From: Epithemia pelagica
Taxonomy: Eukaryota; Protista; Bacillariophyta
DNA: 64,000 bases
NCBI GenBank assembly: GCA_946965045.2
Contig: OX337239.1
Coordinates: 3,224,001 to 3,288,000 of the forward strand
Direction: 5' to 3'
Numbering within the stretch: position 1 is the stretch's first letter; each line of letters starts with the position of its first letter. The notes under the pieces are model-generated. The model saw only the letters and a program-made list of their open reading frames with translations, was not told the DNA's origin and searched no databases. The translations under genes and the position numbers were made by a program. Positions 1 through 64,000 of the stretch are shown here, piece after piece.

Positions 1-1
1 T

Positions 2-397
2 TCCTTATCGTCCACCTGGACCACTCATTCTGATTTAGTGCTTTCCAATGCACGATGTTCTTGTACAGTGGTTGCCGTGGGATCTTGTCTGGTTGTTGCA
101 GGAGGATGGGGCAATTCAACCGTGGAAGTCTTGGATACGAACCGCAACCGCGTGTGGAATCTTCCACCATTCGGAAATCACCGTGCTGGATGCAATATGG
201 TGACTGTTGCCAATCAAGTTGCCGTTATAAGTGGCTTTGGCAATCCTTCCTGTGCAACATTTGGAATAATCGACAAGAATACGTGGTGTTTTCGTCGTCT
301 CTGTGAACAGCAGCCCAACGGATGGTGTCTTTTGGGGGGAGGAATGAATATCCAACATGCTGATATTTCGAGCAAGGCCCGAGACACGCCGTGGTGA
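2..397 (+). CDS. Kelch-repeat protein K0, 3' part (blades 5-6); 5' end outside window, tail shortened by a ~32-nt deletion
   Basis: Open frame from base 2: SSTWTTHSDLVLSNARCSCTVVAVGSCLVVAGGWGN...VWNLPPFGNHRAGC...WCFRRLCEQQ, homologous to K1-K10. Relative to K1 (7669-7700) about 32 nt are missing near 368, removing the KRAR motif. Confidence 0.85.
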   Translation, partial: SLSSTWTTHSDLVLSNARCSCTVVAVGSCLVVAGGWGNSTVEVLDTNRNRVWNLPPFGNHRAGCNMVTVANQVAVISGFGNPSCATFGIIDKNTWCFRRLCEQQPNGWCLLGGGMNIQHADISSKARDTPW

Positions 398-1000
398 TGA
401 AGGGAAGGATGGAACTTGAAATTTGCAACGTATTGCATGTATGTCGTAACAATAGTGGAATTATAGCATTATCATATTACTCTCAAACAGTAGTTGTAGT
501 GTTTTCTTGATGATATTGCGACCTATAGAGATATCATGTACACCGTTGTACTAGTAGAAAACGAAAGTTACACCATCCGGCATGACACCGCAAACGGCAG
601 TGGAGCCAGGCTTTGGGTAAAGATGTCCATGGTACCATGCCTCTCTGCTGTTGAATGGGTCGAGTAATCATGCTGTGGAAGATAATGGTTGCGTGCCTGA
701 AACACTTGGGCGCAGTGACTCGTTTGGACGGTCGTCTTCGTTCCGACCATGCGTTGAATTGTGAGGTCCGGTCCTTCTATGGCCCATGCCTGCGTGAGAC
801 AGTACCACGTCGCTCGATGCTTGTGGTTTCGCGTGACAGGAAATTTGCAAATCCTTTGGAATTTTTGTTACCGAAGTGTTCGATATTTCCTACACTACAG
901 CAACTCGTCTTTATGAAGTCTTTATCATGAGGTTGGCAATTTGCTTGCGTCAATACAGCAATTAGTCTCTCCGTATTAGTAGCTCGTTGACAGTCCATGG
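398..1000. repeat. Kelch 3' flank type I (also ~7754-8300, ~19178-19740, ~49527-50040)
   Basis: Block beginning GAAATTTGCAACGTATTGCATGTATGTC and containing CCATGGTACCATGCCTCTCTGCTGTTGAAT follows K0, K1, K4 and K9. Confidence 0.85.
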
Positions 1001-1799
1001 GTATCGGTCCATGGGGATCAACAAGAACAATCGTAGTGTGCAAAGTTATGTCTTGCCCCTCGATGCCAGTTCCGTCGAAACCTTGTTGCACGATTACAAC
1101 ACTGTCGAACAGCAGCGTTGGACATTGACCAGTACAAGCTTTGTGCCTCGTAAAACACCACAAAACCACGACCCGCGCCGATCATGTCTTGGCTGTAGTC
1201 TACTAGAACTTGTTGTTGTTCTTCTTCTTGTTCGCTGGATTCTGGTTGGTTTTGCTGCCTTGTCGTTCCACACCAACATCCAGTTTGAATCTTCGTATGT
1301 AGACTTGAAAGGGCGATGCGACCCTTTCCCAGAATTATTTCTTCACTCTTCACTACTCCAATCGGGCGCGTCGGGAGGGAACTGAATAGCGTTCCATACT
1401 TCAATCCATAGTACTGCGCTCCTCGTCACCGTGGTCCGACTTTTAGCATTCGTTGCAAACCATGGTTGGGGAGTGGAATGCTCCTCCACTCTTTTGTCTT
1501 GGTTGAGGATCATCCTGGATGCAAGTTGTATGCCATTCGCTGTCAAGCTAGGTACTTTTGTCGAGCCTCCACATTTGGATGTACCTCCAATGGGGCGACT
1601 TTGTGATCGATTCAGCAGGTCCTCATGGTATCATGTCGAGAAAGGGTCCACATAATTGGCGACCAGACTGCCATGCGGTGCGTGGTCTTGCTGTTGGGGT
1701 TGATACTGATCCACTAATAGTCGGTCAATACTGGAGGAGGATTTTCGTTCCACGAAAGACATGTGGATGAGGAAGCATACCATCGTCCTAGTGCTCTTC

Positions 1800-1834
<35 letters not shown>
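1800..1834. repeat. (TTG)n microsatellite; shorter paralog at ~20330-20352
   Basis: Directly visible run. Confidence 0.95.
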
Positions 1835-1835
<1 letters not shown>

Positions 1836-2144
1836 GTTGCACTTGACCTCCTGTTGCGAATCGAAAGCCAAGGTACGATTTCTAGCTTGTTGCGATGAAA
1901 GTTGTCGTTGAGTATGTTCATCTTGCTAGAGTCTTCTTTAGAGTCTTTCTCGACGGGAGATGTGAGAGCAAATCACAGCAGAAAACGCTGCCAGAAGGCG
2001 CGAAAACGACGGCGACAGACACATTGTGGATTGTGGTATCTTTTCTTGTCGTTCGTTTCAATATGAATATTCCCCCAAACTGATGTGGAGTCCCTTTCCC
2101 CAAAGTCTGGAGTCCCTTCCAAAGACTTTATAGGGGGAAGTCGC

Positions 2145-2213
2145 AGAAGAGGAGGGGAAAGAAAGGAAGAGAAAAAAGAAGAAGAAGAAGGAAAAAAGAA
2201 AAAAGAGGAAGAA
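2145..2213 (+). repeat. 69-nt pure polypurine tract near the left end of the MULE-like element
   Basis: Only A/G from 2145 to 2213. Confidence 0.9.
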
Positions 2214-2743
2214 TTAGTGGTAAGATTCCCTTTGCTACGAACGTGCGATTGCCACCATCATATTATGATCTCATTGGTTGATCCATTTGTCACTGCTTCT
2301 GGTCTGTGTGGGATGTGTGGTGACTACGTGTTGCTCCAATGTCCCGGTGGAGGGGGATTTGGCAGTTCCCTACGGTCGTTCTACGTATCTGGCTACGGTA
2401 AGTGCTGACACCGTGTGTCTTTTACCTATACAAAACATCGTCAGCCTCACATATGCCTTTGATCTCTGATTGTATTGCCTGTGCGAAGATATTGGCATAC
2501 ATTGTTTCCAGTATATCGCGCAATCATAGCTACGGCATGGACGAGAAGTTTTGCACAGTTTTTGTTAGTTCATTATTTTCTGATCGATGGTTTTCTCACT
2601 ACTGTTGTTGTTGTCGTCGTTGTTGTTGTTATATCTCTTGAATCTTTGTCTTAAAGTGTCTGGCCTCCATGGTAAGTCGCGACTGTTGGCTGTTGATGCT
2701 GTGTTGATTTTTGCTGCTCTCTAACCGATGTTGTTGTTGTGTT

Positions 2744-5700
2744 TTAAGGGTACGATGCATTACTGGGATGGTTGGAACAAGATTTGTCATGGGGTGGGAT
2801 GCCCCGACGATTGGGCCTCTGCCAATACTGAATATTGCGGATGCAACAATTTTGAGTCGGTTGTGGATGTGTTGGTTGTTGATGGATCGGTTGGCAACCA
2901 AGGTACGACGAGTAATACGCCGCTTGCTGCAGCAGCTGTTGCTGAAAGTGATGAACACTAGCAAGCGGCGTATTTGGCGGAAGCAATGGTGGAAGTGATG
3001 GCATTTGTGGTTGTGGCATGGTGATTGGTCTGGGGGCCGGTTGTATTGCTGTTCTTGGTTGCGATTTGGGAGCAGGTTGCTGTTGTGTTTGTGGTGGTGC
3101 TCGTTGTGGTCGTGTTGGAGAAGACAGATGCACTGTTGGAGCTGGTGGTGGCGGCAGCTCTTCCTCCTCATCACTCAACATTGGATCATCGTCATCTTCT
3201 TGGTTTGCTTCGTCTTGATGCTCTTCTGTTTCCTCAACTTGTTGCTCTTTTTCATTTTCTCGTGATTGTTCTGTATCTTGTTGTTCCAGTGTCTCACTTG
3301 TTTGCATTGTTTCTTCATCTTGCATATTGCGCTGAGCCTCACATTTCTCACAGGGACAGAAGTCATGCTGTTGGACCGAGATGTTCCAGACCTTGTTGAG
3401 TTGCTCATAAACTTGTAAGTACTCAGAAAAAAAGCGTTCACCATTGTCTTGCGGTAAGTGCTCGACGTCATCGAACAACTTGGATGCGCCGCATCGAACG
3501 GCCAACTTGTTGATAAAGGCAAGTTGCTGGTGGTTCCAATGACTCACCACTGTTTCCCACGCCGCAGGCATTTTCTTGTTGCGTTGTTCGGTTGTCTTCG
3601 ACACAAAGCGCAGCTTGTGTCGAATCTGACGGTTGTACCGCGCCGTTCCGCACAAGTTCAAGTCGTCCGAGAGTTTTTCATTTGTGCCCCCATTACTGAA
3701 ATGGGCCAAGTTGTTGTGCCATGACTCCAATTTGGATTCCCCTCGGTAAGAGACCCATTCGGACAATTGATGGCTTGATTTTGGGTGTGGTTTGATCTCA
3801 CGATACATGTCTTCCATTGGAATCGGATCTGCGAGAAACTCTGCCTTTTTTTTACAGTTTTCGATTGCTGAGTGAGTATCTTGAGTGAACAATGGTTGTT
3901 GTGTCTTGTGATCGAGCCTTCCTCGTGCCGGTGGCCCACTGTCACTACTACTTCTCACTTTATATTTTATCTTCCACTCCTCCAGGCGCATCACGATTGT
4001 TTGGAACGCGCGGATGCTTTTCCGTAAGTACTTGCCGTATCTTTCGCGAAAAACCTTGGTCTGTCTCATTTCTGCTATTTGCTTGTCATTACATTTCTTG
4101 CCTCCAAGGGTGCCATTCTTCAGGGCCGTGATGACTTTATGGAAGTCACCATCGTGATACTTGTAGATGCAATCCAACAATTCGCGCAACGCGTCACCAA
4201 AGTCCATGTGTTTATGGCGCAGGGTCTTTATAATTCGCTGGAGGAAATGAAAGAGTCCCAGTCTTGGGACTACATCTTCACCCAACAATCCAACCCAATA
4301 ATCGCTCTTGTGGGGGAATGTGTCGGAATAGATGACGCTCGGGTTAAAATTTCCACGGCTGCAGAGTTGTTGGGCAGCATGGGAGAAGGTCTTGGTTTCC
4401 AAGTTTGGAACCAAGATTGCACATGCAATCTCGCCTACTTCATTGGCAGCATCCCATACAGCTTCTGCCTTGAGCCTCTTGGGATAGTTCTTGACTGCTT
4501 GGAAGGTGTGGTCTTGGGCAAAACTTGTTTGGCAGCCCACTGCTTGGATTTCCCTGGTGTGCCTCTCATAGTCACTTGTTCTCCAGGGATTGAGTCTGGA
4601 TCTTGATGCCTCGTGGTAGGCCTGTCTGATTGTCTCACCAAGAGGAGGATACCTGGTGAGCCACTCTCCATCTTTCGCTGGGTACTCTTGCCCTTGCTGA
4701 TGTGTTGCATCGCAGAAGGAGTAATAGTTAGTTATTCTATTCCTATAATCCCTGTTGATTGCAGCATACAATAGTCCACTACAGTGGTCACCATTGCCAT
4801 AGGTAAGCATCTCCTCCTCCAACACTGTTGTTGTTGTAATGTCGAAGTGCTGGGCACCTCGAGCCCACTTTGCTTCGACCGGATACCATTTCGCAAAATG
4901 TGGAGGCAGCGAATTGAGAAGTGCTCCGTCGTTGCCAGCATGCGTGGTATTGCACTCCTTGCAATGGTAGTGCGTGACAAGGGCGTAAGACGGTGCGCCA
5001 TCAAGACCAAAAATGGGGAATAGACTTTTGCTCTTGGAAAGGTTGGTCCGCTCGCGTTGTAGTGTACAGTTGCTACACTTTGGACACTTAAGCCCAATTT
5101 TCTGAAACTCCACCGGCATAAACAGCTCCCAGTCAACAATGTACAAACGTCGCCCTACAATTGAGTCCCACAGGGCATTATTGTTGTTTCGCATGTCGGG
5201 TACAGTCAAACACATGTCTCGCATGAACGGCTTAAGTGACCGCACGTCGCGCTTCCGTTCCAAACAAGTTTCGGCGATAGTCTTGGCAAGCGCGTACATT
5301 GTTTTCGGACACGTGATCGACTCGTCTTGTTCTATCTCCTTGTATTTAGCCAGTACCGATTGCATAAATACATACTCATCGGACCCAACGGCGGACGTCA
5401 CCTGATTATTGATCAGGCAGTCCGTGCGCGCAATACAGTTGCGCTTCCCCTTCCGAACCCTGGAAAGTTTCAAATCGTCCTCTGTCACGGTCGTTGCTTC
5501 ATTTGAAGCTTCCGAGACAGGTTTATTGTTGAGACGAAAGAAGAGGTTGAAATCTTCTTGCCTCATGATGATTGGATGGTAAGTCACTTCCTTGTTGGCC
5601 TCTTTCTTCAGTCGTTCCTCCTCCTTCATGGCCTCTACCAAGTGGTCTGGTATGCCCCTGGTCTTTGTGTTCTTCGGGCAGAAGACGTGATGGGGGCGCT

Positions 5701-6187
5701 TGGGAGGCTTGGTCCCAAGCCTTTTGGAACTGCAGATGGTGCAGTCCCTGTCTGGCTCAAAGGCCTTTTTCTTCTCAAGCGTGAGCTGCCTCAACTGCTT
5801 TGCCTCTTGTTGCTTCCTCTTCTTGTTGCTTCTCTGTTGTGCTAACGACTTTGCCCTTTTTGTTTGGTTGTTTCGTCGTTGACTCTGCCCACCCATCTCT
5901 TGCTCCTTGCTGAGCTTTTTGTATGGGTTCACCACCAAGGGTGCTGGTGGTGGTGGAGGAGAGTCATTCTCCTCAGGGACAGTCATCGTGGTTGGGTCCA
6001 TTGTCGCTCCAGAAACATCGACACCATTGTCCATGTCCTGGGGCACGGCAACCGCGACCGGCCTCATTGGCACGGAATCGTGTTGGAGACGAAATCCCTG
6101 TCGTTTCGGCTGTTTTCGTGGGGAAGTCGGCAAGATTCCGTGGCTTTTTGCGCGTGGCGCGCGATGTCTACTGGTAAGAGAAGACAT
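2744..6187 (-). CDS. MULE-like DDE transposase, 1147 aa, uninterrupted
   Basis: QDHTF (D1), YSDTFP followed ~18 aa later by LGLFH (D2 plus xxH signature), RGESKLESWH (E); Cys/His clusters CTICSS...HHVFC, CPKC...CKEC and CCIR...HDKSC. Family assignment from motif spacing only. Confidence 0.75.
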   Translation of the reverse strand: MSSLTSRHRAPRAKSHGILPTSPRKQPKRQGFRLQHDSVPMRPVAVAVPQDMDNGVDVSGATMDPTTMTVPEENDSPPPPPAPLVVNPYKKLSKEQEMGGQSQRRNNQTKRAKSLAQQRSNKKRKQQEAKQLRQLTLEKKKAFEPDRDCTICSSKRLGTKPPKRPHHVFCPKNTKTRGIPDHLVEAMKEEERLKKEANKEVTYHPIIMRQEDFNLFFRLNNKPVSEASNEATTVTEDDLKLSRVRKGKRNCIARTDCLINNQVTSAVGSDEYVFMQSVLAKYKEIEQDESITCPKTMYALAKTIAETCLERKRDVRSLKPFMRDMCLTVPDMRNNNNALWDSIVGRRLYIVDWELFMPVEFQKIGLKCPKCSNCTLQRERTNLSKSKSLFPIFGLDGAPSYALVTHYHCKECNTTHAGNDGALLNSLPPHFAKWYPVEAKWARGAQHFDITTTTVLEEEMLTYGNGDHCSGLLYAAINRDYRNRITNYYSFCDATHQQGQEYPAKDGEWLTRYPPLGETIRQAYHEASRSRLNPWRTSDYERHTREIQAVGCQTSFAQDHTFQAVKNYPKRLKAEAVWDAANEVGEIACAILVPNLETKTFSHAAQQLCSRGNFNPSVIYSDTFPHKSDYWVGLLGEDVVPRLGLFHFLQRIIKTLRHKHMDFGDALRELLDCIYKYHDGDFHKVITALKNGTLGGKKCNDKQIAEMRQTKVFRERYGKYLRKSIRAFQTIVMRLEEWKIKYKVRSSSDSGPPARGRLDHKTQQPLFTQDTHSAIENCKKKAEFLADPIPMEDMYREIKPHPKSSHQLSEWVSYRGESKLESWHNNLAHFSNGGTNEKLSDDLNLCGTARYNRQIRHKLRFVSKTTEQRNKKMPAAWETVVSHWNHQQLAFINKLAVRCGASKLFDDVEHLPQDNGERFFSEYLQVYEQLNKVWNISVQQHDFCPCEKCEAQRNMQDEETMQTSETLEQQDTEQSRENEKEQQVEETEEHQDEANQEDDDDPMLSDEEEELPPPPAPTVHLSSPTRPQRAPPQTQQQPAPKSQPRTAIQPAPRPITMPQPQMPSLPPLLPPNTPLASVHHFQQQLLQQAAYYSSYLGCQPIHQQPTHPQPTQNCCIRNIQYWQRPNRRGIPPHDKSCSNHPSNASYP

Positions 6188-6553
6188 GTCTTGTGTGAGT
6201 TTTCGTTAAGTATTTTGATGTCTTGTCTATGTCTTGTGAGTTTTCTAACCCAATCATATTTCTGCCTTCTATTTCGTGAGCCCCCTTTTTAATCTTGGTG
6301 TCGCGGAATCAGGACAGGAATGGCTCGCAGAGGCGCGCCGACCGACACGAGACAATCCGTCAGTCCGCTATTACGCTCCAGCGGGGGTGAGTTTTGTATT
6401 TGGGAAATAAAGTGAATGCTCACAACTGAACCCTGGATCTTGACCGCTGGGGATGAGTCCAACACATCATCAATCCATCAATCACATACAGAGCATCAAA
6501 ACTGATGCCTTCTTCCGATCCTCATAAATCCGCTGCAGTCATTGTTTGGAACC

Positions 6554-7753
6554 ATGCCCACGACGTTGAAAGAACAAGCAGGGCATTCGGGCCTTGCCTT
6601 GTTGAACGACGCAGCAGAATGGAATGAAAACGATTGGCCTCCTCTTGTGGGAGGAGCGCGAGACCGTCAAACTACGGTCGTACTTGATCATCCCGATAAG
6701 GAAAACGATAACTTTCACGACAGACAAACGGTCGTCGTGATGGGAGGTTACAGACAAGTCCCAGGTGCCACGGATTCCGTTCTTGTATTGAATCTATCGG
6801 ACCTAGACAAGCAGTGGCGAGAAGGACCATCCATGGACAAGACACGTGCTGGACATTCCGCTGTTGTTTGCAATGGCGGCGTGTACGTGATGGGAGGATG
6901 CAATCGAGTAACTTTGGATTGTATTGAACGAATCGATGCCAATGATTTGCTTCGATCATCCTTTACAACCACCTCCACACAGGATAGTTATTGGACAACA
7001 TTGACATGTCGATTATCAACGGGACGAGTGGGATGTTGTGCTGTTGCCGTGCACAACCGATACATCGTTGTAATGGGTGGACGCAGCAATCGTTATTGGT
7101 CGTCGGTGGATATTGTTGATACCAGCAATCACACTCTCATTGAGGGACCATCTATGACAGTTCCTCGATCATACTTTGACAGCGCAGTCGTTGGACACCG
7201 CATCTTTGTCGTTGGAGGCCGAAACAGTGACGAAATACTTGATTCGGTGGAGTATTTGGACTTTGCAGAGGAGAGAAAAGACGACTCTTTGACGACAGTC
7301 ATTTCCTTCTCGTCCGCTTGGACCACTCACTCTGAATTGGTGCTTCCCAACCCTCGAGCTTTTTGTGCAATGGTAGCCGTGGGATCTTGTCTGGTGGTGG
7401 CGGGAGGACGAGGCAATTGAAGTGTGCAAGTCTTGGATACGCTTCGCAACCGCGTGTGGAATCTCCCACCATTCGGATATGACTGTGTTGGCTGCAATAT
7501 GGTGACTGTTGCCAATCAAGTTGCCGTGATTAGCGGATATCGCAATCTTACCTGTGCAACAATGCCACTTATGGACAAGAATTCGTGGTGTTTTCGTCGA
7601 CTCTGTGAGCAGCAGCCCAACAAATGGTGTCTTTTTCGGGAAGGAAGGAATATCCAACATGCTAATATTTCACCCTTCTCCACCTCGACATAAGCTCATA
7701 AACGAGCAAGGCCCGATACACTCCGTGGTGATGAAGGGAAGGATGGAACTTGA
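6554..7753 (+). pseudogene. Kelch K1, disrupted by two nonsense codons
   Basis: ATG 6554 (MPTTLKEQ). In-frame TGA at 7418-7420 (TTA in K4) and TAA at 7691-7693 (TCA in K4); ancestral stop at 7751-7753. Six GG-containing blades. Confidence 0.88.
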
Positions 7754-9289
7754 AATTTGCAACGTATTGCATGTATGTCCTACCATTAGCGGAACTGTAG
7801 CATTATCATTTTACTCTCAAACAGTAGTTGGATTGTTTTCTTCGTGACATTGCGACCTATAGAGATATCATGTACACCGTTGTACTAGTAGAAAACGAAA
7901 GTTACACTATCAGGCCTTGGATATAGATGCCCATGGTACCATGCCTCTCTGCTGTTGAATAGGTCGAGTTATCTTGCTGTGGAAGATTATGGTTGCGTGC
8001 TGCTTGAAACACTAAACGCAGCAACTCGTTTGGACGGTCGTCTTCGTTCCGACCATGCATTGAATTGTGGGGTCCGGTCCTTCTATGGCCCATGACTGTG
8101 TGAGAGGACAATACCCCGTGTCTCGACGCTTGTGGTTTTGGGTGACGGGACATTTGCGAATCCTTTGGAATTTGTGACACCGACGTGTGTTCGATATTTT
8201 CTCCAATACAGCAGCTATACTTTATCATCAGGTCAGCAATTTTCTTGCGTCGATCCAGCAATCAGTCTCTCCACAGTGGTGTGGCTCGTTGACAGGCTAC
8301 GGTCATCGGTCCATGGGGATCCACAAGAACAACTGCAGAGCGCAAAGTACCCACTTTCCCATGGCTCTCACGGAGGAAGGCGAAAACGACCATGGCAGTG
8401 CTGCGACATGCCCAACCACCACCTCGTGTCCAAGTATGGCTCGCTTGATTGCGTCCATACTTTGAACCAAACGGCTTTTCCATTGCAACGTTTGGATTTC
8501 TAAATGACTGGTCGTCCGATGCTCTTGTTGATGTAGTAGAGTGCGTCCAGGGACTTGAGACTTGCCTTGGTGCGAATGCAATCGGGTGGCTTGATCATGT
8601 GTGATGCTTGTTGGAGATCTTGTGCTTCTTGCTTTTCAATACAGAAGTTGTCCTTGTTTGTTGTGAACCTTTTTTCTGGAGAATACCATGGGATCGAATA
8701 CCTCACCATATCGCATGCGCTCTGTCTTCTGATCAATTTTGGCACCCCATCTCGTCGTTGATGTCAAAGTGTCGCGTCGTCTCTTGTTGTCGATTTTGTG
8801 GATGCAAAAAGATACCTTTTCACTTCTCAGCGGTGGAGTCGTGAAAGGCTTTAGAATCTTGTGTAAGGAGAGTGTGGTGTGTGAAACGCGAGGAATGATC
8901 TGAAAAGGTATCTTTTGATGCCCCGAATGCCTGCCACGTGGCGTGTGGAGACAGAACTGAATCTTTTGCGAAGAAAAGAAACAGAGAAGAAGAAGAGAAG
9001 GTCTATGTTGGACGAAATAACTGAGACAACAAGACGGGACGAATCACAGCACGATGGACGACGACCTATACCGCCGATACGTGTGTTGATTGTTGATGCT
9101 CCTCCTCGGCAAAGATCCCAACACCACCACCAACTCTCAAGTACAAGCTGTCCTTTCCACAGCAAAATGGCAGTCGTTCGAAGCCACGAAATGCAGCAAA
9201 AGAAGGATCATCCCAAGTGGCGGTGTGGCACCAATGGCTCGTCATGGAGCCTATATATTGTCGAAACCAAAAGCACGGTGACAAGGACA

Positions 9290-11000
9290 AGGACATGGAA
9301 CAGACTCCAGCATATAATAAAATGTCATTGCAACAGCAAGTGCCACCAATGGCTCGTCAGGGACGCTACTGACTGTTTTGTCATGAAATGTATCCATTTC
9401 AGGAATCACATGGTATAGGTTCCTTGGGGAACCCCCAACAACACACTCCCAGTGGCGCAACAATACTCATGTCTCGATCGCACTGTCGTCGTCATTCTCA
9501 CCAACAAGGTCATTGACGGACCCATCGCGCTGCTGCGTACCACTTGGTAATTGTTATGAAGCAACAAGAAGACTGGAGCCTTTATTGTGTGGCATTGTTG
9601 TGAGGAATGCGGCCAATGTCAAAGAGATCATGACGACAATGTACTCTGCCGCCGATTGCCAATGGTAGCCGGGGCAACAAACACGAGGCATTTACTTCTC
9701 TTTGTCGCAAGGATTGGCTGGACGGAAAAAGACCAACGATTGGAAGACACGTACTCGCCATGGGCGTGGAATGGAACAAGGAAGCCATCAAGCTAGACCA
9801 ACGAGTGTTCGCTGGGGCTCGATGATTCACCAAACAACACGACGGTCGACCGCCACATGGTCGATGCTTTCATCCTCCTGGCGACAACAACGACAGCCAC
9901 AACAATCACCGCTCTCTTGTTTGTGTTGGTCATCGCGCCGTTCCGTCGACGACACTGGCCATTGGAGCCGAATTTTTGGGCGGCAAAAAGGAACAGGAAG
10001 AATTTTACGATCTGCGGACGACACGGACAACAACAAGTCCAATGGCGCATCCTGGGATCGATTTGCCGACCGATTGACCTTTTCGGACGACACGGTGGTC
10101 AGTGTGGCCCGACAACTGCAACGTTGCATTTATCAAGTCTTGTATGAGGACGCCGAATTGGAACCTGTGACAGACAACAATGAGGTGGAGTTGCAGGCCT
10201 ATGCCACCACGTTGGTATGGGAAAACACGCTTTGAGTCGTTGTACCTCCAATCTAAGAAACCCAAAACAACCAACATGAATCCATTGGAAGCGTTGAGAC
10301 AGTGTTCCTTGGATGACTTTGAACGTATTGATGGGGCCCTTACGGAGGGTCGACCACTCCCCAACCACACGTATAAAAAGATCCACGGCCTGTGGGCAAT
10401 GTCGTTGCTTCTCGTCGACTCGGTATGCGTAAAGAACCAACAACCAGACAGACTGTGGACCCTTCATTGCATGTCTGTATATTCCAACAACAACAATAAA
10501 ACATCACCTTCATCACTGTTACAGGCATTCTCCGTCGACGCTTCAAGGCCTGCAGCAACTGGATTGTCCATTTTTGTCAAGTTTCTTCTTGTTCTTGGAA
10601 AAGAATACTAACAGGACTCTAGACTTGTCTTGACCAGAAATGTTCCACTTGGTCCGCAAAGCCACATGGTGGCCACCTCTTCTTGTTGGCACCCGCCAAC
10701 AAATTGCTGTTCTACTATACACTATACTAGAGGGGATTGGAAACAAACTTTGGTTGTAGGCAATGGGCATCCAGCCAGTGGTGTTCTGCAAATCGAGAGA
10801 ATGACGGAGGAGCACGTTCCCTCTTGTGCTGGTATTATGCTATTAGTTCCCAAGGGCGTTTGGCAGGGCTCGGACAAGAGAGACGTATTGCTGGGGTTCT
10901 TTGCGAGAGGCACCACGACACACTGTACTACTACGACGACGCATCCCAAAATTATACATGGCGACGAAAGTGACCTTTGCCAGTACCACGACAACGACAG
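9290..11000 (+). repeat. Decayed gene-like repeat upstream of K2; paralogs ~20880-21870 and ~32630-33480
   Basis: Shared blocks such as CACACTCCCAGTGGCGCAACA, CAACAACCAGACA and TTCCCAAGGGCGTTTGGCA; only short broken ORFs; product unknown. Confidence 0.6.
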
Positions 11001-11093
11001 GGCACCCGCCATGCTGGCCTCTGACCATTGACCAGCAGTACTAGCAGGATGGAACAACAAGAGCAGTGCCAACAACAACCGGTCGAAGCAACT

Positions 11094-11113
11094 GTCACGA
11101 TTTGTCTCGTGAC
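11094..11113. promoter_or_regulatory. Dyad GTCACGA-tttgtc-TCGTGAC ~170 bp upstream of K2; also before K5 (21984-22003) and K7 (34118-34137)
   Basis: 7-bp inverted repeat at a similar distance from three ATGs; function inferred only. Confidence 0.35.
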
Positions 11114-11279
11114 GAAAACTCCTACCCCACTCTTTGGTCCATCGATTTCATGCAGTCAGTCGTGCTTCCAGTCCGCACCCATCAGCATCGGCACCACAAC
11201 AACAGAGCAAACCTACACGTGCCTCTTACAAGACAGTGTCTCGATCCTCATAAGTTCTGCAGTTGAAACCTTTGCAACC

Positions 11280-12503
11280 ATGACCACAACAACACTGAAA
11301 GAACAAGCATGGCAGTCGGAACTTGTTTTGTTAGACGAGTCACCTGAATGGAATGAAAACGATTGGCCTGCTCTTATGGGAGGAGCGCGAGACTATCATG
11401 CTTCGGTCGTAATTGGACATCCCGATACGGACGAGGATAGCAACCACAAGAGACAAACCGTCGTCGTCTTGGGAGGATATAAACAAGGTCAATACGGTGT
11501 CAGTTCCGTTCTGATATTGAATATGGCAGAATCGAACAAGCAGTGGCGAGAAGGGTCACCGATGAACAAGGCACGTTATGGACATGCTGCTGTTATGTGC
11601 AATAGAGAAGTCTATGTGATGGGAGGATACAATAGATATTCAAGTTTGGATTGTATCGAACAAATCAATGTCACCGATTTGCTCCAACCATCTTCGACAT
11701 CAAGCAGCTCGAAGAAGAGCCATTGGACGACATTGACATGTCGCTTATCATTGGGACGATCAGGATGTTGTGCTGTTGCGGTTCACAACCGATACATCGT
11801 TGTAATGGGTGGCTGTTCCAACGATCGCTATTTGTCGTCAGTGGATATTATTGATACCAACAATCACATTGTCATTGCTGGACCATCCATGAATGTTCCA
11901 CGAGCATGCTGTTCCAGTGCGGTCATTGGGCACCGCATCTTTGTCGTTGGAGGCCGTAATGAGCATGGCAATCTTGACTCGGTGGAGTATTTGGACGACA
12001 CAACACCCTGTGACAGTGATAAAACAGAAAAGGAAACTGGCTTGACGTTCATTTCTTTCTCACCCACCTGGACCAATCATTCGGAGTTGAGGCTTTACAA
12101 TGCACGATTATCTTGTGCAATGGTTGCGATGGGATCCTGTCTGGTTGTGACGGGAGGATTCGAATCATCTGTGGAAGTGTTGGATACGCGCCGCAACCGT
12201 GTGTGGAATCTCCCTGGACTGCAAGAAGATCGTTGGGGCTGCAGTATGGTGACTGTTACCAATCAAGTTGCCATTATTGGTGGACTCCGCAATCCTTCCT
12301 GTGCGACATTGCCACTAATGGATAGGAATTCGTGGTGTTTTCGTCGACTATGTGAGCACCAATCGAACGGATGGTATCATTCTCTTGAAAATGCCGTTAT
12401 CCGAAATGAAGATATCTCACCCTTCTTTACATCGACATCAACTCTTAAACGCGCAAGGTCCAATACTCACCGTGGTGATGAAGGGATGGATGAAGCCTAC
12501 TAG
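11280..12503 (+). CDS. Kelch-repeat protein K2 (six blades)
   Basis: Homologous start MTTTTLKEQAW at 11280; blades at VVLGG, YVMGG, VVMGG, FVVGG, VVTGG, AIIGG with W and R anchors. Confidence 0.92.
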   Translation: MTTTTLKEQAWQSELVLLDESPEWNENDWPALMGGARDYHASVVIGHPDTDEDSNHKRQTVVVLGGYKQGQYGVSSVLILNMAESNKQWREGSPMNKARYGHAAVMCNREVYVMGGYNRYSSLDCIEQINVTDLLQPSSTSSSSKKSHWTTLTCRLSLGRSGCCAVAVHNRYIVVMGGCSNDRYLSSVDIIDTNNHIVIAGPSMNVPRACCSSAVIGHRIFVVGGRNEHGNLDSVEYLDDTTPCDSDKTEKETGLTFISFSPTWTNHSELRLYNARLSCAMVAMGSCLVVTGGFESSVEVLDTRRNRVWNLPGLQEDRWGCSMVTVTNQVAIIGGLRNPSCATLPLMDRNSWCFRRLCEHQSNGWYHSLENAVIRNEDISPFFTSTSTLKRARSNTHRGDEGMDEAY

Positions 12504-12769
12504 ACGTTTTGTTCTCAAGTCACTGACTTGTTTTCTATGTTCGATTGTAATCCTAGAACCTAGTAAGTGGTTTACTCAAAAGTTGAAAGATTATGTTGCA
12601 AGATAGAATGTGCTGGTTTGTTGTCAAAGGCGGGAAAGGAAGACCAAATTTTTGTCTCTACGTGTGGAAGAGCTACTGCCGTGGTCGTGCGGTCGTGAGA
12701 CAAGAATCTGGGACTTTGTGGTGGCATCATGGCACTTTGCAGCACACAGAGTCATCATCCATGGATCAC

Positions 12770-12990
12770 TTATTCTGATTTGGTTCTTTCCTATCCACGA
12801 TGTTCTTGTGCAGTGATTGCTGTGGGATCCGGGCTGGTCGTGGCGGGACGACGACGCAATTCAACTGTGGAAACCTTTGGATACGCACCGGACCCGCGTG
12901 TGGAATCTCCCACCCTTTGGAAATCGCCTTGACCGCTCCGCGTCAAAATCAAAATCTAAATGAAGCACGACCAATACGCACTGTATTGAA
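12770..12990 (+). pseudogene. Degenerate Kelch 3' fragment (blade 5, start of blade 6, K6-like tail)
   Basis: SDLVLSYPRCSCAVIAVGSGLVVAG...STVE and GTGTGGAATCTCCCACC, with frameshift and large deletion. Confidence 0.8.
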
Positions 12991-13219
12991 AAAGGGAAGG
13001 ATAATCCTGAATTGTACTAAAGAATAAAATCACTCATGGAAATGCAGCGTCCGGCAGAACGTGACTTTTACGAAAAGACAAAGACTATTAAGAGGTGTGC
13101 TTTGTGTTGAGTGTTTTTGTCGCTGTGTGAATTGCTTTGCTAGCCTTTACCAATGAGATTCAAGAGATGGTTTGGCAGAATTCGCTTTTTTTGGCTGGAC
13201 TCCAAGAGTCACAAACTAA

Positions 13220-14600
13220 TCACTATGAATGTAGAGGACGTGCCTCATTCTTTTTTCTGATAGTTTGCTGAATATCACCAAGTTCAATCTTGTACCAAAT
13301 CTCACCGTCTTCAAACTCACGGTACACAATCATGTACCAGGACTGTAGAAGGGGCGTCGCGATTTGCTGTGTCCGACTACACTCGACCGCAATCACACGA
13401 CAATCTTCATACAGCCACGTGTGTGTTTGCGTACTCTTGCTGTCGTCGGTATTATTGTCATCGATGACTCGTACTTGATTCGTTTCTCCAATCACGGTAA
13501 GAAGATTAAAGCAATATGCCCTCTCCACAAATCGAGACTAAACCTTCCATCGGCATGGGCATCGGTAATGAAACCCTTGTACCAATCGGGACCTATGCAA
13601 GCTTGAGCAATCAAGCCGGATACCAACCGGGCGTCTCCCACGGATTGCATACCCATGCCATCAGTAATGAATATCGGAGATGGTGCCACAATCCCTGGTA
13701 TAGGTATGAACGGCAAAACCTTTGTTGTTCAACCATTCAAGAGAAATTGCGAGCAGTCGATGATGATACCTTGTCAATCGTCTCCAAAGCCGAACTCCCA
13801 TCCAGAGTGGATTGAAGACGATTTGACTGGAGACGAGCCATGGAACAAGATGCGGACGACATTGAGAAAAGTGAGATTTGTGCTTTCGCAATGAGAGATT
13901 GAATCGAGACTTGGTCCATGCCTTTATTGGCCGTCGTCAACATCCGTTCTTGCAGTTGAAGCAAGGTTGGTACGGCATGTCGATAGGCCGATGCACACCA
14001 ACCCGCCATTCCGACAACAACGGTCCCATGGTTGCGCGAAGCAACCGATCCAGCACGGAGTATATGGCTTTACTTTGCCTATTTGAAAATTGCGAGAAGG
14101 AGGACAAAACGGGATGCCTGCTGTGCATGCGACGACTGTTATTGTTGTTTGGGTCTTGCTGGTAGATCGTCAAACCTGATTTTTCTCGTCTTGCCGTGCT
14201 CCTTGATGAATGAGCAGAACGGCTCTTCTTGTTGTTGATGATTGGGTGTAACTCGTTGTTGTTGTTGGGTGCAGTCATCATCACTGTAGTGCAATCGAAT
14301 AACTGTGTGGTCTTTGGTCCTTTCCACCACGAATCGCGAGTTTAGGCATCTCTTGATCCTGATCCTTGTGTGGCTTGGTTCATGGTCTCTTGTGGTCAAT
14401 GAATCTGACAAAAGGACGAAACGGGTGGATTCCAATGTCCGATGATGAGAGGAGCAGTAATAGGACGAAAAGCACGACAAGCGAAAACCTTGTGGACCTG
14501 ATGTTGTCCGCTTCGCTGATGGTTCTTTTTGGAAATCGAGCATGGTTGGTTGCTGCATCTCTACGTTCCTCGTCCGTCGTCTTGTGAAGAACGAATCAGT
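13220..14600 (-). pseudogene. Relic of unknown gene X (copy 1), tail-to-tail with the Kelch unit; other copies ~27950-28750 and ~62020-62700, N-terminal parts at ~35950-37700 and ~46760-47250
   Basis: Conserved minus-frame peptides in three copies (LQLQ.RML..A....D..S..SLI...Q.SLFSM; IYSVL.RLLR..M.P.LSE.R.GV.RPID) broken by frameshifts and stops; C-terminal ...EFEDGEIW.KIELGD. Confidence 0.55.
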
Positions 14601-15171
14601 GTTGATCGAGCAAAGATGGAATGGAACCATCAAGGGGAAGGAAGAAGTCTCAGGGACTGACGCAACTGAGTCGACAGCGGTTCCATTAAACTTGCTGTTG
14701 GTGCGATCTGCCGCATGTCGAAGCTGAAACCAGTCCATCAGCATTCTCTGATGTGAATTGAGACGCCAGGCACGAGACAATGCAATTCACATTCGTCAAC
14801 AGTCCGGATGTACCCATAGTTGGAATCCAATCCATGATGTTTTGTTTGTATTTGGGCAAAAGATGTGTGTGTGGTGTTATGTACGTACCCGACAAAAGCA
14901 CTGGCTCGAAGGCTTCCACGTGTAGTACTCATAAGCCTATGTCCGATCGCACAAGAATGTAAGAAAGGGTCGCGTCGTTTGTGTCGTCCTTTCTGTTTTT
15001 TAACCACTGTGTCACTAATCCTCATGATTCCCCCGCTGGGGATTACAGTATATACTCTTCTTTTTCCAGTCCACACCCATCCGAGCAGCCCACTGCAATC
15101 TATTACACAGTCATCAGTGTGCTCCTTTGATCCTTATAAATGCGCTGCGGTCAACAAAAGGAAGACTGAGC

Positions 15172-16389
15172 ATGACTCTGAAAGAACAAGCATGGCAGTC
15201 GGACCTTTTCCTTTCAGACGAGACACATGAATGGAATGAAAACGACTGGCCTCCTCTTCAGGGTGGATGGCGTTATCTTCATGCTACGGTCGTACTCGAT
15301 CATCTCGACAAGGAACTCCACAACGACAACAACAGAGGACAAACTGTTGTCGTGTTGGGAGGAATTCAACAACGCCGAGGCAATGTGAATTCTATTCTTT
15401 TATTGAATCTGGCAGAATCGAACAAGCAATGGCGAGAAGGGCCACCCATGAACCAGAAACGTGCTGGACATGGCGCTGTTGTGTGCAACGGTGGCGTCTA
15501 CGTCATGGGAGGCTACAATGGAAGCTCAGTATTTGATTGTATCGAACGAATTGACGAAAATGATTTGCTGCTATCACCTTTAACAACAAACATCATCACA
15601 CATGCGAGTAATTGGACGACATTGACATGTCGGTTATCATCTGGACGACATGGGTGTTGTGCTGTCGCGGTTCACAACCGATACATCGTTGTAATGGGTG
15701 GATACAGCGATCGTTATTTGTCGTCGGTGGATATTATAGATACAAACAGCCACACTGTCATTGCCGGACCAAGCATGATTGTTCCACGACAATGGTTTGC
15801 CAGTGCGGTCATTGGTCACCGCATCTTTGTCGTTGGAGGTCATAACGATAATGGCCATCTTGACTCGGTGGAGTATTTGGACAATGCAACACCCTGTGAC
15901 AATGATGCGACAAAAAAGGAGATAGGCTCGACGTTCATATCTTTCTCGTCCGCTTGGATCACTCAGTCGGAGTTGAGGCTTTCCAATGCACGAAGGTCTC
16001 GTGCGATGGTTGCCGTGGGATCTTGTCTGGTTGTGGCGGGAGGATGGCACAATTCAACCGTGGAAGTCTTGGATACGCACCGCAACCGCGTGTGGAATCT
16101 TCCACCATTAGATAATCACCGCGAAGGCTGCAGTCTAGTGACTGTTGCCAATCAAGTTGCCGTGATTGGTGGACTCCGCAATCCTTCCTGTGCAACATTA
16201 CCTCTACTGGATAGGAATACGTGGTGTTTTCGTCGTCTCTGTGAGCAGCAATCGAACGGATGGTATCATTCTCTTGAAGGTAAGGGTATCCGAGATGCTG
16301 ATATCTCACCCTTCTCCACATCGACATTAGCTCGCAAACGAGTAAGGACCAATACATGCCAAAATGATAGAGGGAATGATGAAACCTAG
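15172..16389 (+). CDS. Kelch-repeat protein K3
   Basis: Homologous ATG at 15172 (MTLKEQAW); six blades; tail ARKRVR. Confidence 0.92.
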   Translation: MTLKEQAWQSDLFLSDETHEWNENDWPPLQGGWRYLHATVVLDHLDKELHNDNNRGQTVVVLGGIQQRRGNVNSILLLNLAESNKQWREGPPMNQKRAGHGAVVCNGGVYVMGGYNGSSVFDCIERIDENDLLLSPLTTNIITHASNWTTLTCRLSSGRHGCCAVAVHNRYIVVMGGYSDRYLSSVDIIDTNSHTVIAGPSMIVPRQWFASAVIGHRIFVVGGHNDNGHLDSVEYLDNATPCDNDATKKEIGSTFISFSSAWITQSELRLSNARRSRAMVAVGSCLVVAGGWHNSTVEVLDTHRNRVWNLPPLDNHREGCSLVTVANQVAVIGGLRNPSCATLPLLDRNTWCFRRLCEQQSNGWYHSLEGKGIRDADISPFSTSTLARKRVRTNTCQNDRGNDET

Positions 16390-16989
16390 CCGTTTGTTTT
16401 CGAGTGGTTGACTTGTTTTCTACATTCGATTGCAATCGTAGAACCTTGTAAGTAGTAATTCAAAGGTAGAAAGAACATGTTGCAAGAAAGAAGGTGCTTA
16501 TTTGTTGTCAACGACCCGATTTGTCTACCTCTAAAAGTGGTACGACGCTTCGGCCATGACCTGACACAGTTGTGGGACAGTGCCACCACCGGGGTTGTAC
16601 GATCATGAGAAAAGATTCTGGTGCTTTGGGGCGGTGTCATGGAACCTTACGCGACACAAAGTCTGAATGTTGCTTTATTCTTCGTACATCCGGTTTTGTT
16701 CATACTTAAGTTCGATCTATACAGCGATGACACAGAGCACGATGAGTAGGAGAGGAGCACCAAGATGAGGACGAATCCGACATGGACAAAACGGGTGGAT
16801 CGGCATGTCCTTTCGAACAATAGGAGAAAGACGAGAGGGTGAAGCCATGCTGATCCTGTCATGATTGAGAGCGATTCGAGACAAGACTCTGGATTCTGAA
16901 GGGTGTCGGGGTCGACGAGGTTCCATTGACGGAGGCTGGCTATAATGGAACTATCTTGTGTTAATTGGTGGAAAGGAACGTGTCATGTT

Positions 16990-17700
16990 CTCCCTCGTTA
17001 TTGTCATTGGCCAAGCCGCTCCCCATCGCGATGTCTTGCCCCCTCAATGCCAGTTCCACCGAAACCTTGTTGCACGACAACAACACTGTCGAACAGCACT
17101 GTTCGACCTCGATCACGGCATCCTTTGTGCCTCGTACGGAACTCAGAAGCACCAACAACACAACCGCGACAACGAATGCCGGCGGTCATGTCTTGGCTGT
17201 CTTGGAAGCCTTGCCACCCACACCGTATGAAGGGTTGGTCGTGTTGGAACGCTAGTAGTCGCCCGAGGCGGTTTTGCTCGTCGCAATCCGAATGGCCCAA
17301 TTCATCTATCTGTTTTTGCCAATTGTCGCAATGGACCAGAACGACAACAAGGAATCGAGTCTTGTCGTTGCCACACCACAACCTCCCGAACTACCAACGC
17401 AGCCACAAAACAAGAAGGCGGTCATCTTTCCTCTTCCTAGCATACCTCAATTGGACGAAACTGACGGTGCCATTGCCGTGTAACCAACTGTGTTCAATTC
17501 CATCTTGGAAGTCGGAGCATTGACGACGACGACAACGAGTCAGGCAACGTCCACCACCACTACTTCCTGTCGCAGCATTGCTCGTCCGGTTGCTCATGCC
17601 TGGAAACAAGCTCCTCCTCATCGCGATGTCGTGCCCCTCGATGACAGTTCCGCCGAAACCTTGTTGCACGATTACAACACTGTCGCACAAGAGTACTCTA
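16990..17700. repeat. Dispersed repeat family B (CATCGCGATGTCTTGCCCCTCAATGCCAGTTCCACCGAAACCTTGTTGCACGAC core); also ~1050-1200, ~23930-24430, ~50050-50357 and 59178-59345
   Basis: Same core occurs at least five times; no intact long ORF on either strand; the LINE is inserted into one copy. Confidence 0.75.
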
Positions 17701-17810
17701 CCTCCACTTTGTGCCTCGCACTGACCTATTCATCATACAAAAGGACCTCTTCATCATCACAAATAATGTTGTCGCTCTCTCTCTCGTCGTCGACCAAAAG
17801 ATACTTTTCT

Positions 17811-17866
17811 TGGGGCTTGTCATGAAATCTATGTGCGATTGATTACCCTTCACCATCGTACGCAGG
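17811..17866 (+). promoter_or_regulatory. Conserved upstream block GGGGCTTGTCATG(A/T)AATCTATGTGCGATTGA...CATCGTACGCA before K4, K8 (44597-44650), K9 (48133-48188), K10 (60310-60363)
   Basis: Retained about 65-130 bp upstream of four ATGs; may simply be co-duplicated flank. Confidence 0.35.
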
Positions 17867-17992
17867 ACTGGCACACCTTTCTGTCGCCGCGGTCTCCACG
17901 CAAAAAAGCAAAGCTTCCACGCGTTGCTGTATTATTATTACAAAAATACCCTCTGCCATTTTTCTTGTCAACGTATTAGTAAAGCCGTGACC

Positions 17993-19177
17993 ATGACAAC
18001 GACACTGAAAGAACAAGCATGGCAGTCGGGCCTTGTCCTGTTAGACGAGACACATGAATGGAATTTCGAGGACTGGCCTCCTCTTGAGGGTGAATGGCGT
18101 TCTCGTCATGCTTCGGTCGTACTGAATCATCCCGATAACAACCAAGAACAAACCGTCGTCGTGTTGGGTGGATATCGAACAGGTCAATGCGAGCTCGATT
18201 CGGTTCTTACATTGAATCTATCACACCCCAGCAAGCAGTGGCGAGAAGGACCATCCATGGACAAGACACGTGCTGGACATGCCGCTGTTGTTTGCAATGG
18301 CGGCGTGTACGTGATGGGAGGATACAGTCGAGGACTTTTGGATTGTATTGAACGAATCGATGCCAATGATTTGCTTCGATCATCCTTTACAACCACCACC
18401 ACACAGGATAGTTATTGGACAACATTGACATGTCGATTATCAACGGGACGAGTGGGATGTTGTGCTGTTGCCGTGCACAACCGATACATCGTTGTAATGG
18501 GTGGACGCAGCAATCGTTATTGGTCGTCGGTGGATATTGTTGATACCAGCAATCACACTCTCATTGAGGGACCATCTATGACTGTTCCTCGATCATACTT
18601 TGACAGCGCAGTCGTTGGACACCGCATCTTTGTCGTTGGAGGCCGAAACGATGACAATGTACTTGATTCGGTGGAGTATTTGGACTTTGCAGAGGAGAGA
18701 AAAGACGACTCTTTGACGACAGTCATTTCCTTCTCGTCCGCTTGGACCACTCACTCTGAATTGGTGCTTTCCAACCCTCGAGCTTTTTGTGCAATGGTAG
18801 CCGTGGGATCTTGTCTGGTGGTGGCGGGAGGACGAGGCAATTTAAGTGTGGAAGTCTTGGATACGCACCGCAACCGTGTGTGGAATCTCCCTGGACTGCA
18901 AGAAGATCGTTGGGGCTGCAGTATGGTGTCTGTTCCCAATCAAGTTGCCGTGATTGGTGGATGGCGCACTACTTCCTGTGCGACATTGCCACTAATGGAT
19001 AGGAATTCGTGGTGCTTTCGTCGACTCTGTGAGCAGCAATCGAACGGATGGTATGATTCTCTTGAAGGTATGGGTATCCGAGATGATGATATTTCTCCCT
19101 TCTCCACCTCGACATCAGCTCATAAACGAACAAAGCCCGATACACGCCGTGGTGATGAAGGCAAGGATGGAACTTGA
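17993..19177 (+). CDS. Kelch-repeat protein K4
   Basis: ATG 17993 (MTTTLKEQAW); six blades; blades 2-5 nearly identical to K1. Confidence 0.92.
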   Translation: MTTTLKEQAWQSGLVLLDETHEWNFEDWPPLEGEWRSRHASVVLNHPDNNQEQTVVVLGGYRTGQCELDSVLTLNLSHPSKQWREGPSMDKTRAGHAAVVCNGGVYVMGGYSRGLLDCIERIDANDLLRSSFTTTTTQDSYWTTLTCRLSTGRVGCCAVAVHNRYIVVMGGRSNRYWSSVDIVDTSNHTLIEGPSMTVPRSYFDSAVVGHRIFVVGGRNDDNVLDSVEYLDFAEERKDDSLTTVISFSSAWTTHSELVLSNPRAFCAMVAVGSCLVVAGGRGNLSVEVLDTHRNRVWNLPGLQEDRWGCSMVSVPNQVAVIGGWRTTSCATLPLMDRNSWCFRRLCEQQSNGWYDSLEGMGIRDDDISPFSTSTSAHKRTKPDTRRGDEGKDGT

Positions 19178-22148
19178 AATTTGCAACGTATTGCATGTAT
19201 GTCCCAACAATAGCGGAACTATAGCATTATCATTTTTTCTCAAACTGCAGTTTGATTGTTTTCTTCATGGCATTGCGACCTAAAGAGATATCACATACAC
19301 CTTTGTACTAGTAGAAGACGAAAGTTACACCATCCGGCATGACACTGCAAACAGGAGTGGAGCCAGGCCTTGGGTAGATGGCCATGGTACCATGCCTCTC
19401 TGCTGTTGATGGGGTCGAGTAATCATGCTGTGGAAGATTATGGTTACGTGCCTGAAACACTAGGCGTAGCGACTCGTTTAGACGGTCGTCTTCATTCCGA
19501 CCATGCGTTCAATTGTGAGGTCCGGTCCTTCTATGGCGAATGCCTGCGTGAGAGGACAGTACCCCGTCTCTCGACGTTTGTGGTTTCGGGTGACAGGACA
19601 TTTGTGAATCGTTGGAATTTGTGACACCGACGTGTTCGATATTTTCTCCAATATTGCAACTATACTTTATCATGAGGTCAGCAATTTGCTTGCGTCGAAC
19701 CAGCAATCAGTCTCTCCGAAGTGGCTCGTTGACAGTCCATGGGTATCGGTCCTCGTAGGAAGACTTGAAAGGGCGATGCGACCCTTTCAAATAATCAATT
19801 CTTCACTACTCCAATCGGACGCGTCGGGAGGGAGTTAAATCGCGTTCCATACTTAAATCCGTAGTACTGCACTCCTCGTCACCGGCGCAACTACTCTCTT
19901 GGTCCGACTTTGAGCATTTGTTGCAAACATGACGCTGCCATTCATAGCTGTCCTCATATCCACCAGCCAAGGTTGGGCAGTGGAATGCTCCTCCACTCTT
20001 TTGTCTTGGTTGTAGATCATCCTGGATGCAAGTTGTATGACATTTGCTGTAAAGCTAGATACTTTTTTCGAGCCTCCACATCTTTATGTACCTCCAATGG
20101 GGCGACTTTGTGATCGATTCAGCAGGTCCTCATGGTGTCATGTTGAGAAAGGGTCCAAAATAATTGGCGTCTAGACTGCCATGCAGTGCCACAACACAAA
20201 GAGATTTATCTGGTCTTGTTGCTGGCGTCAATCCTGATTTACTAGTTGGTCAGTACTGGAGGAGGATTCTCGTTCCAAGAAAGACATGTGGATCAGGAAG
20301 CATAACATTGTCCTAGTGCTCTTCTTTTGCTGTTGTTGTTGTTGTTGTTGTTTGTTACACTAGACCTCCTGTTGCGAATCGAAAGCCAAGGTACGATTTC
20401 TAGCTTGTTGCGATGAAAGTTGTCGTTGAGTATTAGAGTCTTCTTTTGAGTCTTCCTCCACGGGAGACATGAGAGCGAGTCACAGCAGAAAACGCTGCCA
20501 GAAGGCGCGAAAAGGTCAATCTCCGAAACCAAAGACGGCGACGACGGCGACAGACACATTGTGGTGCTTGCTGATGGTATCTTTTTGTCGTTCGTTTCAA
20601 TGGATATTCCCCCAAACTGATGTGGAGTCCCCCTCCCCCAAAGTCTGTGAGTCCCTTCCAAATCTTGGTCGCGGAATGAGGACATGAATGGCTCGCAGGC
20701 GCGCCGACCGAGACGAGCAGTGTTACTCTAAAATATCGATTGATGTCGTCGCCAAAAAACGACCACTCTAATAGAATCTACTGCTACACTCAATGGGAAA
20801 CAAGGCATCTAGCATCTACGGTATCATCCCAACGGCAACGGCGTTCGATCCACGGCCATGGCGGCCAAAGAATGATCATCCCAATTGGCAGTCTAAACTC
20901 ATGGCAGGTATTCCTTGGGAAACATCCAACCACACTCCCACTGGCGCAACAGATGGACCCATGACATGCATTGCGCAACCTGCCGGTGCTTTTTGTAAAA
21001 GACGCCTAGCCAGGTTGCCAAGGTCAACAGTTTACAAGCACCGTACCATGCCATGTCAGCAGCAAGTGGCCTTGGCCTTTTGATCCGTTGTATTACTGGG
21101 GTTCTTCGCGAGAGACACCACGACCCATGGCAAAAATTGCAGGATGACAAAACTGACCTGAGCCAGTACCATGACAGCGACCGGTACCCGTCATGACCAT
21201 CGACCAGCAGGATGGAACAACAAGAGCAGTACCAACAACAACAGCTCGGTCGACGAAACAACAACAGCTCGGTCGAACCAAGTTCCTTCCCAGACGAGAC
21301 TCGCATCACTTCCCAGGTCTCCATCCACGACCAGTACACAGTGCCGTTGCTTTTTCGTCGACTCGGTATTTGTTGATGGGAACCAACAACCAGACACACT
21401 GTGGAGTATTCATTGCATGGTTGGATATTCCATGGCACTGTGATTTGGGATGATTGAAAAATGCCAACCAGATCACGACTATACTCTACTCCACCGCCCA
21501 TTTCAAGTGACATCAGCAACAACCACAAAAGATCTGAAACGAATCCACACCACATTCATTGCTCTTACGTGTATTCCCGGCTGATGCTTCAAGGTCTGCA
21601 GCAACTGGATTGTCCTTTTACGTCATCTTTCGTATTGTTCGGTACTAGAAGGACTCTTCTTGTCTTCACCAGAAATGATCCACTCGGTTCCCAAAGTCAC
21701 ATGGTGGCCACCTTTTCTTGTTGGCACCCACCAGCACATTGCTGATTTCTGCTCTCTAGGGATTGGAAACAAGCCTTGGTTGCAGGCAAGGAGCATCCTG
21801 CCATTCGCAGAAAAACATGCCCTATCGGTATACTGCTAGTGTTCCCAAGGGCGTTTGGCAGAGCTCGGACATTGGCGGAAACTAGAGACGACGGAATGAC
21901 GAACATGTCAGTAAGCAGTGCAACCGCAATTATGGGTATAGCAGCGGCGGCAAGGATGCCGAAACGATGACAATCTGGCTACGGTCACGATTTGTCTCGT
22001 GCCGAAAGCTCCTGTCCATCCATTTCGTCAAGTCAGTCGTGCTTCCAGTCCGCACCCATCACAATCACAACAGCAGAGCAAACCTACCTGCCTCTTACAA
22101 GACAGTGTCTCGATCATCATAAATTCTGTAGTCGAAACGTTTGCAACC

Positions 22149-23348
22149 ATGACCACAACACTGAAAGAACAAGCATGGCTGTCAGGCCTTGTCCTTTCCG
22201 ACAAGACACCCGAGTGGAATTTCGAGGACTTGCCTCCGCTTGAGGGTGGATGGCGAGAGTATCATACATCGGTCGTGCTAAATCATCTCGGTGCGGACAA
22301 CAACAGACAAACCATTGTCGTGTTGGGTGGATACCGAGCAGGTCAAGGCGAGCTCGATTCAGTTCTTGTACTGAATTTAGCAGACCCAAAGAAGCAGTGG
22401 CGAGAAGGGCCATCCATGAACAAGGCACGTTATAAACATGCTGCTGTTGTGTGCAATAGAGGGGTCTACGTGATGGGAGGATACACTAATAGATATTCAA
22501 GTTTGGATTGTATCGAACAAATTAATGCCACCGATTTGCTCCAACCATCTTCGACATCAAGCAGCTCGAAGAAGAGCCATTGGACGACATTGACATGCCG
22601 GTTATCAGTGGAACGATCAGGATGTTGTGCTGTTGCGGTTCACAACCGATACATCGTTGTAATGGGTGGCAATAACAACGATGGTTATTTGTCGTCAGTG
22701 GATATCATTGATACCAACAATCACACTGTCACTGTGGGACCAAGCATGACTGTTCCACGACAATCGTGTGCCAGTGCAATCGTTGGTCACCGCATCTTTG
22801 TCGTTGGAGGTCATAACGATAATGGCCATCTTTACTCGGTGGAGTATTTGGACTATGCAACACCCTGTGACAAGGATGCAACAAAAAAGGAGATAGGCTC
22901 GACATTCATTTCTTTCTCGTCCACCTGGATCACTCATCCTGAGTTGGTGCTTTCCAATGCACGATTATCTTGTGCAATGGTTGCGATGGGATCCTGTCTG
23001 GTTGTGACGGGAGGATTCGAATCATCTGTGGAAGTGTTGGATACGCGCCGCAACCGTGTGTGGAATCTCCCACCATTCACTAACTACCACAATGGTTGTA
23101 CTATGGTGACTGTTGCCAATCAAGTTGCCGTGATTGGTGGATGGCGCAATCCTACCTGTGTGACATTGCCACTAATGGATAGGAATTCGTGGTGTTTTCG
23201 TCGACTTTGTGAGCAGCAATCGAACGGATGGTATCATTCTCTTGAAGGTATAGGTATCCGAGATGCTGATATCTTGACATTGGCATCAGCACGTCAACGC
23301 GCAAGGTCCAATACTCAAAGTGGTGATGAAGGGGCGGATGAAGCCTAG
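22149..23348 (+). CDS. Kelch-repeat protein K5
   Basis: ATG 22149; six blades; mosaic of K2-, K3- and K7-like segments. Confidence 0.92.
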   Translation: MTTTLKEQAWLSGLVLSDKTPEWNFEDLPPLEGGWREYHTSVVLNHLGADNNRQTIVVLGGYRAGQGELDSVLVLNLADPKKQWREGPSMNKARYKHAAVVCNRGVYVMGGYTNRYSSLDCIEQINATDLLQPSSTSSSSKKSHWTTLTCRLSVERSGCCAVAVHNRYIVVMGGNNNDGYLSSVDIIDTNNHTVTVGPSMTVPRQSCASAIVGHRIFVVGGHNDNGHLYSVEYLDYATPCDKDATKKEIGSTFISFSSTWITHPELVLSNARLSCAMVAMGSCLVVTGGFESSVEVLDTRRNRVWNLPPFTNYHNGCTMVTVANQVAVIGGWRNPTCVTLPLMDRNSWCFRRLCEQQSNGWYHSLEGIGIRDADILTLASARQRARSNTQSGDEGADEA

Positions 23349-24650
23349 CCGTTTATTTCTCGAGTGGTTGACTTGTTTTCTACATTCGATTGCAATACTA
23401 GAACCTAGTATTAAGTGTTTACTCAAAAGTAGAAAGAACATGTTGCAAGAAAGAAGGTGCTTGTTTGTTATGGAAGGATCGATCCCACTTTTATATCTCT
23501 ACAAGTGGTACTGCGCTTCGGCCATTACCTGTTTCCTGTCAGTTGTGGGACAGTGCCACCACCGTGGCTGTGTAGTCGTGAGACTAGAATCGGGTACTTT
23601 GTGGTGGCGTCATGGCACTCTACATAACACAGCGTGGTCCATGGAATGGTAGCTGTGGCACAACCAATGAGAGGAGCAGGAACAGAAGCACACCAAGGCG
23701 AAACCTTGTTGGACCTGATGTTGTCCGCTTCGAATGGTTCTTCCTCGAAAGATGACAATGGGTCGACTTTGGATGGAAGTAAGGAGGGAGGACCATCTCA
23801 TATCCAATTCCGACGTTTTGGTCAAGAGCAGGTTGTCCCTTTCGGAGGAGTCACCGCTCCAATCGCAATGCCTTCTTCTAGTTGCTGTTGCATGTGAATC
23901 GCAATACGTTGCTGCACTTGTCATGTGATGTCAAGCCGGAATGGCCCAATGAAGATGACGAGTCCAAGAGGAACCCACCAAATCAGATCGAGGGTCGTCC
24001 CAATTGTCGCAATGGACCAGAACGAAAACAAGGAATCGAGTCTCGACGTTGCGACGAGACAGACAGGACACCTCCCCCCACCACTACTTTCTGTCGCAGC
24101 ATTGCTCGTTCAACTGCTCATGCCTGGAAACATGCCGCTCTCCATCGCGATGTCTTGCCCCTCAATGCCAGTTCCACCGAAACCTTGTTGCACGACAACA
24201 ACGCTGTCGAACAGCAGTGTTGGACCTTGACCACTACATCCTTTGTGCATCGTACCGAACTCAGCAGCAGCACCAACAACACAACCACGACAACGAATGC
24301 CGCCGATCATGTCTTGGCCATTATGGAAGCCTTGCCACCCACACCGTATGAATGGTTGTTGGTGTTGGAACACGAGTCGCCCGAGGCGGTTGTGGTCGAA
24401 TGGTTTTGCTCGTCGCAGTCGGAATGGCGAAATTCGTGTATATGCTCGGAGCTATACCTGATCGAACCAAGTATCCATGACGGTGAGCGTTTGCTGTGGC
24501 AACGGTTGATTGTTTTCTTGCCTTGAGGAGAATGTGGTCGGAACAGGGCTCGATGGTTCGGACGTCAATGGCAAAAAGGGTTGTGGGTAAGTAAAAGTCT
24601 GGGAAACCTTGTGGTGTGAGACTGCCTGAACAACCAGTATGTGGTAAGTC

Positions 24651-24862
24651 TACTTTAATAGCTGAGGGTGGACGAGGAGGAGCTAGGGTGTGAGGAGTGG
24701 CTCAGCTCCGAGAAGGGCAATAGCGACGAGGAGTGGACTGCCCCTGTGAGATCCGCGTAAGCGGATCGAGGGGGCAGTCCACGACGAGAAGCTATTGCCC
24801 GACGAGGAGTTAAGCCACGAGGAGCGCCCTGCGATGAGGAGTCCCTCAGGGCTATTAAAGTA
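24651..24862 (+). ncRNA. Candidate structured RNA (or ssDNA) element: 212-nt rod-like hairpin with GA-rich symmetric internal loops and GUAA tetraloop
   Basis: Perfect stems 24651-62/24851-62, 24715-24/24791-800, 24733-44/24771-82, 24750-56/24761-67; near-perfect 24698-709/24806-17 and 24685-90/24825-30. The fold is read from sequence; transcription is not shown. Confidence 0.5.
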
Positions 24863-25195
24863 TGTTAGCTTCCTTTGTCACGAGGAGTCGTGCCAGCGCA
24901 CCCAAGGTAATTTTCGATCATATTAAGTGATCGGTTCTCTGAATGGATACTTAGTAGTCGTGAGCCTAATTAGTGTTACACATTTAGGCAGGCCTAATTT
25001 TTGATAGGGCACTAGGTAATCTTCAATTCTTTGTAAATAACCGCGTCAAATAAGTGATCACATCCGATTACATCGGATGATTTATAACGGTTTACCCTAA
25101 GTATCATTCGTTTTACATATGTAGAAAGCCAATCAATTTCCGAGGCGTGATTGTTGTATAAATAAGATAACAGAATACTTGGAGTCAATGTTTGT

Positions 25196-25230
25196 CCCCC
25201 ACCCACACCCACCCCCACCCCGACCCGACC
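25196..25230 (-). other. Potential G-quadruplex (minus strand GGGTCGGGGTGGGGGTGGGTGTGGGTGGGGG)
   Basis: Six tracts of three or more G with short linkers. Confidence 0.55.
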
Positions 25231-26439
25231 ACAACCACACTGATTAAACGACACAACAACTATTTTTCATGATTACACTAGAATAAAAACTCTAAGTACA
25301 GTAATTTTTGGGGCTTAGGTAGTGTGAGTGTGGCGAGTGACTCACTCCTCAGTGAGTGGGGAAGGGCACGACGACGGTAGAACGACGAGTGGTGAAGGTA
25401 GAATTCAACACCCACCAAGAATCGGACATGTGCACCACGGCCAAATCGGACGTCAGGTCAGCGAGACGTTTTACCTGGAACACGGCAAACTCAAAGGTTA
25501 AGTGATGATTGTCCGTCAGAACACCAAACCGCGCGGTGGAACCTGACCAATTCGACTACGCAATGTGAGATATTGGCCATCTTGCTTCTTCTGGGCGATA
25601 AAGAGAGCGGCGTAGCATCCCAATTCCCGACTGTCGCAAGGTCTTGAGTGGCATTCAATCGTGCCACGATGTGGGACGTTGAGACTTTGTCATTGTCTCT
25701 TCAAGGTCCTGCTGCTATTGTCTTGAGGCAGAGCCGCAGTCGTCATCATCCTGCTAGTCATCATGGTTGCTTGATGAAGCCAGGGAAAAGCTTGACTGGT
25801 GGTGGTCGTTGTAGGGAGGGGAGGTGTCTTGTTGGTGTGTGGTTATTGGTGAAAGCAACCTCACCACTCGTTGTTCTGCCACAGCTGAGTGACCGTTGAC
25901 CAAACTCGAGGCCTGTTCCACTCCTGTACATTCCTGACCCATCCGCAGATGCAACCGTCCACAATTGGATTTGTTCATTGCAAAGGCTGGTTTCTCTTAA
26001 TTGTCGTGACAGTGGGGTCCTCATCTGGTTTGGCTCTATAAAAGGCTGTCGGTCGTTTTGATGTAACATGTAACATGGCTTTCGGATGGAACAATGTCTT
26101 TTGCCCAAATTCCTTATGCTAGTCAACGAAAGACATGAGGATACTTCGACGCCTTGTTCTTGTGGATGTTGTCCATCGTTTGGTTTTGGGAACAGACGCG
26201 CATCTTTTGGGGAAAGATACGCTGTGCTTGCTGTGGTCCTGTCATGAAGTCTATGTGCGATATCGTACGTACGACAGACGCTCTCTGGGCTCCAAAGCTT
26301 CCACGTGTATTCTACTGTAAGAGTCCTCTCGCTTCCATCCATCGATCCATATTCCATATATTACCAAAACAACTCACAACAGCCGCAAAAGCACTCTTCT
26401 GTGATCCACATAAATTCTGCAGTCAAAACGTTTGGAAGC

Positions 26440-27591
26440 ATGCCCATGACATTGAAAGAACAAGCATGGCAGTCGGGCCTTGTCTTATCGGACGACACAG
26501 CAGAATGGAATGAAAACGATTGGCCTCCTCTCGAGGGTGGATGGCGTTGGTTTCATACATCGGTCGTACTGAATCATCCCGATAACAACCAAGAACAAAC
26601 CGTCGTCGTGTTGGGTGGATATCGACCACGTCAAGGCGAGCTCGATTCCATTCATGTATTAAACTTGGCAGAATCAAACAAGCAGTGGCGAGAAGGGCCG
26701 TCCATGGACAAGAAACGTGGGCATCATGCCGCTGTTGTGTGCAATGGCGGCGTCTACGTGATGGGAGGATACTCTGAAGGTTCATGTTTGAATTGTATCG
26801 AACGAATTGATGCCAATTATTTGCTGCATTCATCCTTCACAACCAGCAGCACACACGAGATCCAATGGACGACATTGACATGTCGCTTATCAACGCAACG
26901 AAGAGGATGTTGTGCGGTTGCGGTGCACAGCCGGTATATCGTTTTAATGGGTGGCTACAACGGTGGCTACAACGATGGTTATTTGTCGTCGGTGGACATT
27001 CTTGATACCAGGAATCACATTATCACTGCTGGACCGTCCATGACTGTTCCACGACAATATTGTGCCAGTGCGGTTATTGGTCATCGCATCTTTGTCGTTG
27101 GAGGTTGGAACGAGCGTGGCAATCTTGACGCGGTGGAGTATTTGGACTATACAACACCCTGTGACAGTGATGAGACAAAAAAGGAAACTGGTTCGACTTT
27201 CATATCTTCCTCGTCCACTTGGATCACTCATTCGGCGTTGAGGCTTTCCAATGCACGAGGTTCCTGTGCAATGGTTGCCGTGGGATCTTGTCTCGTCGTG
27301 GCAGGAGGACAAAACATTCGAACCGTGGAAATCTTGGATACGAACCGCAACCACGTGTGGAATCTCCCACCATTCGGAAATCACCATCATGGCTGCTCTA
27401 TGGTGACTGTTGCCAATCAACTTGCCGTGATTGGTGGACGTCGGAATCCTTCATGTGCAACATTACCACTAATGGATCGGAATTCGTGGTGTTTTCGCCG
27501 TCTCTGTGAACAGCAACTTAGCGGGTGGCATCTTTTTCGGGAAGGAATGGACATTTCGTCCTTCTCCACCTCGAGATCAAAATCTGAATGA
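26440..27591 (+). CDS. Kelch-repeat protein K6 (short C-terminal tail, no KRxR motif)
   Basis: ATG 26440 (MPMTLKEQAW); six blades; ends SRSKSE. Confidence 0.9.
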   Translation: MPMTLKEQAWQSGLVLSDDTAEWNENDWPPLEGGWRWFHTSVVLNHPDNNQEQTVVVLGGYRPRQGELDSIHVLNLAESNKQWREGPSMDKKRGHHAAVVCNGGVYVMGGYSEGSCLNCIERIDANYLLHSSFTTSSTHEIQWTTLTCRLSTQRRGCCAVAVHSRYIVLMGGYNGGYNDGYLSSVDILDTRNHIITAGPSMTVPRQYCASAVIGHRIFVVGGWNERGNLDAVEYLDYTTPCDSDETKKETGSTFISSSSTWITHSALRLSNARGSCAMVAVGSCLVVAGGQNIRTVEILDTNRNHVWNLPPFGNHHHGCSMVTVANQLAVIGGRRNPSCATLPLMDRNSWCFRRLCEQQLSGWHLFREGMDISSFSTSRSKSE

Positions 27592-29606
27592 ACAATGACC
27601 AGTATGTACTAAAAGGCAAGGATGAAACTTGAAATGGGCAACATATTGCACTGATGTCCTGCAAAAGGGGATACATTATATAGTGTAATCTTTTTGTTCT
27701 GAAACTATTGCTCTAGTGTTTGCATGGCATTGCAAACTATTGAGATATTCATGTACCATCGGTGTAGTAGAAATGAGATTGTGTGACACAGCGTACGGCA
27801 GGGAACGTGATTTCTCGAAACGACGAAAGCCATGGATTATCGAGAGCTTTGCTTTGTGTTGAGTGTTTCTGTCGTCGTGGCCCTTGTTTTGCCAGCCCCT
27901 AGGGATTATGCACATGAAGCGGTCGCTTCTTTTGGCTGGACTCCAAACTTCGATAAGAGTCACAAACTTATCACTCTGACTGTAAGAATAAAATTTGTTC
28001 TATTCTCTGACGGAGCGACGATTATCCCCGTATTTGCCTGGACTGTAAAAGGACGTTGGGATTTGCCATGTGTCCGACTATAAAGTCAAGAGCAATCACA
28101 GGACAATCTTCGCACACCCCTTCAATCACGGTATGGGGATCGAAACGACCCACCCTCTCCACTTCATGTTCCTGAAATTCTTGTTTCAAATCTTTTGGAA
28201 TCAATCCCAAGTACCAATAGTGACCTTCGCAAACTTGAGCAATCGAACCCGATACTGACTACTTGGCATTTGGTGAAGGTTCTTGGATATTACGTGTCTA
28301 CCAAGGATTGCACATGCCAGCAATAATGGAAAAACGGAGACGATGCACGACGACGTTCCACAGAGATGCCTTGCACTGGTACCGACGGGAGGACAAACAT
28401 TTGTTGTCTAACCATCCAAGTGACATTTCAAGCAGTCGATGATGACTCATCGTCAATCATTGGATTGAAGACGATTCGACAGAGGACGAGCCATGGGCAA
28501 AGATGCGGACAACATTGAGAAAAGAGAGATTTGTCGTTTCCCAATGAGAGAATGAGTCGAGGCCTCGTCTGCGGCCTGCTTGGCCATCGTCAACATCCGT
28601 TGTTGCAGTTGAAGCAAGGTAAGGTTGGTACAGCATGTCGATCGGCCGGTATACACCAACTCGCCATTCCGACAAGAAAGGTTCCATCGCTTCGCGAAGC
28701 AACCGATGCAGCACGGATTATATGGCGTAACCGATGAGACAACAATTGTATGGCTTGTCTATGACTCGTGAGAAACGTCTTGCACTGGTCCGCCAGGTTA
28801 CGAGCCCAAATTGAGGTGCCCATCCATATTGCCAGTGCCACGGCTCAAGAATTCAGAACGGCAATGGCACGGAGCAGCCACCATCCACCATAGGCCATAG
28901 GGTATCATTGGCAAGAGTGACTCCCCATCGAGAGTTTTCGCATCTTTTGGCGGATCTTTGCTCTCAGTAGATTGGAGAGATTCGCATTCGAACTTGCCGG
29001 TCCATGCAAACTCTCATGCTCCACCACCATTCGTCCTTTCATGTTGGGACTGATCCTGGGCCTCGCCATTCAATTGTCACGGATTGAAGGAGGCCACTTC
29101 ATGGTTGTTGTCCTCAATCATCGCTTCTTGAAGAGACATGTTGGTAAAATTGATTGATAAGGTCAAGTCGTCGTCGTCCTCATCATCGCCGTCATCATCG
29201 TCGATAATAGTCCCCAGCGGCAACGGGGGTGAGGAGTGGGGTCGCATGTGTGTCGTGCTTTTGATGTTCACACTTCAGACTACTCATTCACTAATCCTCA
29301 TGACTCACCCCCGCGGTGGGTTTTTGTACATCCAAAAAGCCTGTACTTACAATCCTTAGGCTATCTCCACCCGAGCGCCGCTATGCTGACGTATTCGAGC
29401 TTTCTGATTGGCCTCGCTATCCGGATAGCGGGTTAGCGGAGCCAAGAGGAAATGAACTCCACGATCTCCGTTATACAATAGTGCCGCTATTGATAAGGCA
29501 TTTGCAAATTCACATATGCCCTATCTTGTTTCGGTTAAAGAATGAGAGGGGAGAGGAGTCATCAAACAATAGTCAGCAAGAACAGACCAAAGTTTGCTCA
29601 AAAAAG

Positions 29607-30941
29607 ATGGAGGACTCGTTGGATGAACTGTTGGAGCTGCTCCAACAGGAGGCAGATGTTGACATTGGTGTAGCTTCTACAGTTGCATCTGACCTCCTGG
29701 AACAACATACTAGCACCCAACATGGTGGTTCGCCTAAAGGAAAGGCACCAAACAAGAGTCGTGACTTTGACGAAGCGTACAAGCGATTGGTGCGCAATTA
29801 CTTTGATGGAGAAAACTCCATCTACGACGAGGCAGACTTTGAGCGTCGGTTCCGATTACCCCGCGCAGTTTTCAATCAGATATACAACCAACTTTATGGT
29901 AGTGGTTGCTTCACGCAACATTACATGCTTGATGGACGTCCTGGGATCAACCCACTTGTGCGTCTTGTGGCTTGCTTTCGGAAGATTGCTTATGGAGATG
30001 CTGATGACAGGGAAGATGAAAATCTTTGCTTGTCTGAGTCGGTCTTACATGAATCCTTTGAGCAATTCTTATCCCTTATCAAACAACATTTTGCCAAAGA
30101 CTATTTAAATCGCCAACCTTCGTCTTCGGAAAAGGAGCACGCGTTGAAGAAAAATGCTGCTCGTAACTTCCCAGGTTGCTTTGCGTCATGGGATTGCAAG
30201 CATTTCAATTGGGAAAACTGTCCTAAAGCTTGGGAAGGGCAAGTCCGTGGAAAGGAGGGTGTCACCACTCTTGTATTGGAAGCAATTTGTGATCCTGACT
30301 TGTACATTTGGTTTTTCTTTTTTGGGCAACCAGGGACTTTGAACGACATAAACATTCTGGATAAGAGTTCCATAGTTGGCGCAATGGTGAATGGCTCCTT
30401 TGATTTTTCATGTCCCGCTCCATACAAGATAGGACCAAATTGGAGAGACTACATGTACTTCTTGGTGGATGGTATCTATCCAGACTGGTCCATTTTCATT
30501 GATTCCTGTCAGGGCTCTGATGAAGAAAAGCTCAAGTATTTTTCATCATGTCAAGAAGCCGTCCGTAAAGACATTGAACGCTGTTTTGGTGTTCTGGTTA
30601 AGAGGTTCCATATTCTCAAGCGACCTCTGCGGTTCTGGACCCGATCAAAAATTGGAGATGTGTTGGATTGTTGTATTATCCTACACAACATGTGTGTCGA
30701 GCATGGACGTGGCACGGATCCGATGGATGTCGATAGCGAAAACATGGCGTTCAATGCCGAGACAGATGAAGTCGTGTCGTTGTTTGGTGCACCAGCCGAG
30801 GAAGTTGGTGCTGTCGGAGGAAGTGGAATTCAAGCCATTCTCCAGCATGCTCATTTGCAGGAGAATATCCAGGACTCGCAACAAAAAATATCCCTAAAAG
30901 GCGACCTGATTGAACATGCATGGTCTAAACGTAACGGGTAG
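29607..30941 (+). CDS. Harbinger/PIF DDE transposase (~444 aa)
   Basis: ASWDCKHF (D), GTLNDINIL, YFLVDGIYP (D), RKDIERCFGVL (E), CIILHNM. The ORF-track start at 29316 lies outside the TIR, so ATG 29607 is preferred. Confidence 0.9.
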   Translation: MEDSLDELLELLQQEADVDIGVASTVASDLLEQHTSTQHGGSPKGKAPNKSRDFDEAYKRLVRNYFDGENSIYDEADFERRFRLPRAVFNQIYNQLYGSGCFTQHYMLDGRPGINPLVRLVACFRKIAYGDADDREDENLCLSESVLHESFEQFLSLIKQHFAKDYLNRQPSSSEKEHALKKNAARNFPGCFASWDCKHFNWENCPKAWEGQVRGKEGVTTLVLEAICDPDLYIWFFFFGQPGTLNDINILDKSSIVGAMVNGSFDFSCPAPYKIGPNWRDYMYFLVDGIYPDWSIFIDSCQGSDEEKLKYFSSCQEAVRKDIERCFGVLVKRFHILKRPLRFWTRSKIGDVLDCCIILHNMCVEHGRGTDPMDVDSENMAFNAETDEVVSLFGAPAEEVGAVGGSGIQAILQHAHLQENIQDSQQKISLKGDLIEHAWSKRNG

Positions 30942-30949
30942 GTTAATCA

Positions 30950-31909
30950 CTAAATACTAGTTGCAAGCTGGTTGAGTGCAACCGCCACTTCAGATTCATC
31001 GCCGTCCATAATTTCTGTAGAGTTAGTGCTTTCTTCTGGGTCATTTTCATTGTCACCTTCGTTTGTACCAGGTTCATTTTCTTTTTCACCTTCACCAGCG
31101 CTAGACAGGTTTTGTCCATATTTACGCAAGGTTTCTTCAAGAAGCTGTTGCTTGAGTTGGTAAACTTGGTCCTTGTGAGTCTCACCACACAATGAGATAA
31201 CGCTCTTCAGCTGTGCCAGACGCCCAATGCTCTCTAACTGTTTATTACGGTGCTCGATAGCAAGGCGGAGTCTCTTTGCTTCTTCAAGCCGTTCTCGTGT
31301 CTCATCAGTCTTTTTGTTCTTGAGCATTTTTGATTTTGCCATGTCTCGACCACCAGGACGACTCTTGCTGTTGGGCTTAGGAGTAGATGCCACTTGTTCC
31401 GCGTCTGCTGAGGAATCAAAAACGGAGTCCGTCACGTCGTCATCCTCTCCAGAGTTGGACGAAGAGGACTCGGCAACAGCAAATTTAGGGATATCTTTTA
31501 ATTCGATCCATGCCAGATAGTTGGGCCACTGGCATGCATCAAAGCTCTTGAAAAGGTAGGAAGGAAGCGAACTTTTTTTGAGGTGAATCGCCACTGCCAT
31601 GTTTATTTTCTGTTGCTTGTCCACACCACTTAGATTTGCTCCTTCGACCAACCGCAACACACTGTTGAACTTCTGGATGTCTGCGAAAACTCTATCACGC
31701 AAATGTCCAAAAATGGACGCGGTGGAGCGATAGTGGTAGCATTGTTTGTCGCAACCATGTGGGGCAAGTGCTGCAATGTTTACTTTTACCTTTTCACGGA
31801 ATATATCAGCTTTCTGGTCAGCACCAGAAATAGGGTCGGCAGAGGCCCTCTTCCACGCAAGTGCAGCAATGCGCTTTTCTTCAGGTGACCACACAGACCC
31901 ACGACCCAT
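30950..31909 (-). CDS. Harbinger ORF2, Myb/SANT-like (trihelix-type) DNA-binding protein, 319 aa
   Basis: N-terminal MGRGSVWSPEEKRIAALAWKRASADPISGADQKADIF, plus a basic RPGGRDMAK segment and a coiled coil; position matches the second gene of Harbinger elements. Confidence 0.82.
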   Translation of the reverse strand: MGRGSVWSPEEKRIAALAWKRASADPISGADQKADIFREKVKVNIAALAPHGCDKQCYHYRSTASIFGHLRDRVFADIQKFNSVLRLVEGANLSGVDKQQKINMAVAIHLKKSSLPSYLFKSFDACQWPNYLAWIELKDIPKFAVAESSSSNSGEDDDVTDSVFDSSADAEQVASTPKPNSKSRPGGRDMAKSKMLKNKKTDETRERLEEAKRLRLAIEHRNKQLESIGRLAQLKSVISLCGETHKDQVYQLKQQLLEETLRKYGQNLSSAGEGEKENEPGTNEGDNENDPEESTNSTEIMDGDESEVAVALNQLATSI

Positions 31910-32312
31910 GTTTTCTGTTTGATTGTTTTATGAAGGAGGCATAGAAAACACAACCATGAAACCCAAGAGATGGCATGCGATCGCTACCATGCCATCTCTT
32001 CGGCGGGAGAGATTCAAAAACACAACAGAATACACAAACCCACGACCGATGTTTTCTGTTTGATTGTTTTATGAAGGAGGCATAAAAAACACCAGCATGA
32101 AACCCAAGAGATGCCATGCGATCGCTACCATGCCACCTCTTCGGCGGGAGAGATTCAAAAACACAACAGAATACACAGACCCACGACCGATGTTTTCTGT
32201 TTGATTGTTTTATGAAGGAGGCATAAAAAACACCAGCATGAAACCCAAGAGATGCCATGCCATCGCTACCATGCCACCTCTTCGGCGGGAGAGATTCAAA
32301 AACACTACAGAA
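31891..32312. repeat. Three tandem copies of a 141-bp unit, each with an internal inverted repeat
   Basis: TTTTCTGTTT recurs at 31911, 32052 and 32193. Copy 1 has a perfect 13-bp IR AAGAGATGGCATG / CATGCCATCTCTT (31965-77 / 31988-32000). Confidence 0.93.
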
Positions 32313-34290
32313 CCAAATGAAGGGGACGCTGTTGGCATCATGCGTTGATTTATTTATGCCTACGGTTACCGCGATCCGCTATTTTTCCTGCTATTGGGGG
32401 CCCCAAATAGCGGCAAAAATAGCGGATAGGGGAGCTGTTTAGCGGTTAGAGGAGGTGGTGGAGTTCAATAGCGGTATTTGGACCATTAGCGGCCCCGGGT
32501 GGAGATAGCCTTAGGACAGTAAAAGCTATCAGAAACGCTAGAGGAATGTTTCGTGGCGTGGAGAACAACAGATCGACTGATATGACGACGAATCACCATG
32601 TGAATGTGGACGAGACGAACCTATTGTGTTGATTCACTCCGCTCCTCGCATGGTCCTGCAAATCGCAACCCATCACCACCAACGCAACAGACTCCAGCAT
32701 ATAATATAGAATGTCGTTCCAACAGCAATGGCCGCCTGCAATAGAACCACACCACAAGTGCCACCATCCCACCAATTGCTCTCGTCAGGGACGCTTCTGA
32801 CTGTCGAATCCAAGCAGGGTGAATCAAGAAACTCCCTTTGTTATGAAATGTATCCATTACAGGCCAACCACACACTCCCAGTGGCGCAACAATACTCATG
32901 TCTCGATCATCCATGTCCAGTGCACTGTCGTCGTTATTTGCCACCAACAAGGTGCTGACACTGTCATCGACGGACCCACCGCGAGCTTCTCTGCCCACCA
33001 CTTCGTACCGGTTGAAACGCAACAAAGCTGTGGAGCCTTTCTTGCTTGGCATTGTTGTGACGGATGCTGTCAATGTCAAACAGATCATGACGACAATGCA
33101 CTCCATCACCCATGGCAAAAGGCAAGTGGCAACAGGAGCCACAACCACAACGGAACCTTCATTGCTGTTTCAGGCATTTTCCTTTCATGCTTCAAGGCCA
33201 GCAACTTGATTGTTCTTTTTGACACCTTTCTTGTTATTCCAAAAGAGTACTACTCCAAAGGTTCGTGGTGGTCGTCACAAAGACGCCACTGGCTTCACAA
33301 CGCCAAAATCGCCACTTTTGTGTGTGGGACCCACCAATACAGTGTGTTTGTTTGGGAATGGCAACAAGCCATGGTTCCTTCCGGCAATGAGAGTATCGTG
33401 CCATTATTCTTCGAGTCGAGAGGATGATGGAGGAGCCACCTGCACTATCGGTATACTAATTCCCAAGGGCGTTTGGCAAAGCTCGGGCAAAAAGGAATGG
33501 CGGCAAGCACAACAATCATTGCAGTCATAGTCATGGGAGTTACAGTCGATCATATTTTCTCGGCAACTGGAGAGAAATCTCAAGATCAGTGTCTTCCTTT
33601 TGCGACAGAAGAGCCTCGAAAGAGTCCGCTCAAGGCGCAGACGTGGCCTGTGCGAAATGGTCGAGTCATTGTTTGTTACTCTGAATCGACCAAGCGTAAC
33701 AATCATGAGGGAGGGGTATCCTCTTTTGGTTTACAGGCCGAGGAAAAGTGTTCTGTCATGATTGAAATTCTTGTCTCGTGTAATCCACTTCGCCATCCCT
33801 CTAGAAGACGTGTAGTTGTGGTTATCAAAAGGAAAGGCTCAAAAAGTAGAATTTGCAAAGAGATCCTGCAGTCATCAGCGTTCTTCTCTGGTTTGGCTAC
33901 CGGCAGCAATAAGGCTGCCACACGCCACAACCAACCAGAGAGAGAGAGTCTCGTCGCACGAAAAACCTATGGATGCAACACAAGGAGACAGAGAAATAGA
34001 GAGGAGCTATGCATACCAGTGGTTCTGTGTCTTGCCATGAGGTTTATTTCGGTATCCAAAAACTTTTCCACGATACTCCCAAGAGGGATGCGTGGTCTTC
34101 TTCATTGTGTGGCTACGGTCACGATTTGTCTCGTGACGAAAGCGACCCATCTTTGGTCTATCCATTTCGTGAAATCAGTCGTGCTTCCAGTCCGCACCCA
34201 TCCGAATCACAGGAGCAAAGCAAAACCACTAACCGCTTACAATACAGTGCCTCGGCCCTTACAAATTCTGCAGTCGAAACGTTTGCAACA

Positions 34291-35490
34291 ATGACCACAA
34301 CACTGAAAGAACAAGCATGGCAGTCGAGCCTTGTCTTATCGGACGACAAAGCAGAATGGAATGAGAACGATTGGCCTTCTCTCGAGGGTGGATGGCGTGA
34401 CGAACATGCTACGGTCGTACTTGATCACCCCGATGAAGACGACAATAACAAGAACAACGGACAAACTGTAGTCGTGCTGGGCGGATATCAACAAGACCAA
34501 GGTACCATAGATTCCGTTCTGTTATTAAATCTGGCAGATCCAGTCAAGCAGTGGCGAGAAGGGCCATCCATGAACAAGGCACGTTATGGACATGCTGCTC
34601 TTGCGTGCAATGGAGGGGTCTACGTGATGGGAGGATACAATGGAGCATACTTGGCTTGTATGGAACGAATTGATGCCAATGATTTACTGCAATCATGGTT
34701 AACATCAAGCACAACACATGCGAGTAATTGGACGAGATTAAGCTGTCGATTATCAACGGGACGAAAGGGATGTTGTGCTTTTGCGGTTCAAAACCGGTAC
34801 ATCGTTGTAATGGGTGGATGCAACGGTCATTATTTGTCGTCGGTGGATATTATTGATACAAGGAACCACACTGTTACTGAGGGACCAAGCATGACTATTC
34901 CTCGATCATTTTGTGCCTGTGCGGTCATTGGCCACCGCATCTTTGTCGTTGGAGGCCGAAACGGTGACAACGAACTTGATTCGGTGGAGTATTTGGGCTT
35001 TGCAGAGGAAAGAAAAGACGACTCTTTGTCTACAATCATTTCCTTCTCGTCCGCTTGGACCACTCACTCTGAATTGGTGCTTTCCAACCCTCGAGCTTAT
35101 TGTGCAATGGTTGCCGTGGGATCTTGTCTGGTGGTGGTGGGAGGATGGGTCGATTCAACCGTGGAAGTCTTGGATACGAACCGTAACCGCGTGTGGAATC
35201 TCCCACCATTCGTGGTTTACCGCAGTAGTTGCAGTATGGTGACTGTTGCCAATCAAATTGCCGTGTTTGGTGGATCTCAGAACCCTACCTGTGCCACAGT
35301 TTTACTACTGGACAAGCATACTTGGTGTTTTCGTCGACTTTGTGAGCAGCAATCGAACGGGTGGTATCATTCTCTTGAAGGTATAGGTATCCGAGATGCT
35401 GATATCTCACCCTTCTTGACATTGGCATCAGCACGTAAACGCGCAAGGTCCAATACTCAAAGTGGTGGTGAAGGGGCGGATGAAGCCTAG
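34291..35490 (+). CDS. Kelch-repeat protein K7
   Basis: ATG 34291; six blades; tail ARKRARSN. Confidence 0.92.
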   Translation: MTTTLKEQAWQSSLVLSDDKAEWNENDWPSLEGGWRDEHATVVLDHPDEDDNNKNNGQTVVVLGGYQQDQGTIDSVLLLNLADPVKQWREGPSMNKARYGHAALACNGGVYVMGGYNGAYLACMERIDANDLLQSWLTSSTTHASNWTRLSCRLSTGRKGCCAFAVQNRYIVVMGGCNGHYLSSVDIIDTRNHTVTEGPSMTIPRSFCACAVIGHRIFVVGGRNGDNELDSVEYLGFAEERKDDSLSTIISFSSAWTTHSELVLSNPRAYCAMVAVGSCLVVVGGWVDSTVEVLDTNRNRVWNLPPFVVYRSSCSMVTVANQIAVFGGSQNPTCATVLLLDKHTWCFRRLCEQQSNGWYHSLEGIGIRDADISPFLTLASARKRARSNTQSGGEGADEA

Positions 35491-36074
35491 CCGTTTATTT
35501 CTCGAGTGGTTGACTTTTTTTCTACATTCGATTGCAATACTAGAACCTAGTAGGTAGTTACTCAAAAGTAGAAAGAACATGTTTCAAGATAGAAGGTGCT
35601 TGCTTGATGTCAAAGATGTGGAAAGAACGACCAATTTTTTTGTCTTTACAAGTGGTAGTGCCACCACCGTGCTTGTGCGGTCGTGAGACTAGAATCTGGG
35701 GCTTTGTGGTGGCATCATGGCACTTTGTAGGACACAGAGTCACCGTCCATGGATCGGTAGGTATATGGCAGGGACACCGAAATCCGACAGTAGTGAATTC
35801 CAGAAAGGGAGAGTTTCGCATCGATGTCGTAGCCAAGGTCAATACGGTTTGTCGCCATTTTGTTTCCACTACGATTGAGCAGTGAAGAGTACTTTTAGTG
35901 TTCGTGACCGGGCGAATTCAGGCATGTATTTTTGACATTGTGGTTGCCGTGTCTGTCAAGGGTGTTCCATCCTGTCTTTCTTGGCTTGGGATGCTCTAGC
36001 TACGACACAATTTTGCTGTGGACCACGACCATTGGTGGATCATTTGTTACCATCCAAACAATACTTGAAGAACA

Positions 36075-37705
36075 CCGAGGGAGAGTCTCCGCAGTAATTG
36101 GTTGTGATATTGGTGGACTTCTTGTCTGGTTTGAGTAAAGAAGCATGTGAAGTCCTGGCGGTTCTTGCCGCATCGGCTTGTTCCTCTTGTGGTTGGTTCC
36201 TCCTCGTTGGAGCGACAAATCACTCGACGCGGGAAAGGTAGTGGTGGTGCTACTGTGTCAGTCGTTTCAGTCTGGGGTGCTGGTGAACTGTGTGTTCCAA
36301 AATAACCAACTTGTCGTGGTTGTCGTTCTTTGGTCCACACCAATTGCCGATGATCGATCGAAACCAATCATTCAGTACTATAGGATATTGCGAGAAGGAG
36401 GACAAAACGGGATGCCTGTTGTGCATCCGACGATTGTTATTGTTGTTGTTGTTTCGGTCCTGTTGGTGGATCGGGAATCATGATTTTTCTTTTCTTGTCA
36501 TGCTCCTTGATGAAAGGACAGGATGGTTGTTCTTGCTGTTGTTGTTTGGGTGTAATTGGTTGTTCTTGTTGTTTGTTCTCGTCATCATATCGTAGTACAA
36601 TCAACTGGCTGCATTGTCTTTGCTCTTTTCCTCCACGAACCACATCTGCTCGTGCTCCATGTTTTGGCTTGGTTCATGGTCGTGGTCGATGAATCCGACA
36701 AAAGGACGAAAAGGAGGAGTAACAGCACGACTGGCGAAACCTTGCGGACCCTGTAGTCCGCTTCTCTGATAGTTCTTTTTGGAAATCGAGCATGGTTGGT
36801 TGCTGCTTCTCTACATTCCTCGTCGTCATGTGAAGAACGAATCATTGTTGATCGAGCAAAGACGGAATGGAACTGTCGTTGAGAAGCAAGGGGAAGGAAC
36901 CAGTCTCTCGACTGGACCGAGGAAGAGTCTCCGCAGTAATCGGTTGTGATATTGGTGGACTTCTTGTCTGGTTTGAGTAAAGAAGCATGTGAAGTCCTGG
37001 CGGTTCTTGTCGCATCGGCTTGTTCCTCTTGTGGTTGGTTCCTCATTGTTGGAGCGACAAATCACTCGACGCGGTAAAGGTAGTCTGATTTCAGTCTGGG
37101 GTGCTGGTGAACTGTGTGTTCCAAAATAACCAACTTGTCGTGGTTGTCGTTCTTTGGTCCACACCAATTGCCGATGATCGATCGAAACCAATCATTCACT
37201 ACTATTGGATATTGCGAGAAGGAGAACAAAACGGGATGCCTGTTGTGCATCCGACGATTGTTATTATTGTTGTTGTTTCGGTCCTGTTGGTGGATCGGGA
37301 ATCATGATTTTTCTTTTCTTGTAGTGCTCCTTGATGAAAGAGCAGGATGGTGTAATTGGTTGTTGTTGTTGTTGTATGTTGTCGTCATCATATCGTAGTA
37401 CAATCAAGTGACTGCATTGCCTTTGCTCATTTCCTCCACGAACCATGAGTTTCGACATCTGGTAGTGCTCCATGTTTTGGCTTGGTTCATGGTCGTGGTC
37501 AACGGAGGAGTAAAAGCACGAATGGCGAAACCTTGCGGACCCTGTAGTCCGCTTCTCTGCTGGTTCTTTTTTGGAAATCGAGCATGCTTGGTTGCTGCTT
37601 CTCTACATTCCTCGTCGTCATGTGAAGTACGAATCATTGTTGATCGAGCAAAGACGGAATGGAACTGTCGTTGAGAAGCGAGGGGAAGCAACCAGTCTCT
37701 CGACT
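36075..37705. repeat. Local tandem duplication (~790-840 bp, two copies) of the gene X N-terminal relic
   Basis: AGTCTCCGCAGTAAT at 36084 and 36926; GGCGAAACCTTGCGGACC at 36733 and 37524. Confidence 0.88.
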
Positions 37706-38477
37706 GGCACTACCAGGTCGACAGTTGTTCAATGGAACTTGTCGTCTGTACCCTATTCTCGCCTTTGTGGAGGATCGGGAAGTAACACTGCTTGGACCGT
37801 CAATCTTGCTCCTCCGTTCGTCCGAGCTACTATCTTCATTTTTGTCAGTGTCCTTCTCTTCGTCCTGTTTGCCGTGTTCTGACTGGCTAGCATGTATGAT
37901 GGTACTGCATCGTTTGTTTTGGAGGATCTGATGTCTAGGTAGTCATTCCAGATCTGAGTTCTGCAATGGGAACCGCCAATTTGCTCATTCCTGAGAATTT
38001 GCGATTCTTGTGGCCGTCTTGTCCTATGAGTTCAGTCACTCTATCTTGTCAATGAACGGTCTTCTCTTCAGGCTCGATACAAACATATACTCTTGTTTGT
38101 GCTGTAACTGCCTTGTCTCCTCGAATGCAGGCGTCTGCTGCTGTTGCAACAAGGAAAGCGAGTCAAAATGGGATACATGACATGTTCCTTCTGGTCCATC
38201 TTGTCGTCAGATTCTCGTTTTGGCGTAGTTGTGCATGTGGCCTTGGCTCCGTCACAAAGCAATGCCCATTCGAATCATTGGATCAAGAAGTCAAGAAGAC
38301 CACTCTCTGTTGTTGTTGTTGTTGTTGTCATTGTGAACAGTCCGCAGGACCACGGGAATAATGGCGCTCCATAAAAGGCTTTGGACGAGAGATGACTTGG
38401 AAACTAGGGATATCGACCCAGTGGATGTTGGATTGGCTATCTGTGGACCTCGCTCTTCATCATACGAGAACCCTCTC

Positions 38478-38720
38478 TGTTGAAACTCAAACAAGCCGTG
38501 CCGTAAAAGCAACTCTTTATAGGCTTATCGAACTACGTAATCTCCTTAGAATGAACACTTGCTTGTTCATCTTGCCTAATGTTGCTTTTGCCACGTCGAC
38601 GGACTAAAGTCCATGCTTCGGCATCTTCATCATTCAAGTTTGGATCCTTTGCTTCCGAATCACTCTCTTTAGTCGCGGCTTGTTCGCTGCTACTCGTCGC
38701 CCGGTCACATATCCTCAACA
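38478..38720 (-). repeat. Copia 3' LTR (243 bp)
   Basis: Identical to 44311-44538 except for an extra 15 bp (ATTCAAGTTTGGATC). Confidence 0.96.
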
Positions 38721-40282
38721 CACTCCTTTGGGCCGAGGAGTGATACTTACTACTCGGGACCACATTCATGATGATATCCCGCAGGCGATAAAAAGCTTGA
38801 CCCTGCAACGGTTTTGTAAAGAAATCAGCGATCATCTCATCAGTCGGACAGAAACGCACACTCACGTCCTTTCGGCGAATACAATCTGTGATATAGAAAT
38901 ATCGTAGATTGATGTGTTTGGTTCTCTTTGAGCTCGATAACCGACCGTTTCTTTCCAGTAGGATACTGCTCTGATTGTCCTGGTGCAGGACAACGTTCTT
39001 TACTTCATGTCCTTGGGCTCTCAGAAAGTTCTGGCTCCATAACATTGACGGTAACACGTCGTGCACGCCTATCAACTCACATTCGGTTGAACTTCGCGCC
39101 ACAAGTTTTTGTTTTGATGAGGCCGTCATGACGGCACCCTTGCCCATAGTCATTACTCCGCCGGTCTGTCCTTTCATGTCTGAGTGAGTAGCGAAGGAGG
39201 CATCCACCCACCAACAGAGTGTTCCAGATCCATCACCCTCTAGTCGTAGGATCAGATCCTTGGTTGATTGTAGGTACTTGAGAACCCGACCGAGCTTTCT
39301 CTGATCATCAACGTCTGGATTCATGACACGAGTGCTAAAAAAGGCCACAGCAGTGCGTATATCTGGCCGTCCTCTTTGCGCCATGTACGCTAACTGCATT
39401 GTTACACTATGGAATCGATCTGCCTCCTCCTCATTGAGTTTTTGAGCGTTCGGGTCCGTATGATATAGATGCTTAGCAGCGGGTGACCGTGCTTTACCGA
39501 TCCATTCTTTTGGTAGCGAGATCAAAATGGTGTCCAGGTAGGATCTCATGTCCACCTGCACAACCCCATCCTCTCCATAGTCTAAGAACATGCCCAAATA
39601 GTCGTGCCTTGTTCCTTCCGACACGGAGATTTCTCCCAACTGTCCAAACTCTGCTTTGAGTTCGCCCTTCTCATATGTTAGATAAGGGGCATATGCTTCA
39701 TAATCGACTTCTAGGAGTAGCTCAGCCATTAGTCCAGTAAGCCGCATATACACGCCAGGATCCATGTCCGAGTGCATAAACGCACCTGGGATGTCTGCCA
39801 CAGCAACCACACGTCGTTCCAGGGCATCAATGACGGCAGTGATGAATACAGAATCGGTGGCCACGGTAGGAGAAGCTGAATCTTCCTTGTCTATGTACGC
39901 ACGTTGTTTGCGCCCGTCGGCACAGCCTCGTCCTTTTATCTTGCCACACCGTTTTCGTTTCAAAAACATTAGGTAACCTAGTGCTTGTTGCACCTCATTC
40001 CAGCTGAGGTCAGTTTTGTGTACTGCCCTCAATACTCCTCTATCATGCAATTGTTGGATTTCCACCTTCACGGCGGCCACTCCCTTGTTTCCAAACAGTT
40101 TGATGCCCTTCTTCATAGGCATCTGCGGTGTGGCTTGATTCACCTCACTCGCTACAAGAAACAACACTCCATCTCGAAGGATTCCATCATAGCGCCCTCC
40201 TTTTAGAGTATCGATGCAGGCAAACGAGTGCCCGTATCGGTGCGCGTAGCTCCTTTCACGGTTTGGCCGTAGATTGTATCTG

Positions 40283-40352
<70 letters not shown>

Positions 40353-40422
40353 GACGTACCGGATCAGCCTCGCTGTTATCGTCGGTACCTTCATTAGCGT
40401 CAATGTCTTGTCCCTCTTCCAT
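38533..40422 (-). pseudogene. Copia RT-RNase H segment with an in-frame deletion of the RT catalytic core; out of frame with gag-PR-IN
   Basis: KGRGCADGRKQR, SPTV, DIPGAF, DYLGM and RNase H (VDASF, SSTECEL, QDNQS, KHINLRY, ADFFTKPL) are present. The LxKALYG and (Y/H)VDD motifs are missing at the EKGE|LKAEFG junction (~39660). Confidence 0.88.
40285..40353 (-). repeat. (CAA)23 encoding Q23 in the IN-RT linker
   Basis: 23 TTG units on the + strand, in frame with the RT ORF. Confidence 0.93.
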
Positions 40423-40436
40423 CTCCTCTCCACCGG

Positions 40437-43400
40437 CTAGCTCCCCCCCCCATTCTCCTCTACATCCTCCTCCACATCCATCACTGCCTCCTCCGGGACT
40501 GCACCAACATCATCTTCTGCCATAGGATGGATTGGCAGTTCTCCATCTGCCTCCACTCCTTCAATTTCCGGACCGTTCAGCTCGTCAAGTTCTCCGGCTA
40601 GTGGGTCACCCACTCCTTGAATTTCCATGTGTTGATCATCGGGACCAATCATTGGGTTGATTGCAGGTTCGCCGTCATCTTCTTCAGGATCAACATAGTC
40701 GGGGTTGTTAACGGCATCCACCAGCTCATCTTCGATCATCTCATCATCATAGCGTAGCTCGATGTCCTCCTCTTCTTCATTGATGTAGGATTCATCGTCT
40801 TCTTCGTTGTAAAGGTCGTTGTCTTGATCCATCCACAAAATCCGATTATCTCTATTACCGAAAGCTAACCCTGGTTGCATGTTTTGGGCTCTAGCCAATT
40901 GGTGCACACGTTGGATCACTTCTTGGGGCATCGGTAGGGCTGTGGCGTGATTCCGTGTTATGACTCGCCCGCTGACAAGACTCAAAAAATAATAACTACC
41001 CTGACGATTCCCAGTAGGCCTCAATGCTAGAGCACCTATGGTCCTGGGCGCCATCGAGTTGTCATGTTCTTCATGACATTGGACATACTGTCCAAATTCG
41101 AAGCGACAGTGCTTGTTGAAGTCCACCTGTTCTCCCGTGACGAGCAGTCGTGGGCTTTCTGATTGTGAAATCCCCAACCGATGAGGGAAACTATTTAGCC
41201 AGAATGTAGCGAATTTGGCCATCTCAATGATCATGACCTTCGGGATTTCTTTGAATGGTAGGGTGTTATAAACACATCTCATTCTTTCTTTTACTGTACG
41301 TATGTACCTTTCAATGTCTCCCACATGTTCATCTCTTGCGGTAGGATTTAACAATACACCGATCAATTGCAACTCTGTCTTCATTTTTTCGGAACAGAAG
41401 GCTCCGTCAGCGAGTAACATCCGCGGGCGCATACCACCTCTGCGGTAGATTGCAACCACTTTGCGCAACGAGTTCATGACATCATCGTCAGTGGTATTGG
41501 CCATTGCTTCCATGGTCCCAAAATGCAACTTCCTTGACGTCGTTGCGAGGAAAGGAATGTTGTTGACGTGGAGAATATCAACAGTGAGTGTCACGTCCTT
41601 GTGTTCTTCTTTGATTCGTGGTGGCACGGTCTGTGACGAGTCAACCACAGGCGATTTACGACGAGTTGTCTTGCCTTTGAGACTTCCAAGGTCTGGCCCG
41701 TATATTTTCTCGGCCCTCTTGACGTCGTCCACAGTGATCGTTGTGTTCGGCAACAGATTGTTTCGTATGATGTGTACGAAATCACGTGTGGATGGACGAC
41801 CTATCTTGGCCATTAATGATCGTGCCAGTCTAGCTCTATAGACTTCGTCTTGAGAATAAGCAGATTCATTATCATTAACCGTAGTGATGAAACTACTCTG
41901 CATTCTTGACGTATCCATATAGAACAAACCGTCTTGACTTGGCAGGAATTGATGTTTGAGTCGCCCTGAAGATCGGTCGAAGAGATTGAATGTGTTGCCG
42001 TTCTCGCTGTCATACTTGATTGAGAACCTTGTGCGTGCGTTATTGAGTGATATGATGTTGGCCGGCCCTTCCGGGTCATGCCAGACGATGCCATATCCGG
42101 GGAGTAGGCCTTGTTTGGAGATCTGACGTCGCCCAGCGTGACTTTGGATCATGATTGGGCGCTCGGCTGTGTGAATGTTCTTGAGGAGGGTGGAGTCTCG
42201 GATAATGTCTACAGTCGATTGGTTGTCGAGGAGTAGCCATTCTGGGGATATGCTAGCCTGTGAAGAAGAAGCAGAAAACGAATATTGAAGTGAGTCACGA
42301 TGAGCATCCTGAAGGCCGGTTGATTCATTGGTCTCATTCCATTCACCATTATTGTTGGTTTGTGTTTGATTTGATTCATGGCCTCGTGATTGTCCGCTGC
42401 CTGTGCTCGCTAGTTCTCTTCCTCGGCTATTGTTGCCACTCCCATTGCGACTCTGAGTTTGTCGTGAGTTTGTTGTCATGTGGCTATTACCAGTCAATGT
42501 GGACGCCGCTTGGCTTTCATTGCTGTTGTCCAACTCTTGTGTATGGTATGCCATGCCAGTGGCATTCTCAGTCGGGGTCTGTTGGTTTTGGTTCGATTGC
42601 TTCTGTTTACCTGTCATGCGGTTATCAAGAATTGCCCTTGCATCCGCCAGGGTGGCCGGATACACATCCTTGTGGCCGTCCAAAAACATGTTTTGCAAAT
42701 GGGCCTCATATTCTCGATGGCCACATGTTCGGATGAATCGGATCGCAACACATCTCTCTTGTGCTTCTTCTCGATCGATGTCTGAAGGAGGGTCCCTTCC
42801 GTTTTTCTTGGCTATCATATCCACGAGATCTTTGTCATACAACACCACACCCACCTCATTGAGCACTTTAACCTTTGCCCTAAACACTTCATAGTAGCTG
42901 TGTAGGGTTTGATTGTTTCTGCGCTTCAAACCATAAAATTCTTCTTTCAACTTGTCACGACCGACTAGCTTATAGATCCGGCCAGAATCAAACGTGAAGG
43001 TGGTTTGCTTGATCAACTTGAGTAACGCTACACCGTCCCTTTCATCGTTGATCGCTTCATATTCTGGTTTGGCTTGCAACTTGTCCTTCATGAGGGGCGT
43101 GCATTGCCCGAGAATGACACTGAACAAGGAAGCGCGAAAGTTGCGATACGCCTTCACTTGATCCTTTCTCGCTTTGTACTCCATTTTCCATTCTTCCATC
43201 TGAATGGGATCCGTGGGATCATCTGGAACCTTTGCCTTGTCTGGATCTTTAAGTTCCAATTTCTCCAGTGCCTTTTGATACTCTAGGTTGTAGTAGTCGA
43301 ATGATGTCCCCACGTATCCCACTAACAACTCAACGTTGCGTAGGTAACGTTTCGACTGGGGATCTTCACTATAATCAAACACGCAATCTTTCAGCGATGG

Positions 43401-43556
43401 TTCTTGGCCCTGAAAGCGAGTGTTTGATTGTTGGCCTTGGTTTTTGCCACGACCTCCTCGTCCTCTGCCTCCGTTGGGTCGACCACCCGTTTGATTGCCT
43501 CGTCCGCCGTTTGATTCCTGTCCATCCGGCCGCGGACCGTTCCCACCAGTCAACAT
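40437..43556 (-). CDS. Copia Gag-protease-integrase, 1039 aa
   Basis: Gag FQGQEPSLKDCVFDY; protease WLLLDNQSTVDI; integrase VDILHV, LADGAF, GDIERYIRTVKER; C-terminal PRTIGALAL. Confidence 0.9.
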   Translation of the reverse strand: MLTGGNGPRPDGQESNGGRGNQTGGRPNGGRGRGGRGKNQGQQSNTRFQGQEPSLKDCVFDYSEDPQSKRYLRNVELLVGYVGTSFDYYNLEYQKALEKLELKDPDKAKVPDDPTDPIQMEEWKMEYKARKDQVKAYRNFRASLFSVILGQCTPLMKDKLQAKPEYEAINDERDGVALLKLIKQTTFTFDSGRIYKLVGRDKLKEEFYGLKRRNNQTLHSYYEVFRAKVKVLNEVGVVLYDKDLVDMIAKKNGRDPPSDIDREEAQERCVAIRFIRTCGHREYEAHLQNMFLDGHKDVYPATLADARAILDNRMTGKQKQSNQNQQTPTENATGMAYHTQELDNSNESQAASTLTGNSHMTTNSRQTQSRNGSGNNSRGRELASTGSGQSRGHESNQTQTNNNGEWNETNESTGLQDAHRDSLQYSFSASSSQASISPEWLLLDNQSTVDIIRDSTLLKNIHTAERPIMIQSHAGRRQISKQGLLPGYGIVWHDPEGPANIISLNNARTRFSIKYDSENGNTFNLFDRSSGRLKHQFLPSQDGLFYMDTSRMQSSFITTVNDNESAYSQDEVYRARLARSLMAKIGRPSTRDFVHIIRNNLLPNTTITVDDVKRAEKIYGPDLGSLKGKTTRRKSPVVDSSQTVPPRIKEEHKDVTLTVDILHVNNIPFLATTSRKLHFGTMEAMANTTDDDVMNSLRKVVAIYRRGGMRPRMLLADGAFCSEKMKTELQLIGVLLNPTARDEHVGDIERYIRTVKERMRCVYNTLPFKEIPKVMIIEMAKFATFWLNSFPHRLGISQSESPRLLVTGEQVDFNKHCRFEFGQYVQCHEEHDNSMAPRTIGALALRPTGNRQGSYYFLSLVSGRVITRNHATALPMPQEVIQRVHQLARAQNMQPGLAFGNRDNRILWMDQDNDLYNEEDDESYINEEEEDIELRYDDEMIEDELVDAVNNPDYVDPEEDDGEPAINPMIGPDDQHMEIQGVGDPLAGELDELNGPEIEGVEADGELPIHPMAEDDVGAVPEEAVMDVEEDVEENGGGS

Positions 43557-43557
43557 C

Positions 43558-44250
43558 TTATTCGATTACAGCTAGACTGTCTCGGTGTCGACGATGTTCT
43601 TCGTGTTTGCCGGTAGATGGATTCCAAATGCGAAGGAAGTGGTAGAAACTACCGTGTCGCGACATGACTCCTTCAAGATAAGTAGTGGAGGTTTGATTCT
43701 TCAACTTGAGGGGATTGAGTACCCACACTCTGGTTCCAATTGGGATCCACCTTATGGGGCTGTTTCTTTGCGATGCGATTGAAGGAGGCTGTGGGACTTG
43801 CACTGGATGACTTGTACCACTGGCTTGAGGTTGAGGCGTACTGTTTTGAGATCTTGATCGTTGCTTTGCCTGTCCAGTTGTCTGTTTTACCTCTGGTTCG
43901 GGCGTCGATTGCCTTGATGGTTGCGGTGGATCCGGTGTAGCTGACCGGGGTTCTGGGACAGGTGTGTTGTTGTCAAGGGATTGAATTTCTCTTAACAAGT
44001 TGTCACGTTTTGCCTGAGCTTTTTCAAACACAAGTTGCTTCCGAATCTCACACTCGTCGTACGCGTTATCACGATCCGTTTCTCGTTGACGCTCAAGAGC
44101 CGCCACCGTTTGACGGTGTTGAGCTTCTCTTCTTCGGTATTCTTGTTGAAAGCGCTCTTCAATTGCGTGTACTTCTTCTTGTTCCTCGAGAGTCAGCTGA
44201 GCCAATTGAGCCAATATATCTTGCCAACGAGCTTCAAGTCTATCGCTCAT
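43558..44250 (-). CDS. Extra copia ORF upstream of gag, 230 aa: coiled coil, P/S/Q linker, SH3/KOW-like C-terminus
   Basis: Uninterrupted ORF inside the LTRs; its TAA is one base from the gag ATG (TAAGATG). The fold call comes from the residue pattern only. Confidence 0.7.
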   Translation of the reverse strand: MSDRLEARWQDILAQLAQLTLEEQEEVHAIEERFQQEYRRREAQHRQTVAALERQRETDRDNAYDECEIRKQLVFEKAQAKRDNLLREIQSLDNNTPVPEPRSATPDPPQPSRQSTPEPEVKQTTGQAKQRSRSQNSTPQPQASGTSHPVQVPQPPSIASQRNSPIRWIPIGTRVWVLNPLKLKNQTSTTYLEGVMSRHGSFYHFLRIWNPSTGKHEEHRRHRDSLAVIE

Positions 44251-44296
44251 ATAGCGTAGTTCCCTTCACAGTCTGTGATGAGATATAATGCTTTAT

Positions 44297-44310
44297 TTCT
44301 AAGGAGATTA
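44297..44310 (-). promoter_or_regulatory. Primer-binding site TAATCTCCTTAGAA, complementary to LTR-internal 44371-44384 (self-priming type)
   Basis: Abuts the 5' LTR with no spacer; 14/14 complement inside the LTR; lacks the TGG start of a tRNA-3'-end PBS. Confidence 0.8.
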
Positions 44311-44538
44311 TGTTGAAACTCAAACAAGCCGTGCCGTAAAAGCAACTCTTTATAGGCTTATCGAACTACGTAATCTCCTTAGAATGAACACTTGCTTGTT
44401 CATCTTGCCTAATGTTGCTTTTGCCACGTCGACGGACTAAAGTCCATGCTTCGGCATCTTCATCCTTTGCTTCCGAATCACTCTCTTTAGTCGCGGCTTG
44501 TTCGCTGCTACTCGTCGCCCGGTCACATATCCTCAACA
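44311..44538 (-). repeat. Copia 5' LTR (228 bp)
   Basis: See 3' LTR; TSD CTCTC follows on the + strand. Confidence 0.96.
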
Positions 44539-44729
44539 CTCTCCCTCCTAAAACACAGCACAAGGTATACTTCTTCGGGCAGCAAAAGATACTTCTTGGG
44601 ACTTGTCATGTAATCTATGTGCGATTGACTTCCATTCACTATCGTACGCATGACAGGCATGGCTCCACGCTCCAGGCAAAAAAAAGCCCTCGCTCCGAAA
44701 AGCTCCTACCAAAAGAGCGCCCCGTGACC

Positions 44730-45948
44730 ATGACAACGAGACTGCAAAATCAAGCATGTCAGTCCGGCCTTGTCTTATCGGACGACAAAGCAGAATGGAA
44801 TGAAAACGGTTGGCCTCCTCTCGAGGGTGGATGGCGTTCGTTTCATGCATCGGTCGTACTAAATCATCCCGTTGCAAACAGTCGTGGTGATGGGAGGATA
44901 TCAACGAGGTCCAGGCGGGCTCGATTCCGTTCTTGTATTAAATTTAGCAGATCCAAACAAGCACTGGCGCGAAGGACCACCCATGAACAAGAGTCGTCGA
45001 GGACATGCCGCTGCTGCGTGCAACGGAAGCGTCTACGTGATGGGAGGATACTCTGAAGGTTCATGTTTAAATTGTATCGAACGAATTGACGTACAGGATT
45101 TGCTGCAATCACCATTAACAACCACCACCACTCAGGATAGTCATTGGACGACATTGACATGTCGATTATCAACGAAACGAAAAGGATGTTGTGCTGTTGC
45201 GGTTCACAACCGAAACATCGTCGTAATGGGTGGCGATGGCTGTGGTCGAACGTTGTCGTCGGTCGATATTATTGATACCTGGACCCACACTGTCACTGCA
45301 GGACCAAGCATGAACATTCCTCGACAATTTTGTTCCAGTGCGGTCATTGGACACCGCATCTATGTCCTTGGAGGCGAAGAAGAGCATGACCATATTCTTG
45401 ACTCGGTGGAGTATTTAGACTGTGCAACACCCCGTGACAATCATGAGACAAAGGAGCAGACTGGCTCGACATTCATTTCTTTCTCGTCCAGTTGGATCAC
45501 TCATTCTGATTTGGTGCCTTCCAATGCACGAATTTCTTGTGCAATGGTTGCCGTGGGATCTTGTCTGGTGGTGGCGGGAGGATGGAGCAATTCAACCGTG
45601 GAAGTCTTGGATACGCACCGCAACCGCGTGTGGAATCTCCCGCCATTCACTAATAACCGCCATGGTTGCACTATGGTGACTGTTGCCAATCATGTTGCCG
45701 TGATTGGTGGATGGGACAATCCTACCTGTGCGACGTTACCACTTCTGGATAGAAATTCGTGGTGTTTTCGTCGACTCTTTAAGCAGCCTCGGAACGAATG
45801 GTATTATTGTCTAGAAAGATCGGGTAACAAAGATGTCAATGTAACATCCAGGACCATTTCGACATCCGCTCTTAAACGATTGAGGACCAATTGGATGGCA
45901 CTTGAAATGTGCAACAAGTTGAACGGCCATGAGCTTGGCACGATATAA
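44730..45948 (+). pseudogene. Kelch K8, frameshifted in the first blade
   Basis: ATG 44730 (MTTRLQNQACQSG); net 11-nt loss versus K4/K6 at ~44871 shifts the frame; the remainder (44872-45948) is open. Confidence 0.85.
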
Positions 45949-46628
45949 TGGTCATTATACTCTCGTACAAAACAGGAGATCGTGTCCATCCTAAGTTACG
46001 TTGTGAATCATAAAAGTTAATGAAAAGCTCTAAATCACTAAAACCATACACGAGTGGCTTGCTCTGTCGAAAAAGACATCACTCTAGACTGCTTTCAAAG
46101 AGCAACTCCTAGTATGGTTTGAAGGCACTCACCTTGTATGGAAGATGACCGCACATGAATTTCCTTCTGAAGTCATGGCGTTTGTGGCAGTCGGATCCAT
46201 GCACCACCATGGTCAGTTATCCGTGTCGTAGATAATGAGATGTTACAGCGTCCGCCATGGCACTGCTGTCCTCTGCAAACCTGTGGATATCTGGCAACCA
46301 CTCTTGGGTGGATGGCCATGGTTCCGTTCCCTCTCTGTACTGTTGAAAACTTTCTGGTCTTGATCAGAATGAATCTTCTTTCAATGGAAGATCACGGTCT
46401 TTCATGGTCTCGTTTCATCTTTTAGGCAAAGAAGGAGCGGCCTGAAGTGTGTCTCTTCAAGTGATGGCACATAAGGAACGAGAGTGTCGCTGGGACCATG
46501 ACCTGATAGTTGTGGGACAGTCGGTGGGGCCATGGACTGGTAGCAATGGCTGGATCCGACAGCAGCCAACACAGTTTGTCTTCGTTTTGTTTTCGTTGCG
46601 ATGGCAGCAGTGCAAAGTATACTTCCCC

Positions 46629-46755
46629 TGTTGCAGGCAGGACACGTTTATCGTGGGTCGTCGTCGATTCCTCTTCCTTGGTGCCAATGTCTCGTTGTAA
46701 AGGAACCACCTGTTGCAGGCAAGACAGGTTTATCGTGGGTCGTCGTTGATTCCTC
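46629..46755. repeat. 82-bp direct repeat (~1.5 copies)
   Basis: TGTTGCAGGCA.GACA.GTTTATCGTGGGTCGTCGT.GATTCCTC at 46629 and 46711. Confidence 0.8.
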
Positions 46756-48305
46756 ATTCATGGTGTCACTGTCGTTGTGGAGCAACCAATCCGTCGACGC
46801 GGTACAAATATTGGTGGTGCTACGATTCCCAAGACTATGCTTCTGGTGGGCCTTGTTCCGACAAGGCAACTGTGTTTTGGAAGTCGTCATTTGATGGTGA
46901 TGCATCGATCGACCTGTTGTGCAAGAGACGATTGTTCTTGTTGTTGGTGTTTGGCTGCTGTTGGTGGATCAGGGATTGTGATTTTTCACTTCTTGTCGTC
47001 ATCCTTGATGAAAGAGATAGACGATTCGTATAGTTGGTGTTGTTTGGATGGATCAAGGCGATTCTTGTTGTCACTGTTGTCCACTTCTGATGGTTCTTCG
47101 TGGTGGAAATCGAGCATGGATGGTTTCTGCTTCTATACTTTGGTTTTGTTATTGGTTACACCACTCCACCACGACAATCTTTGTACCTCGAGCTAATCGG
47201 CAGAATCAGCAAGAAGCGACAACAAGCACAAGAGGGGCTATATGACAAACTCCCCGAACAAAACCTTGCCACGAGTAGGACAGGAATCTTGATTGATTGT
47301 CAAGTCTGGCTTCTCTTTTTTGTCGTGAAATCCTCATCAAGTTTGGCTCTATTTTGGCTGTAGGTCCTTTTGCCGGAACCTCTGACACATAAAACTCTTG
47401 TACGTTCTCGACCCCAGGTGGATCCAAACGACGACTCCGCTGGTCTACCTTTTGTTCCTTGAACTCTTGTGGTTTTCAATCGAGACGACAAGTTCACCCA
47501 TTGGCAAATGTAGCACCGGTCCTGACTCCCACCGTCGCGAACGGAGGCCATTGAGCCAGTGCGATATGCGGCCGTCTGCACAATCATTGAACCGCATGCG
47601 CGAGCATTGCTGACAACCGGCGCAGACGGCACGAGACGGATTTGGCTCTCCCAAAAAGACCATGATTGATGGAGCCGGTATCAATACTGACATAGGAGAC
47701 CAACCTTTGCGGTCCAACCACATCCACGTGACATTCTCGAAAGCGATCCAAAGAAGACGACTGCAGGCGTCTGCTGCTAATGCAACACGAGAAGCAAGTC
47801 AGAATGGGATGGATGACATCATTTTCCTTCTGGTCCATCATGTCGTCGGATTCTCGTCTCTGTGTGATTGTACTTGTGGCCTTGCTGCCTCCACTATACC
47901 CGATGAGTGATGCCCATTCGAATCATTGGATCAAGAAGGCAAGAAGACCACTCTCTTGCAACATCTCTCTGTTGAAGTTGTTGTCGTTGTGAACTGACTG
48001 TATAGGACCAAGGGAAGAATTGTGTGGAAATTAGGGATTGTCAATCTGTGGACCTATTCATCATACAAAAGGACCTCTTCATCACAAATGCTGTCACTCT
48101 CTCCCTTTCGTCGTCGAGCAAAAGATACTTTTTGGGGCTTGTCATGAAATCTATGTGCGATTGATTTCCCTTCACCATCGTACGCAGGACAGGCACACCT
48201 TACGGTCTCCACGCAAAAAAAGCAAAGCGCTTCCACGCGTTGCTCTCAAAAATACTTTCTCTCGTGCTGCCATTTCTTGTCAACGTATTAGTAAAGCGCT
48301 GTACC

Positions 48306-49526
48306 ATGACAACGTTACTGAAAGAACAAGCATGGCAGTCGGGCCTTGTCTTATCGGACGAGACAGCAGAGTGGAATCAAAATGACTGGCCTCCACTTGT
48401 GGGTGGATGGCGTGCAGGTCTTGATCACCCCGATACGGACGGCAACGACAACAACAACAACAACAACAACAAGAGACAAACCGTCGTCGTGTTGGGTGGA
48501 TACCAGACAGTTCAAGGCGCGCTCGATTCCATTCTTGTATTAAACTTGGCAGAATCAACCAAGCAGTGGCGAGAAGGGCCACGCATGAACCAGAAACGTT
48601 CTGGACATGCCACTGTTGTGTGCAACGGTGGCGTCTACGTCATGGGAGGCTACAATGGAAGCTCAGTATTTGATTGTATCGAACGAATTGACGAAAATGA
48701 TTTGCTGCTATCACCTTTAACAACAAACATCATCACACATGCGAGTAATTGGACGACATTGACATGTCGGTTATCATCTGGACGACATGGGTGTTGTGCT
48801 GTCGCGGTTCACAACCGATACATCGTTGTAATGGGTGGATACAGCGATCGTTATTTGTCGTCGGTGGATATTATAGATACAAACAGCCACACTGTCATTG
48901 CCGGACCAAGCATGATTGTTCCACGACAATGGTTTGCCAGTGCGGTCATTGGTCACCGCATCTTTGTCGTTGGAGGTCATAACGATAATGGCCATCTTGA
49001 CTCGGTGGAGTATTTGGACAATGCAACACCCTGTGACAATGATGCGACAAAAAAGGAAACTGGCTCGACGTTCATATCTTTCTCGTCCGCTTGGATCACT
49101 CAGTCGGAGTTGAGGCTTTCCAATGCACAAAGTTCTTGTGCAATGGTTGCCGTTGGATCTTGTCTGGTGGTGGCGGGTGGACAAGGCCATTCAACCGTGG
49201 AAGTCTTGGATACGCGCCGCAACCGCGTTTGGAATCTCCCACCATTGGATAATCACCGCGACGACTGCAGTACGGTGACTGTTGCCAATCAAGTTGCCGT
49301 GATAAGTGGCTGGGGAAGTCCTACCTGTGCGACATTACCACTACTGGACAAGCATACGTGGTGTTTTCAACGACTCTTTGACCAGCAGTTCAACATATGG
49401 TGTCTATTTCGGGAAGGAAGGAATATCCAACATGCTGATAACTCGCCTTTCCCCACCTGGACATCAGATCGTAAACGAGCAAGGCCCCACACGCACCGTG
49501 GTGATGAAGGGAAGGATGGAACTTGA
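48306..49526 (+). CDS. Kelch-repeat protein K9 (in-frame loss of ~5 aa in blade 1; N7 run)
   Basis: ATG 48306; GGWRAGLDHPD versus GGWRAGHSSVVLNHLD in K10; blades 2-4 identical to K3. Confidence 0.88.
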   Translation: MTTLLKEQAWQSGLVLSDETAEWNQNDWPPLVGGWRAGLDHPDTDGNDNNNNNNNKRQTVVVLGGYQTVQGALDSILVLNLAESTKQWREGPRMNQKRSGHATVVCNGGVYVMGGYNGSSVFDCIERIDENDLLLSPLTTNIITHASNWTTLTCRLSSGRHGCCAVAVHNRYIVVMGGYSDRYLSSVDIIDTNSHTVIAGPSMIVPRQWFASAVIGHRIFVVGGHNDNGHLDSVEYLDNATPCDNDATKKETGSTFISFSSAWITQSELRLSNAQSSCAMVAVGSCLVVAGGQGHSTVEVLDTRRNRVWNLPPLDNHRDDCSTVTVANQVAVISGWGSPTCATLPLLDKHTWCFQRLFDQQFNIWCLFREGRNIQHADNSPFPTWTSDRKRARPHTHRGDEGKDGT

Positions 49527-50557
49527 AATTTGCAACGTACTGCATGTATGTCCTAACATTAGCGGAACTATATGGCATTATCATTTTACTCTCAAACAGT
49601 AGTTGGATTGTTTTCTTCATGGCATTGCGAACTATAGAGATATCATGTACACCGTTGTACTAGTAGAAAATGAAAGTTACACCATCCGGCATGAAACCGC
49701 AAACAGGAGTGGAGCCAGGCCTCGGGTAGATGTTCATGGTACCATGCCTCTCTGTGCTGTTGAATGGGTCGAGTTATCATGCTGTGGAAGATTATATGGC
49801 TACGTGCCCGAAACAACATGGCGCAGCGACTTATTTGGACGGTCATCTTCGTTCCGACCATGCGTTTAATTGTGTGGAGTCCGGTCCTTCTATGGCTAAT
49901 GCCTGCGTAAGAGGGCAGTGCCCCGTCTTTCGATGCTCGTGGCGGTTTTGGGTGACAGGACAATTGCGAATCCTTTGGAATTTTTCACACCGACGTGTTC
50001 GATATTTCCTCCAATACAGCAACTATTCTATATCATGAGGTCGGTAATTTGCTCGCAATGGACCGAACGGCAACACGGAATCGAGTCTCGTCGTTCCCAC
50101 ACCACAACCTTCCGAACTACGAACGCAGCCACAAATGAAGAAGTACCTAAATTGGACGAAACTGCTGACGGCGCTATTGCCGTGGAACCGGCTGTGTTCA
50201 ATTCCATCTTGGAAGTCGGAGCATTGACGGCGGCGACGACAACGACAACGAATCAGGAAACCTCCACCACCGCTATTCCCTGTCGCACTATTGCTCGTTC
50301 GAATGCTAATGCCTGGAAACAAGCTGCTCCCCATCGCAATGTCTTGCCTTTCAATGATACAAATACAACTCATAGATTAGTCTTTTTAACTCTAGACTGC
50401 CCAAGGCTTTTACGTCGCTTCCTCACAGACAGATCCAAAGATAGATACTGTCGCAGAAGTCGACCAGGAACACAGTAGAAAACACGATAGAAAACACGAT
50501 AAGGAAAGTAAGCCACACATAAAAGAAGGGAACTGAGAACCGGAAGGAGACACAGCT

Positions 50558-53500
50558 TTAGGGAGCGGACGGTTGGAAGAATCGCCTGAACCGGCGGCGC
50601 TGAGCCGCCAAAGCGCGATAAGGCCGTTGCCGGCGGGCGGCGTGGATCCGGACCAGGAAAAGGCGTTGGCGGCCGGGCGCATCCTGCAAACGAAACTCCA
50701 ACGGCCGCTGAAACAAGTCTTGGACGGGACGGGGTAAGCCCAGGGTACCGCGATCGTATTCCTCTTGGATGGAATGACGAAGCGCGGCCTGTTCCTGAGC
50801 CGCAGCCCGCCGAGCCTGGTGGCCGTTGCGGTGTTCCCACAGGTCCCAGGCGGTGTTCCACAGAAACTCAATAAATGCAGCTAGCCAACGACGGCCAGTA
50901 TTGCGTTTCCCAAAAACTGGTAGTAATCATTCTGACCAGCGGCCTTCGAAGGCGGCATCCCACCCAAGGAGACGCTGGGCCGCGACCGCGGCCGACAAGT
51001 TCGGAACGGCGGAGTAAAGAGGCGGAGGAGGCAGACCCTGGCGCCACAAGCGGAGGGCGGCCAGCACGTATGCAGCAATAGCAGGGTGGGTAAATCGGCG
51101 GGCCAACCATGTAGCCAGGGATTGGAGGGTTTTATCCCACAGACTGGAAACCTCGGAGTGTGGGCACTTGAACACGTGGAGGGCATTCTCCATCGGAAAT
51201 CCGCAGCGAGGACAAGAGGCGGAACGCCATTGACGGCGATGAACCATCTCGACACCAACGGCAGACCAGTTGGTGGTCGACTTCACAATCCAGTGTCGAC
51301 GATTCAGGGGTTGAGCGACAAAGGCGCTCCGATAGGCCTCCCAATGGACCATAGTTTCGGATCCAGTACCAAATTTCTCATGACGGTCGAGAAACTCCGT
51401 CAAGGGCGGTCCATTGACGTGACTCCGCAGAGCGGCGGTAAAGTCAGACAGGATCGTCGCCTGTCCCAAGACCACTGCCGGTACACGTCCCATGGGCAAC
51501 GGGGGAATGCAATCCGGGGCGAGGAGCTCGTACACCTGGGTAGCCCGCTCATCCATGAGCACATTTCTCAATGCCCATCGATCGAGTTCCTCTCGAGACT
51601 GAGAGGAGTCCTGATGTCCCCGGACATGATGTCCCTTCCAGAGCACCGTGGGCATGGATCGAAGGATATCCAGTGTAGCCGACACTAAATCCCAGCTCTT
51701 GTCCTGCACCGAAGCCGGTCGGGAGGATCGTAAGACGCGGCCCAAAACGCTCAGGCTATCGGTGGCCATATGAATTATACCGCCCTTTCCATGACCAAAA
51801 CGGACGAGACCGCGAACGAAAAGAGCAATATTGTAAAGGCCGTACAGCTCACTGCGAAACGAGTTGTGACTTGACGTAGGCCCAGGGACACGAACTCCAG
51901 CCGAAATCACTTCCAATTCATCAGCCGACGGAGAAAGACACCACGCGCAAGTGCCGTCCACTCCGGCCTGAGCCAAACCATCTGACACAGCTTCCAGAGT
52001 ACCGGTGTGAAGAGCGTCCACCAATCGCTGAATCGAAGCCTCACTTGGGCCCACGAACCAGTGCTGGCAGGGTAGAGGCAGCCACGCACAAGCCACCGCA
52101 ACTGCTGAGGGCGGGGGCCCGGGGCGGGGGAACTCCAACGGCAACTCCAGGGAACGAAGAGACCGTCCCTCAAGGCGAATCTGTGAGGAAGGACGGAACT
52201 TGCCAGTCAGAGGCCGTGAGACATCCGCGACGTAGAGGGGGGCACTGAGGCACAGAGCTGCAAAAAATCCGACCGTCTCGCCGCGAAACTCAAAGCGATC
52301 CTGGCCACGGCACCGTGGGAGTGGATGAAAGATTCGCCAGGACGTCGGAAGTGCCGGGGAAGCGGGAAGCGACAAGACAGGACAATAAAGCCGATCATAC
52401 CGTCCTGACCACAAGGCACAACTCCGAAACGCCAAGGAGCCGTCCCAGGAACCTAACACTCGGGAGACGCGACGAAAACGTCGGTCCACTCCGAAGGTGG
52501 TAACTAAGGCGTCTTGCCATCCTTTCCAATTAAGGCTAGAGGCGGGCGGGGTACGCGGCCAGTCCCAGGAGTGTCGCCGTCCGCACGGCCCACTGTCACC
52601 AGACCATGCCATCGCCATGATGTGTTGGTGGTCAGCCGTCACGATATCAGCCAGGGACGCCGCACGGAGGGACAATCTGCACCAATTGAGATCAGCCAAT
52701 TCATGAGGGGAACGAATGCCCGCGGCGTGAAACGCGTCCATGAGCCAACAATCACCCGCGCTAAGCAGCGGCATGTCCGTGATCTGGAGGTTTGGGATGG
52801 TGATCTGGTGGTGCCAGCAGAAGTCCCACGTAGACGTGATCCAGGTGGCTGTGGTGCACCGATGCCAAGTCGTGTACGAATGAGCAAAGGGGTGTCCGGG
52901 AAGCCCTAATTCGAGTTGCAAGGCTTGAAACGTGGCCCGTAGGAGGTAGCCTGTAATGGAGGTATCCGCAAAAAACTGAAGAATGGTTTTGACGTGCTCT
53001 ATACCTTGTTCCGTGTAAAGGTTGGGAACATCCAGCCCACCTCGATCCGGGGGACCGTAGACCACCGCACGCGGCATACTGCGAACAATATGCGAGCGAC
53101 TGAGCGCCACTTGTAATAAGGGGTGCATCAAGCGGCGACATTGGTCTTCCGAGAACGTTGAAGCCGGCAGCGGGTAAGCTAGGGTTTTCAAGATACCCGT
53201 TTTGAAGGCTGTCCACACCATGTGATAGGGCAACCGTCGGGTGCGAAGGGTGTCCGTCCAGTCCGCTATCCTCTGGCGCAAATACTCGAACTCGGCAGCC
53301 ATGTTGCCATCGGGGGCCGCGCAAATGCCTAATGTGCGACGAGCATGAGAGGGATCCAGTTGTTCAATCTCAACTTGTCGGCCAGAGGGCGACCGGACCC
53401 GTAACAGAAAGGAAGCATCTTGAGGGCGGAGCATTTCCCATCCACCATTCCGCCATCGAAAATCCAACAGGTACCAGTGGCATTTCTGGGGAACCAAAGC

Positions 53501-56317
53501 TCCTCCCGAAGCGCGGAGAGAAGCCTCCCAGAACACCACACTTTGCTGCATACGGGTTGCAACCGCAGCTAACCGATCCGAATCACACACGCTGACGTCG
53601 GAGGGCGGAAGGTTCACGACTAGGTCCGTGTCATCGACGAAGGCGTAGCCGACGAAGATGTATTGATCTCCAGACAGAGGAAGCCGAAGAAAGATACCAT
53701 AACCTCGTTGCCGCATCGAATTGAAGATCGGCGTGCTCACGACCGCCCAGATGGCGGGGCCGCCTCCATTACCCTGACCAATCCCTTGCACCGGCAGATC
53801 GTGGCCTCCGGCTTCAAAGAACACTGCAGAGTCCCCGTACGCCGTGCGAATATAATGACGGAGGGATTGAATAGGACGAAGTGAGGCTTCGACCAATGGG
53901 ATCGGAACGCCACACCGACGCATCGCGAGATCAGCAGCCGTATGACCGATGCGGTCATAGCATGATTTCGCGTCGTTGGAGCATAGGGCCCCTGGCCGGC
54001 GTTGCTGCCGGAACAAATCAAAGGTGAGAACTTTGTTGAGTCCTTGATAAATGGCACTATGGAATTTCCGGCTCCCGTATTGTTCCGGGGCCAAGAGCTG
54101 ATGTTGCTCGGCGTAGGCCATCATCGTGCGTCCCAGAGCTTTATTATTCTGATTGTAGTCTGCCTCGTAAAGCAGGATTGTTCTGAGCTTCGAGACCTTG
54201 GCAACGCCAGGTTTCTTTTCGAGCATTACGTTCAAGCCAGAGGTCCATCGACTAGGGACGTAACCGGTCAAAGTCGGGATGCGGGAAAGGGCCGCGTCGA
54301 CCGCCCCAAGGTGCGGCGACCGAGCATGGGCAATAAAGTGCCCAAAATGAAGCCCAGAGCGGCCCGAGGCCGTGTGTTCGCGCATTTTAGCCCATCCAGA
54401 AGCGTACGCCGTGGTCCGAAAGTCCGGGACAGCAGGGGCAGTATCGAGCAGGCCAACCGGACGTCGATGCTGGGCCAGGTAGGCCTTGGCCGGTTCCGAA
54501 ACCAAGGAGGACAACTCCACCGGTATCGTCCCTTTATGTAGGAGCTCCGTCGACGCCGGCGAGCACCCAGTGGGTCCCAATATATCAATCACTCCGGTCT
54601 GGAGCAGATCGGTGCCAGAGGCTTGCCGAAACCGGCGATCGTTCTCTATAAGACATCCTTGTTCAATCGCTTCTTTAGTCGTGACTTCCATCCAGGCTCC
54701 GTTCCATTCGCCATCCTCCCAGGCGCCGTCGCCGACGGGTACCTCGATTCGATCTAAACCCCGACGAGCTGAGGGCTTGAAAATTGACTTAATCACTCGC
54801 GCCTCCCGTCGTTGCCGTTCACGGGTAGCCATAACCTTGATGGCCGACGCTTGCGATTCAAGCCCAGCATCCGCCCGAGCTTGGGCCAACCGAGCTAAAT
54901 GGGTGGTCCGATCGGCGGCGGCAGATATCCTGGCGCATTTATACGCTTCCCAAGCACTATCCCGCTGGTGTTGAAGCACCGCCACATCCAAAGGGTCGGG
55001 AATGTCGATACCCAGTTTGGTAGCTAACCGGTGAAGATATGACCAACTAACCCGATTGCCCAGAGCTTTGTGGAGAAGCCGATCCCACAGTCGATGCGTT
55101 AGAAGAGCGCGGCTCAAGGACGGTGACCAGGGCAGATGGCCGGTGCGTAAACGCCGGCACTTGGATTCGGCCTGAACTATACCCGTCACTCGCAGGTGAT
55201 CCAGATGCTCCCATTCCGTAGCAAGAGCTGGCGTCCAGAGCCCCGTGGAGGCCGCTTGTTCCAGCCGGAATGCCCGGGCTGGAATGTCATTGTCTTGATA
55301 AAAGCGGTTTAGGAAACCATTATACCGGGACACCACTCTGGGATCAGAACACTGAAGCCGACGGGCCGTACTGGGTTGACTGGCTCCCGACGACGTCCCG
55401 AGACGAAACAGGTCTTGGACATCCAAGTCAGTCCACTCCGGACGGTGATCCCCGAGTGTAGAGCCGAACGGGAGATATCCACACGACGAGCTAGGGAGCA
55501 CCGAAGACAAGAAAATACCGTCAATAGGGTGTGAACCGCGTTGGTGGGTGGGTGGAGCTCGAGACCCATCATGGCGAGAGAAAACAGCATCACGCATACG
55601 GAAGGGGGCGAAGCAATTGGTGACAGGATTCGTAGGGGCCCGAAGGTCCTCGTTTGCGTCCATGCATACGACAAAATGATCATCCGATTGTTGCAGTTCC
55701 TCCAGGAACACCGCTAAATCCTCCAGGAAGGCTTGAAGGGGATCCGTCAGTCGAACAGGATTCAATCCATCAAAATGGACTCTGTGTTGAGACCAGACTG
55801 AGAAGACGTCACGGGAGTTGAACACCGGCCGGTAGGCACTCACGATGACCAGGGTCTGACCCCGGACTCCGCGGAGACGAGCCCAGACCCAGCGTCCCAA
55901 ACCAGAGGGATCCGTGCCACTTGACATCACGCGATCGCAATGCGCGTCCCGGATGATCAATGCCACTCCACCAGGTTGCCGAGCCGACGGGCTAGGAAAC
56001 TGCCAAAACCAAGCTGTTTTGCAGAATGTAGTCCGAAACCAAGGGCGAATAATCTGAGACAAATGAGCAGTGTCCTCGACATGCTGCCACGCAATATTAG
56101 TCTCAGATAAACATAACACATCCACATCGTTCGATAGCATAAAGGCCTGAAGGTCGTGATACTTTGGGTGATGGCCGTAGGTAGGTAATCCAGCCGAATT
56201 CAGAGCCACTATCCACAAATACCGGTCTGACGTTCGAGCGTGAAAAGGATCCCCCCAGCAGTCACCACCACAGTCGGCGGAGTTGACCGAGAACAACGCC
56301 ATCTCGCCGCTCCTCAT
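50558..56317 (-). CDS. LINE ORF2: APE endonuclease, RT, RNase H, CCHC finger; open 56317-50927, with the tail (WDLWEHRNG) continuing in frame to 50558 after a lesion at ~50910-50929
   Basis: LNSAG, LSETN, SAYRP, MDANE, IDGI, GDHRP (APE); QGIGQGNGG, FVDDTDL (RT); SDG, RSELYG, TDS, HVRGHQD (RNase H); CPRC-x8-H-x3-C. Confidence 0.9.
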
Positions 56318-56386
56318 TGCACTTAGCCCCTCGGTGGAACCAGCCCGAGATGAGGACTCGGCCCGGCCCGGCCCGGGGCATCAGAA

Positions 56387-59085
56387 CTAATGGCCCTGCC
56401 CCAACGGGGACTGCTGGCCCGCCGGGGAAGATGCAAGAGAAGAAAGCTGAGCGCGTACTGTCGCGACTGAAGGATGATTGGGATGAGCTGATAGCACTTG
56501 TGAAACGTTTTGTAAAACTGCAGAGAGTTGAGCCAATACTTGGTCAGGGGTGGTGGAGGAAGCTAGGGAGTAGGTGGTATCGGAGAGAGCGGTGGAGGCC
56601 AAATTGGGAGCAGCCGGCGGCCGAGGGACATGGGAACTCGCGCGAGAACTTGACTGGGACGGGGCCGAGCCCCCTGAGACAGTGGAGGCAATCGATGTCC
56701 CCTGCGGAAGCGTAGAAATGCTATCGTGGTCCGCAGCCGCGTCATGGGGACGGACTAAACTCTGGGGAGCCACGAGTTGTATCGTCGCAGAGGAAACGGC
56801 GCCCACCTTCGAGCAATCTAATTCAGCGTCACCGGTGTCATGGACCCAAAGGCTATAGGAGTCGGCCGGTGAGTCAACCGTCAAAGTGGTAGGATTCCAG
56901 GTTGCGCCCACGGCGCGTTCAAGAGCCTCTTGGTTAAAGTGACGGTACACCACCCGTGACAACAAAATTTCCCGATCCCTATCCTCCAAGTCCGGCTCCG
57001 CCGTGGCGACCTTCCAACGAAGGTACGGCACCAACGCCAGAATCATGGTTCTCGCTTCATCTTCTCGATCAGGGTGGAAACAGAACTGTGTCGCTCCCTC
57101 TAAATGGCTGGGATCCACTGAGTGAAATAGGCGGTAGCCAGATTGGCTTTTGATCTCTATCAGCCGATCCCGAAGCGAAAGTCCCGAGGTATCGTCGACC
57201 ACGTCTAAGTCATGCAACTCCCAAGTACGCATGTTGATCATCGATTGACAAAACTGGAGCTGCCTCAACCTTAACGCCGCAACCTTATTGCGAGTGTTGA
57301 TGTTCATAAGGTCATGTAGCGGCCACACGATGCGAAGTTTAATACCCAAGGGGAATTCCGTTGCCGACCGATCGTAGATGGTTGCAAGGCGGCGCTTGGC
57401 ATCGGACTTGTGCTGGCGATCCACTTCAAAGTGGAGAGCCTTAGCGAGTTGCTCTTTAGGTATCGCTCCCGATTGTCCTGTACTGATGGTTCGCCACCGG
57501 ATCCCGACTTCGTATCCTAGTTCCGCAGACAGATGCATGCGGAGAGTAGGCACATGCATCGTCTGAGTGGAATAAAGAGCCCATCCGACTATAGAAGTCG
57601 TCTCACATTGAAGCTGCCGTGTCCAAAGCCCGTGTCTTTCGGCTTGGAACCAACTGGATAGTCCTGCCATTAACTCCGAGAACGGCTTAGTGTGTCCAAA
57701 CTACACTGAGGGATAGATGAACCCTCCTGCCGCTTTAGGAACCGCGCGCGGGAAGTACTTTTTAAGCACTCCGATATCGGCTGGTATGCCAGCAGGGGAC
57801 GAAATGGCTCGGAGGACACGAACACCGTTGGGCCGATCCCTGTTGTCGAGCTCGGCCCACGGGTGGACCACCAACGACGCATCCACTTCCTGAATCTTGG
57901 TCATGAGGTTGGCTAACGCGCGACGCAGTTCTTCCTCCGGATTCGTAGAGGGTGGAACATTAATGCGTAATTCGTACCGTGCTGTGACGTGGCGAGCCGG
58001 GTTCAATCGTAAAGGCCGAAGATACGGATTCACCACCTGCGTGCGGGAAATACGTGCCCGTGGTTGCGAAACGGCAGCAGCGTAGGTATGTGGTGCCGCC
58101 GCGGGGGCTGGAGAAACCGTGGTCGGCGTAGCGACCGGCTGGTTGACGAAGATATGCACCAGCGGGCCGGTGGCATTATCTCGGGCAACGGTAACAGCCT
58201 CAGCCGCATCATCAGGCGCAGGTTGGGGCGGCTCGGAGCTGGATGTTGGAGTGTTATCCGTTCGTGGAGGGGCCGGGTGCTCTGCTGGAAGGGCCTGATT
58301 CTGCCGGGCCAAGTCCTCAATTTCCGCATTCAGAGTCGTCGTAAATCCTCGTTGGGGGGACTCCACCGATGTCTGAGCAACCTGAACTGCCCCAGGGGGA
58401 GCATCCGCTGGAGTGGGTTGTGGAACCGCATCAGGGGGACCATGGTGGTGAGGTGGATTGGCCTCGGGGGAGGCGTCGGCTACGGGAGGTACCGCCCTCG
58501 GCACCGAAACATCCGCCATAGGGACGTCCTCATCCACTGGTTCGGCCACCGGAGAACGTGGGGCCCGGCGATTGGACCGACGATTACGTCGGCGACGAGG
58601 AGACGACGCGGGAAGATCCGACTCGTTCACATTGTTAGCACGACCGCCACAACCGCGTTGAGTGTCCAGGGGAGGTCGGCCGTTGTTACGGCCTCGTCCT
58701 CGACCAGCTGGAGCCCGTCCACGTCCTCGGCCCCGTCCGCCCGAACTCCCTCGGGAGGACGGAACGCTAGTCCAATCCGACGCCGTGTCAGAGCTAGTAT
58801 TGGGCAATGTCACCTGATCCGGAGAACGGTGCGCCGTCATGGTGGTTGGGCCTCGGCCTGACGACCGAGCGGAGCGGGAAGTAAGGGACCCCGCCGAGGT
58901 GCTAGCCGCCGTCGTAGTCTCCGCTTGGGAGTCCGTCGTTGGATGATTCACTCGAGGCGTTCCAGAAACCGCTACACCATGACCGCCGACTGAAAGAACT
59001 GGGTCACTCGGGCTTGATTGCCATGGGAAGGCGTCGACGTAGCGGAAGCTGCCGCAGGAGGCCTAGAACCACGAGAATTGACCAT
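56387..59085 (-). pseudogene. LINE ORF1 (~900 aa reconstructed), split by a 1-nt frameshift near 58987 and an in-frame TAG at 57701-57703
   Basis: Track ORFs 57701..58951 and 56387..57670 share a frame, separated by one TAG. Upstream ATG 59085 gives MVNSRGSRPPAAAS...QARVTQFFQS in another frame with similar composition. Confidence 0.72.
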
Positions 59086-60428
59086 GGTGAACGTCCCGTA
59101 GGGCCACCGTAGAAACAAGTACTAGAAATACTATAAGCAAAAGAGTAGGCTTCGAAATGTCGCAGTCATCGAGAAGTTCTTGCCCCTCAATGACAGTTCC
59201 GCCAAACCTTGTTGCACGATTATAACACTGTCGAGCAGCAGTGTTGGACTTCGATCACTACCGCATTTAAGCCTCGTACCGAACTCAGCAGTACCAACAA
59301 CAAAACCACGACCACGAATGGCGCCGATCATGTCTTGGCTGTCGTCTAATAGAACTTGTTCTTGTTCTTCTTCGTTGGATTCTGGTTCTTGGTGGTGCGA
59401 ATCTTCGTCTGGTCGATGTGGAAGGGCGATGGGACCCTTTCCCATGATCGATTCTTCACCTGTTGATTCTCCCGTGTCGGGTGCATGACGTAACCGTGTC
59501 GATTCAAATGACGATTGCACCAATGACCCTTGTACATGAAATCCTCGACAAGGCCCACATAGCTCCAAACATCGGATCGAGCCGAGTAAAAGGCCACATA
59601 GACCACCAAGGCAATCTCAGTGGCACGGAGCAGCCACCATTGGGTGTCATTTGTAACCATCGAGAGTTGTCGCATCTTTATGTGGAGATTTGCTCTCAGT
59701 AGATTGGAGCGATTCGAATTTGAGGGTCCATGCAAACTTTCTTGCGCGATCTGCAATGGAAACCGCCAATTTGCTCATTCCTGAGAATTTGCGATTCTTG
59801 TCGCCGTATTGTCCTATGAGTTCAGTCACTCTATCTTGTCAATGAACGGTCTTCTCTTCAGGATCGATACTAACATATACTCTTGTTTGTGCTCTTACTG
59901 CCTTGTCTCCTCAAATGCAGGCGTCTGCTGCGAGCTAATGCAACACCTGATGCGAGTCATTATGGGATACATGACAAGTTCCTTCTGGTCCATCTTGTCG
60001 TCAGATTCTCGTTTTGGCGTAGTTGTGATTGTGGCCTCGGTTCCGTCACAAATCACAAAGCGATGCCCATTCGAATCATTTTGGATCAAGAAGTCAAGAA
60101 GACCACTCTCTGTTGTTGTTGTTGTTGTCATTGTGAACAGTCCGCAGGACCACGGGAATAATGGCGCTCCATAAAAGGCTTTGGACGAGAGATGACTTGG
60201 AAACAAGCGATATCGACCCAGTGGATGTTGGATTGGCATCTGTGGACCTCTTCATCATGCGAGGACGACGGTCCTAAAAACACAGCAAAAGATACTTCTT
60301 GGTACTTCTTGGGGCTTGTCATGTAATCTATGAGCGATTGACTTCCCTTCATCATCGTACGCATGACAGGCACAGCTCGCGTTGCTCAAAGCTGTCATTG
60401 CTCGTCCACGTTGCAAAGCGCCGTGACC

Positions 60429-61634
60429 ATGACAACGACACTGAACGAACAAGCATGGCAGTCGGGCCTTGCCCTGTTAGACGAGACACCTGAATGGAAT
60501 TTCGAGGACTGGCCTCCTCTTGTGGGTGGATGGCGTGCAGGTCATAGTTCGGTCGTACTGAATCATCTCGATACGGAAAACGAGACCAACAACAGGGGGC
60601 AGACGGTCGTCGTGTTGGGAGGATATCAACAAGGCCAAGGCGATGTCAATTCCGTTCTGCTATTGAATCTGGCAGACCCAAACAAGCAGTGGCGAGAAGG
60701 GCCACCCATGAACCAGAAGCGTGATGGACATGCCACTGTTGTGTTCAACGGTGGCGTCTACGTGATGGGAGGTCGCAATACAACATCTTTGGATTGTCTG
60801 GAACGAATTGACTTGAATGATTTGTTTCAATCATCTTTGACAACAAGTAGCACACGTGCGAGCCATTGGACGACATTGACATGTCGGTTATCATCTGGAC
60901 GACATGGGTGTTGTGCTGTCGCGGTTCACAACCGATACATCGTTGTAATGGGTGGATACAGCGATCGTTATTTGTCGTCGGTGGATATTATAGATACAAA
61001 CAGCCACACTGTCATTGCCGGACCAAGCATGATTGTTCCACGACAATGGTTTGCCAGTGCGGTCATTGGTCACCGCATCTTTCTCGTTGGAGGTCATAAC
61101 GATGAGCATGGCTGTCTTTACACGGTGGAGTATTTGGACTTCGCAACACCCTGTGGCAATGATGAGACAAAAAAGGAGACTGGTTCTACATTCATTTCTT
61201 TCTCACCCACCTGGACCACTCATTCGGAGTTGAGGCTTTCCAATGCACGAAGTCCTTGTGCAATGGTTCCCGTGGGATCTTGTCTGGTGGTGGCGGGAGG
61301 ATGGAGAAATTCAACCGTGGAAGTTTTGGATACGCACCGCAACCGTGTGTGGAATCTCCCTGGACTGCAAGAAGATCGTTGGGGCTGCAGTATGGTGTCT
61401 GTTGCCAATCAAGTTGCCGTGATTGGTGGATGGCGCACTACTTCGTGTGCGACATTGCCACTTCTGGATAGAAATTCATGGTGTTTTCATCGTCTCTGTG
61501 AGCAGCAACCGAACGGATGGTATCATTCTCTTGAAGGTAAGGGTATCCGAGATGCTGATGTCTCACCCTCCTGCACATTGACATCAGCTCGTAAACGGGC
61601 AAGGCCCAATACACGCCGTTGTGATAAAGACTAG
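60429..61634 (+). CDS. Kelch-repeat protein K10
   Basis: ATG 60429 (MTTTLNEQAW); six blades; tail ARKRARPN. Confidence 0.92.
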   Translation: MTTTLNEQAWQSGLALLDETPEWNFEDWPPLVGGWRAGHSSVVLNHLDTENETNNRGQTVVVLGGYQQGQGDVNSVLLLNLADPNKQWREGPPMNQKRDGHATVVFNGGVYVMGGRNTTSLDCLERIDLNDLFQSSLTTSSTRASHWTTLTCRLSSGRHGCCAVAVHNRYIVVMGGYSDRYLSSVDIIDTNSHTVIAGPSMIVPRQWFASAVIGHRIFLVGGHNDEHGCLYTVEYLDFATPCGNDETKKETGSTFISFSPTWTTHSELRLSNARSPCAMVPVGSCLVVAGGWRNSTVEVLDTHRNRVWNLPGLQEDRWGCSMVSVANQVAVIGGWRTTSCATLPLLDRNSWCFHRLCEQQPNGWYHSLEGKGIRDADVSPSCTLTSARKRARPNTRRCDKD

Positions 61635-62829
61635 GAAAACTTGAAGTGGGCATCACGTTGCGTTCATGTCCTACAATGGCAAAACTTGCGAATAATCATT
61701 TTGATCTCGAACAGTTTTCTTATTGTCTATTAGCTGTGGAGTTCTCATGTGAATCCTTATAGCATAAACGAAATCATGTTTCCGGTAGACCGCGACTGTT
61801 CCGAAACGAGAAAACAATACCATGCATTATGCAGAATTTTGCCTTGTATTAAGTTTTATTGTCGTTGTGTTGAGTGCTTTGGCAGTCCCTGCGGTATTTT
61901 TCCGTGGAGGAAAATAATCGAATGCAAGAAATGGTTTGGCAAAAGCCGCTTCTTTTGGTGGACTCCAATCTTCTCACAAACTAGTCAATGCGATGACTGC
62001 AGAGGATGGAAATCTCGTTCTATTATATGAGAGAGCAACGGAGATCACCAAGCTCAATCTTGTTCCAAATCTCACCGTCTTCAAACTCTACGTTATACAA
62101 CCATGTACCAGGACTGTAAAAGGGGCGTCGCGATTTGCCATGTGTCCGACTACACTCGACCGCAATCACACGGGAATCTTCATTCGCCCACGTGGCTGTT
62201 TCGGTCTCTTGCTGTCGTCCGTATTATTGTCATCGAAGACTCGTACCTGATTCGTTTCTCCAATCACGGTAGGGGGATCAAAGTCTGTGACATTGCGAGC
62301 AGTCGATGATGATACCTTGTCAATCGTCTCCAACGCCCAACCCCCTCCAGTGTTGATTGAAGACGATTTGACTGAGGACGAGCCAAGGACAAAGATGAGG
62401 ACGACATTGAGAAAAGAGAGAATTGTGCTCTTGCAATGAGAGATTGAATTGAGGCTTGGTCCACGTCTTCATTGGCCGTCATCAACATCCGCTGTTGCAG
62501 TTGAAGCTGGTACGGAATGTCGATAGGCCGGTACACACCAAACCGCAATTCCGACTACAACAACGGTTCCATGGTTTCGCGAAGTAACCGATGCAGAACG
62601 GAGTATATGGCTCTTCCTTGTCTATGACTGATGAGACACCATTGTCGGCCATTTCCTTGTTGTTGCAAAAATCGAGCGGGCTCTCCTGTTTGTTGTGAAT
62701 GCCGTAATGCCTGGTAAATCGAGTGAGCCACCGCACCATGTGCCGTTCACAGGAGCGTTATGGGTGTTTACAAAGGCTTTTGACCGTGTCGATTCAAATG
62801 ACATGACAAAATTGCCAGAATGACCCTTG

Positions 62830-63254
62830 AGTTGAGGAATCTTGTGAATCTAACCGGTCACAATGTGCATGTGTAACACATAATGTGGAACACATTATGT
62901 GGGTTGAACGTTCAGTCACAAGCACATTATGTGGTAGGAGTAGCAAATTTGGCAGTCGGTTAGACTATGTGCTACTCATGTGCTTGTCATGTGATTCTCA
63001 TGTGCTACATGTACTAGCCATGTGATTCTCATGTGCTACATGTACTAACCATGTGAGGGAATTTCCAAATTGGAAATTCACAAGATCATGTCGACAGATC
63101 AATTTAGTTTAATGCTCACAATCTTAGAAATTGTCCTATTGAGTTACAACTGATCTAGATCCGTCCTACTGGCTTGCCCTCAAGAGCTTGATCACCTCGA
63201 GAGTCCAAGCTAGTCCTACTGTAAGTGATACCGCTGTCTAAGTATTCCGTCGCT
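62830..63254. mobile_element. 425-bp insertion with 5-bp TSD (solo-LTR-like or non-autonomous element)
   Basis: CCTTG at 62825-29 and 63255-59, with a single CCTTG in the paralog at ~59528-59532; termini AG...CT. Confidence 0.6.
62988..63056. repeat. 31-bp tandem repeat (2.2 copies) rich in CATGTG
   Basis: CATGTGATTCTCATGTGCTACATGTACTA(G/A)C at 62988 and 63019, partial at 63050. Confidence 0.92.
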
Positions 63255-64000
63255 CCTTGTGCATCAAATCCTTGACAAGGCCCGAATAGTGCGATTCACT
63301 CAACCGGTTCGCAATGTTGAGTTGCCCACATACACTGATGCGCCGCGAGTAAAATCCCACATCGACCAACGAAGCAATCGCAGTGGCACGGCTCAAGAAT
63401 TCAGAACGGCAACGGAACGGAGCAACCACCATCCACCACAGTGTCCCATCGGAATGACTTCCCATCAAGAGTTGTCGCATCTTTTTGCGCATCTTTGCTG
63501 TCAGTAGATTGGAGCGATTCGAACTTGAGGGTCCATACAAAACCTCTCGCGAATGACTTGCGCTCCTTGATCTGTGACTTGAGTGTTGATCAATCTTGGC
63601 AACCGCAATTCAACTGTCACGGATTGGACGAGGCCACTGAATGGTTGTTGTTATCTATCATAGTTTCCGGAAGAGACATGTGGGTCAAATTGCCCGATGA
63701 GAGGTCAAGTCGTCCTCGTCATCGCCGTCATCGTCGATGTAATGGTCCCCAACATGGGTGGGGATCGGGGTCGCATGTGGGTCGTGCTTTTGGTTTTGAA
63801 ACTACTCTTTCACTAATCCTCATGACCCAACCCCCTGGGTCGACGTCCTGCACCCACAATTTTGATGACAGTAGGAAATATTTAAAACGCTAGGATTGTT
63901 CCGTGGCGTCGACGACAATAGACGATGTCGACTGTGGGCAACCCACCAAAATCAGAACATGTGCACTGCGCAACTTCACAGCAATCGTACCGCCACATCA

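Follow-up and report, generated by a model that had tools for sequence, protein, structure and literature searches.

The 64-kb stretch of DNA analyzed here (the window) carries approximately 11 intronless Kelch-repeat genes between positions 6500 and 61700, arranged in tandem on the same strand and 60 to 90% identical to one another (for example, 17924-19177, 21999-23348, and 26305-27591). At least 778 relatives of this family are contained in the protein collection; the 120 best ones listed all came from ENA. All loci of this genome with which the window was compared are in one ENA assembly, ERZ21939226, in which contig ctg1334l (here L001) represents the region of the window in another haplotype or strain. 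A PIF/Harbinger element of 3.15 kb (29361-32508) with a 541-aa transposase open reading frame (ORF) (29316-30941) is missing from L001 (otherwise 99.5% identical), in which positions 29360 and 32509 of the window map to the adjacent positions 12915 and 12909, and is an insertion polymorphism. The best named relatives of its transposase are in the diatom Nitzschia inconspicua (47 to 49% identity), and the window, whose gene and transposon content is eukaryotic, probably comes from a diatom. The G+C content of the window is 55 to 58% between 50000 and 60000, compared to approximately 48% elsewhere. A LINE-type ORF of 1,796 aa with endonuclease and reverse transcriptase (50927-56317, minus strand) and two long ORFs with no Pfam match (56387-57670 and 57701-58951) are also present. 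Three consecutive ORFs of 629, 1,039, and 230 aa at 38533-43556 (minus strand) have a weak Copia-type reverse transcriptase match and probably constitute an LTR retrotransposon. Copies of an approximately 300-nt repeat (24079-24435) are scattered between the Kelch genes (17012-17303, 17551-17689, 59167-59339, 1048-1193, and 50254-50356; 83 to 89% identical). It overlaps a 214-aa ORF (23882-24526), which has no family match and is probably not a gene. Microsatellites of the (TTG)n/(CAA)n type, up to approximately 100 nt long, were located at 1794-1834, 40258-40357, and 48439-48484.

The feature under study is a short element, here termed H1, whose 5' part folds into a long rod. Its parts and target halves, with the evidence that defines each of them, are as follows.

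24641-24644, plus strand: left target half, host GTGG (fits GTNG), directly 5' of the element; similarity to locus L057 begins right after it.
24645-24973, plus strand: H1-type nonautonomous element of 329 nt, consisting of a 9-mer, the rod, and a tail ending in TTAG (alignment with L057).
24645-24653, plus strand: 5' terminal 9-mer, TAAGTCTAC, whose final three bases open the hairpin (homologous 9-mers in H1b, E2, and H3).
24651-24862, plus strand: rod hairpin of 212 nt (RNAfold).
24697-24818, plus strand: conserved rod core of three stems and GA loops, alignable with E2 and partly with H3 (alignment A5, model R1).
24750-24767, plus strand: apical 7-bp stem and GTAA loop (RNAfold; stem kept in E2).
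24863-24973, plus strand: 3' tail of 111 nt, common to H1b up to the terminal TTAG.
24974-24981, plus strand: host right flank TGTTACAC, the right target half, which fits N6 followed by AC (AC at positions 7 and 8).

RNAfold predicts a single unbranched rod of 74 pairs for the plus strand of 24651-24862, with a minimum free energy (MFE) of −132.1 kcal/mol. Dinucleotide shuffles of the same sequence had a mean of −69.4 ± 4.4 (z = −14.4), and none of the 200 folded equally well. The 212-nt hairpin reported in a preliminary description of this DNA is therefore real and lies far outside chance expectation, and its seven nested stems and loop pairs were recovered in the RNAfold parse. In a scan of the 64 kb that took in every 220-nt window of either strand (mean, −58.6; standard deviation, 11.1), the rod locus is the lone extreme and the strongest fold. 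The minus strand of the hairpin reaches −105.8 kcal/mol (z = −11.8), and with DNA parameters the values are −58.3 for the plus strand and −52.6 for the minus strand. Six G-U pairs are formed on the plus strand and one on the minus strand.

Neither similarity searches nor a covariance model (R1; see below) detected a further copy of the rod within the 64-kb window. Near matches and near-complementary sites of its 21-mers in the rest of the window did not exceed the shuffle level, and no source or target of its stems was found above that level elsewhere in the window. Rfam 15 gave no match at the gathering threshold for the window and six related loci, and none at an E value of ≤10 for region 24300-25200. 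With nothing at or near threshold, the earlier statement that the hairpin could be assigned to no known RNA family holds. A coding reading of the GAG repeats was ruled out by stop codons in every frame.

The loop pairs of the window rod (GAGGAGGA/GATGAGGA, GAGGA/GAGGA, GAGAA/GACGA, and GACGAGGA/GACGAGAA) are nearly pure purine, and those of the two arms are identical in the 5'-to-3' direction at 22 of 26 positions. The apex consists of GTGA/GA, followed by the 7-bp stem and the GTAA loop. The 5-by-5 and 8-by-8 loops resolve into 2-by-2 GA/GA units (tandem G·A) between single Watson-Crick pairs. As these units alternate with single Watson-Crick pairs, the rod amounts to a nearly continuous helix. 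The longest uninterrupted stems measure 13 to 15 bp.

The borders of the window element follow from a second H1-type copy (H1b), located at L057 18977-19305, which is 92% identical and has unrelated flanks on both sides. In place of the host GTGG of the window, L057 has GTAG at the matching position, and the 3' end is fixed at 24973 by this same copy. The readings that H1 occupies the same site as the L001 E2 copy and that it extends to 25397 were overturned by the second H1 copy. Sequences homologous to the 5' terminal 9-mer are TAAATCTAC in H1b, TAATTCTAC and TATATCTAC in E2, and TATTAATAC in H3. A mini-hairpin inside the tail (24879-24892) carries CGAGGAG, a motif also of the rod; apart from one weak stretch, no similarity was detectable between the tails of H1 and E2. 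Both rod and element are identical in L001, but as the background divergence is only approximately 0.3%, this identity is uninformative. Shortly after the 3' end of the element, the sequences of the two haplotypes are unrelated (window 25036-25397 versus L001 8546-8952). The 362 nt in the window were found nowhere else in the data examined. The L001 segment is a 407-nt copy of a repeat, Y, with more copies at L001 16060-16468 and L047 6319-6722; part of the Y repeat also lies upstream of the element, at window 24446-24637.

A fold scan of L001 revealed a second rod (H2), located on the opposite strand, which follows the same plan and is homologous over its inner 120 nt. A spurious ORF across H2 was used as a handle for protein searches, and its relatives led to four further loci. 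H2 belongs to a unit of approximately 375 to 380 nt, E2, of which six copies are 93 to 98% identical and lie in unrelated surroundings, the unit alone being shared. Internal deletions have removed part of the 5' arm of a seventh E2 copy, in L053. In the E2 copy at L052 9986-10190, an internal stretch of 23 nt in the rod's outer 5' arm is tandemly duplicated, which lengthens the predicted fold to −153.6 kcal/mol. A third and far more diverged rod, H3 (L052 19017-19192), emerged from a fold scan of these loci and was also recovered by R1. An exhaustive protein search with the spurious E2 ORF returned the known loci and one deleted copy and nothing else. Patterns of conserved anchors had no matches in JGI metagenomes, IMG/VR, or GTDB genomes, and a pattern derived from the terminal stems of the rod (TACTTTAATAGC / GCTATTAAAGTA) had none in IMG/VR. 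A loop-only pattern hit 45 loci in IMG/VR, which are in-frame acidic coding repeats, none with a rod-like fold, and were discarded. As far as these searches reach, the family seems to be a small one that does not extend beyond this assembly. The census comprises nine insertions and one true allelic empty site. The suggestion that copies of the hairpin might belong to a mobile element is borne out: the rod copies form the 5' part of a dispersed, insertion-polymorphic element.

The same order of junctions was observed at the nine insertions: host GTNG, element starting with TA (a 9-mer ending in AC), rod, tail ending in TAG, and host N6-AC. The host tetranucleotide was present at 9/9 insertions (as GTGG, GTAG, or GTTG), the element ended in TAG (TAA in one copy), and AC occupied positions 7 and 8 of the right flank at 8/9. 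None of the nine insertions has a target-site duplication. Likewise, there are no terminal inverted repeats: the palindrome lies within the 5' part, and no complementarity exists between the 5' end (TA..AC plus rod) and the tail ending in TAG at the 3' end. Insertion is seamless and of one polarity, immediately 3' of the host GTNG within GTNG-N6-AC. In six E2 copies, the host tetranucleotide covaries with the 9-mer, GTTG occurring with TAATT.. and GTAG with TATAT... With so small a sample (n = 6), this is no more than a hint, which would agree with recognition of the target through the end of the element itself.

Empty sites were available for comparison at three places. L054 is the other haplotype of L052 (99.2 to 99.7% identical) and lacks L052 17995-19394. 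The missing segment corresponds to the H3 element, whose 9-mer harbors a nested, unrelated inverted-repeat transposon of approximately 1 kb, and the allelic empty site is exact (GTAG|TAAACC in L054 versus GTAG|element|TAAACC in L052). L054 also lacks a 2.6-kb element with a piggyBac-type transposase ORF (DDE_Tnp_1_7) at L052 10584-13226. The join of that element looks like a 3-base duplication; a four-base duplication is usual in the piggyBac superfamily. Two paralogous empty sites are seamless as well. One is the Y''-X junction in L001, compared with the E2-bearing unit, and the other lies in L050, between paralogues A and B of a fatty acid hydroxylase gene. The L050 paralogues, which encode the fatty-acid-hydroxylase domain, are arranged in tandem (8081-8877 and 9259-10441), and the 5' splice sites of their first introns appear to be offset by three bases. 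Junction models with a TA, TWA, or 4-bp duplication do not fit the empty sites.

Some copies lie within or next to other transposons. The E2 copy of L051 is nested in a 2.3-kb element (L051 8569-10906) that has terminal inverted repeats of 28 nt and is flanked by a TA duplication, and this host element is missing from haplotype L055. L049 has two E2 copies, inverted relative to each other, on either side of a 4.5-kb stretch with a Harbinger-like ORF. Each of them has complete junctions of the solo type, and they represent two different E2 sub-variants; the pair is thus best read as two insertions rather than as the two ends of one element.

Covariance model R1 was built on alignment A5, which comprises the H1 and E2 cores. 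It scores the window core at 95.6 bits, the E2 copies at 137 to 146 bits, and H3 at 36.6 bits (E = 4.8e−6). Between H1 and E2, four pairs have changed on both sides with pairing kept; six slid registers used as a control all gave zero such pairs, and 7 of 500 shuffles reached four. In addition, a 2-bp indel is matched on both arms. H3 shares only one stem, GGGCAAT/ATTGCCC, with the other subfamilies, and its plan consists of 7- to 13-bp stems between GA/GA units. As three diverged subfamilies have the direct-loop plan in common and their stems have changed in a compensatory manner, the rod is under selection and is no simple foldback, in agreement with the preliminary description, which had pointed to the same orientation of the loops on the two arms as the reason for rejecting a foldback. 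Selection at the level of the family keeps the rod: the sequences of the stems vary, and their complementarity stays. Among the substitutions in young E2 copies, A·C mismatches are approximately as frequent as G·U wobbles, so that pairing is not maintained in place after insertion. This mismatch pattern is what neutral decay after insertion would predict.

Comparison of the subfamilies also separates the conserved parts of the rod from those peculiar to one copy. At least four 2-by-2 GA/GA units are present in each of H1, E2, and H3. The G·A interruptions persist as tandem mismatches and are present on one strand only. One GA unit of H1 is replaced by two Watson-Crick pairs in E2, which suits positions that form part of a helix better than the open loops implied by the multiple protein-binding sites of the preliminary description. 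At the apex, the loop is GTAA in H1 and H1b, GTCA in E2, and GCAC in H3, and the H3 apical stem, with 4 bp, differs from the 7-bp stem of H1; the GNRA cap singled out in the preliminary description is therefore not a conserved feature. Its kink-turn-like apex proved to be approximate and specific to H1, as E2 has a one-sided UUCU bulge without G·A and H3 has neither bulge nor G·A. The same applies to the excess of G-U pairs on the plus strand. Sense-to-antisense counts are 6:1 in H1 and 3:0 in H1b, but 0 to 1:2 to 3 in E2 and 3:4 in H3, and no family trait is evident. An H1 stem with a C·A mismatch and a G·U wobble is a perfect 13-bp stem in H1b, which points to decay as the probable origin of these two imperfections. 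In each copy, the more stable fold is that of the sense strand. The constant feature is the presence of purine-purine interruptions on the strand that also sets the polarity of the element.

Taken together, these observations show that the rod forms the conserved 5' part of short (approximately 330 to 385 nt), noncoding, nonautonomous mobile elements, a family with at least three subfamilies. We propose, with a probability of roughly 55%, that it is a structural module that acts single-stranded in mobility. The element has an unusual architecture and integration signature, and we could place it in no described superfamily. The G·A/G·A units would stabilize the helix only in the purine-bearing single strand. 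Since they occur on one strand only and the element has a strict polarity, the rod most likely works when the purine-bearing strand is single stranded. It may be a structure recognized by a putative mobilizing enzyme, or it may hold the end of the element during excision or insertion, for which the subterminal hairpins of single-strand (HUH-type) transposons could serve as a working analogy. A tyrosine recombinase would be an alternative route to seamless joins. Within the approximately 310 kb of assembly read, we detected no autonomous partner, the gene tables of these loci contained no HUH nuclease or helicase domain, and no tyrosine recombinase gene was found in them. The host site GTNG and the element end ..TAG share a core of 3 to 4 bases, with differences in some copies (GTTG versus GTAG). 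The target has an outer dyad symmetry (GT...AC), which is more typical of a dimeric protein on duplex DNA and counts against the single-strand reading, as do the great length of the rod, the thin census, and the mismatches that arise in young copies. A more far-reaching version, in which the G·A-studded rod would be the single-stranded DNA substrate of an HUH-like or other enzyme in a nuclear eukaryotic family of the "peel-and-paste" type, with the host tetranucleotide read via the 5' 9-mer, is quite unlikely; to our knowledge, single-strand peel-and-paste transposition is so far known in prokaryotes only.

Several other readings of the rod were weighed against its proposed role as a single-stranded mobility module. 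An intron-like ("introner-like") or RNA-level role, in which the element would be transcribed within host genes and the rod would compact the inserted RNA, seems unlikely, even though a number of features speak for it. Together with the preceding host G, the element starts with GTAAGT in H1 and with GTA in all subfamilies, it ends in TAG (TAA once), and its two ends pair together in the full-length E2 fold. In L050, the copy is on the same strand as the fatty acid hydroxylase gene, both coding parts of which are intact (the exons were searched separately, not joined), and removal of the copy would be phase compatible. G·A breaks every 7 to 15 bp would, in an intron-like element, hide the helix from the double-stranded RNA silencing machinery. 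Intron-like repeats that form hairpins and are seamlessly integrated are known from fungi (PMC8469720) and Amoebophrya (PMC7789003), and introners or intron-generating transposons, some of unknown mechanism, have been reported in diatoms and Parmales (PMC12130899). However, GT-AG removal would delete one host base and leave a −1 frame; as it takes this base, the unit cannot restore a coding exon. Other copies are intergenic or lie inside other transposons. The L050 copy most likely lies inside an older intron instead of being one itself. In the 28 codons upstream of the site, hydroxylase paralogue A has a stop codon and indels that are not multiples of three; the true first exon, further upstream, has an in-frame indel and mostly synonymous differences between the paralogues. 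As an intron that spans the site keeps both paralogues intact, the E2 copy would most likely lie within it, and the idea that E2 forms a complete intron of the L050 hydroxylase was dropped on reading paralogue A.

It is very unlikely that the element is an ordinary foldback or miniature inverted-repeat transposable element (MITE), moved by a nearby DDE transposase of the PIF/Harbinger or mariner-like type, or that the rod gives rise to small silencing RNAs. In favor of the former, this genome has active elements of the Harbinger, piggyBac-like, and TA-duplicating inverted-repeat types, and the inverted E2 pair of L049 surrounds a Harbinger-like ORF. Against this stand the absence of a target-site duplication from 9/9 insertions, the three seamless empty sites, ends that are not inverted repeats (the palindrome being internal to the 5' part), and the complete solo-type junctions and two E2 sub-variants of the L049 copies themselves. 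As for small RNAs, one E2 copy scores 39 bits with the long miRNA-precursor model MIR1858, which is weak compared to its gathering score of 137; stems of ≤15 uninterrupted bp make a poor dicing substrate, and near-complementary 21-mers elsewhere in the window did not exceed the shuffle level. A stand-alone structured noncoding RNA gene, whose kink-turn (K-turn) and GNRA modules would be bound by proteins of the L7Ae type or by export proteins, would be in line with the very strong z-score, the plus-strand preference in H1, and the tandem G·A pairs, which form the core of K-turns. This reading is highly improbable and already largely refuted, as neither the bulge of the apex nor the GNRA loop is conserved, one GA unit is formed by Watson-Crick pairs in E2, and Rfam gave no match at or near threshold. 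Moreover, the copies are multiple, dispersed, and insertion polymorphic, with fixed borders that take in a tail of 110 to 200 nt. The preliminary interpretation is thus upheld in part, for a selected single-strand design but not for an RNA gene of the K-turn/GNRA kind.

Few eukaryotic transposons insert seamlessly and without a duplication, and little is known of the mechanisms involved. The orphan hairpin becomes a defined and previously undescribed mobile-element family with seamless site-specific integration, strict polarity, and a long rod, and the combination of this rod with conserved purine-purine interruptions of one strand makes for an unusual set of traits. As this small and young family is polymorphic between the haplotypes of a single assembly, the sequence by itself reveals in which order events took place. 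In recent surveys, abundant intron-generating elements of algae are still entered with an "unknown mechanism" (PMC12130899). Furthermore, the G·A-interrupted rod offers a natural model for long hairpins that persist in a genome or transcript without forming a perfect duplex.

Among described systems, the fungal introner-like elements and the sister (stw)introns of Hypoxylaceae, as well as the introners of Amoebophrya, are short, repeated, hairpin-forming, and seamlessly inserted without duplications, as is the present element. Symmetric introner-like elements also belong to no Rfam family and carry GT...AG on one strand only, like the element (PMC8469720, PMC7789003). In contrast to these elements, in which the inverted repeats join the two intron ends, the palindrome here fills the 5' part and is followed by a noncomplementary tail, splicing at the apparent sites would shift the frame by one base, and most copies lie outside coding sequence. 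The rod also resembles tandem sheared G·A motifs and K-turns of RNA, since GA opposite GA, flanked by Watson-Crick pairs, recurs throughout. Unlike a K-turn, it has no conserved 3-nt bulge beside the G·A, and the sole K-turn-like spot of H1 is absent from E2 and H3.

Crypton-type elements, which have been reported among intron-generating transposons (PMC12130899), likewise integrate seamlessly. The 3- to 4-base identity between GTNG and the ..TAG end could be a crossover core, but not every copy has the same core in host and element (GTTG versus GTAG). We know of no role for a long, one-strand-specific rod in tyrosine recombinase chemistry. HUH transposons make no duplication, lack inverted termini, have a polarity, insert beside a short specific host sequence, and carry a subterminal hairpin. 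Compared to this group, the termini of the element (TA... and ...TAG) do not have the canonical Helitron signature, and the rod is found at the 5' end only. While HUH hairpins are short and single, the rod measures 176 to 212 nt with 5 to 7 stems and is ten times longer. The element is like IS200/IS605 and Helitrons in its duplication-free insertion, noninverted termini, strict polarity, and short specific host site, and it shares with them the subterminal hairpin that is their hallmark.
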